This document shows, one piece after another, positions 1 through 64,000 of a stretch of 64,000 nucleotides of DNA; the first letter of the stretch is position 1, and the number at the start of each line of letters is the position of its first letter. This DNA is from an uncultured Ignavibacteria bacterium. GTDB taxonomy: Bacteria; Zixibacteria; MSB-5A5; RBG-16-43-9. The DNA lies in contig CAZEDM010000004.1 of assembly GCA_964511075.1 (NCBI GenBank), positions 194,442 through 258,441 on the forward strand, written 5' to 3'. Under the pieces are notes generated by a model, which made no database searches, was not told the origin of the DNA, and saw nothing but the letters and a program-made list of their open reading frames with translations. The position numbers and the translations under genes are program-made.

Positions 1-1
1 G

Positions 2-2947
2 CAGACCAGCGAGCGTTTTGGCCCAGAGAACGTAGTTATGGGATGGCACCCGGATGGCAGGAAAATACTTTTCAGATCGCGAAAGGAGGCAAATGACTGG
101 TGGGATGGCAGGGTTTATCTGGTTGACGTCAAAGGCGGAATCCCTGAACCGCTTCCCCTGAGAACCGCAGGATTTACCAGTTTTTCCCCGGATGGCAAGA
201 AGGTAGCTTACTGCCCGATCTACAGGGACTTTCGCACTTGGAAAAGGTACAGGGGGGGAATGGCTCAGGATGTCTGGATCTTCGATTTAACCAGCCTCGA
301 GGCTGAGAAGGTCACTGACTGGGAGGGTACTGACAACATACCGATGTGGTACCACAATAAGATATATTTTAACTCCGACCGCACCGGCACCCTGAACCTC
401 TTCAGTTATGATTTGAGCACCAAGCGGACCCGTCAGGTTACCGATTTCACGGAATATGATGTCCGCTGGCCAAGCCTCGGTCCAGACGGCATCGCTTTTG
501 AAAACGGCGGATATATCTATATACTCGATTTGCCTTCGGAGACTCTCCAGAGAATAGAGGTACAGCTGGCAACTGACCGCCATACGGTCAGGGCAGAATA
601 CGTGAAAGTCTCAGATAAAATCCAAGAATTCGATATCTCCCCTGAAGGCAAAAGGGTCGCATTTAGTGCACGAGGAGAGATCTTCACTGTTCCAGCCAAA
701 GAAGGGAATACTCGAGACCTGACTAACAGCTCCGGTTCCAAGGAGATGTATCCCAGATGGTCTCCGGATGGTAAGTGGATAGCCTACGTCTCAGACAGAA
801 CCGGAGAGGAAGAGCTGTACCTAACCTCTCAGGATGGCAAGGAGGAAATCAGATTAACAACCGATGGCCACTGCCATCGTTATGAACCAGCCTGGTCTCC
901 GGATAGCAGAAAATTGGTTTTCTCGGATAAGGACCTTAATCTTTACTATGTGGATGTGGAGAATAAGAAACTCTTCCGGATCGACAGATCGACACGCAAT
1001 GAGATACGACAGTATTCCTGGTCTCCGGACAGCAAGTATTTAGCCTACTCCAAGAGGGGAGAAAACAGAATCTCAGCCATCTATGTTTACTCCTTGGAGG
1101 ATAAATATGTGCATCAGGTAACACTAGGCTTCACTAATGACTATTATCCGCTTTTCGATCCCGAAGGCAAATACCTCTATTTCCTTTCTGAAAGGAATTT
1201 CAATCCCATCCTTAGTCAGTACGAATTCGAATTCGTGAATCGGGGTATCACCAATCTCTATCTAATAATCCTATCGAAAGATGAGAAATCGCCCTTCGCA
1301 CCAAAGAGCGATGAGGTGCAGTTGAAAGACAAGAAGGAAAAGGAGCTGGAAGGAAGCAAAGGGGATGCTGATAAGGAGAAGAAACCGGTCGAGGTCAAAA
1401 TCGATTTTGATGGAATATACGAGAGAGAGGTTGCCTTTGACCTACCTGCGGGAGACCTGGGAGACATCTCAGCCATATCCGGAACAGTTTTCTATACCTT
1501 AAGTCCTATACGCGGCCTTAGGGGAAGTTTGGGAGAAAACCAGACGGACTTGCACAAGTACGACCTGAAGGAAAAGAAAGATTACGAGTTTGCCAGTGGT
1601 ATAGATGGTTACGTGATCTCCGCTCAGGGTAAGAAGATGGTTCTTAAAAAGAAGGATGATTACTTCCTCCTGGAAACCTCCGGAGAAAAAGCCGAATTCA
1701 AGGAGAATAAGCTGGATCTATCGAAGATGGAAATGCTCCTCGACCGAGAAGCTGAGTATAAGCAGATGTTTCAGGAGGTCTGGCGCATGCAGCGTGACTT
1801 TTTCTATGATGAGAACATGCATGGAGTGGATTGGCACAAGATGAAAGAGAGATATGAAGTACTCTTGCCCTATGTTTCCAGTCGTTTTGATCTAACCTAT
1901 CTCCTGGGCGAGATGGTTGGGGAGCTATGCTGTTCGCATACCTATGTCGGAGGAGGAGATCGGCCCCACATCCCCTCCAGTGGAATTGGCCTCCTGGGAG
2001 TTGATTTCGAGGTTGATGAAAAGAGTAACCTGATAAGGATATCTCGCATCCTCCAAGGTGAAAACTGGGATGAAGCTCTAAGGTCTCCACTTTTGGACCC
2101 GGGTATTAGTGTGAAGGCTGGAGATTACCTTCTGGCTATTAATGGAAAAGAGGTCACAGCGAAGGTGAACCCCTATTCGCTTACAGAGAACACTGTGGGT
2201 AATACCATCGAATTGACCATTAACAGTGAACCCACAATGAAAGGAGCCCGCAAGGTAACTGTAAAGCCAATACCATCAGAGGAGATGCTGCGTTATTATA
2301 ACTGGGTAGAGGAAAGACTGCATTATGTGGACTCACTATCCGGTGGCAGAATAGGTTATCTCCATTTACCTGATATGGGTAGCTTCGGACTGGTTCGCTT
2401 TGCAAAAATGTTCTATCATCAGATCCGCAAAGAAGGTCTTATCATCGATGTGCGCTATAATGGAGGAGGGTACGTCTCTGGGCTTATCCTGGAAAGACTC
2501 AGGAGAATAGTGGCAGCGATGGGAGCTTCGAGGACTTTCTCGGAAACCCCCATGCCCAGCGCCGGAATTCATGCGCACATGATAACTCTATTGAACGAGT
2601 TCTCCTGTTCCGATGGCGATTATTTTCCCTATTTCTTCAGCCAATACAAACTGGGTCCACTTCTCGGCAAAAGGTCCTGGGGAGGTGTCATAGGGATAAG
2701 AGGTTATCGGCCACTGGTTGACGGCGGTTATTTCACGGTTCCTGAGTTCAGCATCTATAATCTTGAAGGAAAGTGGGTAATGGAAAACATAGGCGTGGAA
2801 CCAGATATTGTGGTAGAGAACACTCCTAAAAGGTTAGCTTTGGGATACGACGACCAGCTTGATAGTGCGATTAAGTACCTGAGGCAGAAGATCGAGAAAG
2901 AGCCCATGATACTCCCGCCGAAGCCCGGACCACCTGCCCCGCGTTAG
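2..2947 (+). CDS. Tricorn-like protease (beta-propellers + PDZ + S41 peptidase), 5' end cut by window edge
   Basis: Frame is open from base 2 with no stop before the first ATG at 38. Repeated PD40/TolB-like blades are present (SPDGKKVAY, WSPDGKWIAYVSDRTG, WSPDSRKLVF, WSPDSKYLAY). The C-terminal part is S41-like (DVRYNGGGYVSG, SWGGVIGI). Confidence 0.85.
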   Translation, partial: QTSERFGPENVVMGWHPDGRKILFRSRKEANDWWDGRVYLVDVKGGIPEPLPLRTAGFTSFSPDGKKVAYCPIYRDFRTWKRYRGGMAQDVWIFDLTSLEAEKVTDWEGTDNIPMWYHNKIYFNSDRTGTLNLFSYDLSTKRTRQVTDFTEYDVRWPSLGPDGIAFENGGYIYILDLPSETLQRIEVQLATDRHTVRAEYVKVSDKIQEFDISPEGKRVAFSARGEIFTVPAKEGNTRDLTNSSGSKEMYPRWSPDGKWIAYVSDRTGEEELYLTSQDGKEEIRLTTDGHCHRYEPAWSPDSRKLVFSDKDLNLYYVDVENKKLFRIDRSTRNEIRQYSWSPDSKYLAYSKRGENRISAIYVYSLEDKYVHQVTLGFTNDYYPLFDPEGKYLYFLSERNFNPILSQYEFEFVNRGITNLYLIILSKDEKSPFAPKSDEVQLKDKKEKELEGSKGDADKEKKPVEVKIDFDGIYEREVAFDLPAGDLGDISAISGTVFYTLSPIRGLRGSLGENQTDLHKYDLKEKKDYEFASGIDGYVISAQGKKMVLKKKDDYFLLETSGEKAEFKENKLDLSKMEMLLDREAEYKQMFQEVWRMQRDFFYDENMHGVDWHKMKERYEVLLPYVSSRFDLTYLLGEMVGELCCSHTYVGGGDRPHIPSSGIGLLGVDFEVDEKSNLIRISRILQGENWDEALRSPLLDPGISVKAGDYLLAINGKEVTAKVNPYSLTENTVGNTIELTINSEPTMKGARKVTVKPIPSEEMLRYYNWVEERLHYVDSLSGGRIGYLHLPDMGSFGLVRFAKMFYHQIRKEGLIIDVRYNGGGYVSGLILERLRRIVAAMGASRTFSETPMPSAGIHAHMITLLNEFSCSDGDYFPYFFSQYKLGPLLGKRSWGGVIGIRGYRPLVDGGYFTVPEFSIYNLEGKWVMENIGVEPDIVVENTPKRLALGYDDQLDSAIKYLRQKIEKEPMILPPKPGPPAPR

Positions 2948-3087
2948 TTTCCCCAACTCCTTTTTGCTAACCCCACACCCAGTATCCTTTTGGAGCGGAG
3001 TGGAAAAAGCCTGATGCCAGGTTGATTCTATTACTGAATTTGGGTAATGAAACCTATGGTAGATTCTATCCTATTTACTTTTGACCT

Positions 3088-4473
3088 TTAAAAAAATTGT
3101 TTCCATTTCCTCTCCTCAGGCGCAGGGGTTAGATAGCTGACAATAACCAGGCATAAAAGGGATAATATCAGAGGCGGATAAACCGTGGGAACTCCCCAGG
3201 GATTGCCTAGAGCCTTCCACAGAATAGTAGTTATCATCCCAGCTCCGATGGAGGTAACTCCTCCGGCTGCAGTTGCCCTTTTCCAGAAAAAGGCTGCCAT
3301 AACCGCCGGGGTAATTCCTACCCCGTACACGGTATATGCGTAGATCGCCATCTCCAGGACCGTGGTGAAGAACCTCACCTGCACGAATGCGATTATACCA
3401 AGGAGTATCACCACTACGCGCGAGTAAAGCACTATCTTCCTCTGAGAGGCCTCGGGATTTATGAATCTCTGATAGATATCCCTGATGATGTTCGTGGAGG
3501 GAACCAGGAGGAAGGAATCGGCAGTGGAAATGATAATAGCGACGATAGCAGCCAACATTAGGCACCCGATGATCAAAGGTAACCCGAATCGAGCAGAGTA
3601 TAGCATCACCATCTCCGGCTCGATGCCGGTAAAAATGGCGCTGCCCACAATAGCCAAAATCACAATGGCTGTTTCCAGCGCTATAGTTCCAAAGACCCAT
3701 CCCAGCACTGCCCTTTTAGCGGTATTTTCATCCTTGGCTGAGAAAAATCTCTGATACATATTCGATTCGCCTAAAAGCAGAAGCATAGTAGGCAAGGAGT
3801 ACCCCAGGGCCTCAAAAAGGGACATATCCCCCAGGATCTGAAAGTGCTCCTTTGGCAGCGTATTAAGGATTGAGTTCCAACCACCGGCATTCTTTATAAG
3901 AAAGGGGAGCGCAAGACCTATTCCCAAAATCATCACGATCCCATTGAACACGTCAGTATAGGCAACGGAGATCATCCCAGCTAAAACCGTATATCCGATC
4001 ACAAACACAGCTGTTATGATTATTCCCTGATCCACAGATATCCCTGTCACAATATTCAGAACCATTCCTCCCGCTCTAAACTGATAACTGGCAATAGCAG
4101 TATAGGCAATTATGGTTGTAACGGCCCCCAGGACCCTGGCGTATTGGTTATATCTTGCCTCCAGTATATCCGGGACAGTGTATTGAGCAAATCTCCTGGC
4201 CCTGCCAGCCACCAGATAGAGAATCACAATTGCCACCCAGACTCCGGCGTCGAACCACAAAGCCGGAAAACCTCTTCTGTACGCCAATCCTGCTCCAGCG
4301 ATAATGCTTCCCGAACCGATCCAGGTGGCCAGGAGGGTTCCCACCAGGATCTTGGCTGAGAGCCTTCTGCCCGCCACCATAAAATCGGCTTGGGTCTTAA
4401 CCAGCCTGCTTCGATAAGCTCCAACTGCGGTTAGAAAAAGAAGATAGGCTAAAATGAACCAGAAGTATGTCAT
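3088..4473 (-). CDS. Sodium:solute symporter family (SSF) transporter
   Basis: 461 aa, hydrophobic throughout with about 13 TM segments. The N-terminus is SSF-like (DFMVAGRRLSAKILVGTLLATWIGSGSIIAGAGLAY). Confidence 0.85.
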   Translation of the reverse strand: MTYFWFILAYLLFLTAVGAYRSRLVKTQADFMVAGRRLSAKILVGTLLATWIGSGSIIAGAGLAYRRGFPALWFDAGVWVAIVILYLVAGRARRFAQYTVPDILEARYNQYARVLGAVTTIIAYTAIASYQFRAGGMVLNIVTGISVDQGIIITAVFVIGYTVLAGMISVAYTDVFNGIVMILGIGLALPFLIKNAGGWNSILNTLPKEHFQILGDMSLFEALGYSLPTMLLLLGESNMYQRFFSAKDENTAKRAVLGWVFGTIALETAIVILAIVGSAIFTGIEPEMVMLYSARFGLPLIIGCLMLAAIVAIIISTADSFLLVPSTNIIRDIYQRFINPEASQRKIVLYSRVVVILLGIIAFVQVRFFTTVLEMAIYAYTVYGVGITPAVMAAFFWKRATAAGGVTSIGAGMITTILWKALGNPWGVPTVYPPLILSLLCLVIVSYLTPAPEERKWKQFF

Positions 4474-5046
4474 CTGTAATAGCTCAGTTTAAACTGAGGA
4501 CATAAAAAATATTTAAGATAACGAAAAGCAAGGAGAAAGATCTCAATTGACCATTAAAACCTAAAAAAGTTTTTTGACGAATCAAAGGCAGGGTGAATTG
4601 CGACATGTAGTCATTAAAAACAATAGAAGTCTTTGGTTAACCATCAAGTACTAATAATTTAAGTACCTTGAAAAGTCAGTACGTCCCCTCCTGAACGAGT
4701 TTAGAACTTTTCTCGTCCAGAATCCCAGTTCGTCGTTATCAATATAGGGACTATTTGTATTCAGACAAGAAAAAAATCGCGCTTTGTTAGGAGTGAAGAA
4801 ATCTTAAAATAATTCTTGACAACGTTGAATAAATGTCCAATATGTATCATATAAACAGAATTATCTTGTGAAAAATAGGGTGGTCAGGAGGGTAATCAGA
4901 AAAGAATCGTTTCGCAAAAAATACTCAATCGGTTCTTCCTGGTAATGTGCACTAATTAAGAGGCAATCAATTATATATTATCAATTAATCATCCTTAGAA
5001 CATACGGATACCATTATACAGATAGACGATAATCACAAGAAATCAA

Positions 5047-8000
5047 ATGAACAAAGAGGCAGAAAATAAAAAAGAATCTTCTCAATTCCTAAAAATAGAT
5101 AGGGGTAAAACTAAATCCAATGCAATTGAAGTTCCATCTATCTCTTTACCCAAAGGCGGGGGTGCCATTAAAGGAATTGACGAGAAGTTCTCAGTGAATG
5201 CCGTAAATGGCACAGCTTCTTTCTCCATTCCTATTCCTTTTTCTCCTGCCCGGGGTGCTTCACCTCAATTAAGTTTAACGTATAATTCCGGTGCGGGGAA
5301 TGGCGTTTTTGGCTCGGGCTGGGACATAGGTTTACCATCCATTAAGCGTAAAACCGATAAAGAGCTTCCTAAATACTTAGATATTATTGATTCAGATACC
5401 TACCTTTTCTCAGAAGCAGAAGACCTTGTAGCCGAGTTTAGAAAAGAAGCTAACGGCACTTTTAGTAAAGATGCAGATGATAATTATATTATTAATGAGA
5501 AAGACTCTCCTGATGGTTTGTTCACCATTAGGTTCTACAAGCCCAGAATTGAAGGTTTATTTGCCCGGATTGAGAGATGGACTCATAAAACTACAGGTGA
5601 GATTAAATGGAGAGTTATCACCAAAGAAAATGTAACAACCTTATTTGGTTGGAGCGCCGCCTCAAGAATCTCCAACCCAAAAGATGCCAACAAAATATTT
5701 GAATGGCTGCCAGAATTCGTCTTCGATGACAAAGGTAATTGCTCCCAATATATTTACAAGAAAGAGGATGATGCAGGCTTTGACAACTCAGTTATACATA
5801 ATCGTAACCGCTTTGAGAATGGGAAGATCACCTATACCAATTTATATTTAGAAAAGGTTTTGTATGGTAATAAAACCCCATACAAAAATTTTAATGACCC
5901 CTTCCCTGCTGAAACAGATTACTTTTTCCAAACGATATTTGACTATGGTGAATACAACACAAATGCGCCTTACGATAAAATAAACACCTGGAACTTTAGA
6001 AAAGACGCCTTCTCAGAATATAAAGCGGGTTTTGAAATCCGCACTACCCGGTTGTGTAAAAGGATCTTAATTTTTCATTATTTCAATGAATTGCCTGGAG
6101 GTTCGGCTCTGGTAAAATCCTTAAATTTTGAATACGATACTTCAACAGAGAAATGTTTCACCTTCCTGAAATCCATTACCATATTTGGATATATTAAAAA
6201 GCCGGATGAAACATATTCGCATAAAAACCTCCCCCCCCTTGAATTTGAATATCAAGGGCATGACTGGAATAAAGATATAAAAACAATCGCTTCCGAAGAG
6301 TTGATACATGCCCCCATAGGCTTGGACGAATCTGAATATCTATTTACCGATTTATTCAATGAAGGTCTTTCAGGCATTCTGACAGAACAAGGCTGGGGTT
6401 GGTTTTACAAACATAATTTAGGCAATGGCAAATTTGAAGAGGCAAAATTAGTTTCACCCAAACCCTCCTTTGCTGGCGTTGGTTCACAGCTACAGTTGAT
6501 GGATTTAGATGCGGATGGATGTAAGCAGCTAGTAAATCTTAACAATGAACCCAAGGGTTACTTCGAGTTAAGCGACGAAGAGGAGTGGCAGGCTTACCGA
6601 ACTTTTGAAAATCTGCCTAACATCAATATGGGAGATACAAATTCCCGCATGCTTGATCTTAATGGGGATGGCAAACCAGAGGTCTTAATTACAGAAGAGG
6701 ATCATGTATTTACCTGGTACGAGTCGGCGGGGAGAAAAGGATTTGAAAGCGCTCACAAGACGGTAAAACATTTCGATGAAGAGGCCGGTCCACATATCGT
6801 ATTTGCCGACTCCAAACAAACGATTTTTCTGGCAGATATGTCAGGTGATGGTTTAACGGATATTGTTCGAATTCGCAACGGAGAAGTATGCTACTGGCCT
6901 AACCTAGGTTATGGAAAATTCGGGGAAAAAGTAACTATGGATAATGCCCCAATTTTTGACCATCCCGATTCATTTAATCCCTCTTATTTGAGATTGGCAG
7001 ACGTAGACGGCTCCGGCACAACCGACATCATTTATTTAGGGGAAAATAAGTTTACCTGCTGGACGAATTTAAGTGGAAATGTCTTCAGCACCACTCCCTT
7101 TGAAATAGAAGCCTTCCCTGAAATACATGATCGGGCAAGAGTCGTGGTTACCGATTTCCTCGGCAACGGTGTAGCCTGTATAGTTTGGTCAAGCCGGCTT
7201 TCGAAAGACGCCCCTGCACCTTTGCGGTACATCGACCTGATGAACAGCAAGAAACCGCACATCATGGTTTCTTACAAAAACAATCTCGGCAAAGAAGTTT
7301 CATTTGAATATACCCCCTCCACTAAATTTTACATTGAAGATAAGCTTGCAGGCAAAGCATGGGTTACCAAACTACATTTTCCTGTTCACTGCATCTCAAA
7401 AACCAAGACCAGAGACAGGATTTCGGGTTACCGTTTCGTCAGCTCTTACAAATATCATCACGGCTATTACGACCATGCTGAAAAAGAATTCAGAGGCTTT
7501 GGCATGGTGGAACAAACAGATACCGAGCATTTCGACCACTGGGTAAAAGGAAACGCCAACAATATTGTTGACCGGGAACTGCACCAGGAACCAGTAGTTA
7601 CCAAAAGCTGGTTTCATACCGGAGCATTCTTAAGCAGAGAAAATATACTCAACCAGTTCGCCCGTGAATACTGGTATGAAGAGATGGAAAGGCTGGGCTT
7701 TCCAGTAGTGAACCATGAAGTGCCATTACCCGATGCACGGCTTATCTCTGCCCCGGGATTAGACGCACCCATCATTGATCACCTCAGCGCACAGGAATGG
7801 CGGGAAGCCTTGAGGGCTTGCAAAAGTATGTCTTTACGCTCGGAAGTATTTGCCCATGATGCCCCATTATCTGGAGCAACCCCTGATCAAATTAAAAAAC
7901 AACTGACTCCCTTTTCCGTTGCCACGCATAATTGCATCATTGAACTATTGCAACCAAAAGGGCAAAACAAACACGCCATTTTTCTTGTAAAAGAAAGCGA

Positions 8001-11000
8001 AGCCATCACCTACAGCTACGAGAGGAATACAGAAGACCCCCGCATTGCCCATAATCTTAATATTAAATTGGATGAATATGGAAATGTATTAGAATCAGCC
8101 TCGGTGGTTTACTCGAGAATGATCGCTGATATATCTTTGCCCATAGAAACACAAGAAGCCCAGAGCAAAACGCTGATCACTTATGAACAGAATAAATTCA
8201 CTAGTAATGATATAGATACTGATAATGAATACCGCCTGAGACTGCCTTCAGAAGTAAAAACCTACGAACTGAAAGGTGTTTCAAAAACAACCCCTTTATA
8301 CACAGTGGGTGATTTTGGAAACATTTTATCTTCTGCTAATGATGTACCCTATCATCAAACAGAAGCCAATCCCACACCCGGAACTTCCCAAAAAAGATTA
8401 ATAGAGCACATGCGAAACGTCTATTATAAAAATGACCTCTCTGGCGCTTTAGCTTTACATCAATTAGAATCAAAGGGACTTCCTTTTGAAAGCTATCAGC
8501 TGGCTTACACGCCTGTACTTACTGACGATATTTTTGGCGCCAAGGTAAATACAGCCCTGATGCTGGAGGGTAAATTCACCCACAGCGAAGGCGATGATAA
8601 CTGGTGGATTGGTTCGGGCACAACGCAGTTCATAGAGGGAACAGAAACAGCAATCGATGCCCGAAATCGCTTTTATGTTCCCATTTCCTATACCGATCCC
8701 TATGGAGCTAAAACAAAGGTGAGGTATTATAAAGACTATTTCCTTTTTATTGAAGAAATAGAGGATGCCTTAGGCAATAGGTCAAAGGCAGAATCTTTTA
8801 ACCTCCGCACTCTTTCACCCCAGCGAATGAAAGATGCAAACAATAATCTCTCAGAAGCCATAACAGATGAATTAGGCTATGTGAAAGCAATGGCTGTTTT
8901 TGGGAAAGGAAATGAAGCAGATGACTTATCAGGGATAAATGAATATACTACTGCTGCTGAAAAAACTCAAATTATAAACTTTTTTAACGCCTCTGACTCT
9001 GTTCAATTAACTAACTTAGGGAAAAACTTGTTACAGCATGCCACAGCAAGATTTCTCTATGACTTTGAGGCATATAATGCTTCTGGAAAACCTGTGGTAG
9101 TCGCCTCCATTGTCCGGGAAGAGCATTTTCAGAAAAACAACAACTCGCCTATTCAGCTCAGCTTTGAATATTCCAACGGGCTTGGACAGGTAGTGATGAA
9201 AAAAGTGCAGGCGGAGCCCGGACTTGCCAACCAAGTGACAGTCAATCCTGATGACACCTATACCATTTCCGAAATTGACACCGCCACTCTCGTTCCAAAA
9301 CAGCTTCGCTGGATAGGAAACGGCAGAACGGTACTGAATAACAAAGGCAATGCCGTAAAACAATACGAACCGTATTTCTCCACAACGCCTAGATACGAAG
9401 ACCTGAAAGAATTGGTAGAAACAGGCGTTACGCCCATCATATATTACGATGCACTCGGACGTTTGATAAAAACTGAAATGCCAGATGGGACTTTGTCCCG
9501 TACAGAATTTGATTCGTGGAAGCAAGCCTTTTATGATCCTAATGATACCATCTTAGAATCTTCCTGGTACAACAACCGAACTAACCGCCTGATAGATGCC
9601 AAACTGATTGAAGCAGGCAAAGACCCCGGTAGAGAGAAATTAGCTGCCGATAAAGCCGCCAAACATGCCAATACGCCCAACGTCCAGCACTTTGACACTT
9701 TGGGCAGACCTGTCTTGTCCATTGATCATAATAAGAACCTGAGTACAGATGCAGATGAATTTTACCGTACCAAAGCAAAATTAGACATTGAAGGCAATCT
9801 GAGAAATGTGACCGATGCTCGTGGCAATGTGGTGATGCAATACAAATATGATATGCTGGGCAATAAAGTATATCAAAACAGTATGGATGCCGGACAGCGC
9901 TGGTTGCTGACCAATATCCTGGGCAACCCGCTGCGCACCTGGGACGAACGCAATCATGAGTTCCAATATTTCTATGACATCCTGCATCGTCCTACGCACA
10001 GCAAAGTGATAGGCGGCGATGGCGCAGCCCCTTTGGACAATGTCTTTGATAGAGTTTTTTACGGAGAAACAGCACCCAACCCTGAACCGAAAAACCTTAA
10101 AGGAAGGATTGTAAAACATTACGATACCGGCGGACTAATAGAAACACCTGAATACGACTTCAAAGGTCAGCCTTTATCAACTACCCGAAAATTATTTAAA
10201 AATTACAATTACAACAATGTAGCCAACTGGATAGATGCTAACTTAGTAAATGATTTAGAAACAGAGGAATTTACCTTCTTCACTGAAACGGATGCCCTCG
10301 GCAGAATTACCAAGCAAACCGCTCCGGATGGGAGTATCATTACACCTTCATATAACGAAGCCGGTTTGCTTAATGCTGAAATTGTAAAACATCCTCATCT
10401 TGCCAGCCCCTCTGCCTATATTAAAGATATCGATTACAACGAAAAAGGACAGCGCAATAAAATCATCTATGGAAACGGTGTCATCACCAAGTTTGATTAC
10501 GATAAAGAAACCTTCCGGCTTCTCCATTTAGAGACCAAAAGGCAAAACAACGATCCCTTGCAGGATTTGTATTATACCTATGATCCGGTAAGTAATATCA
10601 CTCACATAGAAGATAAAAATATTCCGGTCGCATTTTTTGATAACCAAAAAATCACCGGAGTTTCGACCAACACCTACGATGCCCTCTACCGTCTGGTGGA
10701 AGCCACAGGCAGAGAAAACAATTCTGCTTTGATTCTTGACAGCAAAGACAACTGGATCGATGCTGCTTTTATGCACAACATAAACCCTGGCGGCCCGATG
10801 GCTGTGCGGACCTATACACAAAGTTATCAATATGACGCCGTGGGCAACATCCTACAAATGCGGCATCAGGCAGCCGGGAACAACTGGACAAGAGATTACA
10901 ACTACCAGACAGCGAATAACCGATTAATCAGTACACAGGTTGGGGCCCATACCTACACCTACCCACATCACGCTCAACATGGTTTTATGAAAGCCATGCC

Positions 11001-26924: not shown

Positions 26925-27647
26925 TTATTTAATTATATGTCCGATCCGGTTCCACCTCACCCTCTGGGGGAAATGAATGATATTATAGGCTATGTTCTTG
27001 GGAACGGAGAGAACATCATCGCTTCTTACCTCAGGGGCATTGGGGTCCGGCTTCCAGGAGTAGTGAATGATCATGGCATTACCCAGAACCAGCCTGCGAT
27101 CCAGAGGACCCCAGAACCGGCTGTCATAGCTGTTGTCCCGGTTATCACCCATCATAAAGATATGACCCATGGGAACGACATAGGGACCGAAATTATCCCG
27201 GTTGCCCATGCCACCGGGCAAAACGTTTCTATCGGTAAACTTGGAGTCGGTCGGATTGGGAAAAATCTTGCCGTTGACGTAAAGGACCTTATCCCTGATC
27301 AATATGGTATCTCCAGCCACTGCCACGCATCTCTTGATATAATTGACCTTCTGGTCCTGCGGATATTTAAAGATCACGATATCGCCGGCTTTCGGCTCCC
27401 GCAGTGCCGGCAGATGGATGTTGGTGAAGGGTATGGGCAGCTTGGAGCCGTAGATAAACTTGTTGGCTAAAAGGAAATCCCCGATCAAAAGCGTATCCTC
27501 CATCGAGCCCGAGGGTATCTTATAAGCCTCCACCACCGAGGTCTTGATCATCAGGGCCAAGATCAAGGCTATGGCAAAAGACTCGATATATTCTCTCAGA
27601 ACCGATTTTTTCTTCTGGGGTTTCTCCTTTTTGGAAAAAAGCTTCAT
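26925..27647 (-). CDS. lepB: Signal peptidase I
   Basis: Catalytic Ser box IPSGSMEDTLLIGD, then GDIVIFKYP, Lys box YIKRCVAVAGD, and MGDNRDNSYDSRFWG. Confidence 0.9.
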   Translation of the reverse strand: MKLFSKKEKPQKKKSVLREYIESFAIALILALMIKTSVVEAYKIPSGSMEDTLLIGDFLLANKFIYGSKLPIPFTNIHLPALREPKAGDIVIFKYPQDQKVNYIKRCVAVAGDTILIRDKVLYVNGKIFPNPTDSKFTDRNVLPGGMGNRDNFGPYVVPMGHIFMMGDNRDNSYDSRFWGPLDRRLVLGNAMIIHYSWKPDPNAPEVRSDDVLSVPKNIAYNIIHFPQRVRWNRIGHIIK

Positions 27648-27746
27648 CTTTCCTCCCTGAGTGATTTTCTATTTAATTATACGCTTCCACAGATGATAAG
27701 TTTTAGGATATTCTCCCACTTTTTTTTAAAGGAGAGCCGGGCCGAT

Positions 27747-29702
27747 TCAATTTTTTTGGCTGCCCTGATCTTCGTTATCGTCCTCTGTCTCAGGGGGCGT
27801 TTTCTGCTTAGCCCTCAGCCTCTCATATTCAGCTGTGTGTTTCTCCTCTAACTCGTTATGGGTGATCTTGCCGGTAAGCATACTGAAATTTATCGGATAG
27901 CTTTCCGGCTCCAAAAAGACGAAGAAGAAATGCCAGACCACGATGGCGGTGGAGGCTAAGATGGCTTCATAGAAGTGAATAGCCCTGAAAATATTCAAAA
28001 GCCAGGTGGGTATAAATTTCAGGAAGAAGTTCTCAAACCACATGGGGAACCCGGTGATAACCATCACCACAGCTCCCCAGATCAAAGCCCAGTATTCAGC
28101 TTTCTCCATATAGGCGTAACGGTCAAATTTAGGTCTTTCCTTTTGCAGTCCTAAGAAGTAGTTGATATTCCGAACCAGCAGGGTTATGTCGCCGGGAGTG
28201 GGAAAGATGGCTCCGAGCTGGGCTTTTCCCCTGCGGGTGAAAAGCATATAGTAGAGGTTATAGAGACAGGTGAGTATGAAGATCACCGCTGCCACCCGGT
28301 GGATATTGCTCCGGAAAACTGCACCGGTTTCTGAACTGACCATCCATCTGGCCCACCAGGAATCCGGGAATCTCAGGGCAAATCCGCTTACCGCTAAAAC
28401 GGTAAAGGTAATGAAGAGTAAAAGATGCTGGATTATCTCGCTGCGATTGAAGCGCACCACCGTTCCCTCTCTTGCCTGTTTATACCTATCCCTTACTGCC
28501 TTAAAGAGTATCAGGGCATTGTGCAGGAGCATCCCCCCGATGACCAGAATTATCAGAACTATGTAGATTCTTCTGACAACGTTAACCCCGGTCTCGCCTT
28601 GGGGAGAGACTGCTAAATGAATCTTGCCCCTGGCGAAGTTCTCCCCGGCATTGGGATGGCAGTTTCCACAGGTTTTGGAAAGATTGGCCGGGTTGATCGA
28701 GGATTTAGGATCATTTGAGGGTCTTATGTCATGATAACCATGACAGCTGGCGCAGTTAGCCACCTTCGTCCTTCCTGCCCTGCTATCCACCCCATGGTAA
28801 CTATCCAGATATTTGGTTACCCTTTTGGTAACCAACCCGTATTTGTCAGTGACCACCTCTGCAGAATGACACCAGGGACAGGTGGTTTTGGAGATATTGG
28901 AAGGATATACAGTCGAGGTTTTCACCCAGGGAGGCTGAATGGAATGCTCGCTATGACAATCCGTACACACCGGTGCCTTGGGGTTCTTCGCTAAGACACT
29001 TTTGCCGTGAACCGACTCAAGGAAAATCTCCTCATCTGAGGAGTGACACTTCCCACAGGTATTGGGAATGTTATATCTGTAAGTCAATGAGGTGGTGTCT
29101 GTATCCTCCTTAAGAGTATGGCTGGGGTGACAATCAGTACAGGCCGCCGCTATAAGCTCACCCTCCTTCAACGCTTTTCCGTGAATGCTCTTAGTATAAA
29201 GCGTATAGACGTCCCCGCCCCCGATATTGTATTTCTTTGCAGCTCCAGTATCCGTATGACAGTTGCCACACATCCTGGGAATATTCAGGCGATAGGTAGC
29301 GGACTGGGGGTCATCCACGCTTTTAATGTCGTGAGAGCCGTGACAATCCTGGCACCAGGGAGCATCCTTTATCCCCTGGAGATACTTTTTGCCGTGAAAA
29401 CTATTCTGATATTCCTCCTGCACGTCCCCATGACACGTCCCGCAGTCTACTTTACCGGGCTTTTCCTCGTGGAACTCGTCTTTCACTCCCACGTGACAGT
29501 CAACACAGGTAAAAACACCGTGGATGGAGTTTTCTACGATAGCGGGATCAACGTAAAGCGAGACCGTTTTACCCTCCTCATCCGTGGTCTCAAAACCCTT
29601 TTCCCCGTGGCAGGAAATACACATCTCCTCCTTAGCCCGGGACAGATTTGGTATAAGCATGAGAATCAATCCCAGAATAAGCAGCAGGCCATATCTTTTC
29701 AA
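27747..29702 (-). CDS. Undecahaem c-type cytochrome fused to a C-terminal membrane cytochrome-b-like domain (CbcL-like)
   Basis: Signal peptide present. Eleven CxxCH motifs (CISCH, CVDCH, CGTCH, CQDCH, CGNCH, CTDCH, CGKCH, CTDCH, CPWCH, CASCH, CGNCH). These are followed by about 5 TM helices with conserved His residues. Confidence 0.8.
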   Translation of the reverse strand: MKRYGLLLILGLILMLIPNLSRAKEEMCISCHGEKGFETTDEEGKTVSLYVDPAIVENSIHGVFTCVDCHVGVKDEFHEEKPGKVDCGTCHGDVQEEYQNSFHGKKYLQGIKDAPWCQDCHGSHDIKSVDDPQSATYRLNIPRMCGNCHTDTGAAKKYNIGGGDVYTLYTKSIHGKALKEGELIAAACTDCHPSHTLKEDTDTTSLTYRYNIPNTCGKCHSSDEEIFLESVHGKSVLAKNPKAPVCTDCHSEHSIQPPWVKTSTVYPSNISKTTCPWCHSAEVVTDKYGLVTKRVTKYLDSYHGVDSRAGRTKVANCASCHGYHDIRPSNDPKSSINPANLSKTCGNCHPNAGENFARGKIHLAVSPQGETGVNVVRRIYIVLIILVIGGMLLHNALILFKAVRDRYKQAREGTVVRFNRSEIIQHLLLFITFTVLAVSGFALRFPDSWWARWMVSSETGAVFRSNIHRVAAVIFILTCLYNLYYMLFTRRGKAQLGAIFPTPGDITLLVRNINYFLGLQKERPKFDRYAYMEKAEYWALIWGAVVMVITGFPMWFENFFLKFIPTWLLNIFRAIHFYEAILASTAIVVWHFFFVFLEPESYPINFSMLTGKITHNELEEKHTAEYERLRAKQKTPPETEDDNEDQGSQKN

Positions 29703-29968
29703 TTTCCTCTCCTTTCCAATCTTTACCCGTGTTTAACCATGTGAATAATTTCACTTTTTAAGTACCCAAGATATTTAATTGTATCTGGTATGTCAAGATT
29801 TTTTGGCAAAAAAATAGGGAGTAAATTAAGCTCCTTTTCTAAACCATATACCAGCCGTATAATGCCTTCAGGTCTTGATGTTTTTGCGTTACTTAAAATT
29901 CAGCCATTTAAAAAAATATGATTTTTTGTAAACCCAAAGGCTTACACTCCAGGCTCACAAAAAATACT

Positions 29969-31021
29969 TCATCTCAGAATATCGTTGTAACTCACATAGA
30001 TAATCAAAGCCAAAAGAAAAGCCAGGCCGATCTGCTGGATTATAGCCCTCTGTTTCAGGGAAAGAGGTTTCCCTCTCAGCTTCTCCAGGCCCAGGAAAAG
30101 CAGATGCCCTCCGTCCAATACCGGAATGGGAAGGATATTTATTATGGAGAGGTTGACCGAGAGCAGCGCTATGAAGGAGAAGAAGCTCGCCATCCCCAAT
30201 TTTGCCGTCTCCCCGGCTGTGCGGGCGATGAAGATCGGGCCGCCGACCATCTTCAGGGAAGCCGCACCGCTGAAAAGTCCGATCACGAATTTGACCGACT
30301 CGACCGTGATATAAACCGTCATCCCTACACCCTCTATAAACGACTGGAAGATGTTCAGCCGGACTATACTGAATTCCGGGCTTACCCCGATCTTTCCCAC
30401 ATCCTTGAGCTTTCCCTCTTCATCCATTATCTGGTCCTTGAAGGTGTTCACCTCTGCCTCCAAGATTTCGTTCCCTCTTCTCCATTTAATAAGCACAGGC
30501 TTCTCCACCTCTTTGTAGATTATCCCGGCCATATCATTGAAATTCTTGACCTGGATGCCGTTAACTGAGATGATCTGGTCTCCCTCCTTAAGCCCTGCCT
30601 TTTCCGCTGGAGTATCCTTGCCCACAAACCCTAAGGTGGTTTTATCGTAATGCACTATCTCTTTTCCGGAGAAAAAGGTAACTCCCCAGAAAACAAAAAT
30701 CGCCAGAAGGAAATTCATCAGGGGGCCGGCGAAGATTATCAAGCCCCTCTGCCAGATCCGCTTGCCCATAAACTCCCAGGGCTCCCATCTTTCCTTTTCC
30801 TCGTCCGGATTCTCGCCTGCCATCTTCACGTACCCCCCTAAAGGCACCCAGGAGATGCAGTATTCCGTCTCGCCTATCTTCTTGCCTATCATCTTCGGCG
30901 GGAATCCCAGGGAGAACCTCTCCACCCGTACCCCTGCTTTCTTAGCCACCAGGAAATGACCTAACTCGTGCACGAAGACCAAAATTCCCAGAACTACTAT
31001 GAAGGAGATCACACTTATCAT
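29969..31021 (-). CDS. rseP: Site-2 protease RseP (M50 zinc metalloprotease with PDZ)
   Basis: HELGHFLVAKKAG (HExxH), a PDZ segment, and NLSIINILPIPVLDGGHL. The ATG at 31021 overlaps the dxr TGA (ATGA coupling). The track ORF starts 15 codons earlier. Confidence 0.88.
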   Translation of the reverse strand: MISVISFIVVLGILVFVHELGHFLVAKKAGVRVERFSLGFPPKMIGKKIGETEYCISWVPLGGYVKMAGENPDEEKERWEPWEFMGKRIWQRGLIIFAGPLMNFLLAIFVFWGVTFFSGKEIVHYDKTTLGFVGKDTPAEKAGLKEGDQIISVNGIQVKNFNDMAGIIYKEVEKPVLIKWRRGNEILEAEVNTFKDQIMDEEGKLKDVGKIGVSPEFSIVRLNIFQSFIEGVGMTVYITVESVKFVIGLFSGAASLKMVGGPIFIARTAGETAKLGMASFFSFIALLSVNLSIINILPIPVLDGGHLLFLGLEKLRGKPLSLKQRAIIQQIGLAFLLALIIYVSYNDILR

Positions 31022-32196
31022 TTTTTGATCCTCTGAATAAGCCTGTTGCTTTCCTCCTTCGCACACCTGTCAGCCTCCAGGATATCCCTCAGACCCGGGC
31101 TCTGTTTTACCTTGTGCGAGGATAGAACTTTTCTCACCAGCAGGGGGATCTTATCAAAGGAAAGCTTTCTGTTTAAAAAAGCCCCGACTGCAACTTCGTT
31201 CGCCGCATTCAACACGCAGGGGGCAGTCCCGGCTTGCTCCAGGGCAAAATAGCAGAGCTTCAGCCCGGGAAACTTCCTCAGGTCCGGCTCGGAGAAGGTC
31301 AGATTCCCTGCCCGGGTCAAATCCAAGAAATTCTCGTTCGTCTCCATTCTCTCAGGATAGAGCAGGGCATACTGCAAAGGTATCTTCATGTCGGGCTTGC
31401 TCATCTGGGCTATGATGCTGCCGTCCACAAACTCCACCAGGGAATGAACTATCGATTGCGGATGTATCATAATCTTTATCTGCGAAGCCGGTACGTCGAA
31501 CAACCAGTGGGCCTCGATTAATTCCAAACCCTTATTCATCAAAGTGGCAGAATCCACGGTTATCTTTTTCCCCATCTCCCAGGTGGGATGCGAGAGTGCC
31601 TGTCGTATGGTAACCCTGGAAAAATCTTTCCTTTTGCTCGAATAGAATGGTCCTCCGGATGCAGTTAAAATCAGCCTTTTGACCTCCCTTTTTTCTCCTG
31701 CAAAAAGACACTGCTTTATGGCGGAATGCTCGCTGTCCACCGGCAGAATCTCTACTTTTTTCTTTCTGGCAAGAGAGATCAGTATCTCGCCTGCCATAAC
31801 CAGAGATTCCTTGTTGGCCAAAGCCAAAGTCTTCCCTGCCTGCAGGGTGTAAAAGCTGGGCAACAGCCCGGCTGAGCCGACTATGGCGTTAATTACCAGT
31901 TCCACCTCCGGCAGGGATACCATTTGATTGATATCGTCTGTTCCGTAATTTATTTTAACCCTGCTTCCCGAAAATTCCTTTTTGATTTTCTCGTAGGTGT
32001 CCTTTTGGGTCGACACCGCTACTTTCGGCTTGTATCTTTTAATCTGTTTTCTGAACAGCTCGGCATTGCTGTGCGCGGAAAGCCCCAGGACCTCGAACCT
32101 GTCTTTGAAGTTTTCCAGAACCTGCAGGGCGCTTCTGCCGATCGAGCCGGTGGAGCCTAAGACAACTACTTTCTTTTTCTTTTTACTCGCTACCAT
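31018..32196 (-). CDS. dxr: 1-deoxy-D-xylulose 5-phosphate reductoisomerase
   Basis: VVVLGSTGSIGRSALQV, LANKESLV, DSEHSAI, ASGGPF, HPTWEMGKKITVDSATLMNKGLELIEAHWLF. Confidence 0.92.
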   Translation of the reverse strand: MVASKKKKKVVVLGSTGSIGRSALQVLENFKDRFEVLGLSAHSNAELFRKQIKRYKPKVAVSTQKDTYEKIKKEFSGSRVKINYGTDDINQMVSLPEVELVINAIVGSAGLLPSFYTLQAGKTLALANKESLVMAGEILISLARKKKVEILPVDSEHSAIKQCLFAGEKREVKRLILTASGGPFYSSKRKDFSRVTIRQALSHPTWEMGKKITVDSATLMNKGLELIEAHWLFDVPASQIKIMIHPQSIVHSLVEFVDGSIIAQMSKPDMKIPLQYALLYPERMETNENFLDLTRAGNLTFSEPDLRKFPGLKLCYFALEQAGTAPCVLNAANEVAVGAFLNRKLSFDKIPLLVRKVLSSHKVKQSPGLRDILEADRCAKEESNRLIQRIKK

Positions 32197-32349
32197 ATCT
32201 TAACCTGAAAATCTCTTTTGAGTTTGAATATATATTTATTATATTTTTAAATCAAGGAATTTATTCCTCTATGGGTGAAGGAGCAGCTCCTTTGTTCCTG
32301 GTTTAGAAAAAAGAAACATGAACAAAGGGAAATCGTAAATAATAAGGTT

Positions 32350-33273
32350 ATGAAAAAAATTACCCAAGAACTCTTGGACAGGCTGAAAGAACGCGGATAT
32401 GACGGACGGATAGTATCTGCCCGGCACATCCCTGATTTAAAGGCGGAAATAGAAAAAAAGCACAGTTCTGGTCTTTTTGATGAGGAATTCTACAGGGAAT
32501 ATCTCATCTATTATTTTGACTTCAATTTCCCGAGGGAGTTGAGCCAGACAAAGTCTATAATTATCGCGGCTGTTCCCCAACCCCAGATAGAGGTTATCTT
32601 CAACTGGGAAAAAGAATCACATCATTTCATAATCCCTCCCACTTATATAGGTTATATAGACGAAGAGGTCAGAGGTCTGCTGAACGAGGTTCTAAGCCCT
32701 GAAGGATATAAAGTCGTCAAGGCAAAACTGCCCCGGAAACTTTTGGCAGTGAGAAGCGGGCTGGGATTTTACGGAAGGAACAATATATGTTATGTGCCTG
32801 GAATGGGGAGCTTCCACAGGCTTATGGTTTTTTGCTCTGATTTTCCCTGTTCAGAGGACACCTGGCAGGAGCCTAAGATGGATGAGAGATGCGAGAATTG
32901 CCAGAGCTGCCTGGACAACTGCCCAACCGGTGCTATAAGAGCCGAGAGGTTCCTTCTGCATGCAGAATTGTGCCTGACCTTCCATAACGAGAGAGAAAGG
33001 GATTTCCCTGACTGGCTCGACCCTGCCTGGCATCACTGCCTGGTTGGATGTCTTCGCTGTCAGGAGGTATGTCCCCAGAACAGCGAGCTCTTGAACTGGA
33101 TCGAGACAAGGGGAGAATTCTCCGAGGAGGAAACGTCTTTACTTCTCAGAGGCATTCAGCAGGATATGCTTCCCTCTGAGATGGTCAGAAAGTTAGAGGA
33201 GCTGGACTTGATCGAATATCTCAAAATCATCTCGAGAAATCTGAGCGTTATCCTAAAGAAGAAAACCAACTAA
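32350..33273 (+). CDS. 4Fe-4S protein, epoxyqueuosine reductase (QueG)-like
   Basis: [27 protein letters not shown] followed by [16 protein letters not shown] and [11 protein letters not shown] cluster motifs. The start is taken at MKKITQELL (32350) rather than the track start at 32275. Confidence 0.55.
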
Positions 33274-33283
33274 AAAAGGAGCG

Positions 33284-33616
33284 ATGATGTTAATTTCCAC
33301 CACACCCAATATCGAAGGCAAGAGGATAAAGAAGTATCTGGGACTGGTAAGCGGTGAGGCTATTTTAGGAGCCAATATCTTCAAGGATATTTTCGCCGGC
33401 ATAAGGGACATCGTCGGGGGAAGGTCTGCCGCATACGAGAAGGAATTGCGCAACGCAAAAGAAATCGCCGTAAGTGAAATGGAGGAGGAAGCAAAATCTC
33501 TTGGTGCCAACGCAGTGGTAGGAGTCGATCTGGATTACGAGACTATTGGTGTGGGGACCCGCGGAAATATGCTTATGGTAAGCGCCAGCGGCACCGCGGT
33601 GCTATATGAGGATTGA
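33284..33616 (+). CDS. ybjQ: YbjQ/UPF0145 family protein
   Basis: [43 protein letters not shown]...[13 protein letters not shown] is typical of the family. Confidence 0.8.
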
Positions 33617-33719
33617 TGACCTTGTTCTCTAATTAGTAACCGTTCCCAAATATTTCGTTCTCCGCTTCGTAAAATATTGAAACTCGGTAATGTAACCTTT
33701 TAACCGGAGGCAAAATCTT

Positions 33720-34304
33720 ATGAAACAAACCATCCAGAATTTAGTAAAAGCATTTATCGGAGAGAGCCAGGCAAGGAACAGATACTCTTTCTATTCCAAG
33801 ATTGCCAAAAAGGAAGGATACGAGCAGATAGCCGAGATATTCCTGACAACCGCGGAGAACGAAAAAGAGCACGCCAGCCAGCTTTTCAAGATGCTCCAGG
33901 GATTGAAAGGCAAAAGCAAGGAAAATTTGGATGAGATAAAAGTCGAAGCTTCTGCCCCTACCATTTTAGGCAATACCGCGGAGAATCTGGAATCCGCCAT
34001 AAAGGGAGAACATTACGAGAATTCCGTGATGTATCCGGAGTTCTCCAAAACGGCTGAAGAAGAGGGATTACCTGAAATTTCCAGAAGACTCTATGCCATA
34101 GGCAAAGCAGAGGAGCATCACGAGGAAAGATACAAGAAGCTCCTGAAAGAGGTAAAAGCCAAAACCGTTTTCAAGAAGAAAGAAGAAGTTTACTGGGTAT
34201 GCCGTGAATGCGGGTACGTGCATTATGGCACGGAACCGCCGGAGAGATGCCCCTCCTGCGACCATGAGAGAAGTTATTATCAGATTAAATGTGAGGAGTA
34301 TTAA
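33720..34304 (+). CDS. rbr: Rubrerythrin
   Basis: Di-iron four-helix region (ESQARNRYSFYS, NEKEHA, EEHHEERY) plus a C-terminal rubredoxin-like CRECGYV...CPSCDH. Confidence 0.9.
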   Translation: MKQTIQNLVKAFIGESQARNRYSFYSKIAKKEGYEQIAEIFLTTAENEKEHASQLFKMLQGLKGKSKENLDEIKVEASAPTILGNTAENLESAIKGEHYENSVMYPEFSKTAEEEGLPEISRRLYAIGKAEEHHEERYKKLLKEVKAKTVFKKKEEVYWVCRECGYVHYGTEPPERCPSCDHERSYYQIKCEEY

Positions 34305-34326
34305 AATCTTTATTGCAGGGACAGAA

Positions 34327-34381
34327 TCCGCCTTAGGCGGACCGCTACATTTTTTCGGGCGACCACAAGGGTCGCCCCTAC
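34327..34381 (-). repeat. Two tandem GTAG-headed REP-like hairpins immediately after the miaB stop
   Basis: The minus strand reads GTAG-GGGCGACC-CTTGT-GGTCGCCC (34381->34357) and GTAGCGG-TCCGCC-TAA-GGCGGA (34348->34327). Confidence 0.6.
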
Positions 34382-34383
34382 AC

Positions 34384-35700
34384 TTACATTATCTCCCCGA
34401 AAAGGGTAAAACTATCCGCATCTGTAATTTTGACTTTTACAATTTCCCCAAGTAAATCTTTATCTTCTTTCTCTTTTGAAATTATCACCGTTTTATTACT
34501 TCTTCCCTTTCCTTTCCAGCTATTTTTATCCCTTTTGCTTTTGCCGTCTATCAGGACCTCTTCGGTTCTACCGATCAATTCCTGATTTTTTTTCTTGGCG
34601 ATATTTTTCTGCAGCTCTATCAAAGTCTGGAGCCTTTTTGTCTTCTCTTCCTGGGGAACATCATCCTCCAAAAGAAATGCCTTAGTCCCTTCCCTGGGCG
34701 AATACTTGAACATAAAGGCAGAATCAAATTCTATCTTTTTAACCATATCCAGGGTCTTTCGAAAATCATCCTCAGTCTCGCCCGGGAAGCCCACAATCAA
34801 ATCAGTGGTCAGGCTCAAATTCTGGATTTTGCCTCTGGTTAAATCTACCAGGCTCAGATAATCCGCTGAACTATATTTTCTGTTCATCCTTTTCAGGATT
34901 TTGTCCGAGCCGGACTGCAGGGGCAGATGAAGATGCTCGCATACTTTCTCCAAACCAGCCATAGCCTGGATTAACTTTGGAGACAAATCCTTGGGATGAG
35001 AGGTCATAAATCTGATTCTCCGAATTTCCGTATTCGAGACCTCTTTCAGAAGGTCGGCAAAATCATACCCCTCCTCTTTATAGGAGTTGACATTCTGCCC
35101 GATCAGGCTGACCTCCTTGCATCCGGATTCTATTAAGCACTGGACCTCTTTGATAATCTCCGAGACTTTTCTGTGTTTCTCCGCTCCCCGGACATATGGA
35201 ACAACACAGTATGAGCAGAAATTCTCACACCCCCTGGAGATTGCCACAAAGGCAGTGTATTTATTCCCTCTTTTAGGCAGAGCTTCGATTTCCCCTAACC
35301 CGGACAAAGAAAGAGCCACCAGGGGTCTCTCATTCTTCTCCTCCAGATATTCCGTAAGCTTGAAAAGCTCCTCAGTCCCCAGAACAAAATCCAGGGCTGG
35401 AACTTCCCTTAGGAATTTTTCACCTAATCTCTGAGCCATACACCCGATCACAGCTAATTTGACTTCAGGATTTTCCAGCTTGTATCTGGAAAGCTCATTT
35501 AACCTGCCAATTGCTCTGGTCTCCGCATGCTCCCTTACCGAGCAGGTGTTGACAATTATCAGGCTGGCTTCTTCAGATCTGTTGGTTATGGAATATCCTT
35601 TTTGCGTGAGGATACCCTTCAGCACCTCAGAATCATACACATTCATCTGACAGCCAAAGGTCTGGAAGAATACTTTTTTTGATGCAGGCTCTTTCCTCAT
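34384..35700 (-). CDS. miaB: tRNA (i6A37) methylthiotransferase MiaB
   Basis: UPF0004 N-domain FFQTFGCQMNVYDSE and VNTCSVREHAE, radical-SAM GCENFCSYCVVPYVRG, and a C-terminal TRAM domain. Confidence 0.9.
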   Translation of the reverse strand: MRKEPASKKVFFQTFGCQMNVYDSEVLKGILTQKGYSITNRSEEASLIIVNTCSVREHAETRAIGRLNELSRYKLENPEVKLAVIGCMAQRLGEKFLREVPALDFVLGTEELFKLTEYLEEKNERPLVALSLSGLGEIEALPKRGNKYTAFVAISRGCENFCSYCVVPYVRGAEKHRKVSEIIKEVQCLIESGCKEVSLIGQNVNSYKEEGYDFADLLKEVSNTEIRRIRFMTSHPKDLSPKLIQAMAGLEKVCEHLHLPLQSGSDKILKRMNRKYSSADYLSLVDLTRGKIQNLSLTTDLIVGFPGETEDDFRKTLDMVKKIEFDSAFMFKYSPREGTKAFLLEDDVPQEEKTKRLQTLIELQKNIAKKKNQELIGRTEEVLIDGKSKRDKNSWKGKGRSNKTVIISKEKEDKDLLGEIVKVKITDADSFTLFGEIM

Positions 35701-35924
35701 AAATGATATCTTTGCTCTTTTAACATTTCTTCTTTTATATCAATACGCTTCCCTGACTTCATCTGTTTTCAACACATTGGTGGCGGACATACTCTGAAGA
35801 GATAGGAAGTAAGCTATGGTTAAGGCCAAGGCCTATTCCTATGAGTATAGATGCAACAGATAACACTATTTATTCTAGAATCTGATATGACGGTAAATGC
35901 CTTTATTCATCAATACCATATACA

Positions 35925-36932
35925 TTATTGCCACCACTGTCCGATAAAGTAGATCCTTGTATCATCCAGCGAAAATACCGCATTATGACACAAGAAATCT
36001 GCTGGGAAATAGCCTGGAGTAATGACGTGGTTATCTGATCCATCAGAATTCATCATACAGAGATTATACTTACCTTCTCCCGCGATTGCAGCCAGAATAT
36101 ATACTATTTTATCTCCGGAGTGTGACCAGTTGGCAAAGCCCTGAGCGTACCCCTGGGAAGCGGTGCTGGTCAGGCTGGTTTCGGCACTGCCATCAGCAGA
36201 TATAACATAAATATCGTAGCCGCCCTGGGCAAAACTCACGTCCACCAGCCTCTCAAAAGCGATCTTATTTCCGTCAGGGCTGATTCGCGGGTCATAATCT
36301 CCAATAGGAAGGTTGGCATTGCCCCACAGGCCGGCATCAAGAGGGTCGGTTACCTGCTGGGGATCAGTGCCGTCCGATTTCACGGACCATATCTGATAAT
36401 CCCTGGTAAAAGCTATCCTTCCAGCGCTTCCCCAGTCGACGTCAGCGTCATGCCCGCCTGAATTGTAGAGTAACTGCTGATTCGTTCCGTCCCGGTTCAT
36501 GACGTAGAGATCCAGCGTACTGTCTCGCATTGAGAGGAAGACGATGCTTGAATCGTCAGGAGAAAAGGATGGATATGAATCGAAATAGTGATTGTCCGTG
36601 AGTCTGACCGGCACGCCGGCATTTACATCAAGGGTATAGATCTCGGAAGTTGTATCAATCCCAACCCCGCTCTGGGTTTTCCTGGAGAAGGCAAGATGAG
36701 TACCGGAGTTGCTCAGGTCGAGTCCCAGGATCTCGTCACCGGTGCTATAAAGCAAAACCACATCCTGCGAGGAAAGATCCAGGACATATATACCCCATTG
36801 ACCCTCATGGGGGACTGTCCTGTTTTTCGAATCCGTAGATTTCTTTTTACCGCATCCCATTGAGAATAACACCAGGATGCAAAAGGCTGAAACAAAAATA
36901 CAAATTGCTATTAAATTATTTCTTCCCCACAT
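35925..36932 (-). CDS. TolB-like (PD40) beta-propeller lipoprotein
   Basis: Lipobox LFSMGC. Repeated PD40-type blades (SFSPDDSSIVF, RISPDGNKIAF, WSHSGDKIVY). Confidence 0.7.
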   Translation of the reverse strand: MWGRNNLIAICIFVSAFCILVLFSMGCGKKKSTDSKNRTVPHEGQWGIYVLDLSSQDVVLLYSTGDEILGLDLSNSGTHLAFSRKTQSGVGIDTTSEIYTLDVNAGVPVRLTDNHYFDSYPSFSPDDSSIVFLSMRDSTLDLYVMNRDGTNQQLLYNSGGHDADVDWGSAGRIAFTRDYQIWSVKSDGTDPQQVTDPLDAGLWGNANLPIGDYDPRISPDGNKIAFERLVDVSFAQGGYDIYVISADGSAETSLTSTASQGYAQGFANWSHSGDKIVYILAAIAGEGKYNLCMMNSDGSDNHVITPGYFPADFLCHNAVFSLDDTRIYFIGQWWQ

Positions 36933-37016
36933 CTCTACCTCCCTTGAAAATATCTCCTGCGGTCAGCTCCCGAAAAAGGACGGTTGGGTATCGCTCATCT
37001 CTTGACATCTGGGAAT

Positions 37017-38813
37017 TCACGGTGATTTTATGTAATCATCCACTACCTTTGCCAGTATCTCCAGGGGCAGGCTGCCATTCTCCAGCACCCTCATGTGAAA
37101 ATCCTTGATGTCGAATTTCGAGCCCAGTTCCTTTTTGGCTTTTTCCCGAAGCTGCATAATCTTCAGTCTGCCGAGAGTGTAAGAGCAAGCCTGCCCGGGC
37201 CAGACTATGTAGCGGTCGATCTCGGCGCTGGAGGACCAGCCCAGGTTATCCTGCATATAGCTTGCCGCCTGTTCCTTGGTCCATCTCTTGTAATGAATCC
37301 CCGCATCCACAACTATGCGCACCGCGCGGAAAAGCTGGGAATTAAGCTCTGCTATGCGGGAATAGATATCCGGATGCCAGCCCGATTCCATAGCTAAGTT
37401 TTCTACATACATCGCCCATCCCTCTCCGAACCCGGATAAGAACCAGAGGTTTTTGAACATCCGGTTCTGGGTCAGCTCCTGCTGCAAGGCGATCTGGTAA
37501 TGATGCCCGGGAATGGTCTCATGGTAGGTCAGAGTGCGCATGTTCGGCTTGGGCAGCGGATACAGCATATTGACATAGAATACCGCTTTCCTTTTGCCGT
37601 CCAGGGAAGCAGGCTCATAATAGGTTAACCCGCCAGCTTCCTTGAATTCCGGAACCGGCTGAACCAGGACCTTTGTTCTGGGCAGGTAGCTGAACAGCTC
37701 CGGCAGCTTTTTCCAGGTGCTGTCGATCAAAGACTGGTAATCGCTCAGGATGACCTGGCCTCTGTCCGGGGTATCCGGGTAAAAGAACCTCTCGCGGTTC
37801 TCCGAACTATTCCACATAGCCCGGTATTCCCTGATCAGCTCCCCGTAAGTTCCATCTCCCCTGATTCCCAGCGAATCCAGAAGGATTCTGGCTTGTTCCT
37901 GCAGGGATTTTACCTCCTCCTGTCCTAACTGATAAACCTGTTCCGGAGAAAGGGAGGAGGTGGTCTGCATTTTCAGGCAGTATGCATAATATTCTTCTCC
38001 ATCCGGCAGTTTCCAGACGCCGGCTAAGCTGTCTGCTTTTGCAGAGGAGAGCTTAAGCTTCTGGATGAATTCTGCATAAGCCGGATAGATCTTCCCTTCG
38101 AGGATCTGCCGGGCTTTTTTGCATAAACCTTCGGCAGTGGCAGGGTCGATAGAGGCAAGCTTCCCTTTGAAATCGAGATAGAGAAGATTCGAGTCCGGCT
38201 GAGCTTGAAGGAAATCATTCATCTGGAATTTAACCCGCTCGATTATGAAGACGGGCGGGTATATTCCTTTTTTCTCCTGGGAGTCGATTCTACTCAGGAT
38301 CTGTTTAAGCCTCAGGGGATATTTTTCCAGGCGCTTTAAATAATCGTTTGCATCCTGCAGCCCATCGATGGTGTGGTATCCGGTGAGAAGGTTGGTTATC
38401 TGGCTGTGCACCCCGAACAGGTGGTCGATATAATAGCGATGGTCGACATATTTCTCCCCCTCCAGCTGAACTCCCAGCAGCCACTCCAGTATGGCGGCAT
38501 CGATTCCCTGCGAGGAAGTGATTTTAGCCTTGTCGATCTTCGCCAGGCTGTTCAGATATTTTCTTGCCAGGTCGTAATTAGCCTTTATCCCCGCATCCGA
38601 GAGATCGTTCAGTCCGTCCCGGTTATAATCATACCCGCTTTCCCGCGGCAAGCCCAGCTGGGAGGCCTCTTCCGGATTGAGCCTGATGAACTCCCTGAAA
38701 TAATCGTCAAAGACCTTCTCGATTTTAGCTGAATCCGGATTTACGAAGGGCTGGCATGATACTAAACTAAAAAGAGCTAACCAAACCGAAATTGCTAAGA
38801 TTACCTGTTTCAT
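37017..38813 (-). CDS. DUF885 family secreted protein
   Basis: Signal peptide present. The C-terminal region has TYHETIPGHHYQ and GFGEGWAMYVE, characteristic of DUF885. Confidence 0.75.
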   Translation of the reverse strand: MKQVILAISVWLALFSLVSCQPFVNPDSAKIEKVFDDYFREFIRLNPEEASQLGLPRESGYDYNRDGLNDLSDAGIKANYDLARKYLNSLAKIDKAKITSSQGIDAAILEWLLGVQLEGEKYVDHRYYIDHLFGVHSQITNLLTGYHTIDGLQDANDYLKRLEKYPLRLKQILSRIDSQEKKGIYPPVFIIERVKFQMNDFLQAQPDSNLLYLDFKGKLASIDPATAEGLCKKARQILEGKIYPAYAEFIQKLKLSSAKADSLAGVWKLPDGEEYYAYCLKMQTTSSLSPEQVYQLGQEEVKSLQEQARILLDSLGIRGDGTYGELIREYRAMWNSSENRERFFYPDTPDRGQVILSDYQSLIDSTWKKLPELFSYLPRTKVLVQPVPEFKEAGGLTYYEPASLDGKRKAVFYVNMLYPLPKPNMRTLTYHETIPGHHYQIALQQELTQNRMFKNLWFLSGFGEGWAMYVENLAMESGWHPDIYSRIAELNSQLFRAVRIVVDAGIHYKRWTKEQAASYMQDNLGWSSSAEIDRYIVWPGQACSYTLGRLKIMQLREKAKKELGSKFDIKDFHMRVLENGSLPLEILAKVVDDYIKSP

Positions 38814-38978
38814 AATCGCTCCTTTGCTTATATGTCATTCAAATCTGAGTTTGTCACAATAGGGTTTGTACTCTAAAATCTCGATACTGAATTATTATGA
38901 AGCATCACTTTAAACGACGAGGTTAATATTATATATTGCAAATAATTACATTGTAGTAACGACAAGGGGGGTTACCTG

Positions 38979-39030
38979 AAATTGCCCAAACAAATCAATC
39001 GTCGGGTGTCTTGCTCACCCAGAGCTATTT
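38979..39030 (+). repeat. Left copy of a ~50-bp direct repeat bracketing the vsr-dcm-GHKL-REC block
   Basis: AAATTGCCCAAACAAATCAATCGTCGGGTGTCTTGCTCACCCAGAGCTA. By hand alignment, about 39 of 49 positions are identical to 44226-44277. Confidence 0.6.
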
Positions 39031-39068
39031 CTCTGTCTCAAAACGATACTGCATCTAACATATTTTAT

Positions 39069-40349
39069 TTATCCCTTATCAATCGGCCAATAAACAGAAA
39101 CCACGCCTGGCCGATTAACATGTCTTGATATATATGACTGGATATCAACGAGTAATTCATGTCTGATTCTACCCAGAAGTTTTTTGCTGGATTTTTTTGT
39201 ATTAAGCGGTAAAGTTGTCAGACATCTGATATCAAAAACTAACCTGTATTTTTTATTTTTAATATTAACCAAAGGCGATATATAAAGATAGTCGGTCTTT
39301 CTCTTTATTTTTTTTGAATACTCTGAAGGCCACATAAGTCCTGGCATGAACCTGTAAACACGCATTTTTTTACAGGTGTAATCGCACACAGAAGAAACCT
39401 CTAGGAAAACATCTTCCACTGAATCAATCAAACCATCTTTGTCATGATATTGCCTTAAATCACCATCAAAAACGTCTTGTATCAAAGCAGGTTTTCTGTT
39501 ATTAATTCTCCCCTCATAAATATTCCCCGGTTTTATAGAATCATCATCTTCCACTTCAGCCATCAATAATCTTGAATTGATTTTTGAGACTATATCAGCA
39601 TCAGGTTTGCCTCTGATGCGGCTACTTTTGTTTTTTCCGGTATACTGAAAGTTTTTTATTGCACTTTCAAGATTGTCAATAAAAGCCATATTGAAAGTCA
39701 GAAGGGAATTTTTAGATATTTCGTTGATATTGCCTGGTTGAAGCCTTTCGCCGGCATAAGCCTTGGCAAGCTCGCGAGACACCATAAACATATTTTTGTT
39801 CCAATTCATATCTGAGGGATAAAATGATGAGAAATCATCCACTATTCCCCCTGCGGATTTATGAACAATGTTTTCCCATAAAACAAACAGATGGAATGCA
39901 CCAGCTTTGTCTAATTCATTCTTGAGACGGGATTCTATTCTGTTTAGATTGTAACCACCTCTTTTGTATTTGCATTCATTCTTACGAAGATCCAGTAAAA
40001 ACAATGGAGCATTTTTTGCTAGAGCATTTTTGATTCCTGCTTTTAGCTCTGTGTGTTTGGTCCATACAATCAAAATATATGGCCCGCTTACACCTGGACC
40101 AATTATACGATTAATAACTCCCACTGCTGTTGATACTTTGGTTTTATCGCTTTGGCCATCAGTGCCAAGTACTACATCCAAGAAAATAATACGCACTCCG
40201 GCGATAGGCTTTGTTGGTAATTCTTCTTGCTTGAGCCCCGTATAATAGAGTATCGGAATACCTTTTTTTGCCAAAACCTTCACCAATGGAAGTGCTTCAT
40301 CATCCTTATCATCAATTACTACTACTCTTCCACTTTCAGGTATATTCAT
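39069..40349 (-). CDS. Receiver (REC/CheY-like) domain protein with ~300-aa unknown C-terminal domain
   Basis: The N-terminal ~125 aa carry the receiver residue pattern: RVVVIDD (D13, D14), RIIFLD (D58), ILIVWT (T97), FLLDLRK (K123). The remainder has no motif I recognise. The start overlaps the upstream gene stop by 4 nt. Confidence 0.6.
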   Translation of the reverse strand: MNIPESGRVVVIDDKDDEALPLVKVLAKKGIPILYYTGLKQEELPTKPIAGVRIIFLDVVLGTDGQSDKTKVSTAVGVINRIIGPGVSGPYILIVWTKHTELKAGIKNALAKNAPLFLLDLRKNECKYKRGGYNLNRIESRLKNELDKAGAFHLFVLWENIVHKSAGGIVDDFSSFYPSDMNWNKNMFMVSRELAKAYAGERLQPGNINEISKNSLLTFNMAFIDNLESAIKNFQYTGKNKSSRIRGKPDADIVSKINSRLLMAEVEDDDSIKPGNIYEGRINNRKPALIQDVFDGDLRQYHDKDGLIDSVEDVFLEVSSVCDYTCKKMRVYRFMPGLMWPSEYSKKIKRKTDYLYISPLVNIKNKKYRLVFDIRCLTTLPLNTKKSSKKLLGRIRHELLVDIQSYISRHVNRPGVVSVYWPIDKG

Positions 40350-42451
40350 TTTGCCCTCTCTTTCCGAAATGCAAGAACGACGATTGCTCCGGACCTAAAT
40401 TCTTTAGGTACGGAAATTTCGCCTCTTTCAGGAAACATAATCTCTCCCCTATGTGCCTCCATCACGCTTTTTGCAATATGAAGTCCAAGCCCCATTCCAT
40501 CGGACTTGGCTGAAATAAAAGGTTTTGTAATTTCTTCCGTAGGCAGTGAGAAACCGGGGCCATTATCAGCTATTATGACAGACAAATAACCAGGAAGTTC
40601 ATCTGATAGGGAAATGAATATTTTCTTGTCCTTCATACCTCCATAATCAAGCCACCATATGGAATTATCAATAACATTTAGAATTGTTCCGATAACAAGA
40701 TTTCTTGCACATTTAAGTACAGGTTCACCCTTAAATCTGATATAATCCCTTATTATACTGATTTTGTGTGCGTTAAGTCTGAATTCAACATCAAAAATAG
40801 ATTGTTCAATAAGCTTTTTCATATCCTCTGATTTCCTGCCAGTGCTCCGGATAATAACACTATATCCTTCAACCAGTTGTGCAAGATGTTTAACTAAAGC
40901 AACAATCCTCGCTGATGGTTTTTCCTTCTCAATAACCTTGACAAGTTCCTCTATTATTTTTTCAGCTTCATGAATCACAACCCCAAGATTCAATCCTGCT
41001 CCAGCACTTTTCAAAAGCGTTTCATTGATAAACCTGTAATCATCTTCTATTCGCTTTAGATAAACAGAAATATCATCCTTTAATTTTATATCTTTGATTT
41101 TTGTCTCAACAAGATTTTTCAAATCAGCCAAATCAGAAATTACCGGCTCTGAGGCAGGCGTAGGCCCATAAAATGTCCTGATTTTATCCTTGTCTATTTC
41201 CCTGAATGTTTCTACCTTATCCAGAACATAAAGAATCGAGGCCTTGAAGACATTGAAAGCCTCATTATCAATGAACCCTTCCCTGTTAGTCTTCTCAATT
41301 AAATCCCTACTTTCCTTTCTCGAGAGATGAATAGCGCCTAGTATTATATTGTTGCTTATCCTTTTTGTAGGGACATTTACTCTCCGTAAGCCCAAATTAA
41401 GCCAGTCATTGCCCGGTTCACCGTAGTCATAAACCCTGATTCCATCTCTGTATATTCTTATTCCTCCGTTGATATCAAGATATTCCTTAAGCCCCTTTTT
41501 ATCTTGTACCCCCAAAGACAGTATCTTTGCATCTCTGTCAAAAATCAAAGCCTCAAATATAATCTTTCCTATCCGGGCTACAGACAGATCGATCGGCAAA
41601 TTATCCTTATCAACCATCTTTCTTATTTTTTTGATTTCAATGTCGTGTTCGGTAACCTGTCTGTGATGCAGCTTTCTCATAGTTGGCCAAGGCATGAACT
41701 TATATCTAAACTTTTCAATAAGATGTCCTTCAATTTCGCATTCAATCTTAAATAATGCATAATCCTTTATCTGCTGCCAAGACAATAATCCCTCAAGCCA
41801 TTCCTTCTTGTCTGTCTCAAAATTCACCCTGAAAGAATCTGGGGCATCAAAAGGAGAACAAAGAGAATTTATTGAACGATAGACTTCTCTTATCATGGCT
41901 TTATTCCACGTACCCTTCAATTTACTTATGATTATCTTAGTTCCACTTTTGTTGCCAGTAAAAACATCTGGAGTTCTCTCGGTTATCCTGACGGGAATTT
42001 CATCAAGATATTTTGACTCCTTGAAAATGTCCCAGTTAATTTTTATAACAATCTCTCTGCCGTGTTCTTTCCTAGTTATCATTTCAATTTCATTACCGAG
42101 TTTGTAAACGCTGAATCTTCCTATACCTTTTTCTCCTAAAGGAAGTCGCTTAAATTCTTTCCTCTTACTATCTCCCTCAAGAAGCTTCTCCTTGTAATCA
42201 CTTGCCGGTTCCATCCATACATTCTTTATTATCTCTAGATCCATACCCTTGCCATTATCTTCAACAGTAATAACACCTTTAACGCTATTATCAAGATTCT
42301 TCATTGATATATTGACATAGGCGGCATCAGCATCATAGGAATTCTTAACAAGCTCAAGCAAAGCTATACTCTCATTTTTTATCAGTTGATCACCAAGTTG
42401 TAATAGTAATCTTGCCCGAGGCTTAAAAATCACTTTATCCATGTCCGGCAT
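40346..42451 (-). CDS. Double GHKL ATPase: N-terminal MORC/MutL-like HATPase_c_3 plus C-terminal histidine-kinase-like DHp/CA core
   Basis: N-terminal Bergerat motifs ELVKNSYDA, DNGKGMD, GEKGIGRFS. C-terminal candidate H-box GVVIHEAEKII (H494), N-box ILNVIDNSIWW, G1 ADNGPGF, G2 DGMGLGLHIAKSVM. Confidence 0.7.
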   Translation of the reverse strand: MPDMDKVIFKPRARLLLQLGDQLIKNESIALLELVKNSYDADAAYVNISMKNLDNSVKGVITVEDNGKGMDLEIIKNVWMEPASDYKEKLLEGDSKRKEFKRLPLGEKGIGRFSVYKLGNEIEMITRKEHGREIVIKINWDIFKESKYLDEIPVRITERTPDVFTGNKSGTKIIISKLKGTWNKAMIREVYRSINSLCSPFDAPDSFRVNFETDKKEWLEGLLSWQQIKDYALFKIECEIEGHLIEKFRYKFMPWPTMRKLHHRQVTEHDIEIKKIRKMVDKDNLPIDLSVARIGKIIFEALIFDRDAKILSLGVQDKKGLKEYLDINGGIRIYRDGIRVYDYGEPGNDWLNLGLRRVNVPTKRISNNIILGAIHLSRKESRDLIEKTNREGFIDNEAFNVFKASILYVLDKVETFREIDKDKIRTFYGPTPASEPVISDLADLKNLVETKIKDIKLKDDISVYLKRIEDDYRFINETLLKSAGAGLNLGVVIHEAEKIIEELVKVIEKEKPSARIVALVKHLAQLVEGYSVIIRSTGRKSEDMKKLIEQSIFDVEFRLNAHKISIIRDYIRFKGEPVLKCARNLVIGTILNVIDNSIWWLDYGGMKDKKIFISLSDELPGYLSVIIADNGPGFSLPTEEITKPFISAKSDGMGLGLHIAKSVMEAHRGEIMFPERGEISVPKEFRSGAIVVLAFRKERAK

Positions 42452-43784
42452 TTTTTACCTCCCTGAATGTATCATAAACTGATTCCGCTATTTTCCTTGC
42501 AAGGAGTGGTGGCACTGCATTTCCTATCTGCCTGAAGATTTTGTTGTAAGGGCCCGCAAACCCTTCATGGTCAGGATACCAGTCAGGGAATGACTGGATT
42601 CTTGCAGCCTCCCTCACTGTGATTGTTCTTGCCTGACTACTGTCAGGATGAATGAACCTGTTGCCATCCTTCTGAAGATGTGCGAAAATAGTTGAACACG
42701 CCTTTCCCCAGCTCTGCTTCTTGTATTTGTCCTTGAAGCTGGACATATCATATTTTATCAACCTTCTGAGTCTTCTTATATTTTTGCTGTTGCTCTCAAA
42801 AATATCCTTTGCTCTCATCCCCTGCTTCATTCCCCTGAAAAGCAGAATATCATCCCTTTTCTGCCCTCTTGCAATATGATGAGTGAGAACAGTCTGGCCG
42901 TTCAGCTTAATAAAATCAAGAAAAGTCTTCCCTTTCTCCGTAAGAGAATTGTAGTGCGTGAGGAATAAATCATTATGATATGTAATTGAATCCTTGCCGG
43001 AAAATACCCTCTTGTTGTATCTTTCAATTTTCACTTTTTGATTATCTGTATTTATATCTGTAAACGTGATTTTTGCCTTCAGTTTGGGCAGGTCACCAAT
43101 CGCCTCGAATAGTGTAACATACTCTGAAGTATTGTGTGTTGGCAGTGGATACGGATTCTTTATTCCAAGGTTGTTCCCGATTAGAAACACTCTTTCTCTT
43201 GTCTGGGGAACACCATAATCAGCAGCATTAAGTATCATATAATCCGTTTTAATATCTTCATTTTCACTCTCAAAGGAATAACCAAGAGCTTTGAAGTAAG
43301 AAATGATTATATCAATGTACGTCCTGCCCTTGCTGTCCTTCTTGGAAAGTATCCCCTTGACATTTTCAAAAACAATAAATGAAGGTTTCAGCTCTTTAAC
43401 AAGAGAAATATACTCCTCATAGAGCCTGTCCATAATTCTATACTTACGGGGATTTCCTTTCTTTCCGTTTCCTGACCTCGGTCCTATCAGCGAGAAAGAC
43501 TGACAAGGCGGGCCACCGATTATAATATCCACCCCTTCCCTGCATCTTTTTACTATCTCATTGTGTATTTCCGGCTTGGTCAGATCAGCCTGAAGTACAA
43601 TTTCTTCATTCCCATATTCTTTTGAAAAATGTTTTCTAAGAGTCTGACAGGAATACCTTTCATTATCTACTGCAAGAACGACCTCAAATACCTTTCTGCT
43701 TCCGCCATCTCTAACAAGATCAAAGCCCAGTGAAAAACCACCAGCGCCTGCAAATAAATCCAGAACCTTTAGCTTATCTTTCAT
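42435..43784 (-). CDS. dcm: DNA (cytosine-5) methyltransferase
   Basis: Motif I LDLFAGAGGFSLGF, motif IV GGPPCQSFS, motif VI FENVKG, motif VIII QTRERVF, motif X GNAVPPLL. Confidence 0.92.
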   Translation of the reverse strand: MKDKLKVLDLFAGAGGFSLGFDLVRDGGSRKVFEVVLAVDNERYSCQTLRKHFSKEYGNEEIVLQADLTKPEIHNEIVKRCREGVDIIIGGPPCQSFSLIGPRSGNGKKGNPRKYRIMDRLYEEYISLVKELKPSFIVFENVKGILSKKDSKGRTYIDIIISYFKALGYSFESENEDIKTDYMILNAADYGVPQTRERVFLIGNNLGIKNPYPLPTHNTSEYVTLFEAIGDLPKLKAKITFTDINTDNQKVKIERYNKRVFSGKDSITYHNDLFLTHYNSLTEKGKTFLDFIKLNGQTVLTHHIARGQKRDDILLFRGMKQGMRAKDIFESNSKNIRRLRRLIKYDMSSFKDKYKKQSWGKACSTIFAHLQKDGNRFIHPDSSQARTITVREAARIQSFPDWYPDHEGFAGPYNKIFRQIGNAVPPLLARKIAESVYDTFREVKNAGHG

Positions 43785-44179
43785 ATCTTATCAATGATTT
43801 TCCGTTTGATTATTTTTTCATTTCTCATCTCATGCTCCCAGATTCTCAAAACTTTCCACCCTTTCTTCATGAGTTCCCTGTTTACAACTTTATCTCTTTT
43901 TACATTTGACTCTATCTTCTCTTTCCAGAATTTTATATTAGTTCTGGGTTTTATAAAACATCTGGGGCATTTATGCCAGAAACAACCATCAATGAATATC
44001 GCAATTTTCTTCCGGGGGAAAACTATATCAGGCTTTCCTGTGAGTTTATAATGAAGCCTGTATCCCTTCAGTTCGGAAGCAGATAACATTTTTCTCAGCC
44101 TGATTTCGGGCTGTGTGTTACTAGCCCTTATCATCGACATATTATAGCTGCGCTGTTTTTTTGTAAGAACATCGGTCAT
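43781..44179 (-). CDS. vsr: Very-short-patch repair endonuclease
   Basis: RSYNMSMIRASNTQPEIRLRKML...GKPDIVFPRKKIAIFIDGCFWHKCP. GGAGA RBS upstream. The stop overlaps the dcm start by 4 nt. Confidence 0.88.
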   Translation of the reverse strand: MTDVLTKKQRSYNMSMIRASNTQPEIRLRKMLSASELKGYRLHYKLTGKPDIVFPRKKIAIFIDGCFWHKCPRCFIKPRTNIKFWKEKIESNVKRDKVVNRELMKKGWKVLRIWEHEMRNEKIIKRKIIDKI

Positions 44180-44225
44180 TTACAGGTTTGTCTCCCTGGT
44201 TCACGATCGTCACACAGATCGCGGT

Positions 44226-44277
44226 AAATTGCCCGACAAACTCAATCGTCGGGTGGTTTGCGCAACCCGATCTACTC
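44226..44277 (+). repeat. Right copy of the direct repeat bracketing the defence block
   Basis: AAATTGCCCGACAAACTCAATCGTCGGGTGGTTTGCGCAACCCGATCTA. It contains a CCCGAC/GTCGGG hairpin and lies between the dnaJ stop and the vsr start. Confidence 0.6.
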
Positions 44278-44283
44278 CTATTT

Positions 44284-45450
44284 CTAAAACCCCAATGTAT
44301 TTTTTAACCTCTCAATAAAATCCTTATCCCCTTTTGGCGGCTTTATTCCGGACTTCTCCGAAAGCTCTTTTAATATTCTTTTTTCCTCAGAAGAAAGCGA
44401 AGTCGGTGTCCAGACCAGGACACGGACTATCTGGTCGCCTTTGCCATAAGAATGCAGATGGGGAATCCCTTTTCCTCTCAGCCTGAAAAGCCTGCCCGAC
44501 TGTGTGCCAGCCGGAATCTTTAATTTCACCCTGCCGTCCAGGGTTGGCACCTCTGCCTCGCTCCCTAATGCTGCCTGGGGAAAACCTATTGCCAGCTCGT
44601 AGAGCAGGTCGTCATCGTGTCTGGTAAAGTCCGGGTGCTCCTGCTCCTCGATGAAAACCAGCACGTCACCTGCAGGACCTCCCCTTTTGCCGTAATTCCC
44701 TGCACCCCGCACAGGAATATAGTTCCCGGTACTTACCCCCGGAGGCACTTTTACCGTAATGGTGCTTTCCCCTCTTGCCCTGCCGTCACCGCCGCAGGCT
44801 GAACAGGCTTTCTCGATCACCTCGCCTGAGCCGCCGCAGAGATTGCAGGTGGTAATTATAATAGACTGTCCCAAAAAAGAACGCGATACTTTTCTTGCCT
44901 CTCCTGTGCCGTGACAGGTAGGGCAGGTTCTTTTGGAAGTCCCTTTTTCTGCTCCGCTTCCCTCGCAGTCCGAACACCTGACCAGCCTCTTGAGCTTGAT
45001 CGTCTTCTCGACGCCCGTGGCAATCTCTTCCAGGGTCAGTTTAAGCTTGATCTGCAGATCCTCGCCCTTAACGGGTCCGCGCCTGGACCTGGAGGTTCTT
45101 CTTCCCCCGAAGATGTCTAAATCCTCGAACCCGAATGCCCCGAAATCCCGCATGAAAGTTCTCAGGGCATCCCCGATATCGAAACTCCCGAAATCAAAAC
45201 CCTCAAAGCCTGTTCCGGCTCCCACACCAACCCCTACATGCCCGAACTGGTCGTACCTTTTTCTTTTAGCCGGGTCTTTCAATACTTCATACGCCTCGGT
45301 TGCCTCCTTGAACTTCTCCTCAGCCTCCTTGTTCCCCGGGTTCCTGTCCGGATGGTATTGCAGAGCTAACTTCCGGTAAGCCTTTTTTACGTCCTCTTCG
45401 CTGGCACCTCTTTCCAGTCCCAGGACCTCGTAATAATCTCTTTTAGCCAT
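44284..45450 (-). CDS. dnaJ: Chaperone DnaJ
   Basis: J-domain [33 protein letters not shown], a G/F region, and four CxxCxGxG zinc-finger repeats. Confidence 0.93.
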
Positions 45451-45547
45451 ATCTTGAAAATCTGTTTTTATCTTTTTACGAATTCGGCTAATTAAAAGTA
45501 AATATATACATTTAATCTGTCAACTGTCAACCCTTAAGGTTCCAAAT

Positions 45548-47863
45548 CTATTTTATCTCTATTTTCTGACCTTTCCCCTTACGGACATTGGATATTATCT
45601 CCAGGTCTTTTTTGTATTTTTCGTTCTGCGGATCATGCTCCGCTGCTTTCCTTATATATACTTCTGCTCTGGCATAATCCCCTTTTCTGAAATAGACCCA
45701 TCCCCGGGTATCAAAGATGACCCCGGGATCCGAGGGATTTAAAAACAGTGCTTCATCGCAGAATCTCAGTGCCCAATCCAGGTCCTCATTCTTCTTAACC
45801 TTCTCCCAGGCAAACCCCTGGAGAAGGTCAGCCATCTTGTCTTTTTGAACCGAATCAGGATTCAAGGCAATAGTTGATTCTATCTCTTCTGACAACTCAT
45901 CCAGACTCTCGAGCTTGAAATAGGCACCGGCTAAAAGCAGGCTTAAAGAGACTTTTTCATCTTTACTTATACCGGGAATATCCAGTAAGAGTTTTGCCTG
46001 CTCCACAGCCCGCTCATATTCTCCCTGAACCAGATAAAGCTGAGCCAGGCTGATCCGGTTCAATACCATACTTGAGTCAGCTTCTATCCCTTTTAAAAAC
46101 TCCTTCTCCGCCAGAGCCGATTCCCCCTGTTCGGCAAAAAGTTCTCCTAATAGATTATGATTCATACCTGAGCCGTTCATCTTAACCGCTTTTTTGTATT
46201 CCTCCTCTGCCAGCTCCCGTCTTCCGGTTTTGTGAAAAAGCAGCCCTTTCCATTCGTGAACGTTCCCATAATCCGGGGCAAATTTCTGGAGTTTGTCGAA
46301 CCAATATTCTGATTCCGGATACCTCTTAAGCTCCGAGCTCAATGCTCCTAATAAAAACATAGCCTCCAGACAATGGGGATTTCTCTTGTACGCTTTTTCC
46401 AGCTCAGAAACAGCAGCAATCTTATTCTGTGAATCCATATAGAACTGCGCCCTTGCCAGATAGACATTGGCGGAGTATCCCCTTATCTGCCATATCCCGA
46501 AGAGGGTGGTGATAAATAAAATCAGAGAGTAGATGAGAACTTTCAATCCCTGCGGGAACTTTCCTGAAGAGGATGCCGCTGAGGTTTTTTCCATTCGAGG
46601 AGTTTTATCTTTTAAGGCCAAAGCCATAAGGAGAGAAAGATACAGCCAGAAGAAAAAATCAGGACCGGTCCATCTCAGGCTGACACAGACCAGACCCTGG
46701 ATCAAGCCTGCGGATAGTCCGCCGAGAAGGCCAAGTGCCAGAACCTTTTTGCCGGGGTCTTGTTCCTGCCGGATGAATTTGAAGGCTTTATAGTAGACCC
46801 CTCCCATTATCCAGACGAAAAGTGCCAGCCCGATTATCCCCAGCTCTGACCAGATTTCCAGATACTCGTTTTCCGCATGCAGGACGTTTCCCATGGGAAC
46901 GAGCTTATAGAAATCAGGGACAGAATAAGCCGGGAAAAATATCTGAAAATTCCCCAGCCCGACCCCGAACCACAAATCACTTTTTATGAGATTCCAGGCA
47001 GACTCCCATATTTTCAGACGGATGAATAACGACCCTTCCCCAGGAGAGGTCTGTGAAAATCTTTTCGCCAGGCTATCCGGACCTGTATCAATCAGGAAAA
47101 AGATAACCGTTACTGCTATAATCAGGAATCCCCAGAAAAGGATCTTTCTTCTCCCGGAAAATCTCCAGAGCTTAAACAGGAAAGATACGGCTCCTATGAA
47201 TAGAAAAGACAGGAGTGATGCAACGATTGCCCCCCTGCTTCTTGTCAGGAACAAAGCTGACAATCCCGCAAGAGATACCAAAAGATAAAATATTTTTTTC
47301 TTATCTGAGGAAAGCAGGAAGACCCAGGCAGCCAAAGGCAGAGTTATAGCCAAAAACCCTCCCAGGAAATTGGGATTGCCAAAAGTCGAGCTTATCCTTC
47401 CGGGATAGGGAGGTATCCAGGCGGCAAAGGAGACCCCTGCTGTTTGCAATATCCCTATCAGCGATACCAAGCCCGTTGATAGGATGACGGTTTTTATCAG
47501 GAAGGAAAGCTTCCTGAAATCCGGGACCGCATTCACTATCAAGAGGTACAGCAGGACGAAAAACACAAGCTTCAAAAACGCCATAGATGAAGCATATTTA
47601 TACTGGCTGAAAATCAAGGAGAGGATCGAATAGCCGCAGTAAAGTAGAATCGGATAGATAAGGGGAAATCTGATAGAACTTCTCCTGTATAAAAATTGAT
47701 TAAGGACAAAAATGAGAGATAGCCCTAAAATCAGGGTTTGAAAAAATACGGTCTTCAAAAGGAAACTGTGGCTCTGATTATAAGGAGAGCCGATCAGGGC
47801 AACCCCCAGGATCAAAAAAGAGAAAGACAGGACAATACCGTTATCTTTGAAAAAATTCTTCAT
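45548..47863 (-). CDS. O-antigen ligase/polymerase-like (Wzy_C) membrane protein with C-terminal TPR repeats
   Basis: About 10-12 TM segments with the TRSRGAIVASLLS motif region, then roughly 300 aa of TPR-like repeats. Confidence 0.7.
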   Translation of the reverse strand: MKNFFKDNGIVLSFSFLILGVALIGSPYNQSHSFLLKTVFFQTLILGLSLIFVLNQFLYRRSSIRFPLIYPILLYCGYSILSLIFSQYKYASSMAFLKLVFFVLLYLLIVNAVPDFRKLSFLIKTVILSTGLVSLIGILQTAGVSFAAWIPPYPGRISSTFGNPNFLGGFLAITLPLAAWVFLLSSDKKKIFYLLVSLAGLSALFLTRSRGAIVASLLSFLFIGAVSFLFKLWRFSGRRKILFWGFLIIAVTVIFFLIDTGPDSLAKRFSQTSPGEGSLFIRLKIWESAWNLIKSDLWFGVGLGNFQIFFPAYSVPDFYKLVPMGNVLHAENEYLEIWSELGIIGLALFVWIMGGVYYKAFKFIRQEQDPGKKVLALGLLGGLSAGLIQGLVCVSLRWTGPDFFFWLYLSLLMALALKDKTPRMEKTSAASSSGKFPQGLKVLIYSLILFITTLFGIWQIRGYSANVYLARAQFYMDSQNKIAAVSELEKAYKRNPHCLEAMFLLGALSSELKRYPESEYWFDKLQKFAPDYGNVHEWKGLLFHKTGRRELAEEEYKKAVKMNGSGMNHNLLGELFAEQGESALAEKEFLKGIEADSSMVLNRISLAQLYLVQGEYERAVEQAKLLLDIPGISKDEKVSLSLLLAGAYFKLESLDELSEEIESTIALNPDSVQKDKMADLLQGFAWEKVKKNEDLDWALRFCDEALFLNPSDPGVIFDTRGWVYFRKGDYARAEVYIRKAAEHDPQNEKYKKDLEIISNVRKGKGQKIEIK

Positions 47864-48146
47864 TCATCCTAAAGATAAGTAACTTTTTCCCTAAATCCAT
47901 TGAAAATTAAGTATGATCAGATGAGCAGACTGAAACATAACCTTGTTCCATTTGATACCTCTTGAGTCATATTTTCGCACAGGGTGAAATTTAATTTTTT
48001 ATTAATACGATAAAAACTATCCTCTTTCGCCTTTTTATCCTCATATAAATCCCATAAACTCTTTGACTTTAAGCCAATTTGGATTATCTTATTAAGGCAG
48101 GCTGGATTTGTTACAGTCTGAATATTTCTAACCGGGAGGGTATTTT

Positions 48147-48611
48147 ATGTCAGAATTTCAGATCTCAACCCAGGACGATATATCCAAAGTAACCCTGGTC
48201 TCGGTACCCGACGTTCCGGGAATAGCCGCCAGGGTTTTCGGCAGTTTATGGGCACATGGATTCAACGTGCAGTTGATAACCTCCTCCTCCGGCGCCGGCG
48301 GAAAGGTAAACCTCACCTTCGTCCTGGCCAAAAAAGACCTACAGTCAGCCATGTTCGAATTAAAAAAGATCAGAGAGGATATTAAGGCTGAAGAATTAGC
48401 TGTGGACCCGGAGGTGGCTCTGGTTACTATCGCTCATCCCCAGCTTTCTCAAACACCTGGCGTTGCCGGAAAAGCTTTTGATATTTTAGCCTCCTGCGAC
48501 ATCAACGTTCAGGCGGTCTGCACTTCAATGACCACCTTGCAATGCCTGATAGCTAAAAATCATCTCGATCTGGCAGCCCAGGCACTACAAAGGGAATTCG
48601 GATCGTCTTAA
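48147..48611 (+). CDS. Tandem ACT-domain protein (aspartokinase regulatory-subunit-like)
   Basis: ISKVTLVSVPDVPGIAARVFGSL and a second LVTIAHPQLSQTPGVAGKAFDIL unit. GGGAGG RBS upstream. Confidence 0.6.
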   Translation: MSEFQISTQDDISKVTLVSVPDVPGIAARVFGSLWAHGFNVQLITSSSGAGGKVNLTFVLAKKDLQSAMFELKKIREDIKAEELAVDPEVALVTIAHPQLSQTPGVAGKAFDILASCDINVQAVCTSMTTLQCLIAKNHLDLAAQALQREFGSS

Positions 48612-48685
48612 AATCTTAGAGTTCAGATTCAAAAAGAAGCGGGCTATCCAAGCCTGATATACTAACTCTTTAAAAGGAGAGAACG

Positions 48686-50155
48686 ATGAAAAACCATAGT
48701 ATAATCAGCAATGCGTTATTGCTTGTCATTAGTTCTCTTTTATTTGTGATAATCGGCTGCTCAACCTCCAACCAGGGTAAGGTACCGCTCACCACCTCCT
48801 CTGAAAATGCGCGGGAATATTTCCTGCAGGGACGTGACCTGTTTGACAAGATTCGCCTTCCGGAAGCTCTCGAGCTTTTCGAAAAATCCGTGGCTGAGGA
48901 CCCCAACTTCGCCATGGGATACTTATACTTGGCGGCAGCCCAGCCCAGTGCAAAGGGACTCTTCGAAAATCTTGACAGGGCCGTGGCTCTGGCGGATAAA
49001 GTCTCCGAGGGTGAGCGCTTGTGGATTCTCGGAGTTAAAGCAGGCGTTGATGGTCTCCCCATGAAACAGAGGGAGTATTATCAGAAACTGACTGAAATGT
49101 ATCCCAATGACCAGCAGACACACTACCTTCTGGCTAACCATTACTTCGTTCAACAGGAATACGAACTGGCGGTTGAAGAATACAGGAAGGCAACAGAGAT
49201 CGATCCCGATTTTTCCGCACCCTACAATCAGTTAGGTTATACCTACAGAATTCTGGAGGATTACGCTGAATCCGAAAACGCTTTCAAAAAATACATCCAG
49301 CTGATTCCGGACGATCCCAACCCCTACGACTCCTATGCAGAGCTGCTGATGAAAATAGGCAAGTACGACCAATCCATAGAAACCTACCGAAAAGCTTTAA
49401 CGATCAACCCGGATTTTGTTACCTCGTACATCGGCATAGCCTCGAATCTTGTTTTCAAAGGAATGCACCAGGAAGCCCGAGTAGAACTTCAGAAATTTTA
49501 TGATAAGGCTCACAATGACGGGCAGCGGCGTGCGGCCCACTTTTCCATGGCGGTCTCATACGTGGATGAGGGGAATACGGGCAAGGCTTTAGAGGAGCTG
49601 AAAAAGCAATACGCCATAGCAGAGAAAATCGGGGACGCTTCTGCCATGGCCGGGGACCTGGTGATAATGGGCAATATTCTGCTTGAATCCGGAAAGTATG
49701 ATGAGGCAAGGAAAAGATACGAAGAGGCATTAAAGCTCGTCAAGGAATCGGACCTTTCCCAAGAGGTAAAGGAGAATGCGGACCGCATCTATCTCTTTAA
49801 TATCGCGCGTGTCGATCTGATGAAGAAAGACTTTGCCGGCGCCAAAGCGAAATCCGAGAATTTCAGAGAAAAAGTCGAAGCCATAAATAATCCGTTTCAA
49901 ATTCGACTCTCGCACCAGCTGACCGGAATGATCGCGCTCCAGGAAAAGGATTACGACAAGGCACTGGAGGAGCTAAATCAGGCTAATCAACAAAGCCCCT
50001 ATAATATTTACAGAATTGCGCTGACATACAAAGGCAAGGGTGACATCGAGAAAGCCAGGGAACTATGCACGAAAGCTGCGGAGTTTAACGTGATTAACAG
50101 CTTGGACTATGCCTTCGTCAGAAAAAAAGCCAGACTGCAGTTGGATTCGATGTAA
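48686..50155 (+). CDS. TPR-repeat lipoprotein
   Basis: Lipobox FVIIGC. Multiple TPR-like units (AxxxYxKAxxIDPDF type). AAGGAGAG RBS upstream. Confidence 0.7.
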   Translation: MKNHSIISNALLLVISSLLFVIIGCSTSNQGKVPLTTSSENAREYFLQGRDLFDKIRLPEALELFEKSVAEDPNFAMGYLYLAAAQPSAKGLFENLDRAVALADKVSEGERLWILGVKAGVDGLPMKQREYYQKLTEMYPNDQQTHYLLANHYFVQQEYELAVEEYRKATEIDPDFSAPYNQLGYTYRILEDYAESENAFKKYIQLIPDDPNPYDSYAELLMKIGKYDQSIETYRKALTINPDFVTSYIGIASNLVFKGMHQEARVELQKFYDKAHNDGQRRAAHFSMAVSYVDEGNTGKALEELKKQYAIAEKIGDASAMAGDLVIMGNILLESGKYDEARKRYEEALKLVKESDLSQEVKENADRIYLFNIARVDLMKKDFAGAKAKSENFREKVEAINNPFQIRLSHQLTGMIALQEKDYDKALEELNQANQQSPYNIYRIALTYKGKGDIEKARELCTKAAEFNVINSLDYAFVRKKARLQLDSM

Positions 50156-50192
50156 GGAGCTTCAGAGGACGATGTAAGAACGTGTTTCAGGC

Positions 50193-50250
50193 GTAGGGGC
50201 ACGGCATGCCGTGCCCTTGCTCTTTAGTAGTGCGACCCTTTAGGGTCGTA
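50193..50250 (+). repeat. Two tandem GTAG-headed REP-like hairpins after the TPR gene
   Basis: GTAG-GGGCACGGC-AT-GCCGTGCCC (50193-50216) and GTAG-TGCGACCC-TTTA-GGGTCGTA (50227-50250). Confidence 0.6.
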
Positions 50251-50510
50251 AAAAATGCAGAGAGAGAAGATAGCTGTGTCCATCCGTAAAAAATGTAATT
50301 CAAAAGCCCTTCCCTTTTCATTTTTTTCGAATTTACGAGTCTTTAAATCTATATGAAGTCATCCGACAATAAGAATATAACTGACTGAAATTTGCAGAAC
50401 TTCTTCAGTGGCAGGATGGTAAAAGATATTGTGCGAATCGAATATTAACAATATCCTATCCTTGCACGTATTTGTTTTGTGCAAACTGAATATTCTTAAG
50501 AGGAGCAATT

Positions 50511-51749
50511 ATGAGCAAGAAACTTTCCGCAATTCTTTTCATCTTTATCTGCACGACGTTTGCATGGTTTATCCTAGGTGCCACAATCATACAGCGGACC
50601 AAGACCCAGGATAACAGACTCAGGAATGCAGTTGGTCAGCTCTGGGGGACTGTGCAAGTTCAAAAGGCACCATCAGTATACTACGAAACTGTGAGCAAAA
50701 CAGAGACCAAACGCGTCGAGTCGGGTAAACCCATTAGCGAGATTCAGACCCGGACCATCGCTAATTATGTTCCGCTTAGATCCAGTCGGATTGACGTTTC
50801 CTTGTTTCTGCAGCATCGCAAGAAGGGATTGTTATGGTATCCGACTTATACCGTGGATTTTTCCGGGCATTATGTCGTATCCAACGATACCCCTGAACGC
50901 CGTGACTTGTTCATAAATTTCACCTTTCCTACCGCGGGAGCAGTTTACGATGATTTTCGTTTTATCGTGGGGGGCAAAGAACTTCAGAACATCGAGCCAT
51001 CCTCCGGCTCGATAAAACAGCTTATTAAACTCGATCCCGGGCAGAGGGAAACAGTTGAGATATCCTACAAATCGCAGGGCATGGACGAATGGTGGTATGA
51101 ATTTGGCGAGAATGTGAGCCAGGTCAGGGATTTCCTGCTAAGCATTAAAACGAATTTTAAAAAAATAGATTTTCCTCAGAATAGCATTTCTCCGACTTCA
51201 CGCGCCCAGATCAAAGATGGGTGGGACCTAAAATGGCAGTACTCCAATCTGCTGACCGGTGTAAAAATTGGTATGGATTTGCCCAACAAACTTAATCCGG
51301 GACCCTGGGTTAGCAAAGTCACTTTTTCTGCGCCGATTTCTCTTTTTCTGTTTTTCTTCCTGCTGTTTATTTTTACGACATTGCGGCAAATTGAAATCCA
51401 TCCTATGAATTACTTCTTCCTGGGGGCGGCATTTTTCAGTTTCCATCTTCTGCTTGCCTACCTGGTAGACCACATTTCCATCCACACTGCCTTTTTTCTG
51501 AGTTCCGCCGTTTCCATATTCTTGATGGTGACTTATATGAGACTTGTTGTGGGAATCCGATTTGCTCTTCTGGAAATTGGAGTTACCCAGCTCATCTATC
51601 AGGTTTTATTTTCCTATACCTTTTTCTTCGAGGGGTTCACCGGCTTGGTCATCACCATATTATGTATCTCGACTTTATTCGTGGTTATGCAGATGACAGG
51701 GAAATTAGACTGGGAAGCTGTATTTCAAAAGAAGAAAAGCACTGCATAA
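50511..51749 (+). CDS. creD: CreD-family inner-membrane protein
   Basis: N-terminal TM, a large periplasmic part, and a C-terminal TM bundle with IHPMNYFFLGAAFFSFHLLLAYLVDHIS. This resembles E. coli CreD LHPMQYLLVGLSLVMFYLLLLALSEHTG. Confidence 0.65.
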   Translation: MSKKLSAILFIFICTTFAWFILGATIIQRTKTQDNRLRNAVGQLWGTVQVQKAPSVYYETVSKTETKRVESGKPISEIQTRTIANYVPLRSSRIDVSLFLQHRKKGLLWYPTYTVDFSGHYVVSNDTPERRDLFINFTFPTAGAVYDDFRFIVGGKELQNIEPSSGSIKQLIKLDPGQRETVEISYKSQGMDEWWYEFGENVSQVRDFLLSIKTNFKKIDFPQNSISPTSRAQIKDGWDLKWQYSNLLTGVKIGMDLPNKLNPGPWVSKVTFSAPISLFLFFFLLFIFTTLRQIEIHPMNYFFLGAAFFSFHLLLAYLVDHISIHTAFFLSSAVSIFLMVTYMRLVVGIRFALLEIGVTQLIYQVLFSYTFFFEGFTGLVITILCISTLFVVMQMTGKLDWEAVFQKKKSTA

Positions 51750-51844
51750 AAATCGCCAGAGCCAAAGTTTTTCGTCAGTGTCTTTGCCAACGAAAAGGAC
51801 TATATGGGGCTGGGAGCACTGCCTGCGAGTCGATATCTCTTAAA

Positions 51845-51882
51845 AGAGAAGCACCAGCAAGCTGGTGCACTCCTCTCTTTTT
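51845..51882 (+). terminator. Intrinsic terminator after creD-like gene
   Basis: GCACCAGC-AA-GCTGGTGC, extended by AGAGA/TCTCT, followed by TTTT. Confidence 0.55.
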
Positions 51883-51899
51883 AGGGACGTCAAAAAATC

Positions 51900-51924
51900 G
51901 GGCAGAAGGATGTTCTGCCCCTAC
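51900..51924 (-). repeat. GTAG-headed REP-like hairpin
   Basis: Minus strand GTAG-GGGCAGAA-CATCC-TTCTGCCC. Confidence 0.55.
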
Positions 51925-52003
51925 AAACCTTGCCCTACATAAGAGATTTATGAAAATTTGAATGAGTCGAATCGAAAGGTTGATCTTAATTTAAGCTGAA
52001 AAT

Positions 52004-52032
52004 AAAAAAACCCCGCTTGAGAAAAAGCGGGG
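52004..52032 (-). terminator. Intrinsic terminator after cold-shock gene
   Basis: Minus strand CCCCGCTT-TTTCTC-AAGCGGGG followed by TTTTTTT. Confidence 0.75.
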
Positions 52033-52058
52033 TTTATCAATGCGGTCAAATCATCTAT

Positions 52059-52283
52059 TTATAATTTAACTACATTAATTGCCTGCGGTCCTTTTGGACC
52101 CTCAGTGATCTCGAAGCTCACCTCATCACCCTCATTCAGGGACTTGTAGCCCTCTGACTTGATGGCGGTATAATGCACGAAAACATCCTTACCACCTTCC
52201 TTGTTCTCTATGAAGCCAAAACCCTTAGCCTCGTTGAACCACTTTACCTTACCTTCTGCCAAAACTTTTTCACCACCTTTCAC
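52059..52283 (-). CDS. Cold-shock protein (CspA family)
   Basis: [15 protein letters not shown] (RNP1) and VFVHYTAI (RNP2). A long (~185 nt) untranslated leader lies upstream. Confidence 0.92.
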
Positions 52284-52469
52284 TGGCTAAAAATTAAAAA
52301 CAAAAAAACACAAAAACCCATCCAGGATTTTCGTGATTAACTGCCTTTTTCTAATCAATCCACAACATTCTTACTATAACCTAAAAAACCTTTCAACTGA
52401 AAATATTATACGTAATCAAAAATGATTTGTCAATCAAAATCTCAAGCCAGTACGAAAGTTTCTTTTCAC

Positions 52470-54392
52470 TTATTTATCGTCCATAACCTCGTAATCTGCA
52501 TCCACTGCCCCCTCCTTGCCCTCTTTTTTCTCCCCTTTTTCTTCTTTTCCTGCCTCGGCCCGGGTTTGCTCTCCGGATGCCTGCTGCTGGGCTGCAGTCT
52601 TCTTATACATCTCTTCGGCAATTTTATGAGAAGCTTGAAGAAGTTCTTCGGTTGCCCGGTCTATATCCTCCTTGTTGTTGCTGTTCAGGACCGATTTCAC
52701 TTTTTCGATCCCATGCTCAATCTTCTGTTTTTCCTCCGGGGAGACTTTATCTCCATATTCCTTCAGGGTCTTTTCCGTAGTATAAACTATCTGGTCGGCT
52801 TTATTTCTTGACTCGACCACGCCTTTTTTCCTCTGGTCTTCTTCTGCATGCGACTCTGCATCTTTCACCATCTTATCTATCTCCTGCTCGGAGAGACCGG
52901 AAGAGGCTTGAATTTTTATGGACTGTTCTTTTCCCGTTCCCAAATCCTTTGCCGAGACGTGCACTATGCCATTGGCATCTATATCGAAGGTAACCTCGAT
53001 CTGGGGAATTCCCCTGGGTGCAGGTGGAATACCGACCAGGTCGAACCTTCCCAGCGTCCGGTTATCCAGAGCCATCTCCCTCTCCCCCTGCAGAACGTGG
53101 ATGGAGACTGCTGTCTGGTTATCAGCCGCAGTGGAGAAGATCTGGCTCTTTTTGGTGGGGATGGTAGTATTTCTCTCAATCAAACGGGTCATCACTGCGC
53201 CTAAGGTCTCAATCCCCAATGACAGAGGGGTTACGTCCAGAAGCAGAACGTCCTTAACTTCCCCGGTCAAAACCGCTGCCTGAATAGCCGCACCAACTGC
53301 CACCACCTCGTCCGGATTTACCCCCTTATGCGGCTCTTTTCTGAAAAGCTCCTTCACTATCTCCTGCACCTTGGGCATCCTGGTCTGCCCTCCCACCAAA
53401 ATCACCTCGTCGATATCCTCAGGAGATAATTTGGCATCCTGCAAAGCCCTTTTGCAGGGACCCACCGTTCTCTGAAGCAAATCGTCTACCAGCTGCTCCA
53501 GTTTTGCGCGGGTGAGGTTTAAGTCCAGGTGTCTGGGACCGGATGCGTCCGCGGTTATGAAGGGAAGGTTGATATTGGTCTGCAGGGTCGTGGACAGCTC
53601 GCATTTAGCCTTCTCTGCTGCCTCTTTTAATCTCTGCAAGGCCATCCTGTCTTTTCTTAAATCTATGCCGTAATTTTTTAAAAACTCGTCTGCCATCCAG
53701 TCGATAACCTTCTGGTCGAAATCGTCTCCCCCTAAATGGGTATCTCCGTTGGTCGAACGCACCTCGAATACCCCCTCACCCAATTCCAAGATCGAGATGT
53801 CGAATGTCCCTCCTCCCAAATCGAAAACCGCAATCTTCTCATCCTTTTTCTTCTCCAGCCCGTAGGCTAAGGAGGCTGCTGTAGGCTCGTTGATGATTCT
53901 CAAAACCTCCAAACCGGCAATCTTTCCTGCATCTTTGGTCGCCTGTCTCTGGGAATCGTTGAAATAAGCCGGAACGGTTACCACTGCCTGGGTGATTTTC
54001 TCCCCTAAATAATCCTCTGCAGTTTTTTTCATAGATTGCAAAATATAAGCCGAGATTTCAGGCGGGGAATATTCCTTGCCCTGGATCAAAACCCGCACAT
54101 CCCCATTGGTCGCCTCTACGATTTCATAGGGAACCAGTTTCTCCTCTTCCAGAACCTCATTATGCCTTCTGCCCATAAACCTTTTGATGGAGAAAACTGT
54201 ATTCTCCGGATTGGTGATGGCCTGTCTTTTGGCAATCTGCCCAACTAATCTTTCTCCTGTTTTGGTAAAAGCGACCACCGAAGGAGTAGTCCTCATCCCT
54301 TCGGCATTGGGAATGACCTTAGGCTCACCCCCCTCCATCACCGCCACGCAGGAATTGGTCGTTCCCAAATCTATACCGATAACTTTAGCCAT
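52470..54392 (-). CDS. dnaK: Chaperone DnaK (Hsp70)
   Basis: [45 protein letters not shown] upstream. Confidence 0.97.
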
Positions 54393-54625
54393 TTTTATCT
54401 AACCTCCTCAAATAGCTATACTAAACTATGTATCTTTACTTCTCTGGTTCTATGTATTTCTTTTTTTATATTTAAAAAATATGCAAAAATTTTACCCTCA
54501 ATCGAATAATAGAGTTGTTCTCGCTTCATTTGTTTACTCTCAGGGAATTCCTCCTTGACCATATTATCGATAGAGTAACTTAAAGGTTTCGAAATAGGTT
54601 TTTCTTTAGTAAGTGTTTCATCAAT

Positions 54626-54907
54626 TTATAAATCGATAGTCCAAGTTTTATCATTTTTCCCCCTAAACCACCATTCAAATACTACCTTTTCAATATCAAC
54701 TGGAATTGTTCCTCTATTAAATAAAGTAAAGTTCAACTCTCCGCGAGATTTATAAGTAAGCTCTATTTCGATAAAAGGTGATATTTTCAATTCATACTCT
54801 CTGACCATAATATCAGCCATTCTTTTAGTGTGGCGCATATAAAAATATGTGACAATAACTAGTGCAAAAACAAGTGTGGAATTAATAATAAGTGAGAAGA
54901 TATCCAT
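54626..54907 (-). CDS. Hypothetical 93-aa single-pass membrane protein inserted between grpE and dnaK
   Basis: AAGGAG RBS lies 13 nt upstream. One N-terminal TM (FSLIINSTLVFALVIVTYFYM). Strongly AT-rich relative to its neighbours. Confidence 0.45.
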   Translation of the reverse strand: MDIFSLIINSTLVFALVIVTYFYMRHTKRMADIMVREYELKISPFIEIELTYKSRGELNFTLFNRGTIPVDIEKVVFEWWFRGKNDKTWTIDL

Positions 54908-54981
54908 TATTCTTCTTTATTCTCCTTACTAGGCTTTCCTTTTGATACTACCGCTTTAGAATGCTTAATCACTTTGTCATT
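54907..54981 (-). pseudogene. Fossil second grpE 3' end (24 codons + stop)
   Basis: The minus strand reads NDKVIKHSKAVVSKGKPSKENKEE-stop, compared with the live GrpE tail NDRVIKHSKVVVSKGKKIASDQ-stop. Its TAA overlaps the ATG of the 93-aa ORF. Confidence 0.6.
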
Positions 54982-54988
54982 CGGGTTC

Positions 54989-55013
54989 GGACAGGGACAA
55001 GCCCTGTCCCTAC
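54989..55013 (-). repeat. GTAG-headed REP-like hairpin
   Basis: Minus strand GTAG-GGACAGGG-CTTGT-CCCTGTCC, with the same CTTGT loop as the 34357-34381 copy. Confidence 0.6.
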
Positions 55014-55038
55014 AAAAGATAAAACCAGTGCTCAGTAG

Positions 55039-55066
55039 CTGGCCACTGATCACTGGTCACTGGCAA
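55039..55066. repeat. Heptanucleotide tandem array (4 good + 2 degenerate units) overlapping the grpE stop
   Basis: CTGGCCA CTGATCA CTGGTCA CTGGCAA, preceded by CCAGTGC TCAGTAG. The last 5 GrpE codons (IASDQ) and the stop are encoded by the array. Confidence 0.55.
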
Positions 55067-55706
55067 TTTTTTTCCCTTTCGATACAACCACCTTGGAATG
55101 TTTAATCACCCTGTCGTTTAGAACATACCCTTTGCTTATCTCGTCCATAATCACACCTTCCGGGTATTCCTCGCTTTCCTGCTGCATCACCGCCTCGTGC
55201 AGATGCGGGTCAAAAGGCTCGCCAACAGCCTTGATCTCCTTTAAGCCTTCCTTTGCCAGGATATCTCCGAAATGCTGATAGATCAGCACCACCCCTTTGT
55301 GAAAGCTCTCAAAATCGGAAGAATTTTCAGTCGAATTTGACCTTGAGACCGATTCCAAAGCCCTCTGAAAATTATCCAGGGTCTCGACCAGCTGGGAGAT
55401 CAGCTCCTCGTTGGCGTTCTTGATTATCAATTGGAATTCCCTGGCAGTTCTTTTTTTATAATTATCAAATTCCGCTGCCAGTCTTAATAATCGATCTTCT
55501 ATTTCCTTGTGCTCTTTTTCCGATCTCTTCAGCTGCTCTTTGAGCACATCCAACTGCACTTCTTTCCTTTCCTCAATTCCAGCCTCCGCTTTCTCCAACT
55601 CCATCTCCTTCTTCTCCTCAAGTTCCTCCTCTTCTTCCTCTGAATCTATCGGCTCGGAAGGCCTTGAAAAAAGCTCTTCTTTCTTCTCTTTATCTTCCTC
55701 AGTCAA
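55050..55706 (-). CDS. grpE: Nucleotide exchange factor GrpE
   Basis: Acidic N-terminus, LLRLAAEFDNYKKRTARE, GEPFDPHLHEAV. Confidence 0.93.
   Translation of the reverse strand: MTEEDKEKKEELFSRPSEPIDSEEEEEELEEKKEMELEKAEAGIEERKEVQLDVLKEQLKRSEKEHKEIEDRLLRLAAEFDNYKKRTAREFQLIIKNANEELISQLVETLDNFQRALESVSRSNSTENSSDFESFHKGVVLIYQHFGDILAKEGLKEIKAVGEPFDPHLHEAVMQQESEEYPEGVIMDEISKGYVLNDRVIKHSKVVVSKGKKIASDQ

Positions 55707-64000: not shown

Follow-up and report, generated by a model that had tools for sequence, protein, structure and literature searches.

A horizontally acquired vsr-dcm cassette encodes a divergent two-component-like protein pair, possibly a methylation-linked conflict module

In the window, the 64,000-nucleotide stretch of DNA analysed here, genes for a Vsr endonuclease and a C5 cytosine methyltransferase (Dcm) are accompanied by genes for two uncharacterised proteins of 701 and 426 aa, here called HK-like and RR-like. 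The locus raises the question of which activity this pair exerts beside a DNA methylase. An ORF check of the window placed vsr, dcm, HK-like and RR-like on the minus strand with stop/start overlaps of 4 nt (43781-43784), 17 nt (42435-42451) and 4 nt (40346-40349), supporting a single coupled operon. The features of the locus are the following:

44226..44289, no strand: left copy of a 64-nt direct repeat, directly after the dnaJ stop, with the hairpin CCCGAC-N10-GTCGGG inside
43781..44179, minus strand: vsr, 132 aa, gene 1 of the operon
42435..43784, minus strand: dcm, 449 aa, with a 4-nt overlap between its start and the vsr stop
40346..42451, minus strand: gene of the HK-like protein, 701 aa
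41939..42367, minus strand: N-terminal GHKL ATPase domain of HK-like, aa 29-171 (PF13589 HATPase_c_3, 1.5e-19)
41177..41569, minus strand: middle module of HK-like, aa ~295-425, with motifs GGIRVYRDGIRVYDYG..DWL and EKTNREGF and columns invariant among homologues
40967..40972, minus strand: predicted phospho-accepting H-box H494-E495 of HK-like, invariant in 16 homologues and conserved in at least 97% of 170
40424..40684, minus strand: C-terminal histidine-kinase-type catalytic ATP-binding domain of HK-like, aa 590-676 (PF02518 HATPase_c, 1.8e-17)
39069..40349, minus strand: gene of the RR-like protein, 426 aa, with a 4-nt overlap between its start and the HK-like stop
39972..40328, minus strand: receiver (REC) domain of RR-like, aa 8-126, with D13, D14, D58, T97 and K123; D58 codon at 40176-40178
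39564..39947, minus strand: all-helical linker domain of RR-like, aa 135-262, from the secondary structure of the model, with conserved W158-E159-N160, D225 and N258
39105..39530, minus strand: C-terminal beta-rich domain of RR-like, aa 274-415, an effector candidate (domain model pLDDT 88.4)
38979..39042, no strand: right copy of the 64-nt direct repeat, directly after the RR-like stop codon

Family scans identified the vsr product as a T:G-mismatch endonuclease of very-short-patch repair (TIGR00632, 1.3e-40 with the whole model covered; PF03852, 1.2e-23; PADLOC Vsr, 3e-22), whose translation contains the FIDGCFWH motif. Dcm matched PF00145 (1.4e-59) and TIGR00675 (1.7e-53), its top PADLOC model was DrmMII PDLC02656 (1.3e-130), and its translation showed the PPCQSFS and ENV motifs. 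The TIGR00632, PF03852 and PF00145 matches bear out both identities, which a sequence-only reading of the window had proposed. C5 methyltransferases methylate DNA, and Vsr enzymes repair the T:G mismatches left by 5-methylcytosine deamination.

The analysis newly showed that the cassette is low in GC and bracketed by the 64-nt direct repeat. The two copies retrieved by a repeat search are 77% identical and spaced by 5247 bp, the 30-nt repeat core occurs twice in 64 kb against 0 occurrences expected by chance, and GC content is 36-39% between the repeats versus 46-52% in the flanks. Both the low GC and the flanking repeat count toward mobility, and horizontal acquisition is the best explanation for this 5.2-kb vsr-dcm-HK-like-RR-like cassette. 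Its flanks are housekeeping genes, and no further nuclease gene was found within the repeat boundaries.

The HK-like protein consists of a MutL/MORC-type GHKL ATPase, a conserved middle module, an H-box and a histidine-kinase ATP-binding domain, the PF13589 and PF02518 matches being in agreement with the two GHKL folds noticed earlier. The Bergerat motifs of the N-terminal domain are intact (E33, N37, D40, D65-x-G-x-G69, G106-G111), with residues invariant in homologues, and its profile matches in the PDB were HtpG, Hsp90, MutL and MORC. The C-terminal domain carries the N (N592, N596), G1 (D629-N-G631) and G2 (G652-x-G654-x-G656) boxes together with F634, all conserved in homologues, and matched NtrB, HK853, ThkA and FixL. 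H494, already singled out in the sequence-only reading, is the conserved H-box histidine; in an alignment with the E. coli HEF_HK domain it falls, together with E495, on the H-box SVVHHEF. The middle module is also common to the E. coli HEF_HK protein, where it aligns with UTI89 residues 374-596, and is linked to phrog_8137.

The strong conservation of this middle module might indicate that the HK-like protein is itself a restriction endonuclease with a new nuclease fold in its middle region, RR-like being an accessory or control subunit. The REBASE-based classification of the E. coli relative R.EcoUTORF4938P (PMC2441816) and the N-terminal homology to HgiDII/BbrUII, whose nuclease domain is itself unassigned, point in the same direction. 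We regard this explanation as unlikely, as the match of residues 16-194 to NF050001 (BbrUII/HgiDII restriction-enzyme N-terminus; 6.6e-24) covers the GHKL domain only and scores 84 bits, below the family cut-off of 550. The REBASE assignment is a prediction, a search of the HK-like protein for nuclease motifs found none, and an identity of ~48-76% across phyla is unusually high for a restriction enzyme. Moreover, one highly conserved HK-like type is combined with several methylase subfamilies and cannot itself read the methylase target sequence; no sequence-reading domain was found in the protein.

Scans of the RR-like protein against Pfam, NCBIfam and PADLOC gave no family match, and its own family profile gathered full-length members only, in 2069 clusters at 50% identity with E<=1e-3. 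An AlphaFold2 model (pLDDT 86.9) displayed the domain order receiver, helical domain and PemK/MazF-like beta-barrel. The N-terminus was modelled as a (beta-alpha)5 domain, and Foldseek paired it in the PDB with the receivers PorX, AmiR, Rv1626 and FixJ (probability 0.99-1.0). Conservation among 280 family members was 100% for D58, 99% for K123, 97% for D13, 96% for T/S97 and 94% for D14, and weak PF00072 matches occurred in 6 of 46 members. Model, Foldseek and conservation thus confirm the CheY-type receiver, D58 included, that had been recognised from the residue pattern.

The C-terminal domain contains invariant G275, C322-D323 (39381-39386), R413 and G415, and conserved E317, K328, R333, D402 and H410. 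Its top and sole coherent Foldseek matches were MazF/PemK toxins, both in the PDB (probability up to 0.99, E 0.045, TM 0.55-0.63 on target) and in BFVD (E 1.3e-3, probability 1.0, TM 0.66). The model therefore suggests a PemK/MazF-like fold, a new, fold-level assignment from two structure libraries. Sequence-level tests of this likeness were negative: hhalign against five verified MazF-family sequences returned a probability of 0.2%, no PemK Pfam match was obtained, and C322, D323 and R413 differ from the MazF catalytic residues, the domain conserving C322-D323 and R413-P-G415 instead. Unlike the PemK/MazF/Kid endoribonuclease toxins, the domain sits in one polypeptide with receiver and helical domains, and the window locus has no MazE-like antitoxin gene. 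RR-like showed neither a helix-turn-helix nor another output domain known to bind DNA. The killing activity had previously been left unassigned; a restriction nuclease motif is indeed not found, and the search for the activity narrows, at the level of fold, to the putative PemK/MazF-like barrel.

Related modules have been described, contradicting the earlier claim that no described system combines the four parts. Orlowski and Bujnicki (2008) list the REBASE putative Type II enzyme R.EcoUTORF4938P with an N-terminal GHKL and, as in HK-like, a C-terminal histidine-kinase-type GHKL domain (PMC2441816). Bellieny-Rabelo, Pretorius and Moleleki (2021) described HK-like proteins as HATPase_c_3 + HEF_HK + HATPase_c and RR-like partners with a receiver, reporting a linkage of 91.6% and a strong association with C5 methylases and Vsr; the RR-like output domain lay outside their analysis (PMC8011034). 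Novelty is reduced by these reports and not removed, the descriptions being computational and their Pfam models missing the window clade. A search of the accessible literature for experimental tests of such modules found none, and the PADLOC check (2023 models) proposed in the sequence-only reading matched neither HK-like nor RR-like to any named defence system.

The E. coli UTI89 prototype of the HEF_HK/Response_reg_2 modules comprises dcm, a 986-aa ATP-binding protein and a 555-aa 'response regulator receiver domain' protein, in the same order as in the window. The window HK-like protein matched its UTI89 counterpart in three stretches including the H-box (E 1.3e-57; hhalign 99.5%), the HATPase_c_3 ... 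H-box ... HATPase_c architecture is common to both, and both RR-like partners have a receiver-type N-terminus and no known output domain. Each clade has C5 methylases, Vsr, MvaI_BcnI and EcoRII-C among its associated genes and is accessory and mobile; of 5426 complete E. coli genomes, 197 contain the UTI89-type cassette. However, the UTI89 proteins match PF19191 and PF19192 (1.5e-25 and 1.8e-29), whereas the window proteins do not in the same library and are shorter (701 vs 986 aa and 426 vs 555 aa); the two RR-like proteins have no significant sequence similarity and share only the motif L-x-[VI]-x-P-x-C-D. Judged from these comparisons, the window pair belongs to a divergent clade that is sister to the 'two-component-like' modules linked to C5 methylases.

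The GHKL restriction enzymes R.EcoUTORF4938P, R.HgiDII and BbrUII likewise have a MutL-like N-terminal domain, the one matched in HK-like by NF050001, and a C5 methylase as partner; a nuclease domain is assigned neither in R.EcoUTORF4938P, a predicted enzyme, nor in HK-like. The paraMORC and Detocs comparisons drawn earlier proved reasonable as analogies. Like HK-like, the paraMORC proteins have an N-terminal GHKL domain whose motifs are intact, many cytosine methylase and Vsr genes in their neighbourhoods and a sporadic, laterally mobile distribution. The families paraMORC1-5, however, combine S5 domains with C-termini that are nuclease, TIR or unknown, often have an SF2 helicase as partner, and their descriptions mention no kinase H-box, no second GHKL domain and no partner with a receiver (Iyer, Abhiman and Aravind 2008, PMC2292703). 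In keeping with the logic proposed here for HK-like and RR-like, Detocs joins a histidine-kinase-type protein to a receiver protein whose output is cell-damaging rather than a transcription factor; it differs in that its three genes include one for a buffer receiver, its effector is a nucleosidase (PNP-type), and it has neither a methylase nor a MutL-like ATPase (10.1101/2023.01.24.525353).

Gene neighbourhoods were surveyed at 58 species-representative loci, 55 with upstream sequence and 51 evaluable for methylase position. RR-like is immediately preceded by HK-like in 55/55 evaluable loci. The arrangement is far beyond chance, and HK-like and RR-like diverge in parallel from the window pair, though not at equal rates (median identity 48% vs 30%). 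As a further new observation, dcm immediately precedes the pair in the same orientation in 38 of the 51 loci, usually with stop/start overlap; it lies within 6.3 kb in 8 more, and 5, as also Methanosarcina mazei, have no methylase within 10 kb of the pair. The pair therefore cannot kill where dcm is not its neighbour, short of a methylase acting from another site. The closest relatives show the same four-gene order at different genomic sites, relatives of the pair also reside on conjugative plasmids, and neighbours include type I R-M, AbiEii with an integrase, AIPR, GmrSD and cas1. A classical nuclease is encoded separately at several loci (MvaI/BcnI at one, L003; EcoRII-C and HNH at another, L005); most have no other nuclease.

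Methylase-first gene order is typical where modification must precede a dangerous activity. We tentatively propose, as the most likely function, that the cassette is a conflict module tied to methylation, with a phosphorelay controlling a toxic effector. Dcm would methylate, and thereby might protect, host DNA, Vsr would repair the T:G mismatches arising from 5-methylcytosine deamination, and the soluble HK-like ATPase would monitor DNA or the methylation machinery and autophosphorylate on H494. The phosphoryl group may then pass from H494 to D58 of RR-like, since both sites are fully conserved and the pair is co-inherited. Phosphorylation of the receiver would switch, on or off, the PemK/MazF-like barrel as candidate toxic effector (nuclease or RNase-like), which could restrict invading DNA, abort infection or kill cells losing the methylase.

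Both intact GHKL sites, H494-E495 and the five conserved receiver residues favour this proposal, as do the HK-like/RR-like synteny with dcm first, the absence of another cassette nuclease between housekeeping flanks, and the mobility and defence-island neighbours. Further arguments are an N-terminal GHKL domain of the kind present in BbrUII/HgiDII, a bona fide restriction enzyme family, a predicted fold matched to PemK/MazF toxins in each of two independent structure libraries, and Detocs as a precedent for kinase-receiver-effector logic in phage defence (10.1101/2023.01.24.525353). Against it stand the methylase-free pairs, the several methylase subfamilies served by one HK-like type, a MazF likeness that is fold-only with weak Foldseek E-values, and the lack of a PADLOC model for either protein.

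The occurrence of the pair alone in defence islands and next to cas1, the interchangeable methylase subfamilies and the Detocs precedent would also suit a self-contained, Detocs-like abortive-infection module answering a phage cue unrelated to methylation, dcm and vsr merely co-travelling in a mobile cassette. We find this doubtful, as translational coupling of dcm to HK-like in 38/51 loci from many phyla is hard to square with hitch-hiking, is present in the distant E. coli clade too, and is joined by the identical four-gene order that the nearest relatives keep at different genomic sites.

The kinase-like plus receiver architecture and the loci bearing a separate classical nuclease would also fit a purely regulatory cytoplasmic pair that has no toxic effector of its own, and the 2021 authors speculate in this direction (PMC8011034). 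Such a pair would respond to a signal inside the cell, nucleotide levels for example, by tuning the expression or activity of the methylase, of Vsr or of an R-M system linked to it. This is improbable in our view: the RR-like output has no known DNA-binding domain and its fold matches are toxins, most loci offer no other nuclease to regulate, the pair occurs without any methylase, and a MutL/MORC-type ATPase would be unusual as a small-molecule sensor.

Vsr is stimulated by MutL in E. coli. The functional link between MutL and Vsr was also noted by Iyer et al. 2008 (PMC2292703), and the pair might accordingly be a repair accessory whose MutL-like ATPase assists Vsr or an HhH-GPD glycosylase at T:G mismatches under kinase/receiver coordination; this is very improbable, as the methylase alone accounts for the adjoining Vsr or glycosylase, 17 of the 58 loci (several on truncated contigs) have neither gene, the pair is also found without methylase or repair gene, and a toxin-like fold and a kinase are unexpected in a repair helper. 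What speaks for a repair role is the alternation, first seen in this survey, of Vsr (31 loci) and HhH-GPD glycosylase (10 loci), never both together, in 41/58 loci. Where present, the glycosylase gene always follows RR-like directly, with a stop/start overlap between the two at 8 of the 10 loci, and one RR-like::HhH-GPD fusion protein (P0193) was found.

The sequence-only reading had placed four closely packed minus-strand open reading frames at 39069-44179, and we found all four exactly at the claimed positions, in the order vsr, dcm, HK-like (kinase-like, 701 aa) and RR-like (receiver, 426 aa), with stop/start overlaps of 4, 17 and 4 nt. The identities proposed for the first two genes, a Vsr endonuclease (TIGR00632, 1e-40) and a C5 methyltransferase (PF00145, 1.4e-59, catalytic motifs present), were unambiguous. 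A promoter/terminator scan of the operon did not rise above the shuffled expectation, and no small upstream antitoxin gene occurred within the operon. The combination had also been called undescribed, which is not supported by the literature. The REBASE putative restriction enzyme R.EcoUTORF4938P combines an N-terminal GHKL domain with a C-terminal GHKL domain of the histidine-kinase type (Orlowski and Bujnicki 2008, PMC2441816), and HK-like (HATPase_c_3 + HEF_HK + HATPase_c) and RR-like (Response_reg_2) proteins have been published as pairs with 91.6% linkage, enriched beside C5 methylase, Vsr, MvaI_BcnI, EcoRII-C and HNH genes (Bellieny-Rabelo et al. 2021, PMC8011034). The window holds a compact, divergent variant of this described module, with which the variant shares the HATPase_c_3 and HATPase_c domains, the adjacent pair and the linkage to a C5 methylase and Vsr. 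Iyer, Abhiman and Aravind (2008, PMC2292703) had assigned MutL-like paraMORC ATPases, in which an S5-fold domain follows the N-terminal GHKL domain, to R-M neighbourhoods with many cytosine methylases and Vsr; of these features, a GHKL domain at the N-terminus and an R-M context were observed for the 701-aa protein. Literature searches returned no experimental test or follow-up of the HK-like/RR-like pair.

The two GHKL folds attributed to the 701-aa protein were both recovered by Pfam searches, and the Bergerat motifs at both ATP sites persist in two alignments, one of 16 and one of 170 sequences. The features of the HK-like protein, encoded on the minus strand, are as follows:

Residues 29-171: N-terminal HATPase_c_3 domain (PF13589, 1.5e-19)
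Residues 590-676: C-terminal HATPase_c domain (PF02518, 1.8e-17)
E33, N37, D40, D65-x-G-x-G69 and G106-G111: first ATP site, conserved in the alignments of 16 and 170
N592, N596, D629-x-G631, F634 and G652-x-G654-x-G656: second ATP site, comprising the N, G1, F and G2 boxes of the CA domain, conserved in the same alignments

H494-E495, a histidine with its neighbouring acidic residue, was invariant in the alignment of 16 and at least 97% conserved in that of 170. Profile matches in the PDB showed that the N-terminus resembles HtpG, MutL and MORC, and the C-terminus the catalytic domains of HK853, ThkA, FixL and NtrB (E down to 7e-9). Homologues were abundant and unusually conserved, with 57-76% identity among the best 120, Methanosarcina mazei included. 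The N-terminal domain also matched the GHKL domain of the BbrUII/HgiDII family (NF050001; 6.6e-24, residues 16-194 only); full-length membership of that family was rejected, as this domain alone was matched and the score of 84.4 bits compares with a curated cut-off of 550.

The RR-like sequence fell into no family of Pfam, NCBIfam or PADLOC and gave nothing usable against PHROGs and PDB sequences. An AlphaFold2 model was calculated from 46 homologues (pLDDT 86.9), resulting in three predicted parts of the minus-strand gene product:

Residues 8-126: (beta-alpha)5 domain
Residues 135-262: all-helical domain
Residues 276-408: beta-rich domain with a C-terminal helix

Foldseek comparison with the PDB identified the first part as a response-regulator receiver (probability 0.99-1.0), in agreement with the residue pattern noticed from the sequence. 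Across 280 family members the active-site residues D58 (100%), K123 (99%), D13 (97%), T/S97 (96%) and D14 (94%) are retained, and the receiver is therefore predicted to be phosphorylation-competent and not a pseudo-receiver. The histidine and CA boxes on one protein and the DD...D...T/S...K site on the other would provide the window pair with both halves of a classical two-component phosphorelay. When 1.84 billion representatives were searched with the RR-like profile, 2069 clusters (50% identity) were returned at E<=1e-3, of which 1037 reached E<=1e-30; the family is distributed over many bacterial phyla and archaea and occurs on plasmids and in a uropathogenic E. coli island. Among the matches listed, nearly all of the 150 clusters were full length. 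One family member, P0213 from Chitinophaga rhizophila, bears the UniRef name 'Response receiver domain-containing protein', yet it shows no PF19192 match at E<=1.

The C-terminal 165 residues of RR-like, corresponding to its output domain, were modelled separately (pLDDT 88.4). The only coherent Foldseek matches of this predicted model in the PDB were the MazF toxins of E. coli, S. aureus and D. radiodurans (probability up to 0.99, E from 0.045, TM 0.55-0.63 on target), and toxins of the PemK/MazF family again came out on top when the predicted model was compared with an independent library, the viral BFVD (E 1.3e-3, probability 1.0, TM 0.66). Structure searches returned no known fold beyond the receiver and the MazF-like domain for the RR-like protein. 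Sequence tests were negative throughout: neither RR-like nor its family members matched the PemK Pfam entry, the output-domain profile found nothing among PDB sequences, hhalign against five verified MazF-family sequences (MazF, Kid, EndoA) gave a probability of 0.2%, and no support came from looking for MazF homologues in the examined loci. The conserved residues of the domain (G275, E317, C322-D323, K328, R333, D402, H410, R413-P-G415) are not those of MazF. Taken together, the fold matches, the negative sequence tests and the non-MazF residues led us to describe the predicted domain as a PemK/MazF-like fold that would have its own chemistry, a candidate effector fold newly recognised in the window variant; the output domain was not analysed in the earlier description of the pairs (PMC8011034).

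The relationship with the described module was then assessed through its E. coli UTI89 prototype, whose locus (L067 36000-41692; NC_007946.1 4836000-4841692) encodes dcm, an ATP-binding protein of 986 aa and a 555-aa protein annotated 'response regulator receiver domain'. This cassette lies in a pathogenicity island between hlyCABD/cnf1 and cdiAI, with IS remnants around it, and 197 of 5426 complete E. coli genomes carry it at >=99% identity; when its relatives were sought for a more diverse profile, a single plasmid match was obtained and metagenomes yielded only copies 85-100% identical. As a positive control in the same library, the UTI89 proteins matched PF19191 (1.5e-25) and PF19192 (1.8e-29). 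PF19191 was not matched at E<=0.1 by the window HK-like protein or six relatives, nor PF19192 by the window RR-like protein or 46 family members at E<=10 or by five other relatives at E<=1, and membership of the window pair in these Pfam families was rejected. The HK-like profile aligned with the UTI89 protein at E 1.3e-57 over three stretches (GHKL; middle module; H-box plus kinase domain; hhalign 99.5%); its H-box region, in which H-E is invariant, aligned with the HEF_HK region of the E. coli protein. No significant result was obtained between the window RR-like family and the UTI89 Response_reg_2 protein by hmmsearch, hhalign or jackhmmer, and the two have in common no more than a receiver-type N-terminus and the motif L-x-[VI]-x-P-x-C-D. 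Given the homology of the HK-like proteins, the missing Pfam matches and the dissimilar RR-like partners, the window pair represents a clade that is sister to the described module and not a Pfam-defined member.

Named defence systems were also considered. The possibility that the two proteins belong to one of them was not borne out, as no PADLOC model matches either HK-like or RR-like. Detocs, which consists of the kinase dtcA, the buffer receiver dtcB and the receiver-nucleosidase effector dtcC (10.1101/2023.01.24.525353), was rejected: beyond the missing model matches, a third receiver gene and a nucleosidase domain are both absent. DrmMII was the best PADLOC model for the methylase; DISARM was nevertheless discarded because its other genes (drmA, drmB, the drmC/E helicase, DUF1998 and PLD genes by the methylase) are absent from the window cassette and its neighbours.

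Gene neighbourhoods of the pair were analyzed by scanning one genome per GTDB species, which gave 58 loci whose ORFs were called and searched with profiles and seeds made for this analysis. The loci span Spirochaetota, Bacteroidota, Planctomycetota, Verrucomicrobiota, Acidobacteriota, Myxococcota, Patescibacteria, the Bacillota genera Paenibacillus, Neobacillus and Streptococcus, and one Thermoplasmata archaeon. The HK-like gene stands immediately 5' of the RR-like gene in 55/55 loci having upstream sequence, and dcm is present in 47/58. In 38 of the 51 evaluable loci a co-directional C5 methylase gene lies immediately upstream, in most cases with a stop/start overlap, and in 8 more one lies within 6.3 kb; 5 loci lack it. 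Divergence from the window's pair was parallel but unequal, with a median identity of 48% for HK-like vs 30% for RR-like. A rival reading makes the pair a pure regulator of R-M, which Bellieny-Rabelo et al. proposed as a speculation (PMC8011034); the toxin-like fold matches of the RR-like output speak against it.

Among the methylase-less loci, 3/5 lie among defence genes (UvrD-type helicase with PLD-ResIII; AIPR with DUF4420; GmrSD), and the M. mazei pair (L001 8001-11353, CP187260.1; HK-like 59% identical) has no methylase in its 18-kb locus and cas1 about 5 kb downstream. These loci are compatible with a methylation-independent abortive-infection module, a rival set against the methylase carried by most loci. 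A T:G-mismatch repair gene was found in 41/58 loci (Vsr in 31, an HhH-GPD glycosylase in 10), the two being mutually exclusive (0/58 carry both), and the glycosylase gene always directly follows the RR-like gene, overlapping its stop in 8/10 loci. Such an arrangement could suggest that the pair assists Vsr or the glycosylase in repair; 17 loci of the sample have neither gene. Another rival, that HK-like is itself a nuclease, has the REBASE assignment of R.EcoUTORF4938P in its favour and is argued against by searches of Pfam, NCBIfam and PADLOC, which, Vsr itself aside, revealed no nuclease family in the cassette and none on HK-like or RR-like. As judged by family searches, the cassette is one with a putative cognate methyltransferase, yet without an endonuclease of recognised fold (PD-(D/E)xK, HNH, GIY-YIG, PLD, half-pipe).

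The interpretation of the cassette as a restriction/defence operon was partly supported. We regard it as plausible, just short of probable, that the cassette is a methylation-linked conflict module. Dcm would mark self DNA and Vsr would repair the mutagenic side effect, while the MutL/MORC-type ATPase-kinase would sense DNA or the methylation machinery and phosphorylate H494; the phosphate would then pass to D58, and the receiver would switch the PemK/MazF-like effector. Of this scheme, the data show the architecture, the residue conservation, the synteny and the mobility; the phosphotransfer, its cue, the toxicity and the protection by methylation are inferred. Three main difficulties face the conflict-module model. 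The pair at times occurs without a methylase, and the effector is assigned by fold alone. Third, several methylase subfamilies occur with a conserved HK-like protein across the 58 loci, and HK-like therefore cannot itself read their target sequences; the methylase might perhaps supply recognition, as in type III systems.

A more specific and rather doubtful version of the conflict-module model would cast the pair as the 'restriction arm' of an immunity or addiction system that is linked to C5 methylation and belongs to a new class. In it, a MutL/MORC-type ATPase would read the state of the DNA or methylase and, through a His-to-Asp phosphorelay, gate a hitherto unrecognised effector of PemK/MazF fold whose catalytic residues (C322-D323, R413) are its own. 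If true, histidine-kinase signalling would be a mechanism of self/non-self DNA discrimination spread over >2000 protein clusters in bacteria and archaea. The function of GHKL/paraMORC ATPases in R-M systems has been a question since 2008, and the pair beside cytosine methylases was flagged in 2021; the window offers a compact four-gene, repeat-bounded version and a testable model with clear mutation sites (H494, D58, the two ATP sites and C322/D323). Should the model hold, a methylation-controlled phosphorelay gating a toxin-fold effector would be a new design for both R-M and two-component signalling. Since the RR-like family is this large and lies outside the PADLOC release used, a demonstrated function would annotate thousands of genes.

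Some loci showed unusual arrangements. Vsr and HhH-GPD glycosylases are both types that can repair T:G mismatches arising from 5-methylcytosine deamination, and on a single metagenome contig a 695-aa RR-like::HhH-GPD fusion (P0193, L066 3735-5822) lies downstream of dcm and HK-like genes, where a sequencing artefact is possible. HK-like and RR-like are each split into two ORFs in a Thermoplasmata MAG (L049 7898-11405) and a Planctomycetota MAG (L061 6158-11130), the latter with a 1.5-kb gap between the two genes; the splits reflect decay or long-read indel errors. At L050 17631-21045 a second C5 methylase occurs 6 kb downstream of the pair, followed by a 742-aa GHKL protein matching the HK-like profile at 6e-73 only; the two may form a further R-M module of paraMORC type within that island. 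A Bacteroidales locus (L035 447-10415) contains two consecutive vsr-dcm sets, with a gene for an EcoRII-C-type endonuclease after the first of them, and then the genes for an enlarged HK-like protein (846 aa) and RR-like.

Finally, we investigated the mobility of the cassette. The vsr-dcm-HK-RR order recurs in the closest relatives of the window proteins, which lie at unrelated sites beside AbiEii and an integrase or an excisionase-like HTH_17 gene; one relative adjoins a type I R-M system, and conjugative plasmids of Rhizobium and Burkholderia carry related cassettes. An origin from phage was rejected, as HK-like occurred in only two tiny unannotated 'Bacteriophage sp.' contigs and RR-like in none, the system being essentially absent from phage genomes. 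In the window, the 5.2-kb cassette has 36-39% GC vs 46-52% in its flanks and is bracketed by a 64-nt direct repeat of 77% identity:

44226-44289: left repeat copy, beginning at the dnaJ stop codon and holding the hairpin CCCGAC-N10-GTCGGG
38979-39042: right repeat copy, just past the RR-like stop codon

The 30-nt core of the repeat has two sites only in the 64 kb, with none expected by chance, and a search for it in metagenome contigs as an empty insertion site gave 0 matches. Only the four genes lie between the repeats, and the flanks encode housekeeping functions (DnaJ, DUF885, PD40, an O-antigen-ligase (Wzy_C)/TPR protein and a MiaB-like enzyme). Mobile R-M units with long flanking duplications have been described ('insertion with long target duplication'), and the 64-nt repeat looks like such a long target duplication, left by the insertion of a mobile R-M-type unit. 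Low GC was also observed elsewhere in the window, at 4000-6000 and 12000-24000 (0.38-0.42 vs 0.45-0.52 otherwise), and these stretches may be further acquired DNA.

Follow-up and report, generated by a model that had tools for sequence, protein, structure and literature searches.

Two neighbouring genes of an uncultured Ignavibacteria bacterium appear to encode a soluble two-component-like pair, carried in a mobile cassette together with the genes for a very-short-patch repair endonuclease (vsr) and a C5 cytosine DNA methyltransferase (dcm). The first member of the pair (GHKL-HK) has 701 amino acids and joins a MORC-like ATPase to the core of a histidine kinase, and the second is a 426-amino-acid protein in which a receiver (REC) domain is joined to a conserved C-terminal domain (the REC-effector protein). 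Judged from sequences and structure models, the pair most likely belongs to a restriction-like or defence module of which the methylase is the other half, and this reading is given moderate confidence. The positions of all features in the window, i.e., the whole stretch of 64,000 nucleotides that was analysed, are collected in Table 1.

Table 1. Features of the island, in their order along the minus strand, with the domains of the two proteins (residue numbers are those of each protein)
Feature	Position in window	Strand	Basis or remark
~54-nt element, copy 1, with hairpin CCCGAC-N10-GTCGGG	44226..44279	-	directly after dnaJ stop; left island border
vsr, very-short-patch repair endonuclease, 132 aa	43781..44179	-	first island gene; Pfam Vsr E 1.2e-23
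dcm, C5 cytosine DNA methyltransferase, 449 aa	42435..43784	-	Pfam DNA_methylase E 1.4e-59
GHKL-HK, MORC-like ATPase + histidine-kinase core fusion, 701 aa	40346..42451	-	
N-terminal Bergerat ATPase domain, residues 29-171	41939..42367	-	Pfam HATPase_c_3
predicted transducer (S5-like) domain, residues ~172-395	41267..41938	-	Foldseek alignments; conservation
DHp-like helical hairpin, residues 480-536	40844..41014	-	AF2 helices 488-509, 514-536
CA (catalytic ATP-binding) domain, residues 540-697	40361..40834	-	Pfam HATPase_c
REC-effector protein gene, 426 aa	39069..40349	-	next after GHKL-HK
receiver (REC) domain, residues 7-130	39960..40331	-	AF2 + Foldseek
conserved C-terminal domain, no recognised fold, residues ~250-415	39105..39602	-	AF2 block pLDDT mostly 83-95
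~54-nt element, copy 2, imperfect direct repeat	38979..39032	-	right island border

Domains of the two proteins

From its sequence and model, the N-terminus of GHKL-HK can be assigned as a GHKL ATPase of the MORC/MutL/Hsp90 type followed by a predicted transducer domain, with all catalytic motifs present. The ATPase domain matches Pfam HATPase_c_3 with an E-value of 1.5e-19 (70.8 bits, cutoff 25). Motif I consists of E33, N37 and D40 (in ELVKNSYDA, residues 33-41), motif II of D65-x-G67-x-G69 (in DNGKGMD, 65-71), motif III of G106-x-K108-G109-x-G111 (in GEKGIGRFS, 106-114) and motif IV of G170-T171. Conservation was assessed in a sample of 74 gene pairs (GHKL-HK and REC protein) across bacteria and archaea, and the residues of motifs I to IV are kept in at least 73 of these, the single exception being a gap. 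The transducer has two conserved segments, GIRIYRDGIRVYDYGEPGNDW at residues 330-350 (including R335 and R339) and EKTNREGF at 386-393 (including K387 and R390). Foldseek aligned the AF2 model, which has a mean pLDDT of 72.5 as a whole, with SMCHD1 (6mw7), MORC2 in complex with DNA (9cdj), Hsp90/TRAP1 and the N-terminal domain of MutL over about 460-500 columns, at E-values of about 1e-10 to 1e-11 and a probability of 1.00; the TM scores of these alignments are 0.3-0.57 and their rmsd is 7.5-12 Å. It is from this similarity of fold that the MORC-like module may be supposed to bind DNA.

The remainder of GHKL-HK is assigned, on similar grounds, as a coiled-coil linker leading to a DHp hairpin with H494-E495 and then to a complete CA domain. 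Pfam HATPase_c matches residues 590-676 (E 1.8e-17, 64.2 bits, cutoff 26.4), and phmmer searches of the PDB matched the CA domain to NtrB and MprB. The N box comprises N592 and N596 (in ILNVIDNSIWW, 590-600), the G1 box D629-x-G631-x-G633 (in ADNGPGF, 628-634), the F box F645, and the G2 box G652-x-G654-x-G656 (in DGMGLGLHIAKSVM, 651-664); all of these residues are kept in 74/74 gene pairs except F645 (70/74). Because the two DHp helices are the least confident stretch of the model (block pLDDT 38-64), their assignment was drawn mainly from profile alignment and conservation. When residues 440-701 were aligned as a profile, ThkA (3a0r_A, E 2e-22) and FixL/YF1 matched across DHp and CA, and H494 fell on the H-box histidine of ThkA and FixL; the Foldseek match to the DHp and CA domains of HK853 extends to about 240-250 columns, with a TM score on the target of 0.56-0.57. 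H494 (codon 40970-40972; in GVVIHEAEKII, residues 490-500) is kept in every one of the 74 gene pairs and E495 in 73, and a histidine at this position is conserved at 90% or above in a wider set of 67 representatives. Pfam models of the HisKA type (PF00512, PF07568, PF07730, PF19191 and similar) gave no match to GHKL-HK at E<=1, and the matches to NCBIfam kinase equivalogs were all far under their cutoffs. No transmembrane segment is predicted, the maximum Kyte-Doolittle mean over 19 residues being 1.51.

Of an earlier, sequence-only reading of this open reading frame, the observation is confirmed and the interpretation is borne out in part. The motifs that it quoted lie where it placed them; its two different GHKL modules both exceed their Pfam cutoffs, well beyond chance, with complete ATP-binding motifs; the C-terminal module is, as it proposed, a genuine DHp and CA kinase core, with a conserved H-E at the H-box; and the protein has, as it stated, neither a transmembrane segment nor a classical sensor domain. 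Of the comparisons that it proposed, the structural one returned both the MORC2/SMCHD1/Hsp90/MutL and the HK853 matches, and the Pfam scan recovered HATPase_c_3 and HATPase_c but not a HisKA-type domain. Its further suggestion, that a DNA- or nucleotide-sensing clamp may be coupled to phosphotransfer, is a reasonable inference.

The REC-effector protein is predicted to have a canonical receiver fold with a full phospho-acceptor pocket: D13-D14 after β1, D58 (codon 40176-40178) after β3, T97 after β4 and K123 after β5. The REC domain is modelled with a pLDDT of 87 in a (βα)5 pattern, and all of its top Foldseek matches are response regulators (StyR, FixJ, PorX, RR468). All 74 gene pairs keep D58 and K123, and 72/74 keep S/T97; with its REC fold and the invariant D58 and K123, this 426-amino-acid neighbour, which the earlier reading named as a target for phosphotransfer tests, is a plausible phospho-acceptor. 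Pfam Response_reg recognises the family weakly, in 7 of 51 members (best E 0.0056). In UniRef, a Chitinophaga member of the family bears the name “Response receiver domain-containing protein”. The REC and DHp domains of the clade are missed by domain libraries, and therefore the proteins bear labels such as “sensor histidine kinase”, “ATP-binding protein” and “hypothetical protein”.

[quoted passage not shown] Its motifs, P-G275-N-x-Y, (S/T)P-x-C322-D323-x4-K328, R333 and R413-P-G415, include three residues (G275, C322 and D323) that are invariant in the 74 gene pairs. No polar residues of the domain are universal other than C322, D323, K328, R333 and R413. The domain motif is present too in homologues on Rhizobium and Campylobacter plasmids. 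The domain has no match in Pfam, NCBIfam, PADLOC or PDB sequences and shows no signature by which a nuclease or toxin could be recognised; Pfam detected no HTH or other DNA-binding output domain in the window protein or in members of its family. Both ATP sites, the histidine and the aspartate pocket are under purifying selection: E33, N37, D65, the G-loop, H494, N592, N596, D629, G652/654/656, D58 and K123 are kept in 73-74 of the 74 gene pairs.

The island and its relatives

The four genes of the island (vsr, dcm, GHKL-HK and REC) overlap one another, by 4 nt at the vsr stop and dcm start, 17 nt at dcm and the GHKL-HK start, and 4 nt at the GHKL-HK stop and REC-effector start. The island has a GC content of 0.378; outside it, that of the window is 0.444. 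The vsr product scores 138 bits with NCBIfam TIGR00632 (cutoff 97.9) and the dcm product 182 bits with TIGR00675; in searches of the island with Pfam, NCBIfam and PADLOC, the methyltransferase is present and no endonuclease except Vsr is recognised. The island lies in a dnaJ-miaB hot spot between two copies of an element, the second of which lies 37 nt past the stop of the REC-effector gene; the pattern of the element is matched twice in the window, where 0 matches are expected. The same dnaJ-miaB site is occupied by DarT-DarG in a close relative, whose DnaJ falls in the same >=90% cluster and whose ACT protein and MiaB are 94% and 86% identical.

Relatives of GHKL-HK fall into 1,191 clusters (50% identity, E<=1e-30), and at least 547 species genomes of bacteria and archaea carry them, the clade of the window being mostly from Bacteroidota, Bacillota, candidate phyla and archaea. 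Both HATPase domains are present in 67/67 diverse relatives. Gene order is tightly kept: a REC homologue is directly downstream of the GHKL-HK gene at 74 of 77 loci and Dcm directly upstream at 56 of 72, with any Dcm at 42/47 loci and any Vsr at 24/47. Among loci with long flanks, about 10% have no Dcm nearby, and dependence on methylation is therefore not universal. In relatives, the genes after the REC gene encode nucleases or defence proteins, with HNH_2 (10 loci, overlapping start), AspBHI_N+Mrr_cat, GmrSD_N, NOV_C or HNH, and a Mig-like HhH-GPD glycosylase frequently lies directly after the REC gene or is fused to it. The pair is also found in tandem arrays and beside CRISPR genes without dcm/vsr, and a copy in Methanosarcina mazei is near cas1. 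Relatives are carried on 287 plasmid records, 147 of them conjugative, and on a Rhizobium plasmid the pair adjoins a complete dcm-vsr-EcoRII-C system. PADLOC does not recognise GHKL-HK or the REC protein as defence components, reporting only N-terminal similarity to REase_II models, and experimental work on the family was not found in the literature.

A candidate phosphorelay and its alternatives

In the proposed mechanism, the MORC-like module would replace a sensor domain. Upon meeting a cytoplasmic ligand, most likely DNA without the m5C mark of the adjacent Dcm, the N-terminus would dimerise or clamp in an ATP-dependent manner, and the coiled coil would relay this to the core made up of DHp and CA, where H494 would be autophosphorylated and the phosphate passed to D58 of the partner. 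Once the partner is phosphorylated, its C-terminal domain might be released or activated, with the invader or the cell as its target; the partners of some relatives may control the operon-coupled HNH_2 nuclease instead. Dcm would shield self DNA, and Vsr would mend the T:G mismatches that arise from m5C deamination. Such a “phosphorelay restriction system”, in which a MORC-type DNA clamp serves as kinase input and unmethylated foreign DNA gives rise to a phospho-signal for a receiver-gated effector of new fold, is proposed only tentatively. It would be distinct from the enzymatically defined R-M types and from Detocs, would be present in hundreds of species, and would be largely invisible to Pfam and PADLOC.

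The same kinase and receiver chemistry is used by regulatory two-component systems, and the pair could be one of these, sensing a cytoplasmic cue (NTP level or DNA state) and controlling whether the methylase or R-M genes beside it are expressed or active, without itself being an effector, as speculated by Bellieny-Rabelo et al. (2021; PMC8011034). The strong linkage to R-M genes, exemplified by the Rhizobium plasmid locus, accords with this, but the REC protein has no detectable DNA-binding output domain, the window has no separate restriction enzyme to be regulated, the pair occurs also without any methylase, and the domain with the invariant C-D motif resembles an enzymatic or interaction module more than a transcription factor. 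A regulatory role is considered unlikely.

E. coli MutL stimulates Vsr and MutH, and the GHKL module could similarly aid the repair of T:G mismatches that stem from the linked methylase, with the REC protein as an adaptor. The Foldseek similarity to the N-terminal domain of MutL, the frequent linkage with Vsr or the glycosylase, and the MutL-Vsr functional interaction cited in PMC2292703 all fit this role. However, Vsr or the glycosylase is absent from half of the loci, the pair stands in tandem arrays and beside CRISPR genes without dcm/vsr, an adaptor would need no fully conserved kinase core and phospho-acceptor pocket, and the hot-spot site and the exchange with DarTG point to conflict rather than to housekeeping; a repair accessory is quite improbable. 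Least probable is that the C-terminal GHKL and DHp regions form only an ATP-regulated dimerisation module (cf. the C-terminal domains of MutL and Hsp90) docking a pseudo-receiver: the missing HisKA-type Pfam match, the Lys at H+4 (Thr or Asn is typical of bifunctional HisKA kinases) and the low confidence of the modelled DHp region would suit it, but the conservation of E495 and of H494, the latter in the wider set as well, the complete N, G1, F and G2 boxes, the end-to-end profile alignment with solved kinases and the conservation of D13, D58, S/T97 and K123 in the partner across bacteria and archaea argue against it.

A defence module remains the most likely reading, and the points in its favour are the domain calls, the conservation, the tight synteny, the overlapping genes and low GC of the island, DarTG at the same site, cas1, the nuclease neighbours, the plasmids and the precedent of Detocs. 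[quoted passage not shown] If the model is true, this would be the second case after Detocs, and a far more widespread one, of two-component chemistry used directly for immunity, and the first with a MORC-like GHKL ATPase as sensor. In eukaryotes, the MORC family silences foreign or repetitive DNA. The pair would provide a tractable bacterial system in which to learn how clamps of the MORC type recognise DNA or the state of its methylation, and the effector domains of defence systems would gain one that had gone unrecognised.

Comparison with known systems

A MORC-like ATPase/kinase fusion with a REC partner and a cytosine methylase is widespread and is not new, so the sequence-only reading erred in calling the architecture unusual. 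Bellieny-Rabelo, Pretorius & Moleleki (2021; PMC8011034), in a purely computational study, described proteins with HATPase_c_3, HEF_HK and HATPase_c domains beside Response_reg_2 proteins and C5 methylases (“group 1”, 174 of 222 sequences). Like GHKL-HK, these are soluble proteins that combine HATPase_c_3 with a DHp carrying H-E and HATPase_c; the neighbouring protein likewise begins with a REC-like domain, the sole known domain in it, a C5 methylase is encoded upstream, and Vsr and HNH_2 are frequent neighbours. The REC protein of the window keeps the DD, D, T and K residues of the Response_reg_2 partner. The published set is 70% from Proteobacteria, in contrast to the clade of the window. 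The HEF_HK model (PF19191), without a match on GHKL-HK, is weakly matched in 3 of 67 relatives (best E 0.0048), and PF19192, whose presence in the library is unconfirmed, gave no match in the window protein, in 51 members of the family, in 10 other genome homologues or in those from plasmids.

The prokaryotic MORC and paraMORC proteins (Iyer, Abhiman & Aravind 2008; PMC2292703) share with GHKL-HK an N-terminal GHKL domain with intact motifs and links to cytosine methylases, Vsr and HNH endonucleases; their S5-type transducer may have its counterpart in the predicted one of GHKL-HK. The R-M neighbours of the GHKL-HK family are Dcm, Vsr, HNH_2, Mrr_cat and GmrSD_N. GHKL-HK differs in being extended at its C-terminus by a complete histidine-kinase core and in having a receiver protein as partner instead of a helicase or fused nuclease.

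In Detocs (Rousset et al. 2023; 10.1101/2023.01.24.525353), phage defence is lost when the His of the kinase or the Asp of the receiver is mutated. The working model here is of the same kind, with a cytoplasmic kinase and a REC-effector that would act directly as an immune module rather than in transcription control. Only Detocs has a TPR sensor in its kinase (DtcA), a third, stand-alone REC “buffer” (DtcB) and a REC-PNP ATP-nucleosidase effector (DtcC), whereas the window pair has two components only, without TPR or PNP domains in Pfam searches. Detocs has no methylase, unlike the window island, and no sequence relationship was detected between the two beyond the generic HK and REC folds.

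The BbrUII/HgiDII restriction enzymes (NF050001) and GHKL-Shedu (VcSduA/paraMORC3; PMC12137116) are defence proteins that target DNA and have an N-terminal HATPase_c_3 domain as their regulatory head: VcSduA requires both its ATPase and its nuclease residues (PMC12137116), and the HgiDII-type enzymes are also paired with C5 methylases. NF050001 matches GHKL-HK with 84.4 bits, far below its cutoff of 550, residues 16-194 corresponding to positions 10-183 of the 659 in the model. In these proteins the nuclease is in the same polypeptide as the ATPase, whereas GHKL-HK has a kinase core instead.

ATPase modules of the 701-aa protein and its receiver partner

The 701-aa protein (GHKL-HK) carries two different GHKL ATPase modules, as a sequence-only reading of its gene had proposed, and the motifs quoted in that reading all sit at the residues assigned to them. 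Pfam matches HATPase_c_3 at residues 29–171 (E 1.5e-19) and, independently, HATPase_c at residues 590–676 (E 1.8e-17). In an AlphaFold2 model with 49 homologues as input (mean pLDDT 72.5), the N-terminal ATPase is followed by a beta-rich middle domain, long helices (397–479), a helical hairpin (488–509 and 514–536) and a C-terminal alpha/beta domain. Foldseek comparison with the PDB relates the first ~470 residues to SMCHD1, DNA-bound MORC2, Hsp90/TRAP1 and the N-terminal domain of MutL, and the last ~240 residues to HK853, over the whole of its cytoplasmic DHp+CA portion. A profile of residues 440–701 (18 diverse relatives) matches solved kinases from end to end, ThkA (3a0r_A, E 2e-22) being the best, and places H494 at the H-box histidine of both ThkA and FixL. 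As the hairpin lies in a low-confidence part of the model, the DHp assignment draws its main support from the profile alignment and from conservation. The protein has no hydrophobic segment, in keeping with the transmembrane absence claimed earlier. Thus, Pfam, model, Foldseek and profile together confirm that a MORC/MutL-like half is joined to a histidine-kinase core. In PADLOC and NCBIfam this protein shows only a resemblance of its N-terminus to REase_II / BbrUII-HgiDII, together with kinase equivalogs that score below threshold.

The gene just downstream encodes a protein of 426 aa (the REC protein), for which Pfam, NCBIfam and PADLOC have no match; a member-by-member Pfam scan of its family gave nothing for the C-terminal part, and searches of PDB sequences (phmmer and profile) gave a marginal REC match only. 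The model of this protein (pLDDT 87) begins with a (beta-alpha)5 domain, and its top Foldseek matches are all response regulators: StyR, FixJ, PorX, and RR468 (complexed with HK853). The phospho-acceptor residues are at the canonical strand ends, i.e., D13-D14 (beta1), D58 (beta3), T97 (beta4) and K123 (beta5). A four-helix middle region leads to a well-predicted C-terminal domain (~250–415), in which G275, C322 and D323 are invariant among 74 kinase/REC pairs and K328, R333, R413 and G415 are nearly so. This domain has no likeness in Pfam or in PDB sequences, and Foldseek searches of PDB and BFVD with the whole model returned receiver-domain matches only. A PD-(D/E)xK assignment for it was dropped, since E317, D323 and K328 come in an order and at distances that do not match, and E317 varies.

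Published family, Pfam models and spread

The architecture, called unusual in the sequence-only reading, is a known and common one, being the predominant type in the description of the family in 2021. Starting from a Pectobacterium gene with PF02518 and PF13589 HATPase domains, Bellieny-Rabelo, Pretorius and Moleleki (2021; PMC8011034) defined the DHp-like HEF_HK (PF19191) and the REC-like Response_reg_2 (PF19192), the two genes being linked 91.6% in 644 regions. HATPase_c_3 with HEF_HK and HATPase_c predominated (174/222), the neighbourhood was enriched for C5 methylases, Vsr and HNH_2, and the family was proposed to be an offshoot of the paraMORCs described by Iyer et al. (2008). The same authors speculated that the pair is solely a regulatory two-component system for restriction–modification genes; this explanation is less likely, given that no DNA-binding output is present. 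Their work was wholly computational, and full-text literature searches found no later experimental study of the family. The present finding is a divergent member of a known, experimentally untouched kind.

PF19191 does not match the protein of the window, and only 3 of 67 kinase relatives match it, weakly. In scans run without a known PF19192 member as control, PF19192 came up neither for the window protein, 51 members of the REC family or 10 genome homologues, nor for homologues on Rhizobium, Burkholderia, Campylobacter and Klebsiella plasmids. A blastn search with the Klebsiella plasmid locus against E. coli genomes for a bona fide proteobacterial HEF_HK member gave no match. One family member is titled ‘Response receiver domain-containing protein’ in UniRef, which we take to be the description line of PF19192. 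The present analysis adds that the clade of the window escapes the Pfam models on which the published family was defined; its pair is therefore assigned to a known kind, as a divergent and not a Pfam-level member.

The family is widespread. A word-indexed protein search gave more than 5,000 matches to the 701-aa protein, the best 120 all being ~700 aa long with both HATPase domains, and searching 1.84 billion representatives exhaustively with HMMER gave 1,191 clusters at E<=1e-30, in which the full-length architecture persists to ~28% identity. Scanning one genome per species located relatives in at least 547 species, both bacterial (Bacteroidota, Bacillota, Planctomycetota, Chlorobiota, Spirochaetia, Nitrospirota and candidate phyla) and archaeal (Methanoregulaceae, Methanosarcina and Nitrosopumilaceae). 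There are 287 plasmid records with relatives. Among phage sequences, full-length relatives occur on just two unannotated 5–6 kb ‘Bacteriophage sp.’ contigs, which say little about phage carriage.

The island, its site and its neighbours

Four minus-strand ORFs (vsr, dcm, GHKL-HK and the REC gene) make up the island and span 39069–44179, and their successive ends overlap by 4, 17 and 4 nt. The island has a GC content of 37.8% (44.4% in the remaining window) and no integrase or transposase within it. It is bracketed by an imperfect direct repeat of ~54 nt with the hairpin CCCGAC-N10-GTCGGG, one copy just after dnaJ and the other just after the REC gene (2 matches to the pattern vs 0 expected).

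Features of the window discussed in the text
Feature	Position	Strand	Description
vsr	43781–44179	-	Pfam Vsr, E 1.2e-23
dcm	42435–43784	-	C5 cytosine methyltransferase; Pfam DNA_methylase, E 1.4e-59
GHKL-HK	40346–42451	-	701 aa; ORF of the finding
REC protein	39069–40349	-	426 aa
Repeat copy after dnaJ	44226–44279	-	~54 nt
Repeat copy after REC gene	38979–39032	-	~54 nt
DUF885-like protein	37017–38813
Lipoprotein-like ORF	35925–36932		335 aa; local GC ~0.51
Membrane protein	45548–47863	-	771 aa; multi-pass, C-terminal TPR-like repeats
Tc protein, TcB/TcC-like	5047–12369	+	2440 aa; SpvB, TcdB middle N/C, FG-GAP, RHS repeats
Tc protein, TcA-like	13909–23637	+	3242 aa; ABC_toxin_N, neuraminidase-like domain, TcA TcB-binding domain

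Positions 34384–45450 of the window were compared with positions 5921–11246 of L086, a metagenomic contig of a close relative with the same flanks. The DnaJ proteins are in the same >=90% cluster, and the ACT and MiaB proteins are 94% and 86% identical, respectively. Between dnaJ and miaB, L086 has DarT and the Macro-domain DarG, and it holds a single copy of the ~54-nt element (~9835–9880). DarTG is an established anti-phage toxin–antitoxin system. With DarTG in L086 and the vsr-dcm-kinase-REC island in the window, the site is a hot spot that exchanges accessory cassettes. The DUF885-like protein and the lipoprotein-like ORF also lie in this interval. The membrane protein, between dnaJ and the ACT-domain gene, is missing at the matching place in L086, which is another indel between both genomes. 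Elsewhere in the window lies a Tc (ABC) toxin-complex locus made up of two giant ORFs.

Synteny was counted in the 79 best loci. A REC-type gene is directly downstream of GHKL-HK in 74 of 77 evaluable loci, and Dcm is directly upstream on the same strand in 56 of 72; where at least 5 kb is available on each side (47 loci), any Dcm is found in 42 and any Vsr in 24. The gene 3′ of the REC gene varies among 67 evaluable loci. In 27 of them the next 200 nt lack a same-strand ORF of 80 aa or more, as they do in the window; in 10 comes an HNH_2 endonuclease, whose start ranges between 10 nt inside the REC gene and 8 nt past its stop, in eight a Mig-like HhH-GPD glycosylase and in four Vsr. AspBHI_N + Mrr_cat, DUF2971, a second HATPase_c_3 protein and Dcm account for two loci each, NOV_C, GmrSD_N and HNH for one each, and ORFs without assigned identity for the rest. 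Methylase, kinase and REC protein are the constant core, and nucleases are optional extras.

The HhH-GPD/EndoIII-type protein, which has a C-terminal Cys cluster (L002, L003, L008, L009, L011, L023, L024 and L069), is probably a T:G mismatch glycosylase in place of Vsr. In P0193 (695 aa, JGI metagenome) it is fused to the REC protein. Since the eight loci encode the same glycosylase as a gene of its own, the fusion was set aside as a hint at what the effector does; most likely, it joins operon neighbours, the glycosylase being a Vsr analogue. The AspBHI_N + Mrr_cat protein (L030 and L042) belongs to an m5C-dependent restriction enzyme family, and the operon also has a C5 methylase, potentially a self-conflict unless the specificities differ.

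On plasmids, for example, the pair occurs with dcm, vsr, EcoRII-C and HNH (Rhizobium) or with vsr and dcm (Burkholderia), and Campylobacter conjugative plasmids have the kinase, a ‘response regulator’ and dcm. In Methanosarcina mazei the pair is a few genes from cas1, without a methylase. The pair could be a MutL-like helper for repair by Vsr or the glycosylase; loci without dcm/vsr exist, which makes this explanation less likely. Two loci of uncultured Cenarchaeum (L028 and L038, OY282369.1) hold tandem arrays of 3–4 kinase/REC pairs with flanks lacking Dcm, a sign that in some archaea the pair may have expanded by paralogy as a stand-alone module.

A proposed cytoplasmic phosphorelay

Conservation among the 74 pairs extends over both proteins. 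In the N-terminal ATPase, the motifs E33, N37, D40, D65, the G-loop and G170-T171 are kept in 73–74 pairs; in the predicted transducer, R335, K387 and R390 are kept in all and R339 in 72. H494 of the H-box is present in every pair and E495 in 73, and the CA boxes (N592, N596, D629, G631, G633, G652, G654 and G656) are complete in 74/74. In the receiver, D58 and K123 are found in all pairs, D13 in 72, and Ser or Thr at position 97 in 72. This would be expected if selection acted on both ATP sites and on His-to-Asp transfer. Given how strictly the phosphotransfer residues are kept, it is less likely that the C-terminal GHKL module is structural and not a kinase.

The best-supported reading of the domains, conserved catalytic residues, synteny and hot-spot location demonstrated here is a cytoplasmic phosphorelay; its ligand, the direction in which control runs and the kind of output are inferred. 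The MORC-like ATPase and transducer would stand in the place of the usual sensor domain, and ATP-dependent dimerisation or clamping, most likely on DNA without cognate m5C, would act on the DHp/CA core via the coiled coil. H494 would then be phosphorylated and the phosphate handed to D58 of the partner, so switching on its C-terminal domain. Dcm would shield self DNA, and Vsr would curb the mutagenic cost of m5C. The earlier interpretation of a clamp coupled to phosphotransfer was reasonable, but not new.

What makes the finding valuable is the testable hypothesis of a defence module built on a MORC-gated phosphorelay, along with the evidence that most of the family goes undetected by current models. 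That a kinase/REC-effector pair can serve immunity directly has its experimental precedent in Detocs, which has no specific parts in common with the present pair.

Follow-up and report, generated by a model that had tools for sequence, protein, structure and literature searches.

The gene under study encodes a response regulator (RR)-like protein and lies on the minus strand of the window, the 64,000-nt stretch of DNA that was analyzed. It belongs to a small island bounded by a pair of direct repeats, between which just four overlapping genes are found:

38979..39042, no strand: left copy of a 64-nt direct repeat, island boundary (repeat search)
39069..40349, minus strand: RR-like gene (426 aa) with receiver, helical bundle and MazF/PemK-like barrel (open reading frame, family, AlphaFold2 model)
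40346..42451, minus strand: soluble histidine kinase (HK), 701 aa, with an extra N-terminal MORC/MutL-type GHKL ATPase (Pfam/NCBIfam)
42435..43784, minus strand: C5 cytosine DNA methyltransferase (Dcm type), 449 aa (PF00145, E = 1.4e-59; TIGR00675, E = 1.7e-53)
43781..44179, minus strand: Vsr very-short-patch repair endonuclease, 132 aa (PF03852, E = 1.2e-23; TIGR00632, E = 1.3e-40)
44226..44289, no strand: right copy of the 64-nt direct repeat, overlapping the dnaJ stop codon and 3' flank (repeat search)

The two repeat copies are 77% identical at a spacing of 5247, and their 14-mer core occurs at both repeat sites only, against an expectation of 0. The GC content of the 5.2-kb vsr-dcm-HK-RR island is 37.9%, compared with 46.5% in the flanks. 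On the grounds of low GC and direct repeats, the island is taken to be a small mobile element that moves horizontally. Its genes overlap by 4 nt (vsr/dcm), 17 nt (dcm/HK) and 4 nt (HK/RR), and the start ATG of the RR gene overlaps the HK stop codon (ATGA), so that HK and RR are predicted to be translationally coupled. Promoter and terminator scans of the island gave results no better than those from shuffled sequence. A small antitoxin-like gene (MazE/PemI/CcdA) was sought in the island and was absent, and no stand-alone receiver, TPR or PNP domain was found among its genes.

Judged by sequence motifs, the RR partner is a soluble histidine kinase. Its catalytic motifs are intact, and its N terminus bears an additional GHKL ATPase of the MORC/MutL type. 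The following features were located in the kinase gene:

41939-42367, minus strand: N-terminal GHKL domain (PF13589, E = 1.5e-19)
40970-40972, minus strand: H494, invariant
40424-40684, minus strand: catalytic ATP-binding (CA) domain (PF02518, E = 1.8e-17)

Across 52 homologues, the H-box H494-E495 was invariant, as were the N, G1 and G2 boxes (N592/D595/N596, D629-x-G-x-G and G652-x-G-x-G-L) and the Bergerat-fold motifs of the N-terminal ATPase (E33, N37 and D65-x-G-x-G). The N-terminal 180 residues matched NF050001 (BbrUII/HgiDII) with E = 6.6e-24, the match being confined to the first 183 of 659 model positions, and the same region resembled the PADLOC models of type II restriction enzymes (REase_II). 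The H-box does not carry a T/N at H+4, the position used for phosphatase activity.

The RR protein itself begins with a receiver-like domain, whose extent and predicted phospho-chemistry residues are as follows:

39960..40349, minus strand: REC-like receiver domain, residues 1 to 130 (Foldseek PDB matches, residue conservation)
40308-40313, minus strand: D13/D14 (codons checked by translation)
40176-40178, minus strand: D58 (codons checked by translation)
40059-40061, minus strand: T97 (codons checked by translation)
39981-39983, minus strand: K123 (codons checked by translation)

The RR family comprises 69 close clusters, and 2072 clusters at 50% identity. In an alignment of 235 RR sequences, 22 to 74% identical to the window protein, D58 was kept in 233/233 non-gap rows, K123 in 230/235 sequences, D13 in 226/235 and D14 in 221/235, while position 97 was T or S in 222/235 and W96 was kept in all 235. 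Judged from this alignment, conservation of the receiver residues goes far beyond chance. The AlphaFold2 model of the RR (pLDDT 88.5, pTM 0.79) placed strands at residues 9 to 12, 34 to 36, 54 to 57, 92 to 97 and 117 to 122, giving a (beta-alpha)5 flavodoxin-like fold in which the receiver residues fall at the ends of beta1, beta3, beta4 and beta5. When the full-length model was searched against PDB with Foldseek, nearly all of the top 50 matches were response-regulator receiver domains. The model therefore describes the N terminus as a CheY-like receiver fold with a conserved predicted phospho-acceptor pocket. The earlier note had claimed a receiver with the full residue set D13, D14, D58, T97 and K123, which was borne out by codons, family conservation and structure search alike; the outcome that it had named as contrary, an N terminus modeling as a non-receiver flavodoxin-like fold, did not occur.

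It could nevertheless be proposed that only the shape of a receiver is kept and that HK and RR act as a stable complex with no phosphorylation. Several observations lean that way. The receiver helix alpha2 is reduced in the model to a loop with an invariant Pro45, the kinase H-box is the one described above with no phosphatase residue at H+4, and neither PF00072 nor PF19192 matches the RR; a PF00072 scan of the window protein gave no match even at E <= 10, and weak matches were obtained in 6 of 45 RR relatives, with a best E of 0.0058. However, the five phospho-chemistry residues are kept at 94 to 100% over the 235 sequences, and the kinase His and ATP boxes are invariant. Without phosphotransfer, conservation of this degree would be difficult to account for, and a pseudo-receiver is accordingly regarded as very improbable.

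Residues 130 to 426 gave nothing useful in searches of the RR sequence against Pfam, NCBIfam, PADLOC and PHROGs. Against PDB sequences, the single sequence returned noise and a 45-sequence profile returned no match at E <= 10. The fold prediction was more informative, and the region was resolved into two parts:

39564..39947, minus strand: helical region, residues 135 to 262, a four-helix bundle and one further helix (AlphaFold2 secondary structure, conservation)
39090..39548, minus strand: C-terminal beta-barrel with terminal helix, residues 268 to 420, MazF/PemK/CcdB-like fold (Foldseek, conservation)
39381-39386, minus strand: C322-D323, conserved in the barrel

Conserved residues of the helical region are W158-E159-N160, W183, D225, E228 and N258, and those of the barrel are P274-G-N-x-Y278, E317, C322-D323, K328, R333, G337, D402, H410 and R413-P-G415. 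A variable insertion of ~30 residues lies between the first two strands of the barrel. In the Foldseek search of residues 130 to 426 that the earlier note had proposed, the top 33 PDB matches were all MazF/PemK toxins, from E. coli, M. tuberculosis, S. aureus and B. anthracis, with probabilities of 0.77 to 1.0, target-normalized TM-scores of 0.48 to 0.64 and E-values that were weak (3e-3 to 0.3). PemK/MazF proteins were also on top in BFVD, an independent viral structure library, and MazF already appeared at rank 16 in the full-length search. At the sequence level, the Pfam PemK model matched neither the window RR nor its 45 relatives, and hhalign of the RR family against a four-sequence MazF/Kid alignment (of which E. 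coli MazF is a verified sequence) gave a probability of 0.1%, which limits the MazF claim to fold resemblance. The catalytic pair of MazF is Arg/Thr; this pair could not be mapped onto the RR barrel, and the invariant C322-D323, R413 and G415 of the RR have no evident counterpart in MazF. Small barrels can converge, which calls for caution with a match of this kind. As modeled, the RR C terminus starts with a helical bundle and ends in a MazF/PemK-like barrel, which has invariant polar residues of its own. The previous description of this region as one with no recognizable motif thus held for sequence (Pfam, NCBIfam, PADLOC, PHROGs and PDB) and failed for fold.

Other readings of the conserved residues were considered and set aside. 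A PD-(D/E)xK reading of E317...D323...K328 had no fold support. For a Cys-His-Asp protease (C322/H410/D402), H410 lies in the terminal helix, and no papain- or caspase-like fold was returned by the fold search. The likeness of W-E-N and P-x-C-D to C5-methyltransferase motifs VI and IV was treated as coincidence because the RR fold is non-Rossmann. Domain and fold searches also found no HTH or other DNA-binding output in the RR; this was the second outcome that the earlier note had named as contrary, and it did not occur.

Related loci were examined for the company that the gene keeps. In a neighborhood set of 58 loci, all with the RR, HK was present in 55, Dcm in 46, Vsr in 25, HNH_2 in 11 and HhH-GPD in 10. 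The order Dcm-HK-RR recurs among these loci in genomes of many phyla, archaea included, and the HK-RR and Dcm-HK gaps in other genomes are mostly -4 to +5 nt. The module ranges from Bacteroidota and Bacillota to Patescibacteria, Methanosarcina and Thermoplasmata, and relatives of the kinase number more than 5,000. No match came from an RR search of phage genomes, and blastn with the Klebsiella locus as query found no member in E. coli. HK and RR are co-inherited (55/58 loci), their identities correlate (Spearman rho 0.82), and the RR is always a protein separate from the kinase. What had been called an adjacent kinase-like protein can accordingly be read as a true histidine kinase, coupled to and inherited with the RR. 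When HK was controlled for, RR divergence still followed Dcm divergence (partial rho 0.48), whereas HK and Dcm showed no such relation once RR was controlled for (partial rho 0.01). That RR tracks Dcm beyond HK is a weak hint and could be a rate artifact.

Dcm lies directly upstream in most loci; L019, L020, L033, L048, L051 and L053 are among those with no adjacent Dcm. In most loci, the window included, no separate recognized nuclease is present, so HK-RR is the only candidate restriction or toxic arm there. One plasmid locus carries a complete EcoRII-type restriction-modification (R-M) system beside HK-RR, which indicates that HK-RR is not always the sole restriction function.

These neighborhoods raise the question of whether HK and RR together form a classical ATP-dependent restriction enzyme, in which the RR C terminus would be a novel DNase acting on DNA without the Dcm mark, phosphorylation would only tune activity, and the MazF match would be convergent. 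The position of Dcm, the scarcity of other nucleases and the covariation of RR with Dcm beyond HK all fit such a complex, as does the match of the HK N terminus to the BbrUII/HgiDII restriction-enzyme family, and the invariant acidic and basic residues E317, D323, K328, R333, D402, H410 and R413 could bind metal. Yet no PD-(D/E)xK, HNH, GIY-YIG or other DNase family was found in the RR by sequence or by fold, and the sole consistent fold match is to toxins that cleave RNA or poison gyrase. In the 11 loci with HNH_2, moreover, this separate nuclease lies just after the RR, where it would be redundant were the RR itself the DNase. Set against type II R-M systems, the island has the methyltransferase and no recognized endonuclease fold, with only the GHKL N terminus of HK resembling the BbrUII/HgiDII and REase_II models. 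A restriction complex is therefore considered rather unlikely.

The repair genes suggest a different role, in which the MutL-like GHKL protein and its partner would assist very-short-patch repair of T:G mismatches. E. coli MutL reportedly stimulates Vsr, which offers a parallel. The linkage to Vsr (25 loci) or to an HhH-GPD mismatch-type glycosylase (10 loci) agrees with this role, and so does the MORC/MutL-type GHKL domain of HK; the parallel has been discussed (PMC2292703). However, both Vsr and the glycosylase are out of reach in more than a third of the loci, and known very-short-patch repair has no place for a kinase catalytic domain, a receiver or a toxin-like barrel. A function as a repair accessory is highly doubtful on these grounds.

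Pairs made up of a Response_reg_2 protein (PF19192) and a HEF_HK protein (PF19191) near R-M systems were described in silico by Bellieny-Rabelo et al. in 2021 (PMC8011034). The features they have in common with the window proteins are a receiver-type DD/D/T/K set followed by a body with no other annotation, a soluble kinase next to it that combines HATPase_c_3, an H-E H-box lacking T/N at H+4 and HATPase_c, an upstream Dcm with Vsr or HNH_2 nearby, and a broad, patchy distribution. The published pairs have the RR within three genes of a HATPase_c_3/H-box/HATPase_c protein; in the window, the two genes are adjacent, and the accompanying C5 methylase with Vsr or HNH_2 nearby is likewise found. 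The two Pfam models did not match the window proteins, the 45 relatives (E <= 10), divergent genome members or remote representatives, in scans run with no confirmed PF19192 member as control. They also failed to match the proteobacterial plasmid pairs, the isolated kinase DHp region and the isolated REC domain, and none of the precomputed annotations of database relatives, a Rhizobium RR search included, carried PF19192 or PF19191. Rhizobium, Agrobacterium and others are named in PMC8011034 as taxa with members. A Burkholderia glumae plasmid neighbor aligned to the RR family profile with an hhalign probability of 99.3% (E = 3.5e-20), and the Rhizobium and Burkholderia plasmid HKs share 35 to 36% identity over 98 to 99% of their length; these proteins are not equated with OG_4/OG_5 of PMC8011034. 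From its domain order and gene neighbors, the window module is assigned to this already described, uncharacterized architecture, although the corresponding Pfam models miss its lineage. The suggestion in the earlier note that the C terminus is a novel effector was therefore right in part: the barrel has a toxin-like fold, but the gene pair beside Dcm and Vsr had been described in 2021. The C-terminal region was left unanalyzed in that paper, and its description as a bundle and a MazF-like barrel comes from the present analysis. Literature searches for an experimental study of a vsr-dcm-HK-RR type module found none.

The same authors speculated that the pair regulates neighboring R-M or repair genes (PMC8011034). 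Such a nontoxic signaling pair would sense nucleotide or DNA state and modulate its neighbors through protein contacts. Some loci do lie beside complete R-M systems, and the separation of RR from the kinase in every locus is compatible with signaling. Still, neither an HTH nor any other DNA-binding output is present in the RR, the invariant residues of its effector region resemble those of an enzyme, and the module is partnered with many unrelated Dcm lineages and with either Vsr or HhH-GPD, a pattern that a self-contained unit fits better than a regulator of one partner. Purely regulatory signaling thus appears improbable.

With moderate confidence, we infer instead that the 426-aa RR serves as the toxic or restriction effector, gated by phosphorylation, in a four-gene, mobile, methylation-linked vsr-dcm-HK-RR module for conflict or defense. 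The GHKL clamp of the kinase would monitor DNA and respond to a missing cognate Dcm mark or to methylation loss. The kinase would then autophosphorylate on H494 and hand its phosphoryl group on to receiver residue D58, and this may lift an intramolecular restraint imposed on the barrel by the receiver and the helical bundle. The freed barrel would attack nucleic acid. Cleavage of DNA is conceivable as well, but the barrel fold favors RNA, so the cell would be expected to stop growing or to undergo abortive infection. Methylation by Dcm would keep the module silent on self DNA, with Vsr repairing the T:G mismatches that arise from 5-methylcytosine deamination and the HhH-GPD glycosylase presumably taking its place in sister loci. 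A more specific form of this proposal is put forward only tentatively: a two-component immune switch guarded by methylation, which would occur widely in bacteria and also in archaea and in which a MORC-like kinase reads 5-methylcytosine status and His-to-Asp transfer frees a MazF-like toxin with a new Cys-Asp plus Arg/His center. This switch might bring about abortive infection or addiction, with self-marking in the style of R-M but no DNA-cutting restriction enzyme.

A kinase-to-receiver relay that gates a toxic effector is known in phage defense from Detocs (DtcA/DtcB/DtcC), which consists of a TPR-sensor kinase, a stand-alone receiver and a PNP (or alternative) effector that carries a fused receiver (Rousset et al., bioRxiv 10.1101/2023.01.24.525353). 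The window module resembles Detocs in its predicted relay, in a receiver fused to a candidate toxic effector that has no HTH and is not DNA binding, and in forming a stand-alone operon in defense contexts. It differs in having no buffer receiver equivalent to DtcB, a GHKL ATPase in place of TPR repeats as sensor, an effector that is not a PNP ATP nucleosidase, and tight linkage to a C5 methylase. A PADLOC scan of the locus gave no Detocs match, in a library that may be without Detocs models. With the MazF/PemK/Kid/CcdB toxins, the RR shares a small barrel ending in a C-terminal helix (predicted at residues ~268 to 420), whereas it has no sequence or profile similarity to them, a different set of invariant residues and the ~30-residue variable insertion. 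Its barrel is also fused to a receiver and bundle, whereas MazF pairs with a MazE/PemI antitoxin gene. In the paraMORC/GHKL restriction systems, a GHKL ATPase lies beside cytosine methylases, Vsr and HNH nucleases (Iyer et al. 2008, PMC2292703). These systems, together with BbrUII/HgiDII and the GHKL-Shedu protein VcSduA (PMC12137116), have in common with the window HK an N-terminal MORC/MutL-type GHKL ATPase, which is thought to control a nuclease (PMC2292703, PMC12137116). In the window, by contrast, one protein combines the GHKL domain with a complete histidine-kinase core, and a second protein, with a receiver fused to it, is the candidate effector.

The module is common, compact and mobile, with more than 2,000 RR clusters at 50% identity. 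Since no current Pfam, PADLOC or NCBIfam model picks up the RR, genome surveys leave such islands without annotation. Should the proposed relay be real, Detocs would be joined by a second type of defensive two-component system. Epigenetic self-marking would then be tied to a toxin gated by phosphorylation, and the bacterial MORC-like ATPases would gain a concrete role.

The receiver-domain protein (RR) and the adjacent histidine kinase (HK) were found in a cassette with genes for a C5 cytosine DNA methyltransferase (Dcm) and a very-short-patch repair endonuclease (Vsr). Two copies of a direct repeat of 64 nt, 77% identical and at a spacing of 5247, bracket this cassette exactly.

38979-39042: left copy of the repeat
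39069-40349, reverse strand: RR, 426 aa
40346-42451, reverse strand: HK, 701 aa, overlapping RR by 4 nt
42435-43784: dcm, overlapping HK by 17 nt
43781-44179: vsr, overlapping dcm by 4 nt
44226-44289: right copy of the repeat, overlapping the dnaJ stop codon

The GC content of the cassette was 37.9%, compared with 46.5% in the flanks, and the 14-nt repeat core occurred nowhere else in the window. The cassette appears to be an insertion of 5.2 kb downstream of dnaJ. The shared repeat core also holds a short inverted repeat, CCCGAC...GTCGGG, which may be the dnaJ terminator.

RR starts at an ATG that shares the sequence ATGA with the stop codon of the gene upstream, and this start was judged correct because homologues open with the same sequence, MNxPxxGRVVVIDD. 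Translation placed D13/D14, D58, T97, and K123 at the positions named in the earlier note. RR gave no match to PF00072 or to any other Pfam, NCBIfam, or PADLOC model, a 45-sequence RR profile found nothing in the PDB sequence set, and PF00072 weakly matched 6 of 45 relatives (best E = 0.0058). The family comprised 69 close clusters, and 2,072 at the 50% identity level, with full-length matching in nearly all of the best 150 of the 2,072 cluster representatives. Within an alignment of 235 sequences with 22 to 74% identity to the window protein, D58 was kept in 233/233 non-gap rows, W96 in 235/235, K123 in 230, D13 in 226, T/S97 in 222, and D14 in 221. The AlphaFold2 model was confident (pLDDT 88.5, pTM 0.79) and placed the receiver residues at the C-terminal ends of β1, β3, β4, and β5. 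When this full-length model was searched against the PDB with Foldseek, nearly all of the top 50 matches were response-regulator receivers (FixJ, StyR, Spo0F, RR468, CheY), with Escherichia coli MazF at rank 16. The domain is atypical in that α2 takes the form of a loop in which Pro45 is invariant, but an identity as a pseudo-receiver was considered very improbable. By residue conservation and predicted fold, though not by sequence models, the N-terminus is a receiver, as had been claimed from the sequence.

The partner HK matched HATPase_c_3 at its N-terminus (E = 1.5e-19) and HATPase_c at its C-terminus (E = 1.8e-17) in Pfam. Across 52 homologues, the H-box (AGL[SN]L[SG][IV]V[IV]-H494-E495-x-E-K), N-box (N592, D595, N596), G1 (D629-N-G-x-G), G2 (G652-x-G-x-G-L), and the N-terminal ATPase's Bergerat motifs (E33, N37, D65-x-G-x-G) were invariant or nearly so, and the middle region was conserved, with an EKTNREGF motif. 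On these domains and motifs, the protein described earlier as kinase-like is a soluble histidine kinase in which a MORC/MutL-type ATPase occupies the "sensor" position. The first 180 residues also gave a partial match to the restriction enzymes of the BbrUII/HgiDII family (E = 6.6e-24) and matched type II REase models of PADLOC. More than 5,000 relatives were found at E ≤ 1e-10, Methanosarcina mazei among them. Such GHKL proteins were previously placed among the paraMORCs of restriction-modification (R-M) systems (Iyer et al. 2008, PMC2292703).

The remainder of RR had been called a ~300-aa effector of unknown fold; indeed no sequence model matched it, but a fold was predicted. In the AlphaFold2 models, residues ~135-262 formed a four-helix bundle with one additional helix, with W158-E159-N160, W183, D225, E228, and N258 conserved, and residues ~268-420 formed a seven-strand barrel ending in a long helix, its first two strands being separated by a variable ~30-residue insertion. 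Conserved in the barrel were P274-G-N-x-Y278, E317-x-[ST]-P-x-C322-D323, K328, R333, G337, D402, H410, and R413-P-G415, with C322-D323 kept in 233/233 non-gap rows of the 235-sequence alignment. Within residues 319-326 (39381-39392), the window protein retains this invariant pair and has S320 where Pro is found in 224/235 sequences; it also has C326 where 211/235 have Gln.

For the Foldseek search proposed in the earlier note, residues 130-426 were modelled separately (pLDDT 87.9) and compared with PDB and viral structure libraries. The first 33 PDB matches were all MazF/PemK toxins (E. coli MazF, Mycobacterium tuberculosis MazF-mt1 and MazF-mt3, Staphylococcus aureus MazF, and Bacillus anthracis MoxT), with probabilities of 0.77 to 1.0 and target-normalised TM-scores of 0.48 to 0.64; below them came low-probability antibody chains, with 4 further MazF chains among them. 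In the viral library, 6 of the 10 top matches were PemK/MazF proteins or an endoribonuclease. The strand and helix order of the barrel fits the MazF topology, and the MazF catalytic pair has no evident counterpart among the invariant residues. Membership in the MazF family was set aside: the Foldseek E-values were weak (3e-3 to 0.3), the Pfam PemK model did not match RR, and profile-profile comparison with MazF/Kid sequences gave a probability of only 0.1% (of the four toxin sequences compared, that of E. coli MazF was confirmed against the PDB). Because the resemblance ends at the fold level, the C-terminus is called MazF/PemK-like in predicted fold only, with its own conserved polar centre.

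Among 58 related loci surveyed in one-per-species genomes, RR occurred with HK in 55, with Dcm in 46, and with Vsr in 25, with Dcm/HK/RR gaps mostly of -4 to +5 nt. The loci came from Cloacimonadota, Spirochaetota, WOR-3, Bacteroidota, Planctomycetota, Acidobacteriota, Verrucomicrobiota, Patescibacteria, Paenibacillus, Streptococcus suis, and one Thermoplasmata archaeon, among others. Related HK-RR pairs were also found on conjugative plasmids of Rhizobium, Agrobacterium, and Burkholderia, the plasmid RR being homologous to the window family (hhalign 99.3%). An HhH-GPD glycosylase (endonuclease III/MutY-like) directly followed RR in 10/58 loci (L001-L007, L009, L010, and L041; e.g., L001:9109-9738), where the window has Vsr instead, and is probably an alternative means of repairing T:G mismatches from 5-methylcytosine deamination. 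That HK-RR is itself an accessory of very-short-patch repair appears highly unlikely. The closest RR and HK relatives of the window, L001-L010, use the glycosylase and a different Dcm lineage, whereas the nearest counterparts of its Vsr and Dcm are in L014 and L008; the methylase/repair half therefore recombines with the kinase/effector half.

In four loci, L043 (Thermoplasmata), L055 (Planctomycetota), L040, and L063 (Klebsiella plasmid), HK and/or RR were split or truncated beside an intact methylase ORF. This is the decay pattern expected for loss of a toxic arm that leaves an orphan methylase; some of these assemblies may be long-read, and frameshift errors are then possible. On the Rhizobium gallicum plasmid pRgalIE4872a (L061, 4518-11841), HK-RR lies upstream of a complete dcm-vsr-EcoRII-type restriction system and an HNH gene; thus, HK-RR can coexist with a conventional restriction enzyme sharing the methylase.

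An HNH_2 (PF13391) nuclease gene was present in 11/58 loci, directly downstream of RR in L010, L022, L024, L028-L030, L039, and L045 and in other positions or orientations in L023, L036, and L052; none was present in the window. This gene may serve the module as an additional or alternative nuclease arm. Most loci, the window included, contained no recognised nuclease besides Vsr, and that HK-RR is a true DNase restriction complex is considered rather unlikely. Vsr as the only recognised nuclease, together with the tightly coupled Dcm, implies that something in HK-RR endangers unmethylated DNA or cells losing methylation. The residues for His-to-Asp relay chemistry are conserved on both proteins, and the RR C-terminus is the only unexplained enzyme-like domain, with a predicted fold resembling a toxin; a non-toxic regulatory role for the pair seems improbable. 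On balance, with some reserve, we favour a scheme of an HK that senses through its GHKL domain, relay to RR, and a nucleic-acid-damaging barrel. The GHKL clamp of HK would report DNA methylation state or invading DNA, phosphoryl transfer would proceed from H494~P to D58, the receiver and bundle would let go of the barrel, and the barrel would damage nucleic acid, with RNA favoured by its fold. RR divergence, above all that of the bundle and barrel, tracked Dcm divergence when HK was controlled for (partial rho 0.48, permutation p = 0.001), compared with a partial rho of 0.01 for HK versus Dcm controlling for RR. This co-variation is a weak hint that would fit target specificity in RR, or it may arise simply because RR and Dcm evolve faster.

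An effector under kinase control, as first suggested for this locus, is a reasonable proposal, but it remains a proposal and is not new in outline. A toxic effector that is kinase-gated and acts in defence has its precedent in Detocs. For Response_reg_2 (PF19192) together with HEF_HK (PF19191), Bellieny-Rabelo et al. (2021, PMC8011034) reported a linkage of 91.6% and an over-representation of R-M neighbours, explicitly stated that the regulator had no other known domain, and only speculated upon function. The window pair agrees with that description in architecture and context, and its H-box, like that described for PF19191, has no T/N at H+4; neither Pfam model matched the window proteins or any relative tested, and therefore the pair belongs by architecture and not by HMM. 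A literature search for experimental study of the HK-RR module found none. An intact pair was present in a cultured archaeon (L059, Methanosarcina mazei chromosome, 6001-9353; HK 59% identical, RR hhalign E = 1e-94 to the family profile), which could be a tractable test organism; no DNA_methylase Pfam match was found among called genes within 6 kb, and the methylase could be elsewhere in the genome. What is new here is the predicted fold of the effector, a bundle and MazF/PemK-like barrel in which a Cys-Asp dyad is invariant, together with the size and breadth of the RR/HK family, the modular way in which it recombines with Dcm/Vsr or Dcm/glycosylase units, and the boundaries of the island in this genome.
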